A DNA stretch of 33,088 nt from Cyanophora paradoxa CCMP329 (taxonomy: Eukaryota > Plantae > Glaucophyta). Positions 1 through 33,088 of the stretch are shown one piece after another. The stretch covers positions 1 to 33,088 of the forward strand of contig QPMI01000077.1 in assembly GCA_004431415.1 (NCBI GenBank). The letters run 5' to 3'. The notes under the pieces were generated by a model that searched no databases, was not told the DNA's origin, and saw nothing but the letters and a program-made list of their open reading frames with translations. The position numbers and the translations under genes are program-made. Positions within the stretch are counted from its first letter, which is position 1. Every line of letters begins with the position of its first letter.

Positions 1-293
1 AAAAAATGGTATATTGGGCGTTCTGCCCCACAATACCATATATCGTCTCACATCTTATAGAATTTCATAAATCCTTACCATAACCGATTTTTCGATTCAT
101 TTGACACGATAATATACGGAATTTCTCGATTGTCGTACTTTGATCGAAAAAATACACCAAACCAACACCAAACCAACACCAAACCAACACCACACCAATA
201 CCAAACCAACACCACACCAATTCCCCACGTAATCCCACCGATTCAAAACCAAAATTTCATTTTCTTCGATTACCTGTATTCACCCTATCGAAT
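1..293 (+). repeat. Left terminal inverted repeat (293 bp)
   Basis: AAAAAATGGTATATTGGGCG...CACCCTATCGAAT is the reverse complement of 11123-11415. The A-run may be clipped by the window edge. Confidence 0.96.
154..220 (+). repeat. 11-bp tandem repeat (ACACCAAACCA, ~6 copies) inside the TIR; mirrored at 11196-11262
   Basis: Read directly: acaccaaacca acaccaaacca acaccaaacca acaccacacca ataccaaacca acaccacacca. Confidence 0.9.
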
Positions 294-335
294 ACGTTTT
301 AATCACATAAAGATTTATCTAAACTTCTGTTAAAA

Positions 336-674
336 ATGGAACCCAAACCAAAAGCAACCCGTTATTATATTGTCTCACGTTACGAGGATCGTAAAGAAGT
401 TAAACAAATGGGTGGTCGATGGGATCCGGATACTCACCTTTGGTATACAACCAAGAAAGACAGTGAATTACTCAAAAAGTTTAAACAACTTTCAAAAGAA
501 GAAGTAAAAGGAATCGATCAAATTGTATATATTACGGTTCCTTATAGCGAAAAAGAAGAAGCGAAACAATACGGCGCACGATGGGATAATGAAAATGGAA
601 CGTGGTTTATGCGTGGTATCCACCATAACGAGGTTTTCGAAAAATACAAACCGATTAAATTCATCGACGAGTAA
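336..674 (+). CDS. Small protein with two tandem DUF5710-like domains
   Basis: Two copies of the motif: YYIVSRYEDRKEVKQMGGRWDPDTHLWY and YITVPYSEKEEAKQYGARWDNENGTWF; ATG in AAAAATGG context. Confidence 0.85.
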   Translation: MEPKPKATRYYIVSRYEDRKEVKQMGGRWDPDTHLWYTTKKDSELLKKFKQLSKEEVKGIDQIVYITVPYSEKEEAKQYGARWDNENGTWFMRGIHHNEVFEKYKPIKFIDE

Positions 675-1716
675 GCCCGCTCCTTAAATTATACTTCTTT
701 CGAACTACAACCTTCCTATTTGGTTTAATCCCTTCTTTCGCTACTAATCTATTTACCTTTGTTGTTTTTCTAACTCTCTCTACGCGTTTCTGTGTGGGAA
801 TCTTAACAATTGCGTCCTTATCTACCTTCTGTAACTCGTTCATCTTAAAGTTTCTACGCACCTCTTTGGGAGTCTCTCCTTCGTTCTCTTCCAATAAACT
901 AAATCGATTACCTACTTTACCTGCTACCTTGTAAACCTGCTTCGTGTATCTTGCACCTTCCTTATCGAATACCTTCTTTTCTGTCACAGCACGAACATAA
1001 TCACCCTCTTTAAAAGTGGGCATCTGCTCCTTAATTCTCTTGTTATGCACAGCATCCCTGAAATATATGAACGACTGCTTTTCGTTATTACCATACACTG
1101 CATTGGTGAATCATTCTTTAAAGAAACATGAGGTGAATTATTGTAAGTCATTAAAACGTCTTTATAGTATTCTGTCCACTTTGGGTTTCCACTTGATGTA
1201 ATCGCCTTTCTTAAATATTGCTTGAATGTCCTTGTGAACCTATCGATAATCCCAATTTATCGCCTACTGTTATGTGGTCATTCTTAGCTACGTCTGTATA
1301 GAGTGTTACATTGTTCTCCTCACACCATTTACGATACATTTCAGCTGAAAACTCATTATCTCCTGCGATCGCATTCACCTTACCTGCTTCAACCTTGAAC
1401 CTATTGAGAATCTCTATTTTCGAGTCTCCATTTTGAATGGATACACGAACGCTTTACGACTCAATATGTCAATAAATCCCATCATCCTGTCGATTCCATT
1501 ATTTCCCGTTTTGTAGTTCTTGAAAAATATCACGTCCACCTGGAAGGAATTAGGCGGCGCTACTATTCTGAGAAATGTCTTCTGCTTTTTGGGTTTCTTA
1601 AAGATCTGGTCGATCTCTTGATTTTTAAAACGTTTCCGTAGTTCTTCTTCATCAAATTTAACACCATCATTAATTAGTTTCTGTCGATATTTGGTATAGC
1701 TAAGCACCTGATCCAT
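661..1716 (-). pseudogene. Retroviral-like (rve) integrase, broken by three 1-bp deletions (~352 aa restored)
   Basis: FQVDVIF...FIDILSRKAFVYP, then after frameshifts (~1418, ~1252, ~1103) IAGDNEF, KLGIIDRFTRTFK, W...VLMTYNNSPHVSL and FKEGDYVR...VFDKEGARYTKQVYKV. The frameshifts could be sequencing errors. Confidence 0.9.
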
Positions 1717-1724
1717 TTATATAT

Positions 1725-4700
1725 CTACTGGGTTTTTGTTTGCGGCACACTTAGCGAGCGATAGTGTCCAATCGCAAGAGTAGAATAGAGATCTTCACAG
1801 AGATACCTCTTAGTATCGAGCGCATTAAATGCCCGTTTCTTCATTTCCTGCGTTGTTACTTCGTGGTTCTTTGATCGGAAACCTCTAACTGTTACTTGCT
1901 CTTGCTCCTGCATTGGATTCATGACAGTGTTGTAGAATTGCTGGAACTCTAACCTATTCTGCACTACTGACCTCTGAACTCCCTTCAACTTTTTAACAGT
2001 TTTCTTCTCCGAATCTTTTTCGAGACCAAGAGCCTTCACATTCAACTCCTTCTTATAAGAATATGCCTTTGGCTTGTATCCCGCGAATCCTGTAACAATG
2101 TAATCGCTGCTGTCATCCTTGAACAACCCCGGAACCTTCTTATTCTTCGGGTTGTAGCACATGTGTGATTTACTGTAATCGGACTGATCGAACCAATGCG
2201 CGTCTGTATTCATATCCTTATAGATATCTTCGGTTTCGATCACGTAATACAGCGAATCGGTGTCTGTCATCAGAAGTCTCGCACGATCCTTACCATACTT
2301 CTCCATGATGTAATCGTAGTGGAACTCATACATGATCAGTTTCGAAAGATCCAAGATGGCTTGACCGACGAAAATTGGCTTGTCCAACGTAATGGAACCC
2401 TTGTAGAACTCAATGGCTGTGAGATTCTCATTAATGATCTTCATAGTCTTCAACAATGGGTTACCGTTGTGTTTGAGTTGCTTCTTTGGATCACAGCACA
2501 ACTTAATGTTACTGCGCTTCCTCACATTCTCCATAGTCTTACCGAAAACCGAGTTATTCATGAGTTTGTAAAAGTCCTTTTCGAAATCGTTTCGCGCCTG
2601 TGTCCTCAGTTTCGTGTTAAGGTCTATGTAAGGTTTCAACCATTCCGATTGATCGTAAATAACACCACGATGCACTTTCGTAACTTTCATGCCCTTCTTC
2701 ACGTAATACTGCAAGCTCTTGATGTGGAGGATGTAGTTCTTTTTGTCCATCAGATTCGGCACCAACTTACGAGTCTCTGGTAGCTTGTCCTCACCAATCA
2801 TTTCCAATTGCGTAGCTGAAAGCATTTCACGCGTAACTACAAGCGACTCAGGAGCTAACGGAAGATCGTTATGTAGATCGTGTAGATGGGGTGGATACTC
2901 TAAGTCAACCTCCAATGTCGCGCCTTGTTCTCCTTCTGAATCGAACCCCATGTAATCGAAATCATCTATGTTGTCAATCCACTCAAAGTAGCGGTAGGGA
3001 AGCTTGAAACTCATCGCCTTTCCATACAGATTATTTGCATCCCAAGGCATGATATACTTCGTCGGCTTCGATGAATCGTAAGACTCAATGTAGGGGTTGT
3101 TTGCCTCTCCGTATCGATTGAAATTGAAGAAACACCACACGAATTCCCATCTCAAAGAACCGATACATATCGGGGTCATAGAGTTGTTCTATCACAACTC
3201 CTGTATACTTCAACATTGCAAACCACGACAGGTGAGGTGCTGAGACGAAATGGATCGGGTCAATTTCGTATTGCTCATAGCAAACATTGCGGAATGTATC
3301 GAATACATCCGCAAGTAGCGCAACATCGGTAGCAAGGTAGATATCGTGATAGTCTCCGAGCGTCTTACACTTGAAAGCATTCCAAACCTTCACACAATGG
3401 GTGTAATCCTCATCGCTTATCGCTGTGTCGTTCAGTTTCGAGTAAAACGCATCTTTTGGTGGTAATTGCGTCTCATTGAGTTTTTCGAAACTGTCGAGGT
3501 AATCGTAAGGGAAATGTCCTTTTTTCATCAGTAGTTCACGCTGCTGTTTGGTGTATTTCATGGAATCACACCATTCGTTTGTGAACTTGAAATTGTCCTT
3601 TCCAAGATTCTTAACGAGACTGTCGAGACTGGAAGCCATGAAATTCAGAGAATCCAAGAACTTGTAAGCGCCAACATCAAACGTTACGAACTTTTCGAAA
3701 TTCTGCGCAATACAACGAATTTCACCACTGGTATTAGCGAAATCTTTCATTGCTTTGAGAATGTAATGACCATCGTAACCTTTCAGATTGTGGAAAATTA
3801 CGGGAATTTTTGGATTAATGCGACGTTTAAGGTTGCAAGTATTGCAAGCCGCCCCGAGATATTTACCTGTTGTGTGGTCATGATCGCGAACAGGTTTCTC
3901 TCCTATTCTGAAAGGACAACCACAGATATAACACGAGAAAGCGTTTTTGAAATCTTCCTTATCTTCGGAGGTCATTACCATTGGCTCAACAATTCGCAAC
4001 CTGTTGAGAAGGTCAGACTCCATTAAACGCAACGTTTGCATGAAATGCTCCGTAACCTCATCATCGTTCTCTGGGTTTTGCTTCCGATACAAGACCTGCT
4101 TAATGATCTCCCCATTGTGGATAACCATAACCTTGTATCCGCTGGGTATGTGTTTCTGGTATACCTCTGTGTTATCACCGCGTCTCTCTTGCACCTTTTG
4201 TAAGATACATTCGAAATCACCAACAATGAACATCGGATGTCTAACCGTCTTATCTATGTGTTCCCGTGGATTCCATCTAATATCTGAGTCAGGATCGGGC
4301 ATGGTATCAACTGTGGCATTTGGACGATCGTAGCACTTGTTGTATTTAATGTGATTTTCTAAGATTCTCTCAGCCGTGAAACCCCTCAAACACGCCTTAC
4401 AGTAATACTTTGTTCCGTGGTGTGAACTGGGAATGAGTCGTGACAGGCTGGAAATGTAACCGTAATGCATGGTGTCTGATTTCTCATCACCCCAAACAAG
4501 AATGTCAATGGTCTCATGTTGTCTGTTAGGGTCTTTGCATATGTGGATTGGAACAACACGGAGGCTTTTAGTTTCCTTATCCTCTTCGAGAGAGTATACA
4601 TTAATTGGACGTCCCACCATTTTAGAAGCCCTTTCGTATTCACGGGGGTTATTCTTCAATGGGAATTGGAAGCTATCCCAATTAAACTCCTTCTCATACT

Positions 4701-5697
4701 TCCTGTATCTCTTCACATCGTAACGGTGTTTATTGGATAGTTCATGGTGATGTAGTCCAATAATCACCGCCCATGCAAAGCACTTTTGGTCGTCGTTCTG
4801 TGGATTGATAACCGCCTTTTTCGCTTCTATCTCCTTGGGAAGCGGAATGTAAGAGCTACCGGCAATCGGCTGATACGTGAGAATTTGTAGCGAGAACTTT
4901 ATGATATTATCCAACTCACCACTGGGGTGTGATTCGAGAATTTCTTGTAGTTCGTCTACTGACTCATCCACAGTGTTTACGGTTTCGCGCTCATTCACGA
5001 TAAGGAAGTATCGTGTGGGAATTCCCGTATACATGTCGTATCCATATCTGCCCGTGTATCTTCCATTTTCTAAGAGCGGTTTCTTATAAATTGCGGTCAC
5101 GGTCAGATGGAACTTAATACCACGTCTATTCCTCACCGCTTCACGGAAACGACCGTAGAAAGCATTCCATCCTATTATCCTGTCGATGAACTCATGAACC
5201 GATGCTACTTTATTAGTTCTCTGATTCTTCCATGTGACCTCAACCACGAGATTATTCATGGCTTGCATAATTTCAATCTCATTGCGATATCTACGCTCCT
5301 TTGCCCATTCTTGCTTTGCCTTCTGTTTCTCAACATTCTTAGCGGCTCTCTCCGCTCTCTTCTCCTTCTTCTCTTGCTTCCTCTCCGCTCTCTTGTTCCG
5401 CTTCTCAGCGATCCGCTCCGCTTTGGTCTTCTTTTTCCCTTCTCCAATGTCTTCAATGTTACCGAGTCTACCTATTTCGTTCTGCTCATTCAGTCTCCCC
5501 TCACCTCTGCCGATTATGTCTTTGATTGAGTATCTTATGTCTCTCAGAGCATTCGACCGTGGTCTTTTCACGAAAGCAAAGTAACCGAATGCATTGAATT
5601 GCTCCACCGTCATAAAGTCATTTGCGAGGGCATACCCAAGATCAGCAAGTATAAGTCGTCTCTCCTTAGCGTTCTGAATACTAACAGCGCGAGGCAT
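1725..5697 (-). CDS. Protein-primed family B DNA polymerase (~1324 aa restored; frameshifted at ~3118-3138, seen as ORFs 3085-5697 and 1725-3179)
   Basis: GSSYIPLP...INPQNDDQKCF; C2H2-like finger; Exo I GDFEC; endonuclease VII-like CYIC..RDHDH..CNTCN; Exo II FHNLKGYD; FLDS; KGHFPYDY; Exo III YLATDV; Pol motifs DANNLYG, KLMNNSVFGK, TDTDS. Adding two bases restores GIRGGVSSISNRYGEANNPY. Confidence 0.95.
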
Positions 5698-5967
5698 CTC
5701 TTTGGCGTTCTATAATATATTCAAAGAAAATTATCCTTAAATCATTTTTTCACCTTAACGTCATTTTTTGTCCACGATTCTTTTTCGATTGCGGGCATTT
5801 CGTAAAAATAACAAAAGGGTCGACCATCAATTGGTGAATAGATCTTTTCGATTAAAGTACATCAATCGAGAAGTATCAAAATACGATGGTTCTAAAAATA
5901 ACACGAAGGGGTTTAGCGCGATTGCGCTTATTTGTCTTCTCAGAGCAAGCGCGCCGAGAAAAAAGAT

Positions 5968-6222
5968 TTAGATATATTTCGATGGGCGACCCACATTATT
6001 GTAGGGAACACCAAACAAGAACTTAACGAAACAGATCGCATTATTTGAATACGCTCTGTAACTTGCTTGAACTATCTTCATAGAGCGGTTGCATTCATCA
6101 GATTGATATAATTCGAATACCTTCTTGCGCATTTTCTCTTTGTTCTTTTGGAGGGCAATTTTGCCCTTACCGGTTGCCCGATAATTGGCATTCGCGCGCT
6201 TTTGGGCTGCACTGGTCGACAT
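5968..6222 (-). CDS. Small basic hypothetical protein (84 aa from ATG 6222)
   Basis: MSTSAAQKRANANYRATGKGK...; ATG in AAAATG context with an upstream ATTTAAAGAT/TATATA like that before the polymerase gene. Confidence 0.6.
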   Translation of the reverse strand: MSTSAAQKRANANYRATGKGKIALQKNKEKMRKKVFELYQSDECNRSMKIVQASYRAYSNNAICFVKFLFGVPYNNVGRPSKYI

Positions 6223-6568
6223 TTTGGCTATCACTGTTACTATATAGTGAGAAATCTTTAAATGGTTTTCTTCTTTGATATAAACCGCTTTTGAAAAGCT
6301 GTCATTTTTTGCCCCGCCGCATTGGAGCGCTGCGCATCCTTGTGAGACAAGATGCCGGAAAAATAAGCCGAAGGTCTCCGCCTCCACGTTTCTACGATTG
6401 AACCCCGTAGAACAGGTGATTAAAAAGAGTGATACATGGATATCACTACTTTCCTACAACGCCGCTTAGAAAAATAAGCAAACGTGAGCGCAAACTTTCG
6501 GAATGGAGGGTATTGCGCTATTCTTTGAAAAGAAAATTTTAACGTAAGAATGATGCATGAGCCGTCGC

Positions 6569-7250
6569 TTAACGCTTGTAGCCCGGGCGAATACCCAATT
6601 TAGCAAATCCGGAAAGCATCGGCGCTGCATTGGGAATGGAGTTAAGCGGGTCGGATTGCGATGTAGCAACCCTGAGGATAGATTTGTTAAGCACCGGTAA
6701 ATCTGTTTTATTGGATTCTTGGTAATCGATCGTCTTAGCGATTAATTCCGTCGGTGTGTGTTTCTCCTCTTTGATTGGATCGGGAAGGACATCAAACGTA
6801 ACATCGGGTTTCTTGTCTACCTTCTCTTTGGTTATCGGTTGCTCTGTTATCTTCTTCTCTTTCTGCGTCTCATCGGCGATTCCCTCAATGAGACTTTTAG
6901 CGTGTTTGTATGTGATCGTTTTCAGTCCACCGGTTGCTGCTCTGATAAAGTAGCGGTTGCGGTGGTCTTTTTCGGAATACGTGGAATAGAGACGTTCACC
7001 GCCATCGAGAAGTTTAAGAAGAGTTGACTTTTTATCGACCTTATCGATTGTCGCACTCTTAAATTGTCCTTTCTTAATCCCACGCTTTGCACCGGGCATA
7101 CGGTTTAGCGGCACTTGCTCAACTAAGGCGTTACCATCGTTAATGTCCTCTACTGGCGCCACAGCATGGGAATTAATCGTATTATTAATACTCTTATCAA
7201 TATCAGCGGTTCCGAATGCCGCGGTTCCTTTCGATTTCTTGTAATGCCTC
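6569..7250 (-). CDS. Hypothetical charged protein, 3' part (its 5' end lies inverted at 7662-7726; ~248 aa restored)
   Basis: Frame is open from 7252 to the stop at 6569 with no ATG near its 5' end; it joins in frame to MARKTQPKNFLAKPVEQAEPER when the inversion is reversed. Confidence 0.75.
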
Positions 7251-7726
7251 CGTTATACCGCTCGATCTTCTGTTTAATTCTTACATCCTTCTACATGTCG
7301 ATCCACTCAAAGGAAACTACGTAAGCAAGAATACCAGCGATGATAAAGCGCTTGCTAAAATTGAGATTGACCAGACGGTAGGTAGTCTCCTAAAATACGA
7401 TTCTTCCAATAACTCCATGATCATTCATGAGCAGAACGGATTAGTGGAAGTTGAGACGCTTAAAGTGCGTTTGACGTATTGGAATGGTAACGAAACCGAT
7501 ATAACAACGGATTGGTCGATGACTCTCGAACTGATCACGGAAGATGAAAAGGATCTTACGAAAGCAGCACTGAAAAACGTCATTAGAGATTTAGAAAACG
7601 TCTATTTACCGTTTGGTCGTAATATGTAATATTGCCGAATAATTTTGTGGGGTTATTTCAAATGGCTCGTAAGACACAACCCAAGAATTTCTTAGCGAAA
7701 CCCGTCGAACAAGCGGAACCGGAACG
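7251..7726. other. Inverted segment bounded by 4-bp inverted microhomology CGTT (7251-7254) / AACG (7723-7726)
   Basis: Reversal fuses two pairs of gene halves in frame at once. Confidence 0.88.
7255..7629 (+). CDS. Minor capsid (penton) protein, C-terminal part, inverted
   Basis: YILLHVD...LAKIEI...GSLLKY...LKVRLTYWNGNETDITTDWSMTLEL resembles C-termini of PLV/NCLDV minor capsid proteins. Confidence 0.8.
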   Translation: MPLDLLFNSYILLHVDPLKGNYVSKNTSDDKALAKIEIDQTVGSLLKYDSSNNSMIIHEQNGLVEVETLKVRLTYWNGNETDITTDWSMTLELITEDEKDLTKAALKNVIRDLENVYLPFGRNM

Positions 7727-8250
7727 CTGTCGAGGTAATGATTATAAGTAAAACCACCAACAGTAACAGGTGAACCAAGAGGGGTGGATGGATAACCTAA
7801 ACCCGAGCCATTAATTGATGGATCCGGGAAACCTAAGAAATTGGCTAAAATCTGACTACTGAAACGTATAGTAAATGTTGCTTCGCCAATAATCCTTAGT
7901 TTCATTGTGGTAGAGTCGTAAGACACATTGAAATGACGGGTATATGTAGTTCCCGATGCACTGTATGTCTGGGATAACAGTAGAGCATTTAGATAATTCA
8001 CCAAACTCTCTGCTGTGTATGCCCCTTTTGAAATTGTGTTTGATTTAGTTTTGGTTGCCCCTTGTCCATCGAGTGTGGATGTTACAAGCGCTCCGTTTTC
8101 GCTGAGATTGTAAATGTTATTGAACATTTCGAAATTGGTAACGCGACATGCTTTAACATTTTGGATTGCATGGGGAAGTTTGTATGAATAGTTTGTTGGG
8201 GTTCCATCGTCCCGATCCCGGGAATCAATATTTAGATAGTAACGCGTCAT
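7723..8250 (-). CDS. Minor capsid (penton) protein, N-terminal part (176 aa; 300 aa restored)
   Basis: YLNIDSRDRD..P.NYSYKLPHAIQNV, NNIYNL, ISKGAYTAESLVNYLN, LANFLGF: typical minor capsid motifs; divergent from MCP. Confidence 0.85.
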
Positions 8251-8302
8251 TCTGTTTAATAATGTAATTTAAAAATTTCTTTTCGTATTTTAAACAAAGG
8301 AC
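8251..8302. promoter_or_regulatory. 52-bp AT-rich divergent promoter region between mCP and MCP
   Basis: TTAAACA lies just upstream of each ATG in mirror orientation (8253-8259 minus, 8290-8296 plus). Confidence 0.45.
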
Positions 8303-9529
8303 ATGGCGCTTACTGGAACGACCCTTAAAGAACTCCTTGTTACTCCCGGATCGGATCAAATTTACCTATCTCCCGGTCTCCAAATTGGAACCAACCCCAA
8401 GTATAAGCCGTTCCTTGAACAGGTTCGCCCACGCGGTAACACTTTCGGGTTTAAGACGACCGCTTACTTTGATCTACCACGCAAGCAACTGCTTAGTGGC
8501 GTTTCGCTTTACTTTAAGGTTACTACCGGTGGTGGTGTTGCTTGTGATCTTCCCAATGGTGGTTCTTCTTTCATTAAAGAGGTTCGTTTTGTCCATGGTG
8601 GGTTCAAGTATATCATCCCTGGCGATTGGATCACTGTAAACACTCTGATCGATAATGATGTATCGGGACTGAGCGCTATGTATATGTCCCTTGGTCTCGG
8701 AGCGGAAGCTACCCGTGAATCTACCGACAAGTCGACTGAATATGTAGTTAAAATTCCGGCTGCTTTCTGGGACGATGCATATTTCCCCCTTTGCGTTCTT
8801 GCGGATATGCCCACCATCGAGGTAGATTTTCGCGAGGCTGCGGTAGTTAACGTTCCTGCTGGTGGAACTGTTACCGTGAGTGATTGCGGGCTAATCTGTC
8901 AATTCGTTAACATTGCTTCTGCGGAGGCTGAGACTCTCCTTAAAATGGCGAATGAACAGGGAGGTATTCGCATTCCAATTACGGAAGTCATCCACAAAAA
9001 GACCCGATCACTTAAAACTGCCGATTCTGGCGAGGCGGTCGAGGTTACACTGGCTAACGTTTCCGGTCTGGTGCATTCAATCCTTATGACTGTTCGTGAC
9101 GTTAACAAGCTGGACAAATACACTCATTCCGATTTCTACGGTGTTGGATCTGCTGTGAAAATCGATGAGTTCCAAATTTTCCACAACAACCGATCGCTTG
9201 AAATCTCTAATAAACCCATATCTGGTTTCCTTTCTGCTGCTAACCATATCCCATCGCATTACAAAGGTGCAACCGTAGGCAATGCTGGTTTTGGTTTCGA
9301 GAGTGGATGTGTCTATGGTGTTGTTCTCAGCAAGAATGGTAAGGATTCGCTCCATAATTCAGTCATGGGTTATCAGGACTTCTTCAATAGTTCGAGTTCG
9401 TATATGGATCTGACCGTTTCCGGTTGCACTGATGCTGCACCGGTTCAGGTCGACATTTTCGCGCTCCGTCACAATGTCATGGTTCTCAATGGCTATAACA
9501 TTTCGACACTGAAAGTTTCCAACTTTTAA
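8303..9529 (+). CDS. Double jelly-roll major capsid protein (408 aa), NCLDV-like
   Basis: GSDQIYL..., FGFKTTAYFDLPRKQLLSG, FIKEVRFVHGG..IPGDWI, VKIPAAFW..FPLCVL..IEVDFR, VDIFALRHNVMVLNG; located between mCP and ATPase. Confidence 0.85.
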   Translation: MALTGTTLKELLVTPGSDQIYLSPGLQIGTNPKYKPFLEQVRPRGNTFGFKTTAYFDLPRKQLLSGVSLYFKVTTGGGVACDLPNGGSSFIKEVRFVHGGFKYIIPGDWITVNTLIDNDVSGLSAMYMSLGLGAEATRESTDKSTEYVVKIPAAFWDDAYFPLCVLADMPTIEVDFREAAVVNVPAGGTVTVSDCGLICQFVNIASAEAETLLKMANEQGGIRIPITEVIHKKTRSLKTADSGEAVEVTLANVSGLVHSILMTVRDVNKLDKYTHSDFYGVGSAVKIDEFQIFHNNRSLEISNKPISGFLSAANHIPSHYKGATVGNAGFGFESGCVYGVVLSKNGKDSLHNSVMGYQDFFNSSSSYMDLTVSGCTDAAPVQVDIFALRHNVMVLNGYNISTLKVSNF

Positions 9530-9659
9530 AAGTTCTTTTCTTTCTTTAAAGTAGGAAGCCTGCGAATCGCGTATAGGTTAGCGCTTTAGCGGCAAGCAAA
9601 GCATGCCTTGTGCATGCACTTTTGTTTTTTATCTTATTACTGTAACGGACAACGTAGTA

Positions 9660-10412
9660 ATGGAGATCGACCTTGATGATATTCCCGAATTCGACCCTGC
9701 AAGGACAGCTAAACTCCCTTCGCGTTTTTTGCTTGCCGGACGCTCCAACTCTGGTAAGACAACTTATTGTAAGTATCTACTCTATGAACTGCGGGATAAG
9801 ATCGATCAGATTGTAATATTTAGTTCCACTGCGTTTACTGGGCAATTCAGAGATATAACCCACCCCGATAATATATATGAGGAATGGGATGATAATGTGG
9901 TGGTGAAACTCATTAGCATGCAAAAGAAACGAATCGAGAACAATGAGAAGAGGAATAGTTTAGTTATTATACTTGATGATATGATAGGTTCTAATTTGGA
10001 TATGCATAATTCAGCTGTGTTATCTAAATTGGTAACGAGTGGACGCCATTATGGTATCACAGTTATATTTAACGTTCAGCGTTTATGCTCTATTTCTACT
10101 ACCATTCGTCGTAATGTGGAGTTCGTCGTATTTTTCAATATTCTTGGGAACGAGAAAGAGTTTAATTGTGCATACGATGAATATAATGGTGGATTGGATA
10201 AGAAGACTTACAAAGAGTTACATAAAATGTGGGGCTACAATTACCAAACAGTTATAACTGGATTGCAAGGGTATGATATAAAGACCTATACAGACCGTGC
10301 GATTTTGACAGATGATGATATGAAAGGATTTCGCAAGTTTGTGAAGCGACGAGCCTTTAAAAAGAGAGTTTCGATGCAAATTAGTAATGAACCCACTACG
10401 ATTACGGTGTAG
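9660..10412 (+). CDS. A32-like (FtsK/HerA) genome packaging ATPase
   Basis: Walker A GRSNSGKT, Walker B LVIILDD, GRHYGI arginine motif, Q...IRRN. ATG 9660 preferred over 9603. Confidence 0.93.
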   Translation: MEIDLDDIPEFDPARTAKLPSRFLLAGRSNSGKTTYCKYLLYELRDKIDQIVIFSSTAFTGQFRDITHPDNIYEEWDDNVVVKLISMQKKRIENNEKRNSLVIILDDMIGSNLDMHNSAVLSKLVTSGRHYGITVIFNVQRLCSISTTIRRNVEFVVFFNILGNEKEFNCAYDEYNGGLDKKTYKELHKMWGYNYQTVITGLQGYDIKTYTDRAILTDDDMKGFRKFVKRRAFKKRVSMQISNEPTTITV

Positions 10413-10786
10413 TTGTGAAGAGCTTAACATGAGCATTCCGGCGACGTTTTCAGATTTAATAGGCGATGATCTGGCGAAGAGTTACGATGCTTTAAAGATG
10501 CCGACACGCGAAACGACGATGTATATATATGCGCATATATACACTTTTTTCACCGGAAATTCCGTATGGGTCAACCGGGAATTCGGAGGTTTTAGGTATA
10601 TATGAGGTATATATGTCTTGTTTTTTTCGCATATGACGACATATACATATATGTCCTCGCGTCACCGACATATTCGGGGTCATCACATTGCGGCGATCAC
10701 GAAAACATATAGTATGCATGGAAGTGTAATTTTATTTTTTTTCCGGTGTTCCACCAATAGCGAATCGGTTACGAAATGTCGTAGCC

Positions 10787-10882
10787 CTATGCGTTACGAA
10801 ATAGTGTAGCCCGATGCGTTACGCGTTACGAAAAAAAGTCTATGCGTTACTATTTAACGTATCCCGATGCGTTACGCGTTAC
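10787..10882 (+). repeat. Cluster of six GCGTTAC motifs arranged with a 53-bp period
   Basis: CCCGATGCGTTACGCGTTAC at 10810 and 10863; CTATGCGTTAC at 10787 and 10840. Confidence 0.85.
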
Positions 10883-10927
10883 TAAAATTTAAAATAATAA
10901 TAAGTTTTGCATTCATGGGAGACACTC

Positions 10928-10990
10928 GACAAGCCCTAGACAAGCCCTAGACAAGTCCTAGACAAGCCCTAGACAAGCCCTAGACAAGTC
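10928..10990 (+). repeat. 11-bp tandem repeat (GACAAGCCCTA, ~5.7 copies)
   Basis: Read directly from the sequence. Confidence 0.92.
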
Positions 10991-11122
10991 GGGACAAATC
11001 GATTTTCGACCAATCAAAAAATACCCACTTGAAACTCAATCAAACACCTGTAACTTTTCACCAACTGCTCCGTTTTCGATTCTGAAAAAAGATTCGGAAT
11101 CGTCGCGTTGCGCTCTGTCAGG

Positions 11123-11415
11123 ATTCGATAGGGTGAATACAGGTAATCGAAGAAAATGAAATTTTGGTTTTGAATCGGTGGGATTACGTGGGGAATTGGT
11201 GTGGTGTTGGTTTGGTATTGGTGTGGTGTTGGTTTGGTGTTGGTTTGGTGTTGGTTTGGTGTATTTTTTCGATCAAAGTACGACAATCGAGAAATTCCGT
11301 ATATTATCGTGTCAAATGAATCGAAAAATCGGTTATGGTAAGGATTTATGAAATTCTATAAGATGTGAGACGATATATGGTATTGTGGGGCAGAACGCCC
11401 AATATACCATTTTTT
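11123..11415 (-). repeat. Right terminal inverted repeat (293 bp)
   Basis: Reverse complement of 1-293; ends ...CCCAATATACCATTTTTT. Confidence 0.96.
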
Positions 11416-14400
11416 TGCATATTCCCCCAGAGAGATTTGGGGTGCATCCATCTTCTATTTTGTGGCGGATCAGAAACCTGGGGCCTTTAACTGAGTGATT
11501 TGCTGGTGGGTGGGTTCATCTTCCTAAGGCTAGCGCCTTGTGCATATTCCCCCAGAGAGATTTGGAGTGCATCCATCGTCTATTTTGCGGCGGATCAGAA
11601 ACCTGGGGCCTTTGACTGAGTGATTTGCTGGTGGGTGGGTTCATCTGCCTAAGGCTAGCGCCTTGTGCATATTCCCCCAGAAAGAGTTGGAGTGCATCCA
11701 TCTTCTATTTTGTGGCGGATCAGAAACCTGGGGCCTTTGACTGAGTGGCTTGCTGGTGGGTGGGTTCATCTTCCTGAGGCTAGCGCTTTGTGCAGATTCC
11801 CCCAGAGAGATTTGGGGTGCATCTTTCTTGTTTCTTGTGGCGGATCGGAAACCTGTGGCCTTTGATTGAGTGGCTTGCTGGTGGGTGGGTTCATCTTCCT
11901 GAGGCTAGCGCCTTGTGCATATTCCCCCAGAGAGATTTGGAGTGCATCCATCTTCTATGTTGCGGCGGATCAGAAACCTGGGGCCTTTAACTGAGTGATT
12001 TGCTGGTGGGTGGGTTCATCTGCCTAAGGCTAGCGCCTTGTGCATACTCCCCCAGAAAGATTTGGAGTGCATCCATCTTCTATTTTGTGGCGGACCAGAA
12101 ACCTGGGGCCTTTGACTGAGTGGCTTGGTGGGTGGGTTCATCTTCCTGAGGCTAGCGCCTTGTGCAGATTCCCCCAGAAAGATTTGGAGTGCATCCATCT
12201 TCTATTTTGTGGCGGATCGGAAACCTGGGGCCTTTGACTGAGTGGCTTGCTGGTGGGTGGGTTCATCTGCCTAAGGCTAGCGCCTTGTGCATATTCCCCC
12301 AGAAAGATTTGGGGTGCATCCATCTTCTTTTTTGTGGCGGATCAGAAACCTGGGGCCTTTGACTGAGTGGCTCGCTGGTGGGTGGGTTCATCTGCCTAAG
12401 GCTAGCGCCTTGTGCATATTCCCCCAGAGAGATTTGGAGTGCATCCATCTTCTATTTTGCGGCGGATCAGAAACCTGGGGCCTTTAACTGAGTGATTTGC
12501 GGGTGGGTGGGTTCATCTGCCTAAGGCTAGCGCCTTGTGCATATTCCCCCAGAAAGATTTGGAGTGCATCCATCTTCTATTTTGTGGCGGATCAGAAACC
12601 TGGGGCCTTTGACTGAGTGGCTTGCTGGTGGGTGGGTTCATCTTCCTGAGGCTAGCGCCTTGTGCAGATTCCCCCAGAGAGATTTGGGGTGCATCTTTCT
12701 TGTTTTTTGTGGCGGATCGGAAACCTGGGGTCTTTGACTGAGTGATTTGCTGGTGGGTGGGTTCATCTTCCTGAGGCTAGCGCCTTGTGCAGATTCCCCC
12801 AGAGAGATTTGGGGTACTTCTTTCTTCAATTTTGTGGCGAATCAGAAACCTGGGATCTTTGACTGAGTGATTTGCTGGTGGGTGGGTTCATCTTCCTAAG
12901 GCTAGCGCCTTATGCATATTCCCCCAGAGAGGTTTTGGGTACTTCTTTATTCAATTTTGTGGCGAATCAGAAACCTGGGATCTTTGACTGAGTGACTTGC
13001 TGGCGGGTGGGTTCATCTGCCTAAGGCTAGCTCCTTGTGCATATTCCCCCAGAGAGATTTGAGATGCATCCATCTTCTATTTAGTGGCAGATCGGAAACC
13101 TGGGGCCTTTGACTGAGTGATTTGCTGGTGGGTGGGTTCATCTTCCTAAGGCTAGCGCCTTGTGCATATTCCCCCAGAAAGATTTGGAGTGCATCCATCT
13201 TCTATTTTGTGGCGGATCAGAAACCTGGGGCCTTTGACTGAGGTTCATCTTCCTGAGGCTAGCGCCTTGTGCAGATTCCCCCAGAGAGATTTGGGGTGCA
13301 TCTTTCTTGTTTTTTGTGGCGGATCGGAAACCTGTGGCCTTTGATTGAGTGGCTTGCTGGTGGGTGGGTTCATCTTCCTGACGCTAGCGCCTTAGGCATA
13401 TTCCCCCAGAGAGGTTTTGGGTACTTCTTTCTTCTATTTTGTGGCGGATCCGAAACCTGGGATCTTTGACTGAGTGACTTGCTGGCGGGTGGGTTCATCT
13501 TCCTAAGGCTAGCGCCTTGTGCATATTCCCCCAGAGAGATTTGGGGTGCATCCATCTTCTATTTTGTGGCGGATCAGAAACCTGGGGCCTTTAACTGAGT
13601 GATTTGCTGGTGGGTGGGTTCATCTTCCTAAGGCTAGCGCCTTGTGCATATTCCCCCAGAAAGATTTGGAGTGCATCCATCTTCTATTTTGTGGCGGATC
13701 AGAAACCTGGGGCCTTTGACTGAGGTTCATCTTCCTGAGGCTAGCGCCTTGTGCAGATTCCCCCAGAGAGATTTGGGGTGCATCTTTCTTGTTTTTTGTG
13801 GCGGATCGGAAACCTGTGGCCTTTGATTGAGTGGCTTGCTGGTGGGTGGGTTCATCTTCCTGACGCTAGCGCCTTAGGCATATTCCCCCAGAGAGGTTTT
13901 GGGTACTTCTTTCTTCTATTTTGTGGCGGATCCGAAACCTGGGATCTTTGACTGAGTGACTTGCTGGCGGGTGGGTTCATCTTCCTAAGGCTAGCGCCTT
14001 GTGCATATTCCCCCAGAGAGATTTGGGGTGCATCCATCTTCTATTTTGTGGCGGATCAGAAACCTGGGGCCTTTAACTGAGTGATTTGCTGGTGGGTGGG
14101 TTCATCTTCCTAAGGCTAGCGCCTTGTGCATATTCCCCCAGAAAGATTTGGAGTGCATCCATCTTCTATTTTGTGGCGGATCAGAAACCTGGGGCCTTTG
14201 ACTGAGTGGCTTGCTGGTGGGTGGGTTCATCTTCCTGAGGCTAGCGCCTTGTGCAGATTCCCCCAGAGAGATTTGGGGTGCATCTTTCTTCTTTTTTGTG
14301 GCGGATCAGAAACCTGGGGCCTTTGACTGAGTGGCTTGCTGGCGGGTGGGTTCATCTTCCTGAGGCTAGCGCCTTATGCATATTCCCCCACAGAGGTTTT

Positions 14401-16873
14401 GGGTACTTCTTTCTTCAATTTTGTGGCGAATCAGAAACCTGGGATCTTTGACTGAGTGACTTGCTGGCGGGTGGGTTCATCTTCCTAAGGCTAGCGCCTT
14501 GTGCATATTCCCCCAGAGAGATTTGAGATGCATCCATCTTTAATTTAGTGGCAGATCGGAAACCTGGGGCCTTTGATTGAGTGGCTTGCTGGTGGGTGGG
14601 TTCATCTTCCTAAGGCTAGCGCCTTGTGCATATTCCCCCAGAGAGATTTGAGATGCATCCATCTTCTATTTTGCGGCGGATCAGAAACCTGGGGCCTTTA
14701 ACTGAGTGGCTTGCTGGTGGGTGGGTTCATCTTCCTAAGGCTAGCGCCTTGTGCATATTCCCCCAGAGAGATTTGGGGTGCATCCATCTTCTTTTTTGTG
14801 GCGGATCAGAAACCTGGGGCCTTTAACTGAGTGATTTGCTGGTGGGTGGGTTCATCTTCCTAAGGCTAGCGCCGTATGCATATTCCCCCAGAGAGGTTTT
14901 GGGTACTTCTTTCTTCAATTTTGTGGCGAATCAGAAACCTGGGATCTTTGACTGAGTGACTTGCTGGCGGGTGGGTTCATCTGCCTAAGGCTAGCGCCTT
15001 GTGCATATTCCCCCAGAGAGATTTGAGATGCATCCATCTTTAATTTAGTGGCAGATCGGAAACCTGGGGCCTTTGATTGAGTGGCTTGCTGGTGGGTGGG
15101 TTCATCTTCCTAAGGCTAGCGCCTTGTGCATATTCCCCCAGAAAGATTTGGAGTGCATCCATCTTCTATTTTGTGGCGGATCAGAAACCTGGGGCCTTTG
15201 ACTGAGTGGCTTGCTGGCGGGTGGGTTCATCTTCCTAAGGCTAGCGCCTTGTGCATATTCCCCCAGAGAGATTTGGGGTGCATCCATCTTCTATTTTGTG
15301 GCGGATCAGAAACCTGGGGCCTTTAACTGAGTGATTTGCTGGTGGGTGGGTTCATCTTCCTAAGGCTTGCGCCTTGTGCATATTCCCCCAGAAAGATTTG
15401 GAGTGCATCCATCTTCTATTTTGTGGCGGATCAGAAACCTGGGGCCTTTGACTGAGTGGCTTGCTGGCGGGTGGGTTCATCTTCCTAAGGCTAGCGCCTT
15501 GTGCATATTCCCCCAGAGAGATTTGGGGTGCATCCATCTTCTATTTTGTGGCGGATCAGAAACCTGGGGCCTTTAACTGAGTGATTTGCTGGTGGGTGGG
15601 TTCATCTTCCTAAGGCTAGCGCCTTGTGCATATTCCCCCAGAAAGATTTGGAGTGCATCCATCTTCTATTTTGTGGCGGATCAGAAACCTTGGGCCTTTG
15701 ACTGAGTGGCTTGCTGGTGGGTGGGTTCATCTTCCTGAGGCTAGCGCCTTGTGCAGATTCCCCCAGAGAGATTTGGGGTGCATCTTTCTTCTATTTTGTG
15801 GCGAATCAGAAACCTGGGGCCTTTGACTGAGTGGCTTGCTGGTGGGTGGGTTCATCTTCCTGAGGCTAGCGCCTTGTGCATATTCCCCCAGAAAGATTTG
15901 GAGTGCATCCATCTTCTATTCAGTGGCGGATCGGAAACCTGGGGCCTTTGACTGAGTGACTTGCTGGCGGGTGGGTTCATCTTCCTAAGGCTAGCGCCTT
16001 GTGCATATTCCCCCAGAGAGATTTGAGATGCATCCATCTTCTATTTAGTGGCGGATCAGAAACCTGGGGCCTTTAACTGAGTGGCTTGCTGGCGGGTGGG
16101 TTCATCTTCCTAAGGCTAGCGCCTTGTGCATATTCCCCCAGAGAGATTTGGGGTGCATCCATCTTCTATTTTGTGGCGGATCAGAAACCTGGGGCCTTTA
16201 ACTGAGTGATTTGCTGGTGGGTGGGTTCATCTTCCTAAGGCTAGCGCCTTGTGCATATTCCCCCAGAAAGATTTGGAGTGCATCCATCTTCTATTTTGTG
16301 GCGGATCAGAAACCTGGGGCCTTTGACTGAGTGGCTTGCTGGTGGGTGGGTTCATCTTCCTGAGGCTAGCGCCTTGTGCATATTCCCCCAGAAAGATTTG
16401 GAGTGCATCCATCTTCTATTTAGTGGCGGATCGGAAACCTGGGGCCTTTGACTGAGTGACTTGCTGGCGGGTGGGTTCATCTGCCTAAGGCTAGCGCCTT
16501 GTGCATATTCCCCCAGAGAGATTTGAGATGCATCCATCTTCTATTTAGTGGCGGATCAGAAACCTGGGGCCTTTAACTGAGTGGCTTGCTGGTGGGTGGG
16601 TTCATCTTCCTGAGGCTAGCGCCTTGTGCATATTCCCCCAGAAAGATTTGGAGTGCATCCATCTTCTATTTAGTGGCAGATCGGAAACCTGGGGCCTTTG
16701 ACTGAGTGATTTGCTGGTGGGTGGGTTCATCTTCCTAAGGCTAGCGCCTTGTGCATATTCCCCCAGAGAGATTTGGGGTGCATCTTCCTTCTATGTTGTG
16801 GCGGATCGGAAACCTGGGGACTTTGACTGAGTGGCTTGCTGGTGGGTGGGTTCATCTGCCTAAGGCTAGCGCC
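11416..16873 (+). repeat. Satellite A, 125-bp unit, about 44 copies
   Basis: Unit ...GGCTAGCGCCTTGTGCATATTCCCCCAGAGAGATTTGG...GGTGGGTGGGTTCATCTTCCTAA; 125-bp spacing of the spurious ORFs; one 122-bp and two 107-bp variants. Confidence 0.97.
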
Positions 16874-17071
16874 GGAGCTGGACGAGTTCAGGCTTCGCTG
16901 CGCCGCTACGCACGAGGCGCGGGCTAAGGTTGTTTAGGAGCTCATGGACCGCGCCGGTGGTGACCGTCAGTGCCGGCGTGGCCTGGTTGGGGCGATCTGA
17001 GGGACGTTACCAAACTTTTTCTACCTCGTATCCCCCTGAAGCAGAAGTGCAGCTCGTCCTAGGCCTCGTGA

Positions 17072-20000
17072 CTACGAACGTAATCGATGATGATGTTCCT
17101 GAGTTCCCCCGGTAGGGGCTCGAGGGGGAACGGCAAGGCACCGTGCAGCCGGACTGCCGCTAGGTATGCCGCGATTCCGTACACCCACGTGTGCACCGAG
17201 ATTGGGAACCCCAGGACCTGCACAGGCTGGTGGACGACACATGGGCACGGCAGTGTTGGGCCCGCGGCGACACAGAGACACCACGACGCCAACAGGGCCA
17301 GTGTAGTCGTTGACGGAGACCGGGAAGTACTTGGGGTCGGGACCGCGCGGATGCGGCTTCACCGCCTCGTTTGGGGGTTTCCGATTCGCGTACCCGGACC
17401 TGGAGAGAAGGTAGGTAGCGGGCTCCTGCCCGCTGGGCGCCTCTCCGGCTGCCGCGAATCGCCTCGGCCGCACTTCAAGCCCACTTTTAGCTGATCAGCC
17501 GCGCGCCCGTTGGGAATCCGCTCCGCGCGGGTCGGTTCGGCGAGCCACTCCAGCGGCCACCAGCGGTGGCTTCAGCAACTGCTCTCTCGCTCAGCCTGAT
17601 GTCTTCTCTGCGGCGCCGAGCGGCTGCTCGCGTCATGCTGACGGCTTTTATGCGCCCCTGCAGGCAATCGGCGTTGGCGTGATTGCACTCCTAGCGACCG
17701 CGGGCGTCGTCGCCGCACAGAAACTCGGACTCCTGGCGAGGCGATGTGCTTCTGAGCACTCGGGCGGCCCGGGGCCTCCCAACCCCCGCCGCAGCGGACT
17801 TTGGGCAGGCGCGCGTGCCCAGCTGGAGGCGGTATATCTTCCGGTGCCGAGGAGCACAGCTTGCTGGTCTGGGCTGGCGATGCTGTACGCCCGTCGGTTT
17901 TCACCCGGGCCCTCACGGGCTCCGGTTTCCGGCCCTTCCCTGGAGTTTTGGAGTCTTCGCTTTTCTAGGGCACTGCTCATGGTCAGAGGAGGGCTATAGT
18001 TTAGGCTCAGCCGCTTCGACTTTACCCTTGCTATACGTAGGCTCAGTTCCTGCGTCCTTAGGGAGGTTGTGGTAGCTTGGCCTTAGCTTCGGCTCTCTGT
18101 TTGCAGTGTTTATTAGGAGTGTGTTGTCCCCTTTCTCCAGTACGTAGATTGTGAGCACAGCACACGAGAGTCCTCACTTTCTCTTCCTGGATAGTGCTTT
18201 CAGTGAGATTGTGGTCGACGTAGACAACTTCATTAGTTGTATGGATGTGCTTATGCAAATCGACCCCGCCTCGTTTGGGGGTTTCCTCGTGCCCGCGATG
18301 ATCTGCTGCCAGGTGTTCCAGTTGTTCGCGTCGAAGATGGTGATATGCGAGCGATTCTGGATCGCGGTGGGGGCACCACGGCTGGGTCCGGCCGGTGCGA
18401 CGTGCGTGAATTGAACGATTCGAGGGCCGCACAGGTCAGCGTTGGCCGGCGTGAGAGTCATGGGCGGCGCGTTGAGGTCGTCGGGCATGGCAATCTCGTA
18501 GAAGCATCGTTCAACGTCATGACGTGAAGCGGAGTCACGGAGGTGCTCATGGTTGTCCTCATCGTAGATGCAGTCGAAGTAGTCGGCGTACTTGTTGGCC
18601 GGGTGCCACAGTGAAACTCGTCCGCGGCCGTGATCATGAACGGTCGGAACAGCAGGCCCCCACGGTTGTGTTGGCTGAGCTCGCCGTGGCCGGGGGCGCC
18701 GGCGCGGTACGGATAGGTGCCGGGGCCGGCGCCGTAGCGTACGACCAGCGTACGTGCATCTTCATGTATTTCGAAGAATGGGCGCATGTACGGAACGCGC
18801 CGGAGGAACGCCTCGAGACCAGAGTCGCCGAGTAGCATGTAAGGCATGTGGACCTCACCTAGGACGTGCATGTACTTCTTCGTCGTGGTGGCGGGGTGAA
18901 CTGGGGGTGGGTCCCGAGTCTGGATTCCCTCCAGCTCCTCGACCGGCGGTGGCTCCAGGAGCTCCTGCGGTCTGTGCCCGTCCTCCACGGTGAGCTCCTC
19001 GGTCAGATCAGCTGTCTGTCCGAACGGGGCTGGGCCTCTGAGGATGTGAGCCGCGACGGCGAAGATGTGGGGCGCGTGTCGTCCATGTTCCTGGATCGTC
19101 TTGCAGTACGCCGTGGCCAGGAAATCCGTATGCGTGAAGTGAAGCAGTGTCAAACAAATGTGATAGGAAGTATCCCGTTCCGGATCAGTATCCAGAGGTT
19201 CCGACACGCGTCTCCTCGGGGCTGTATGTGCGCATGCCGTGCGGGAGCGGGGGGCGAGGACTATGGAGACGGATAGGGTACCAGTCGTTAATCGAGTGGG
19301 CAAACAATTCCCCGTTGATGTGATTGTTGCGCCGTCCGAAACACTCACTCTCCGTCAAGTCAGGTCGCGGTTCCCGTCGGACCATCACGCCGCTCAGGTC
19401 CGGCCACACTCCATGCTGGTAGCCGGCGCCGTCGACGGTCGTGAAGCCCTTCGCCCACTCCTTGTTGGGTAGACGTTGGGTATGTCAGCGTTCTCCGAGA
19501 GTTGCGCCTTCTTGAAAGGTACAGTGTGGAATTCGCACAGGATTCTGGAGATGATGGAGTCGACCTCCTCGGGTGTAAGCCTGGCGGCCTTACGCTCCTT
19601 CTTCTGCAACTTCTCGTCATTCAGTCGCTTCTCGTGGGGGCGTTTGCGCTCTGTTCCGTAGACCATAGCGCGGGCACGAAGCCCGAAGTACGTGCTGGAG
19701 TTCCAGAAAGTGTCCTTGCTCATGTCGTCGACGAGTCTGACGAGGGAATCCCAGTCCGGAACGCGTGGTAGAATGTCAATGCCGTCCGACATCCACTGCG
19801 TCAAGTACCCGTATTCGTCAACGTCGCGCTCAGGGGGCCGTGGGACAGGTACGGCGAGAGGGTCGGTGACGGGGACCATCGGATTTGGGAGGACAGGGAG
19901 TAAGTGGTCGCGGTAGCGCGGGTAGAGCATGCAGTAGAACAGATTCAGTCGATGCTCTGCGTCCTGGAGGAAAGCCCGCGTTACCGCCAAGCGCTGGATG

Positions 20001-20340
20001 ATCGATAGCCTTGCCAAGTGCAGTGTTGAGTCGAGCAACGAGGCCGAAAGCAAGCTTGCTCGCAGTACGAGTGCTTGATTCCGTCTCAAGCTTTGTACAC
20101 CCGACGCATGGCCTCGAGGGTCAGCTGAAGGACATGGGACCGCCACGCAGTCTTGCACGCCAGTTGTAGTATAGCTCGACGGCCGGCTCCGGCTGCTTCG
20201 GGGCGAAGACGGGGGCGTGCAGTCGCGACTCGAGACGGATCGGCTTGCCCTTCTTGGCGAGTTGATGCTTGTGCATGAACGTGGTGATTGACATCACGAC
20301 GACGGTGGTGTCATGTAGCTCGGCGAGCAGTTCCAGCGCG
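17072..20340 (-). pseudogene. Decayed coding region of unknown identity, possibly with introns, interrupted by an 883-bp insertion
   Basis: Protein-like GC3-rich frames (ALELLAELHDTT..., RDVDEYGYLTQWMSDG..., YMLLGDSGLEAFLRRVPY...); RKPPNEA duplicated at the insertion; candidate intron GTGAGT...CATAG at 19348-19261. Confidence 0.45.
17383..18265. mobile_element. 883-bp apparently non-coding insertion flanked by a 21-bp target site duplication (SINE-like or truncated non-LTR element)
   Basis: CCGCCTCGTTTGGGGGTTTCC at 17362-17382 and 18266-18286; removing the insert rejoins the minus-strand frame WQQIIAGT-RKPPNEA-VKPHPRGPDPKYF. Confidence 0.8.
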
Positions 20341-20653
20341 GTTGGCGCCCGCGCCCGAGAGTGGGCCTGCGGCCCCCGGACCTGTAAGGAAGTCTGCGCC
20401 GCCTGCGACGGGCCGATTCGCCTTCACAATCTACTCAACGCCGCTCGGAATGCAGACTGCCCACTGGACTACGCAGGCTGGAAGGTGGCGCTCCGCGCCC
20501 AAGAGCTCTACGATTGCGTCAAGGTATACCCTTGGGAGTCACATCCTAGCCCGCTCTAAACGGTACCCCGAATCACGTGAAAGGGGGGGGGGGGGGGGCT
20601 ACGTCGGGAGGAGACTCTCAACACCACCTACCTACTACTTCACCATACCTAGT

Positions 20654-23600
20654 GGAAGCGCAAGCCCACGAGACTGTTGCGGTCATCGCTCGTAAGCAAC
20701 TGACAGCGCAAGAGGCCTGCTACATCGTCGAAGCCGTCGTGCAGGCCCGGATCGCGTACGGGCTCAAGGTGGTGCCAATGTCGGAAGCCCAGTGCGACCG
20801 GATGGACGCCATCTGCAGCTGGCTGCAAGTAGTTAAGCACCACGGTGGACTAGCGGCGTCGACGTAGAACTACGCGCTCTGGAGCCACGGCACGTATCGC
20901 CTCCCGCGCACGGCGCACCTAATGGCCAAGAACCAGATCACGGACCTGCTTGCGCGGCTCTGCGGCGAGCCTGATGAGCTGCTAGCTCAGGTGATGGCCC
21001 ACCGCGTTCGCGCCCTCCAGCGAAAGCTAGGCGTGCCGCTGCTGCCGACAGAGTTTCTGAACGTGCACGTTACGCCCCAACTCGCGAAGGCCAACACGAT
21101 CGCCGCTGTGATGCCGCTGCTGCAGCGCCACCAGTACAGGATCCAATGGAACCACGCACGCTACCTGAATGCTCCGTACCCCCCATGGGAGTGGAGTACC
21201 CTGGTCCCAGCCGGCAGAACTCCTGCGTGAGTACGTCTTGGCGACTCATATCCCCAAAGACATCTTCAAAGACGCTGCTCCTGCCCTCTACGCTGCCGGC
21301 ATGTACTGGATGTCCTCTGTCACGGCGCCCGACGGCGAGCGCCTTTGCACTTGGCGGGACCTGCACCTCTGCGCCCCCCGCAACACCTTGCCCTGGGCTG
21401 CCCCTCCCTGGTGGAAACCTCTTGCCGAGGCCCTGATGGCGGACTCCAGCGACACCTTGCCCTGGGCTGCTCCTCCCTGGTGGAAAACCCTCTCGAAGGC
21501 CCTGACGCTCGACTCCAGCGGCAAGGGTGTCCTTCGGTACCCGATGAGGCAGCCCCCCGGTACCCCCCCCTCAGCCATGGTGCAGCTGCCAGGCGGAGCT
21601 AAGAAATACATTCACCGACCGGACGACTTCGTCTGCCTCTTCGACCTAGCGACCATTCATGATGCAGCGATACCGCCCCACGTAGGACGCCTCTGTACGG
21701 CGGAGTCCGAGCCGGGCCGCCTCGTTGCGACGGAATGCTGGCTCGAACACTGGATCCCTGTCCCGGAAGAAGCGGACCCGGTCGCCGACGGTGCCTACTG
21801 CCGCTGCGATGGGCACTGTCAGCACGAAATCCGGGAGCCGCCCCTTGCGCAGCGCCACTACAATATCATACCCGGGGAGGGTCGGCGGCACTGGCACGAC
21901 GATCACACCTGCCCGCGGGCCGCCAGCGCGGCGTGCCGCGCGACGAGCACCTGCAACGACGCAGGGGAGCACGGTACTTCGATTGGGGGCTGGACCGAAC
22001 ATGCCGCCGCGCTGGGAGCCGTACCTGGCGCCCTGTCGACTGCTGCGATCAGCAACGTGCCCGCGGCCGAATGTGAGGGCCAGGTCGCTACCCGTTCAGG
22101 CGGCGCCAGCCGCAAAGTCCTGCGCCAAGGTTTACTCGAATACTTTCACCCCGGGTGGACCGCGGCAGTGGCGATGGACGCGCACCGGTGGCGGATGCTG
22201 CTGCAAGCCAGGCAGGAGGGGGACGAGCGCGTTCAATGGCACCTCCTCTTGCCCGAGGATGCCGCCCGCCTCGCCGAGCTGGAAGCGGACCCGCCGGAAC
22301 CGCTGCACCTGCTGCAAAACAAGGCGGTTCCGATTACCTCTAGGCAGGCTCGGAAATACTACTACACACTGAGGGACGAGGACTCCTGGGCGACCTTTCT
22401 GCAGGCGTGGGATAGACTGGAGGAGAACCTCCGCCGCGACCTGTGGGCAGCTGAAGCCACGTCGGACGGGACCTACGAGGCGGCCGCGCCGGCCCAAGCC
22501 TGGACGGACGGGAGCCTGCAGGACGGTCAGACGAGCCTAGCGCGCGGGGCTTATGCGGTTCACTGGCCCGCGCGCCACCTGCGCACTGATGCGAGCCTCC
22601 ACCCGCTGGAAGTCTTTCCGCCTGAGTGGGATGCAGGAGATCAATAAAGCGGAATTGCAGGCAGTGATTACGGCGGACATACTTCCCCGTTTGGAGCCGT
22701 CGTCCACATCGACAAGCAGAACGCGATCCGCTGGTGTAAGGAATTCGTTCTCGACGCCGCCCAGCATAGCCCGCGGGAGTACATCCGGCACGTCTGCTCT
22801 GCCGAACTGTACGCATGGCGTCAACTCAGGGCCCAACTAGATATGAGGGGGTGGCCGCTCACGCTGGTGAAAGTGAAGGTGCACGCGCAAGGCGAAGCGC
22901 GCAACCCGCACAATGACATCGCCGATGCTCTTGCAAATCGCACAGCCGGCGAACAACTACCAGCAGAGAGCCTACAAGAGCCTGTCTTCCTGCCGCCGGA
23001 GTTTAGCATGCCAGCCGTCCTCACAATCGGTAACGGGGACGGCACCGTGCGACGGGTGGAAGGCGACCCGAAAGAGCACATGGACACCTTGCATGAGCAT
23101 CACATGCACTTCGCTTGGGCTCAACAACTACTGGCTGGAGCGTTTCTACGCCGCGGAGACGCCGGGGCAGACATCGGCGGGCTGTACGTGGAGACAGCTG
23201 TAGGACCCAGGTTCCGCAGCGCAAGCGGGGCTCGCAACGCGCTCTTCAAGTTCAGGACCCAACTGCTCTGCAGCTCGCTTCCAGCGAACGAAGTCCAGGT
23301 ACGGGATAGGCCCGACCTTTACGCAGCCTACAACCCCGGCGGCGGCTGCGCGGCCTGCGCTACGAGGACGCCGCGTGCCCGGCGGGATCGCGCGAACCCG
23401 CCTGAGGCGGGCGAGCAGCCCGTGCAGGCCGGCCCCAGCAGACAGCGCGAGGTGCCGACAGCTCTCACTGCGGGCCCAGCGGAGACTTTCACACACGTCT
23501 TTCTATGCCCGGGCCCCCATGCAGTGACACACCGCGCGGAGACCGCTTGAGCTCTGAGTCGCCTCCTGCAGTGCGCCCACCGCGAGACCCACAGACTTCA

Positions 23601-24162
23601 ACTCAAGAACATTGATCCCACGCTAGTGCTCGCCTCTGGACTCGTGCCCACCTACTTGCGCGTAGCCGACGATGACGCCGAAGCGCGCAGCTCCGACGAC
23701 CGCCCGACCACGTACTTGCGGCTTTGGATACTCCAAGGTGTTGCCCCGCAGTCGCTCGAGCGGGACTTGATCCGAGCCCTCAACCTCGACCCGCGCCGCA
23801 CGCCGCGCACCGCCAAGCGCATGCGCCAGATGCTGATCGAACGCGAGCGTCGGCTCTGGGCCAGCCGGTGCAAGATCAACGCAACATGGGAACGAGACTG
23901 TCGCATCTCTCAAGCCTCTAAACGTCGCCCGCGCCCACCCCGCACAGGAGCTAGAGCTAAAGAACGTGCCCGCGGACCCCGTGTCCTGATAGAGCTCTGT
24001 CCCGCCTGTGACGGGCCCATCCACCTTCATAACGACCTTCGCGTAGCCCAGAACGCCGACTGCCCGCCAGAGTACACCGGATGGAAAGCGGCACTTCGAG
24101 CCCAAGAGATCTACGATACCACCAAGGTCCGCCCCTGGAGTTCGTCACCCCCGGATAATTAG
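20654..24162 (+). pseudogene. Non-LTR ORF2 C-terminal half: RT thumb/tether, RNase HI, CCHC-type zinc motif; stops and frameshifts
   Basis: RKQLTAQEACYIVEAVVQARIAYG; AWTDGS..., INKAELQAV, LVKVKVHAQG..NDIADALA (RNase H); LP...RPDLY...CAAC...ETFTHVFLCP; stops at 20865, 22838, 23548; 60-bp internal duplication (TLPWAAPPWWK). Confidence 0.82.
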
Positions 24163-25186
24163 CTAGCCCCACTAGGGAACGGGGGGGGGGGGGCTACGAC
24201 TGGAGGAGACGAGGAGACTCCCAACGCCAAGACCCGCCCATGACGACCTCTCTCCCATCTCGATTCCCGTGGCTGCTCGCCGGGCCTTCGTGCCCGCGCC
24301 GACCCGCCACTGCCTGTGCGACACGCGCCTCTACCCCCATCCCCTGCTCCCGCCGACACGCTCGCCCCCCGCCACCGCCGCCGCCCCCGCCCTCCCTGCT
24401 CTCTCTTCCTCGTCACCACGGCCACTTACCCCCAGCCCACGCCCCTCCCGCCTCGCCTCTGCCTGATCTGATGACTTCCCACCGCACCAGGGAGGGGACG
24501 GTGGTGCGGACTGTCGGGCGGAAGGCCTCCTGGCGGCCGCCGAACCCACCTGTACCTGCCCCGGCCACGCGCCAGGCCGGGGCGGACAGACCGCCGCGGT
24601 GGGGGCCCATCATTGGCCGCGGGGGGGGGAGGTGGTCGTCAGGAGGCTGGAAACCCGGCGGGACGTGCCTCATACCCCTCCGATCCTCACACCCTCCCGC
24701 CTCATACCCCTCCGATCCCCCCTCTCCCGACCGACACCTTCCCGTTCCTATGAGCCCGGCGGCTCTACCAGGCCCGCTCCCCCACGAGCACGCCCCCACC
24801 CCCGAGCCCGCCATGCCGACGACACAGCGGACCGTATTTTAGCGTGTACAGATTGGCTTAGGTTACTGAGCGCCTTCCCGGAGGCCATAGCTTGCTAGGT
24901 ATAGTCCCAGCTGCAGTTCGTCTAGCTGTCCGCCAGTTTTCTCAGACCTTGCTCCCCTTCTCGTCCTTGGGTAGTCATTCCCTCCTCGTGTAGGAACTCC
25001 CCTGTACTAGTACTGCAGCACTAGACCTAGCCCCAGGGTAGCCTTTCCAGTTATCTCCACATCCGAGCTCCACCCGGTCCGATGTCCGAAAGGCCTAGTC
25101 CCGTAGGTTCATCTCTCGACTTGACACAGATGGACACCGCAGTTATATCTCTAGCCATTTGTCTTGGTGTGTGCGAATTCATACGT
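20654..25186 (+). mobile_element. 5'-truncated non-LTR retrotransposon with RNase H, 15-bp TSD
   Basis: TTCACCATACCTAGT at 20639-20653 and 25187-25201; begins mid-ORF in the post-RT region; ~1-kb 3' UTR. Confidence 0.85.
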
Positions 25187-26165
25187 TTCACCATACCTAG
25201 TCCTCGAGAAACTTCCCTGATCTACTCTCAGCCTCGCACACACTAGATATAGCCGCCCCGACCGACTCGCTGGCATGGGCCCCTCCGCCCAAGCGAGCGC
25301 CTGCCTTGCCTCCCTCTCCCGCTCTGCCCTCCCGCTCGCTCTCTTGGCCCTGCCCGCCATTCACGACCTTGCCCACGCTCCTTGCGCCTCGACAGCGAGG
25401 GAACAATGGACCAGGAGGCTTGGCGGAAGGTTTCGGCTGGTCGCTGCACCCACCAGATACCCCGGCCCTCGTGCCAGGACCGTGGGTTGAAGGACCGCCG
25501 CGGAGGGGGGCTCGCAATTGCCCGTGGCGGGGGGGCGGCGGCTGGTTCGAGGCTGGAAGCTCTGCTGACCGAGAAGTCTGACCCTCCCCCTCCCAGCCCC
25601 GGCCGGTGCCGACCTTCTCCATCCCGCCCCACTTCTTCCCAGCAACATCCCCCCTCGCCTCATTCCCCTCGGCCCCTCTACGCCAACGTGCTTTCACCCG
25701 CGCTTCTGGCGAGCGGCCCCTCAACGCGGAGCCCGCCGCGCTAGCTGTAGTCACGGCCGCGTCGAGAGTAGGCAGATTAGACCGTGGGTCCGTCCTGGCT
25801 TTCTTACCGTACAGTAGAACAGCCCGCGAGCCTCGGACGTCCCGACGATCCCTAGGCAGGCAACACTAGCAATACTAGTGTTTTGATTTACCTCCCTCTC
25901 GTAGACCCCTGGGTAGTCCTCCCTGTGGACTAGTCCTGAGCTAGGCTAGATGTATATGTAGTGCTCTATGTTCTGGGTTAGCTTTGCTTTAGTTTACGTC
26001 TCGATTTCCTTGATTAGCTCCACCCTGTCCGATGGCTGATAGGTTCCCTACCCGGCGTAACCAGTAGGCTCATCTTTCGCGCGATCGACTTGACACTTTA
26101 CGGACACCTCAGTTCTATTCCTAGCCGTATTGTCTTGGTGTGTGTGAATTCATTGATTAACTAGA

Positions 26166-26490
26166 CCCCGCCCCCCCCTCCTACCCGACCTCACCTCCGC
26201 ACCCGCTCCCCCCCCAACTCAGCCCTCTCACCCGCCCCCGGTCGGCTGCCCGGCCACGGATCCAACCCCGCCCCTGGCCCCGCCCACCCACCCAGCCTCG
26301 GCCATCGCCCCGGCCACGACCCCCCCCCCCAGCCCTCCCCCCCCCCCCCCCCCAGTTTCAGCCCCCCCCCCCCCTCCATCCTCGCCACCTCCCCAGCTTC
26401 GGCCATTTCCCCGGCTTCGGCCACCCTGCCAGCTTCAGCCACCACACCAGCTTTGGCCACCCCCCCCGGCTTCCGCCAAGCCCCCAATCT
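26166..26490 (+). repeat. C-rich low-complexity tract with degenerate 18-bp repeats
   Basis: Long C runs at 26320-26376; CCAGCTTCGGCCACC-like units at ~26385-26480. Confidence 0.75.
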
Positions 26491-26664
26491 CGACAGACCC
26501 CTCCCGTATCCTAGTAGCTCCTCTCACCCACTGGGACATCTGTAACTGAGCAACCAAAGGCTGGCACTGGGACATCTGTAACTGAGCAACTGAGCTAGCA
26601 TCTCCAGCTCCGACATAGAATATTGATGCATGTGCTGTGGTGTATCAATAGGACATCCACTTTT

Positions 26665-29600
26665 GCAGGTGCACTCTGCCCAGCAGAAACCCTGTAAGAG
26701 GCTCTGCCCTTCCAAGTGGAATCCTCGCCGAGTGTTTGGGGACTTGAATTTTTCCTGGGTTCACTCCCTCTTAGCCCTGGTCTGTTTGAATTCCTGTAGG
26801 GCCCACAACAGCAAGGTCAGGTGCACACAAAAACTTTCCAGGGGGAACATGCACAAGGCGCTAGCCTTAGGCAGGTGCACCCAGCCCAGCAGAGGACTAC
26901 TAAAAGGCTCTGCCCTTCCAAGTGGGACCCCCACCGAGTGTTTGGGGACTTGCATGTTTCCTGGGTTCACTCCCTCTTAGCCCTGGTCTGTTTGAATTCC
27001 TGTAGGGCCCACAACAGCAAGGTCAGGTGCACACAAACACTTTCCAAAGGGAACATGCACAAGGCGCTAGCCTTAGGCAGGTGCACCCTGCCCAGCAGAG
27101 GCCCTCTAAGAGGCTCTGCCCTTCCAAGAGGAATCCTCGCCGAGTGTTTGGGGACTTGCGTGTTTCCTGGGTTCACTCCTTCTTAGCCCTGGTCAGTTTG
27201 AATTCCCGTTGCCAAAGTTGGGCCCACAACAGGAAGTCAGGTGCACACAAACACTTTCCAGGGGGAACATGCACAAGGCGCTAGCCTTAGGCAGGTGCAC
27301 CCTGCCCAGCAGTGGCCCTGTACGAGGCTCTGCCCTTCCAAGTGGGATCCCTGCCGAGTGTTTGGGGACTTGAACGTTTCCTGGGTTCACTCGCTCTTAG
27401 CCCTGGTCAGTTTGAATTCCCGTTGGGCCCACAAAAGCAAGGTCAGGTGCACACAAAACCTTTCCAGGGGGAACATGCACAAGGCGCTAGCCTTAGGCAG
27501 GTGCACCCTGCCCAGCAGAGGCCCTCTAAGAGGCTCTGCCCTTCCAAGTGGGATCCTCGCCGAGTGTTTGGGGACTTGAGTGTTTCCTGGGTTCACTCCC
27601 TCTTAGCCCTGGTCTGTTTGAATTCCCGTCGGGCCCACAAAAGCAAGGTCAGGTGCACACAAAACTTTCCAAAGGGAACATGCACTAGCCTTAGGCAGGT
27701 GCACCCTGCCCAGCAGAGGCCCTTGAAGAGGCTCTGCCCTTCCAAGTGGGACCCCCGCCGAGTGTTTGGGGACTTAAGTGTTTCCTGGGTTCACTCCCTC
27801 TTAGCCCGCTGGTCAGTTTGAATTCCCGTCGGGCCCACAACAGGAGGTCAGGTGCACAAAAACACTTTCCAGGGGGAACATGCACGAGGCGCTAGCCTTA
27901 GGCAGGTGCACCCTGCCCTGCAGAGGCCCTCTAAGAGGCTCTGCCCTTCCAAGTGGAATCCTCGCCGAGTGTTTGGGGACTTGAGTGTTTCCTGGGTTCA
28001 CTCCCTCTTAGCTCTGGTCAGTTTGAATTCCCGTTGGGCCCACAACAGCAAGGTCAGGTGCACACAAACACTTTCCAGGGAGAACATGCACAAGGCGCTA
28101 GCCTTAGGCAGGTGCACCCTGCCCAGCAGAGGCCCTCTAAGAAGTTCCATTTTTCCGAGTGGGACCCCCGCCGATTGTTTGGGGACTTAAGTGTTTCCTG
28201 GGTTCACTCCCTCTTAGCCCGCTGGTCAGTTTGAATTCCCGTCGGGCCCACAACAGGAGGTCAGGTGCACAAAAACACTTTCCAGGGGGAACATGCACAA
28301 GGCGCTAGCCTTAGGCAGGTGCACCCTGCCCAGCAGAGGACTACTAAAAGGCTCTGCCCTTCCAAGTGGGACCCCCACCGAGTGTTTGGGGACTTGCATG
28401 TTTCCTGGGTTCACTCCCTCTTAGCCCTGGTCTGTTTGAATTCCTGTAGGGCCCACAACAGCAAGGTCAGGTGCACACAAACACTTTCCAGGGGGAACAT
28501 GCACAAGGCGCTAGCCTTAGGCAGGTGCACCCTGCCCAGCAGAGGCCCTCTAAGAGGCTCTGCCCTTCCAAGAGGAATCCTCGCCGAGTGTTTGGGGACT
28601 TGCATGTTTCCTGGGTTCACTCCTTCTTAGCCCTGGTCAGTTTGAATTCCCGTTGCCAAAGTTGGGCCCACAACAGTAAGTCAGGTGCACACAAACACTT
28701 TCCAGGGAGAACATGCACAAGGCGCTAGCCTTAGGCAGGTGCACCCAGCCCAGCAGAGGACTACTAAGAGGCTCTGCCCTTCCAAGTGGGATCCTCGCCG
28801 AGTGTTTGGGGACTTGAGTGTTTCCTGGGTTCACTCCCTCTTAGCCCTGGTCTGTTTGAATTCCCGTCGGGCCCACAAAAGCAAGGTCAGGTGCACACAA
28901 AACTTTCCAAAGGGAACATGCACTAGCCTTAGGCAGGTGCACCCTGCCCAGCAGAGGCCCTTGAAGAGGCTCTGCCCTTCCAAGTGGGACCCCCGCCGAG
29001 TGTTTGGGGACTTAAGTGTTTCCTGGGTTCACTCCCTCTTAGCCCGCTGGTCAGTTTGAATTCCCGTCGGGCCCACAACAGGAGGTCAGGTGCACAAAAA
29101 CACTTTCCAGGGGGATCATGCACGAGGCGCTAGCCTTAGGCAGGTGCACCCTGCCCTGCAGAGGCCCTTGAAGAGGCTCTGCCCTTCCAAGTGGGATCCT
29201 CGCCGAGTGTTTGGGGACTTGAGTGTTTCCTGGGTTCACTCCCTCTTAGCCCTGGTCAGTTTGAATTCCCGTTGGGCCCACAACAGCAAGGTCAGGTGCA
29301 CACAAACACTTTCCAGGGAGAACATGCACAAGGCGCTAGCCTTAGGCAGGTGCACCCTGCCCAGCAGAGGCCCTCTAAGAAGTTCCATTTTTCCGAGTGG
29401 GACCCCCGCCGATTGTTTGGGGACTTAAGTGTTTCCTGGGTTCACTCCCTCTTAGCCCTGGTCAGTTTGAATTCCCGTCGGGCCCACAACAGGAGGTCAG
29501 GTGCACAAAAACACTTTCCAGGGGGAACATGCACGAGGCGCTAGCCTTAGGCAGGTGCACCCAGCCCAGCAGAGGCCCTCTAAGAGGCTCTGCCCTTCCA

Positions 29601-32600
29601 AGTGGGACCCCCACCGAGTGTTTGGGGACTTGAGTGTTTCCTGGGTTCACTCCTTCTTAGCCCTGGTCAGTTTGAATTCCCGTTGCCAAAGTTGGGCCCA
29701 CAACAGTAAGTCAGGTGCACACAAACACTTTCCAGGGAGAACATCCACAAGGCGCTAGCCTTAGGCAGGTGCACCCAGCCCAGCAGAGGACTACTAAGAG
29801 GCTCTGCCCTTCCAAGTGGGATCCTCGCCGAGTGTTTGGGGACTTGAGTGTTTCCTGGGTTCACTCCCTCTTAGCCCTGGTCTGTTTGAATTCCCGTCGG
29901 GCCCACAAAAGCAAGGTCAGGTGCACACAAAACTTTCCAAAGGGAACATGCACTAGCCTTAGGCAGGTGCACCCTGCCCAGCAGAGGCCCTTGAAGAGGC
30001 TCTGCCCTTCCAAGTGGGACCCCCGCCGAGTGTTTGGGGACTTGAGTGTTTCCTGGGTTCACTCCCTCTTAGCCCTGGTCAGCTTGAATTCCCGTCGGGT
30101 CCACAACAGGAGGTCAGGTGCACAAAAACACTTTCCAGGGGGAACATGCACGAGGTGCTAGCCTTAGGCAGGTGCACCCTGCCCTGCAGAGGCCCTCTAA
30201 GAGGCTCTGCCCTTCCAAGTGGGACCCCCGCCGAGTGTTTGGGGACTTGAGTGTTTCCTGGGTTCACTCCCTCTTAGCCCTGGTCAGTTTGAATTCCCGT
30301 TGGGCCCACAACAGCAAGGTCAGGTGCACACAAACACTTTCCAGGGAGAACATGCACAAGGCGCTAGCCTTAGGCAGGTGCACCCTGCCCAGCAGAGGCC
30401 CTCTAAGAAGTTCCATTTTTCCGAGTGGGACCCCCGCCGATTGTTTGGGGACTTAAGTGTTTCCTGGGTTCACTCCCTCTTAGCCCGCTGGTCAGTTTGA
30501 ATTCCCGTCGGGCCCACAACAGGAGGTCAGATGCACACAAACACTTTCGAGGGAGAACATCCACAAGGCGCTAGCCTTAGGCAGGTGCACCCAGCCCAGC
30601 AGAGGACTACTAAGAGGCTCTGCCCTTCCAAGTGGGAGCCCCATTGAGTGTTTGGGGACTTGAATGTTTCCTGGGTTCACTCCCTCTTAGCCCCCTGGTC
30701 AGTTTGAATTCCCGTCGGGCCCACAACAGGAAGTCAGGTGCACACAAAACCTTTCTAGGGGGAACATGCACAAGGCGCTAGCCTTAGGCAGGTGCACCCT
30801 GCCCAGCAGAGGACTGCTAAGAGGCTCTGCCCTTCCAAGTGGGATCCTCGCCGAGTGTTTGGGGACTTGAGTGTTTCCTGGGTTCACTCCCTCTTAGCCC
30901 TGGTCAGTTTGAATTCCCGTCGGGCCCACAAAAGCAAGGTCAGGTGCACACAAAACTTTCCAGGGGGAACATGCACTAGCCTTAGGCAGGTGCACCCTGC
31001 CCTGCAGAGGCCCTCTAAGAGGCTCTGCCCTTCCAAGTGGGACCCCCGCCGAGTGTTTGGGGACTTGCATGTTTCCTGGGTTCACTCCCTCTTAGCCCTG
31101 GTCAGTTTGAATTCCCGTTGGGCCCACAACAGCAAGGTCAGGTGCACACAAACACTTTCCAGGGAGAACATGCACAAGGCGCTAGCCTTAGGCAGGTGCA
31201 CCCTGCCCAGCAGAGGCCCTGTAAGAAGTTCCATTGCTCCGAGTGGGACCCCCGCCGAGTGTTTGGGGACTTAAGTGTTTCCTGGGTTCACTCCCTCTTA
31301 GCCCGCTGGTCAGTTTGAATTCCCGTCGGGCCCACAACAGGAGGTCAGGTGCACACAAACACTTTCCAGGGGGAACATGCACGAGGCGCTAGCCTTAGGC
31401 AGGTGCACCCTGCCCTGCAGAGGCCCTCTAAGAGGCTCTGCCCTTCCAAGTGGGAGCCCCATTGAGTGTTTGGGGACTTGAGTGTTTCCTGGGTTCACTC
31501 TCTCTTAGCCCTGGTCAGTTTGAATTCCCGTTGGGTCCACAACAGCAAGGTCAGGTGCACACAAAATTTTCCAGGGGGAAAATGCACAAGGCGCTAGCCT
31601 TAGGCAGATGCACCCAGCCCAGCAGAGGACTACTAAGAGGCTCTGCCCTTCCAAGTGGGAGCCCCATTGAGTGTTTGGGGACTTGAATGTTTCCTGGGTT
31701 CACTCCCTCTTAGCCCCCTGGTCAGTTTGAATTCCCGTCGGGCCCACAACAGGAAGTCAGGTGCACACAAAACCTTTCTAGGGGGAACATGCACAAGGCG
31801 CTAGCCTTAGGCAGGTGCACCCTGCCCAGCAGAGGCCCTCTAAGAGGCTCTGCCCTTCCAAGAGGAATCCTCGCCGAGTGTTTGGGGACTTGCATGTTTC
31901 CTGGGTTCACTCCTTCTTAGCCCTGGTCAGTTTGAATTCCCGTTGCCAAAGTTGGGCCCACAACAGTAAGTCAGGTGCACACAAACACTTTCCAGGGAGA
32001 ACATCCACAAGGCGCTAGCCTTAGGCAGGTGCACCCAGCCCAGCAGAGGACTACTAAGAGGCTCTGCCCTTCCAAGTGGGAGCCCCATTGAGTGTTTGGG
32101 GACTTGAGTGTTTCCTGGGTTCACTCCCTCTTAGCCCTGGTCAGTTTGAATTCCCGTCGGGCCCACAACAGCAAGGTCAGGTGCACACAAAACTTTCCAG
32201 GGGGAACATGCACTAGCCTTAGGCAGGTGCACCCTGCCCAGCAGAGGCCCTTGAAGAGGCTCTGCCCTTCCAAGTGGGATCCTCGCCGAGTGTTTGGGGA
32301 CATGAATGTGTCCTGGGTTCACTCCCTCTTAGCCCTGGTCAGTTTGAATTCCCGTCGGGTCCACAACAGGAGGTCAGGTGCACAAAACACTTTCCAGGGG
32401 GAACATGCACGAGGTGCTAGCCTTAGGCAGGTGCACCCTGCCCTGCAGAGGCCCTCTAAGAGGCTCTGCCCTTCCGAGTGGGACCCCCGCCGAGTGTTTG
32501 GGGACTTGCATGTTTCCTGGGTTCACTCCCTCTTAGCCCTGGTCAGTTTGAATTCCCGTCGGGCCCACAACAGGAGGTCAGGTGCACAAAAACACTTTCC

Positions 32601-33088
32601 AGGGGGAACATGCACGAGGCGCTAGCCTTAGGCAGGTGCACCCAGCCCAGCAGAGGACTACTAAGAGGCTCTGCCCTTCCAAGTGGGAGCCCCATTGAGT
32701 GTTTGGGGACTTGCATGTTTCCTGGGTTCACTCCTTCTTAGCCCTGGTCAGTTTGAATTCCCGTTGGGCCCACAACAGCAAGGTCAGGTGCACACAAACA
32801 CTTTCCAGGGGGAACATGCACAAGGCGCTAGCCTTAGGCAGGTGCACCCTGCCCAGCAGAGGCCCTTTAAGAGGCTCTGCCCTTCCAAGTGGGACCCCCA
32901 CCTAGTGTTTGGGGACTTGCATGTTTCCTGGGTTCACTCCTTCTTAGCCCTGGTCAGTTTGAATTCCCGTTGGGTCCACAACAGCAAGGTCAGGTGCACA
33001 CAAAACTTTCCAGGGGGAAAATGCACAAGGCGCTAGCCTTAGGCAGATGCACCCAGCCCAGCAGAGGACTACTAAGAGGCTCTGCCTT
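26665..33088 (+). repeat. Satellite B, ~206-bp unit with length variants, about 31 copies, runs off the window end
   Basis: Unit ...GGGGAACATGCACAAGGCGCTAGCCTTAGGCAGGTGCACCC...GAGTGTTTGGGGACTTG...GAATTCCCG...; 206- and 214-bp spacings. Confidence 0.97.

What the first reader, a model, noticed from the sequence alone, without database searches (positions are those of the whole stretch)
1..11415. Minimal 11.4-kb integrated virus combining a Maverick-type pPolB and integrase with an NCLDV-like capsid, and no maturation protease
Seen: both TIRs and only eight genes. Established: canonical Polintons are about 15-25 kb and carry an adenain/Ulp1-type protease. Inference: the polymerase looks like the classical Polinton type (C2H2 finger, endonuclease VII insert), while MCP and mCP motifs look more like Nucleocytoviricota virion proteins. 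This may be a chimeric dwarf lineage at the Polinton/NCLDV boundary, possibly dependent on a helper giant virus.
Basis: partly seen in the sequence, partly recalled or inferred. Interest (0 to 1): 0.85.

Follow-up and report, generated by a model that had tools for sequence, protein, structure and literature searches.

The report
Tiny integrated algal virus, giant-virus-like capsid
This is a compact 11.4-kb DNA virus genome integrated in what is likely the glaucophyte alga Cyanophora; it pairs a Polinton-type polymerase and integrase with a capsid protein most similar to those of giant viruses, and its family is already tabulated in published surveys but not named or placed.

Summary
The element is real: perfect 293-nt terminal inverted repeats enclose 11,415 bp with eight genes (DUF5710, rve integrase, pPolB, two unknowns, mCP, MCP, A32 ATPase) and no adenain/Ulp1 maturation protease. 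The integrase and polymerase frameshifts are likely long-read errors. A real 468-bp inversion, polymorphic among runs, splits mCP and its neighbour in this copy. The MCP is 92/100 identical (by eye) to a Cyanophora paradoxa endogenous-virus MCP in a 2023 supplement, whose best HHpred hit was already an NCLDV capsid. A 2025 table lists 156 glaucophyte elements with no protease, 85 rve and 49 pPolB. My tests agree that the MCP family is closer to NCLDV MCPs than to the Polinton, PLV and virophage MCPs in hand. The ATPase scores better with small-virus ATPases, mCP is unresolved, and no tree places the element. Lack of protease, NCLDV-like PLV capsids and module swapping are all published. Nothing here shows helper dependence. 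What remains: an unnamed capsid lineage with few relatives, in an unusually small genome.

The parts
1..293 (.). Left terminal inverted repeat; begins with an A6 run, imperfect hairpin at about 6-39
   Evidence: 100% complementary to the right arm; z -3.9, region chosen after looking
336..674 (+). Tandem DUF5710 protein, 112 aa
   Evidence: PF18974, E 8e-21, 2 stretches; homolog beside pPolB in L002
661..1716 (-). rve-type (DDE family) integrase, about 350 aa, in four frames in this assembly; two catalytic Asp aligned, Asp where most relatives have the third acidic Glu; no chromodomain seen
   Evidence: short-read contigs of 4 of 4 runs show a one-base indel at each break
1725..5697 (-). Protein-primed family B DNA polymerase, about 1320 aa, in two frames in this assembly; predicted terminal protein, vOTU, exonuclease with endonuclease VII insert, palm
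   Evidence: break contradicted by contigs of 4 of 4 runs
4465..4782 (-). vOTU-like cysteine protease dyad inside pPolB (Cys306, His411 of the ORF); domain name inferred from position and the literature
   Evidence: both residues invariant in 18 of 18 aligned pPolBs; domain described in 10.1101/2024.03.18.585575
5968..6222 (-). 84-aa basic ORF, unknown; skipped or replaced in some sister copies
   Evidence: joint 5968-6248 in 4 of 4 runs
6569..7254 (-). Main part of a roughly 247-aa Lys-rich, Cys-free unknown protein (inferred core or structural protein); its first 20 codons lie in the inverted segment
   Evidence: no family or Atlas hit
7255..7722 (.). 468-bp segment inverted relative to sister copies, bounded by a 4-nt microhomology; splits mCP and the unknown ORF
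   Evidence: opposite-strand joint 7255/7723 in X5 and X3; the window's own junction in a 0-difference contig 7118-7280 in X1 and X12
7255..7629 (+). C-terminal part of the putative minor capsid protein (inverted)
7662..7722 (+). Start of the unknown Lys-rich ORF (inverted)
7723..8250 (-). N-terminal part of the putative minor capsid (penton) protein; whole protein about 299 aa
   Evidence: weak match to a penton-like ORF of L001 (E 0.002); N-terminal motif resemblance is recalled, not tested; fold inconclusive
8303..9529 (+). Double jelly-roll major capsid protein, 408 aa
9603..10412 (+). A32-like genome packaging ATPase
   Evidence: PF04665, E 2e-15
10413..11122 (.). Mostly non-coding region with short tandem arrays; possible 58-aa ORF at 10429-10605 (+)
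11123..11415 (.). Right terminal inverted repeat
11416..16873 (.). Host 125-bp satellite array flanking the insertion

Best explanation
It is one copy of a multi-copy endogenous Polinton-like DNA virus family, likely of the glaucophyte Cyanophora paradoxa, that joins a pPolB-plus-rve-integrase module to a protease-less capsid module whose MCP forms an unnamed, NCLDV-leaning lineage. Shown: the anatomy, the double jelly-roll fold of the MCP model, many divergent sister copies, and the inversion. Inferred from known Polinton biology: the integrase inserts and the TIRs define a linear genome; the pPolB primes from its own terminal-protein domain, which the vOTU domain would cut free; the terminal A runs would allow sliding-back initiation (recalled from phi29-type systems); the ATPase would package DNA into an MCP/mCP capsid that needs no maturation protease, as in most PLVs. 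It encodes no transcription machinery, so it must use host or giant-virus enzymes. I put giant-virus-triggered reactivation at about even odds, on priors only. This copy likely cannot make its own penton because of the inversion and would rely on sister copies. The family likely swaps replication modules under a shared capsid module.
For: MCP 92 of the first 100 residues identical, by eye, to a C. paradoxa EVE MCP in PMC10120064 Table S2, whose HHpred best hit is an ascovirus MCP at 97%; 366 MCP hits in two unnamed clusters in that genome. PMC12220804 Table S6: of 156 glaucophyte elements, 0 protease in nine columns, 85 rve, 49 PF03175, 40 D5_N, 139 Pox_A32, only 2 hit the Polinton/PLV MCP profiles. 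Organism A holds 65-80% of the sampled words in 20 runs, 17 studies. Summed contig depth in X1 is 259-891 over 1-6192 and 978-3760 over 6193-10836 (the tool warns this is no copy number). pPolB relatives at 31-44% occur in 22 IMG/VR loci with Polinton-type, virophage-type and other capsids. MCP model matches PBCV-1 chains at Z 21.7 and 21.0 (rmsd 3.5-3.7, about 310 aligned) against 13.2 and 12.2 for Sputnik and mavirus.
Against: No host genome was held, so host, copy number and target-site duplication are not directly tested. The host rests on one by-eye protein comparison. No virion, free genome or transcript evidence. The MCP model is middling (pLDDT 62). The third integrase acidic residue is Asp rather than the usual Glu, so activity is not assured. 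mCP identity rests on weak similarity and gene position.
Confidence: 0.75

Rival explanations
1. The family is a true deep lineage next to Nucleocytoviricota and Mriyaviricetes that kept the ancestral Polinton polymerase and integrase.
For: The six-member MCP profile hits 8 of 8 random NCLDV triplets at 95-97% probability and a 16-member NCLDV profile at 98% (E 5e-15), against at most 11% for five small-virus groups. Depth-matched triplets score 55-94 against NCLDV, against 30-39 for Polinton triplets and 20-25 for the others. Atlas neighbours are mostly Nucleocytoviricota capsids.
Against: NCLDV MCPs act as a hub: a four-sequence Polinton-like profile also reaches 90% against them, equal to the window-plus-two triplet, and PMC10120064 says most Polinton and PLV MCP models resemble NCLDV capsids. 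The ATPase prefers small-virus profiles and neither placement is rejected (support 51/17; p-AU 0.49). No VLTF2, VLTF3, RuvC or HUH gene was detected. TsV, PgVV, Zephyr, Zora and Mriyavirus MCPs were not identifiable in my set.
Confidence: 0.25
2. The 11.4-kb size is secondary: this subfamily is an internal-deletion derivative of longer family members, and not a minimal lineage.
For: Many glaucophyte elements carry genes absent here: lipase 89, AdoMet decarboxylase 66, Peptidase_S74 37 of 156. Sister copies differ by indels or replacements at several places (table 5).
Against: Both TIRs are perfect, genes cover 9293 of 11415 bases, all core genes are present, and every one of 30 bins is covered in 4 of 4 runs. 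Accessory-gene variation is normal in PLVs.
Confidence: 0.25
3. The element is a decayed fossil and no member of this subfamily is active.
For: Four frame breaks and one gene-splitting inversion in the window.
Against: A contig otherwise identical to the window differs exactly at two integrase breaks, and the pPolB break is contradicted at full depth in 4 of 4 runs. The un-inverted junction stands in X5 and X3. TIR arms are identical. PMC10120064 describes such breaks as common assembly artefacts.
Confidence: 0.12

Closest known systems
Cyanophora paradoxa endogenous viral elements (PMC10120064 Tables S2, S4; PMC12220804 Table S6; EVE_QPMI01_83 in 10.64898/2026.10.13.758929)
   Same: Nearly the same MCP (92/100 by eye), NCLDV best hit, no protease, rve integrase, pPolB in a subset, A32 ATPase.
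   Different: Published only as table rows and counts in what I read; no name, gene map or placement seen. This copy lacks the lipase, AdoMet decarboxylase and S74 genes common in that set.
Polintoviricetes (Maverick-Polintons, adintoviruses)
   Same: TIRs, full-length pPolB with vOTU and an endonuclease insert, adjacent rve integrase, MCP, mCP, ATPase.
   Different: No adenain/Ulp1 protease; MCP does not match PF21738 or Polinton profiles; 11.4 kb against 15-20 kb; non-animal host.
NCLDV-like PLVs: Zephyrvirus, Zoravirus (VC102), VC218, VC40, GKS2/Alpenseevirus (10.64898/2026.06.19.733378)
   Same: Small genome with NCLDV-related capsid; rve in 57-62% of Zora and VC218; pPolB in some Zephyr members.
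   Different: Those are 15-30 kb; Zephyr has no endogenous examples or known host; Zora carries Mriya48 and often HUH; their ATPases are NCLDV-related whereas this one is not clearly so. Their profiles could not be run here.
Mriyaviricetes / NCLDV-dwarf-like viruses (PMC11253617)
   Same: Small virus with NCLDV-like MCP; some are endogenous in algae.
   Different: 35-45 kb, HUH replication, VLTF2/VLTF3 and RuvC, no integration genes; none of these detected here.
Aquintoviricetes (TsV, Gezel/PgVV and related PLVs)
   Same: MCP, mCP and ATPase without protease; endogenous in algae; variable replication module.
   Different: MCP leans to NCLDV; only 2 of 156 glaucophyte elements hit the Polinton/PLV MCP profiles in PMC12220804.

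Membership tests
Polinton-like virus in the broad sense | Double jelly-roll MCP | tested here: met
Polinton-like virus in the broad sense | A32-like packaging ATPase | tested here: met
   PF04665 E 2e-15
Polinton-like virus in the broad sense | Single jelly-roll minor capsid protein | tested here: inconclusive
   weak match E 0.002; half-protein model pLDDT 44, no fold hit
Polinton-like virus in the broad sense | TIRs and an integration gene | tested here: met
Polintoviricetes | pPolB plus rve integrase | tested here: met
Polintoviricetes | Adenain/Ulp1-type maturation protease | tested here: not met
Polintoviricetes | Polinton-type MCP | tested here: not met
   no PF21738 hit for 6 of 6 family members; profile probability 0.1% against the Polinton-like set
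Polintoviricetes | Short target-site duplication | not testable with these tools
   left flank is outside the window; no genome held
Mriyaviricetes / Nucleocytoviricota | NCLDV-related MCP by similarity | tested here: met
   similarity only, no tree
Mriyaviricetes / Nucleocytoviricota | NCLDV-type ATPase | tested here: inconclusive
   NCLDV set biased to one motif type
Mriyaviricetes / Nucleocytoviricota | VLTF2, VLTF3, RuvC, HUH endonuclease, 35-45 kb genome | tested here: not met
   11.4 kb; no such Pfam hit in any ORF; features
Zephyr / Zora / VC40 / GKS2 groups | Match to the groups' MCP profiles; Mriya48 | not testable with these tools
Aquintoviricetes | TsV/PgVV/Dino-type MCP | tested here: inconclusive
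   no named reference in hand; one unassigned PLV group gave 11%; 2 of 156 in the published table
Virophaviricetes | Virophage MCP and protease | tested here: not met
   no PF21915/PF22031 hit; profile probability 0.25%; no protease
Virophage lifestyle | Replication depends on a co-infecting giant virus | not testable with these tools
   needs co-infection; the promoter-motif test gave nothing

The most novel reading that the evidence does not exclude
The glaucophyte family and its few environmental relatives form an unnamed deep lineage whose capsid is sister to the giant viruses but which still carries the complete Polinton polymerase and integrase in 11.4 kb: about the smallest such genome, with a culturable host, and a living model for the Polinton-to-giant-virus transition.
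Probability: 0.25. Interest if true: 0.72.

Novelty: new variant of a known kind. Interest (0 to 1): 0.42.

Why it matters
The NCLDV-like small viruses described so far are mostly metagenomic, and the largest group (Zephyr) has no known host. If this family belongs near them, it supplies hundreds of integrated copies in a cultured alga, so virion formation without a maturation protease, helper dependence and replicase swapping become testable. It would also point to giant viruses of glaucophytes. If trees place it among ordinary PLVs, it is one more divergent host-specific family.

Tried and rejected
No whole genome held, so no copy count or target-site duplication. Word-indexed protein searches found nothing for MCP or ATPase, and only one of its own members for the MCP alignment. 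No related loci for MCP, ATPase, P0004 or P0005 in IMG/VR or for MCP and P0004 in JGI metagenomes; these scans find close relatives only. No RNA holder listed, which says nothing on expression. The mCP half-model was too poor to search meaningfully. No Atlas hit for the unknown ORF. An upstream motif picked by eye occurs before 3 of 8 genes but is not enriched upstream of genes in NCLDV loci (11 of 250, 4 of 155) or small-virus loci (8 of 161), so it was dropped as helper evidence. pPolB and ATPase trees leave the window on long, unsupported branches; from the pPolB tree I left out L018 (fragmented) and L020 (duplicate of L019), and from the second ATPase tree L020, L015 and L021, using 10 of 19 NCLDV representatives. 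No MCP tree was built (about 14% identity). The L081 hit (E 5e-21) proved to be a canonical NCLDV MCP, not a family member. In one search the first 19 residues of the unknown ORF query were in the wrong frame; the correct frame is printed there and has no Cys. Earlier-findings look-ups were empty. No complex prediction was run.
Full report
Observation. The first 11,415 bases are bounded by 293-nt inverted repeats that are 100% complementary. GC is about 0.37-0.46 inside and 0.50-0.68 outside. The right end runs directly into a 125-bp satellite. The window begins at the left repeat and no genome is held, so a target-site duplication cannot be checked. Eight genes are present: DUF5710, integrase, pPolB, an 84-aa ORF, a roughly 247-aa Lys-rich ORF, mCP, MCP and A32 ATPase. 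They cover 9293 of 11415 bases.

State of the copy. The integrase lies in four frames and pPolB in two. Short-read contigs of 4 of 4 runs show a one-base indel at each break, all in short G or C runs; one contig matches the window over 1105-1506 with no substitution and two gaps. These are likely long-read errors. The mCP is different: its two parts lie on opposite strands. An opposite-strand joint 7255/7723 with 4 shared letters in runs X5 and X3 gives the contiguous form, while a 0-difference contig over 7118-7280 in X1 and X12 carries the window's junction. That contig reaches 26 bases past the junction, under the tool's 31-base rule, but it ends where a 31-mer graph would branch. I read this as a real 468-bp inversion that is polymorphic among runs and also cuts off the start of the Lys-rich ORF.

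Protease. The Lys-rich ORF and DUF5710 have no Cys and ORF84 has no His. Five adenain/Ulp1-like proteins from related loci (two with weak Peptidase_C5 or C48 hits) give no protease match in six frames; only the integrase part of one fusion matches. The maturation protease is absent. The pPolB does keep a Cys and a His that are invariant in 18 of 18 aligned homologs, at the position of the vOTU domain that 10.1101/2024.03.18.585575 proposes releases the terminal protein (passages).

Replication module. The pPolB has 22 relatives in IMG/VR at 31-44%, mostly with an rve integrase nearby, and these sit with Polinton-type (PF21738), virophage-type and unassigned capsids. In a 21-row tree the window is a long branch in no supported group. 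This is a widespread module, as 10.64898/2026.10.13.758929 describes (parts 1-4 of 5 read).

Capsid. The MCP has 5 relatives at E up to 0.001 among 1.84 billion representatives, 23-30% identical; one is from Cyanophora paradoxa. The model (pLDDT 62) is a double jelly-roll, best matched to PBCV-1 chains (Z 21.7, 21.0) and faustovirus (19.7), above Sputnik (13.2) and mavirus (12.2); named top hits in the viral library are NCLDV capsids. No Polinton or PLV capsid appeared among the solved hits, so this ranking cannot separate them. I therefore fetched 49 NCLDV-type MCPs (16 representatives) and compared profiles. The six-member family profile hit 8 of 8 NCLDV triplets at 95-97% and five small-virus groups at 11% or less. 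With equal depth, family triplets scored 55-94 against NCLDV, Polinton triplets 30-39 and others 20-25. Against this, a four-member Polinton-like profile also reached 90%, equal to the triplet of the window with its two nearest hits, and the window alone reached 41%. PMC10120064 notes that most Polinton and PLV MCP models resemble NCLDV capsids. So the lean is real but is similarity, not ancestry. The ATPase scores 59 and 53 bits with small-virus profiles and 27 with NCLDV; neither grouping is shown or rejected. The mCP is unresolved.

Host and prior record. Table S2 of PMC10120064 lists a C. paradoxa EVE MCP that is identical to this one at 92 of the first 100 residues (by eye), with an ascovirus MCP as HHpred best hit (97%). 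Table S4 counts 366 MCP hits in that genome, 272 and 94 in two clusters outside the named groups (file cut, rows only). Table S6 of PMC12220804 gives, for 156 glaucophyte elements, 0 in all nine protease columns, 85 rve, 49 PF03175, 40 D5_N, 34 PIF1, 107 PLV-type against 1 NCLDV-type ATPase hits, 15 NCLDV-type mCP hits and 2 Polinton/PLV MCP hits. The higher contig depth over the capsid half fits a shared capsid module with exchangeable replicases, though depth is no copy number. The host is therefore likely C. paradoxa and the family is already tabulated. Four searches found no paper devoted to it; of the papers listed I saw passages of PMC12220804 and only listings of the adintovirus, Paulinella and cryptomonad papers.

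Comparison. 10.64898/2026.06.19.733378 (parts 1-3 of 5) states that Gosseviruses are the only major PLV group with a core protease, and describes 15-30 kb viruses with NCLDV-related capsids, some with rve (Zora, VC218) or pPolB (Zephyr). Its profiles are in supplements I could not see, and they may already cover this MCP. Mriyaviruses need VLTF2/3, RuvC and HUH (PMC11253617 passages), none detected here. The element fails Polintoviricetes (no protease, other MCP), Mriyaviricetes and Virophaviricetes, and works like a protease-less PLV with a Polinton replication module.

Mechanism. Shown: anatomy, fold, sister copies, inversion. Inferred: integrase-mediated insertion, protein-primed replication with vOTU processing, ATPase packaging into a capsid without proteolytic maturation, and reliance on host or giant-virus transcription. 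Nothing here bears on helper dependence; a candidate promoter motif failed its control.

Verdict. A real, compact member of an already catalogued but unnamed glaucophyte virus family. The residual interest is the orphan NCLDV-leaning capsid, the small size (below the 14-40 kb range quoted in PMC12220804) and a culturable likely host. New variant of a known kind; interest 0.42.

Noticed in passing
window 16874-26664: A GC-rich island between two satellites holds a degraded, internally duplicated element (similar peptide at 20275-20559 and 23821-24162) with an RNase H-like motif near 22560-22650 (resemblance recalled); no Pfam hit. Possibly a decayed retroelement.
   Followed up: partly
window 11416-16873 and 26665-33086: Two host satellites, 125 bp and 206 bp, share an 83-nt stretch at about 80% identity in inverted orientation, suggesting a common origin. 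The virus sits at the edge of the 125-bp array.
   Followed up: no
window 1-60: The terminus folds into an imperfect hairpin (z -3.9) and, after the A6 run, starts with TG, mirrored by CA at the other end, as in retroviral integrase substrates (recalled).
   Followed up: partly
window 10429-10605: A 58-aa ORF directly after the ATPase may be a ninth gene.
   Followed up: no
L014:2740-4248: A 503-aa protein fuses an adenain-like N-terminal part to an rve integrase and a chromodomain.
   Followed up: no
L002:12098-14952 and L009:5681-7480: pPolB-rve elements with 600-681 aa capsid candidates related to each other but with no Pfam hit; L002 also has a protease and DUF5710-like gene. My label 'Gossevirus-like' is a guess.
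   Followed up: partly
P0004, P0005: Environmental MCP relatives on 15.5-kb and 11.7-kb contigs score closer to NCLDV capsids than the window's own MCP; their gene context could not be fetched.
   Followed up: partly

What the first reader, a model, noticed from the sequence alone, without database searches (positions are those of the whole stretch)
7251..7726. An internal inversion switches off two viral genes; flipping it restores both exactly in frame
The mCP N-half is on the minus strand (8250-7723) and its C-half on the plus strand (7255-7629). Inverting between CGTT (7251-7254) and AACG (7723-7726) gives ...YNHYLDSV-IPLDLLFNSYILLHVD... (300 aa). The same flip joins ATG 7662 (MARKTQPKNFLAKPVEQAEPER) to RHYKKSKGTAAFG... 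of the headless ORF ending at 6569 (248 aa). No bases are gained or lost. It could be a one-off microhomology-mediated lesion, an assembly artefact, or a reversible latency switch controlling virion formation; no invertase is encoded, so a switch would need another recombinase.
Basis: partly seen in the sequence, partly recalled or inferred. Interest (0 to 1): 0.85.

Follow-up and report, generated by a model that had tools for sequence, protein, structure and literature searches.

The report
One-off inversion in a Polinton copy
In one copy of a virus-like element in a eukaryote's genome a 468-base piece lies back to front and cuts two genes in half; public sequencing data hold this flipped junction but mostly the unflipped form, so it is most likely a one-off repair accident rather than an on/off switch.

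Summary
The inversion is real; the switch idea is not supported. The window holds an 11.4-kb Maverick/Polinton-type element (293-nt terminal inverted repeats, pPolB, rve integrase, A32 ATPase, penton, putative MCP). A profile of 35 natural penton relatives, chosen on the N piece alone, matches the minus-strand piece at positions 1-135 and the plus-strand piece at 150-241 (E 2e-8). The window's right junction occurs letter for letter in 2 of 4 public DNA runs (2012, 2024), which argues against an assembly error. The collinear arrangement occurs in 4 of 4 runs and in diverged subfamilies at about ten times the depth, so the inverted state is the derived minority. Against a switch: the shared core is only 4 bp, its four arms are no more alike than chance, a sister copy differs at 2 of the 4 core bases, no recombinase was found in 35 frames, and this copy's polymerase and integrase are also frameshifted. 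That both genes are cut 'cleanly' follows from any balanced inversion and is not separate evidence. Best reading: a recent microhomology-mediated inversion in one copy of a multicopy family. Whether both orientations occur at one locus is untested.

The parts
7251..7254 (.). left 4-bp microhomology core (CGTT)
7723..7726 (.). right 4-bp microhomology core (AACG); junction seen as an exact 56-nt contig in 2 of 4 public runs
7255..7722 (+). inverted segment, 468 bp: 3' part of the penton gene, spacer, first codons of ORF2
7723..8250 (-). penton (minor capsid protein) N piece, 176 aa; in the window it runs on into a 38-aa unrelated tail (ORF 8250-7606)
7255..7629 (+). penton C piece, 124 aa, profile positions 150-241
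7662..7751 (+). ORF2 start, 22 codons up to the core, then a stop after 29 aa
6569..7249 (-). ORF2 C piece, 226 aa, lysine-rich, no family found; 7 of 7 listed variable sites at third codon positions
8303..9529 (+). putative major capsid protein, 408 aa, open; identity inferred from size and position only
9603..10412 (+). A32-type packaging ATPase, open
   Evidence: PF04665, E 1.9e-15
1725..5697 (-). protein-primed DNA polymerase B in two frames, break between 3139 and 3116
   Evidence: 106 of 120 relatives span the break in two frames
661..1716 (-). rve integrase in four pieces, three changes of frame
1..293 (.). left terminal inverted repeat (window begins in or at it)
11123..11415 (.). right terminal inverted repeat, 100% complementary to the left; abuts a 125-bp satellite

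Best explanation
A 468-bp segment is inverted in this copy of a multicopy Maverick/Polinton-type element and splits its penton gene and the next gene, most likely as a recent one-off event in which two breaks or a double template switch were joined at a chance 4-bp microhomology, which would leave the copy unable to make a whole penton. Shown: the split, the junction in independent sequence data, the collinear form in sister copies. Inferred: microhomology-mediated end joining or template switching as the cause (host repair, or the element's own replication before insertion); the collinear form as ancestral; loss of function; neutral inheritance afterwards among many collinear copies.
For: Split penton shown by profile without joining. 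Window's right junction in 2 of 4 runs, exact 56 nt, the length expected for a contig made only of the 26 31-mers that cross the core. Collinear penton junction in 4 of 4 runs. Opposite-strand joints that fit the collinear order in diverged subfamilies: 7240/7702 in 4 of 4 runs (depth 1565, 1672, 494, 71), 7251/8087 in 3 of 4, 7357/8216 in 2 of 4, against 131.9 (X1) and 4.8 (X4) for the inverted junction. Collinear copy identical to the window over 26 + 30 letters at the junction, so the event is recent. Core of 4 bp or more at 1.7% of random cut pairs; arms match 1-3 of 8, 2-4 of 13, 4-7 of 20, all p >= 0.24. A sister copy differs at 2 of 4 core bases, and its three differences near the penton break all fall on third codon positions (X1 and X3; read by eye). 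33 of 37 listed variable sites in the four coding pieces are at third positions, so the family is constrained as protein, not as a DNA site. Polymerase and integrase also broken. Junctions with 1-6 bp microhomology, some with no base lost, are the common signature of non-recurrent inversions in humans (PMC7702065, passages).
Against: The crossing contig has 26 letters beyond the core on each side, below the tool's 31-letter rule for bridging; one of the two runs may be the assembly's own source. The left junction in the window's orientation was not examined. The inverted junction is missing from X2 and X3 and its depth against the identical collinear junction differs (131.9:69.4 in X1, 4.8:5.0 in X4); depth is not copy number and contigs drop rare paths, so this is unexplained. 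The frameshifts were not checked in reads and can be polishing errors in multicopy elements (PMC10120064, passages). The variable sites are the 39 best-supported places of 568 rows, not a random sample. The molecular pathway cannot be told from sequence.
Confidence: 0.87

Rival explanations
1. The segment is a reversible switch flipped by a host or helper recombinase, turning penton and ORF2 off and on.
For: Both orientations with identical flanks occur in the same run (X1, X4); their relative depth differs between runs and the inverted one is not listed in X2, X3. One event cuts two adjacent genes.
Against: Only 4 bp shared, arms unrelated; the characterised intragenic thiC inverton has an 11-position repeat (PMC10028968, passages); core altered in a sister copy and the deepest subfamily does not align between 7241 and 7702 across the ORF2 point; no recombinase in 35 frames; inverted junction not seen on diverged backgrounds; polymerase and integrase of this copy frameshifted. 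Paralogs or alleles explain both orientations in one run.
Confidence: 0.04
2. The inversion is an assembly or library artefact of a multicopy repeat.
For: Not listed in 2 of 4 runs; several of the window's letters are in no contig of the four runs (7593, 8297, 8299, 9220); multicopy elements are prone to false consensus (PMC10120064, passages); left junction unexamined.
Against: Exact junction contig in two samples twelve years apart, at depth 131.9 and 4.8, similar to or above the identical collinear junction in the same runs; the downstream piece in X1 (200) equals the sum of the two (131.9 + 69.4).
Confidence: 0.04
3. The inversion arose once but is kept or amplified because the truncated penton or a defective copy is useful (interference with active copies), or its halves are rejoined as RNA as at the C. 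elegans eri-6/7 locus.
For: Inverted junction is about twice as deep as the identical collinear one in X1; the N piece has an open 214-aa frame and the C piece sits in a 137-aa frame with its own ATG; trans-splicing rescues an inversion-split gene in C. elegans (PMC11414722, passages).
Against: Minority of the family by depth, not listed in two runs; the break separates the N-terminal from the C-terminal strands of the penton fold (inferred); eri-6/7 needs about 930-bp flanking direct repeats and introns, none noticed here (not searched for specifically).
Confidence: 0.05

Closest known systems
Maverick/Polinton elements and Polinton-like viruses of eukaryote genomes (PMC10120064, PMC12220804; passages)
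   Same: Terminal inverted repeats, pPolB with an endonuclease VII motif, rve integrase directly after pPolB as in three related viral contigs, A32 ATPase, penton, many divergent copies per genome.
   Different: 11.4 kb, below the 14-40 kb quoted; no cysteine protease found; putative MCP has no detected relative; this copy is broken by an inversion and frameshifts.
Non-recurrent inversions formed by MMEJ/NHEJ or MMBIR (PMC7702065; passages)
   Same: Short microhomology at the junctions, no longer repeat, balanced, gene-disrupting.
   Different: Those are cytogenetically visible human events; this is 468 bp inside an endogenous virus copy, with one 4-bp core serving both junctions.
Bacterial invertons, including intragenic ones, and phage invertase systems (PMC10028968; passages; Hin/Gin/Cin recalled)
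   Same: An invertible-looking segment with ends inside coding sequence; both orientations present in one sample.
   Different: No inverted-repeat sites beyond 4 bp, no recombinase, core not conserved, eukaryotic multicopy setting in which paralogs explain the two orientations.
C. elegans eri-6/7 locus (PMC11414722; passages)
   Same: One gene split by inversion into halves on opposite strands, polymorphic between strains, Polintons involved.
   Different: There a host gene is inverted between Polinton repeats and rescued by trans-splicing through long direct repeats; here the element's own genes are cut at a 4-bp microhomology and no rescue is evident.

Membership tests
Maverick/Polinton | protein-primed DNA polymerase B | tested here: met
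   PF03175; 3062 relatives, named ones include an adintovirus PolB; split in two frames in this copy
Maverick/Polinton | rve integrase | tested here: met
   Three rve-type ORFs of related contigs (2 of 3 above the Pfam cut-off) match 1689-829 over changing frames; no direct Pfam hit on the pieces
Maverick/Polinton | terminal inverted repeats of several hundred bp | tested here: met
   293 nt, 100%
Maverick/Polinton | target site duplication | not testable with these tools
   window begins at the left repeat; no genome held
Maverick/Polinton | A32 packaging ATPase and penton | tested here: met
Maverick/Polinton | double jelly-roll major capsid protein | tested here: inconclusive
   no relative found; single-sequence model pLDDT 28
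Maverick/Polinton (classical animal type) | adenain-like cysteine protease | tested here: not met
   no Pfam hit in 35 of 35 frames of 80 aa or more; feature recalled
Inverton / invertase switch | pair of inverted recombination sites longer than a chance match | tested here: not met
   4 bp only; arms at chance level
Inverton / invertase switch | site-specific recombinase | tested here: not met
   0 of 35 frames of the element; host genome not searchable
Inverton / invertase switch | sites conserved among related copies | tested here: not met
   sister copy differs at 2 of 4 core bases in X1 and X3
Inverton / invertase switch | both orientations at one locus in clonal material | tested here: inconclusive
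   both junction types in X1 and X4, but contigs of 56 nt cannot be tied to a locus
Microhomology-mediated balanced inversion | 1-6 bp microhomology and no longer homology at the junctions | tested here: met
   range from PMC7702065 passages
Microhomology-mediated balanced inversion | no gain or loss against the uninverted form | tested here: met
   collinear contigs meet both cores without added or missing letters (penton point 4 of 4 runs, ORF2 point 1 of 4 listed)
eri-6/7-type trans-spliced split gene | long flanking direct repeats and fused mRNA | not tested
   no RNA run laid; one search showed only the 20 largest direct-repeat families

The most novel reading that the evidence does not exclude
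The 468-bp segment flips back and forth at one locus, giving a eukaryotic endogenous DNA virus a phase-variable switch over its penton and a neighbouring gene without dedicated recombination sites; the differing inverted-to-collinear depth among samples (about 2:1, 1:1, and none listed twice) would be its trace.
Probability: 0.04. Interest if true: 0.85.

Novelty: new member of a known kind. Interest (0 to 1): 0.17.

Why it matters
As a lesion it matters little: it is one documented case of how a young Maverick/Polinton copy is inactivated, and it shows that not all breaks in such elements are assembly errors, a point left open in PMC10120064. It could serve as a marker for one copy or strain. 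A reversible inversion controlling virion genes would be new for these viruses (no paper held both 'Polinton' and 'internal inversion'; none held 5 of 6 switch terms), but the evidence points away from it.

Tried and rejected
No own genome is held, so copies could not be counted or placed. Searches for close relatives found none: MCP in viral contigs and proteins, ATPase in viral contigs, penton N piece among proteins and metagenome contigs, P0039 in viral contigs; the penton alignment had no stretch conserved enough for a locus search. MCP model unusable (pLDDT 28), so no fold search was run on it. PHROGs gave only weak hits; two integrase pieces gave no PDB hit. Host group is not established: the flanking retroelement-like ORF gave only weak Atlas leads to fungal clusters (0.90-0.93, recognition below threshold), while named pPolB relatives come from animals at 38-50% identity. 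Depth arithmetic on whether X2 and X3 truly lack the inverted copy was mixed: two neighbouring contigs are 4.0-4.5 times deeper in X1 than in X3 against about 3.2-3.3 for two others, but the remainder carrying the window's letter at 7570 gives 3.1; rejected as undecidable. No CpG depletion in the element (o/e 0.94-1.56). Earlier scan notes: nothing near, by sequence or by the first words; 8 notes on other Polintons did not bear on this. Supplements of the papers were not read.

Full report
Setting. Bases 1-11415 form one element bounded by 293-nt, fully complementary terminal repeats and followed by a 125-bp satellite. It encodes a pPolB (PF03175 and an endonuclease VII motif), an A32 ATPase (PF04665, E 1.9e-15) and a DUF5710 protein. 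Three related viral contigs carry pPolB followed by an rve-type ORF, and these ORFs match window 1689-829. The 408-aa ORF at 8303-9529 is a capsid protein only by size and position: no relative was found and its model is unusable. The element works like a Maverick/Polinton; I file it in that broad group, with the major capsid untested and no protease found. No genome is held and the host group is not established.

The observation. CGTT (7251-7254) and AACG (7723-7726) are reverse complements and the match ends at once on both sides. The four gene pieces lie as described. Their profile covers the N piece at positions 1-135 and the plus-strand C piece at 150-241 (27.8 bits, E 2e-8); the best of 1000 shuffles scored 8.5 bits, and of 183 blind frames only the two holding these pieces passed 4.2 bits. 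The profile hits PBCV-1 P1v1 (E 4e-22) and a penton protein (E 1e-12), and the model of one relative (pLDDT 92.8) matches the mavirus penton (E 7.5e-10), then Sputnik and adenovirus pentons. So one penton gene is in two halves on opposite strands. ORF2 has no known family, but 7 of 7 listed variable sites in it are at third codon positions, as are 33 of 37 over the four coding pieces (these are the 39 best-supported places of 568 rows).

Is it real? Twenty of 24 listed runs of one organism hold the stretch, 16 with half of its words or more. Four were laid, all as assembled contigs. Hundreds of contigs of graded identity cover the region, as for a multicopy, diverged family. On 7678-7772, runs X1 (2024) and X4 (2012) each hold a 56-nt contig identical to 7697-7752, at depth 131.9 and 4.8. 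That is exactly the span of the 26 31-mers that contain both 7722 and 7727 (word length 31 taken from the tool text). X2 (6 of 6 records shown) and X3 (8 of 8) do not list it; contigs show presence, not absence. The left junction in the window's orientation was not examined.

Which state is ancestral? In 4 of 4 runs a contig reaches 7723 from the exact reverse complement of 7255-7280 (depth 69.4, 136.5, 20.8, 5.0), and X4 lists a loose end after 7726 that matches the reverse complement of the stretch ending at 7250 at 29 of 30 letters (read). Diverged subfamilies give opposite-strand joints that fit the same collinear order: 7240/7702 in 4 of 4 runs (1565, 1672, 494, 71), 7251/8087 in 3 of 4, 7357/8216 in 2 of 4; 15 of 20 joints were shown and no other opposite-strand joint was among them. 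Depth is not copy number, but the collinear form is spread over several backgrounds and is about ten times deeper, whereas the inverted junction was seen only on the window's own background. The inversion is therefore derived, and recent, since a collinear copy is identical on both sides of the junction.

Switch or accident? A balanced inversion loses no bases, so its clean fit to both genes is one fact, not two. A shared core of 4 bp or more occurs at 1.7% of random cut pairs in this element, which mildly favours a microhomology-guided join, but 5,547 inverted 4-mer pairs exist in 6569-8250. The four arms around the cores match each other at chance level (all p >= 0.24), so neither paired repeats nor dyad sites are present; the thiC inverton has an 11-position repeat (PMC10028968, passages). 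A sister copy in X1 and X3 differs at 2 of the 4 core bases, and all three of its nearby differences lie on third codon positions of the penton frame (by eye), so the core is not kept as a DNA site. None of 35 frames of 80 aa or more hits a recombinase family. The copy has other breaks: 106 of 120 pPolB relatives span a change of frame between 3139 and 3116 and the integrase changes frame three times. These were not checked in reads, and such breaks can be polishing errors in multicopy elements (PMC10120064, passages).

Mechanism. Most likely two breaks 0.47 kb apart were rejoined at the 4-bp match, or a replication fork switched template twice, in the host chromosome or during the element's own replication. 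Short microhomology with little or no loss is the usual signature of such inversions (17 of 25 junctions NHEJ or MMEJ, 1-6 bp, PMC7702065, passages). The products would be a penton lacking its C-terminal strands with a 38-aa foreign tail, a 29-aa ORF2 stub, and two orphan 3' pieces (loss of function inferred). What stays unexplained is the differing depth of the inverted junction among runs; strain differences, alleles and assembler drop-out are all possible.

Literature. Seven searches. None returned a report of an internal inversion or an invertible switch in a Polinton; 'inversion' does not occur in the main text of PMC10120064 or PMC12220804. The nearest case is the C. elegans eri-6/7 locus, a host gene split by a Polinton-linked inversion and rescued by trans-splicing (PMC11414722, passages). 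I saw search listings and passages only, no whole texts or supplements.

Verdict. Observation confirmed, interpretation partly supported. A real, recent, minority inversion that disables one copy of a multicopy element (0.87); reversible switch 0.04; artefact 0.04; retained for a function 0.05. Interest 0.17.

Noticed in passing
window 8303-9529 (+): The putative major capsid protein has no relative at E <= 0.001 among 6353 candidates of the 5.8-billion protein search and none in viral contigs, although the element's pPolB is a common type; 13 of 14 listed variable sites are at third positions. It may mark an undescribed capsid group.
   Followed up: partly
window 3116-3139 (-) and 661-1716 (-): pPolB is split by one change of frame and the integrase by three; not checked against reads.
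   Followed up: partly
window 11416-16873 and 26665-33086: Two satellites (125-bp unit, about 44 copies; 206-bp unit, 31 copies) share an inverted 83-nt stretch at 77-80% and are CpG-poor (o/e 0.34, 0.26) while the element and the GC-rich middle are not.
   Followed up: no
window 20560-24160 (+): Broken retroelement-like sequence with an RNase H-like part (weak Atlas lead); two ORFs ending at 20559 and 24162 have similar C-terminal ends, suggesting a duplicated 3' end.
   Followed up: partly
window 154-220, 11196-11262, 10768-10988: An 11-bp tandem repeat inside each terminal repeat, and further 25/53-bp and 11-bp tandems just inside the right end.
   Followed up: no
window 336-674 (+): Two-domain DUF5710 protein just inside the left terminal repeat; a similar ORF lies upstream of pPolB in L002.
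   Followed up: no
L001:3897-4772 (-): A related Polinton-like viral contig encodes a Tet/JBP-like oxygenase (PF12851, E 2.6e-7, below the curated cut-off) next to its ATPase.
   Followed up: no
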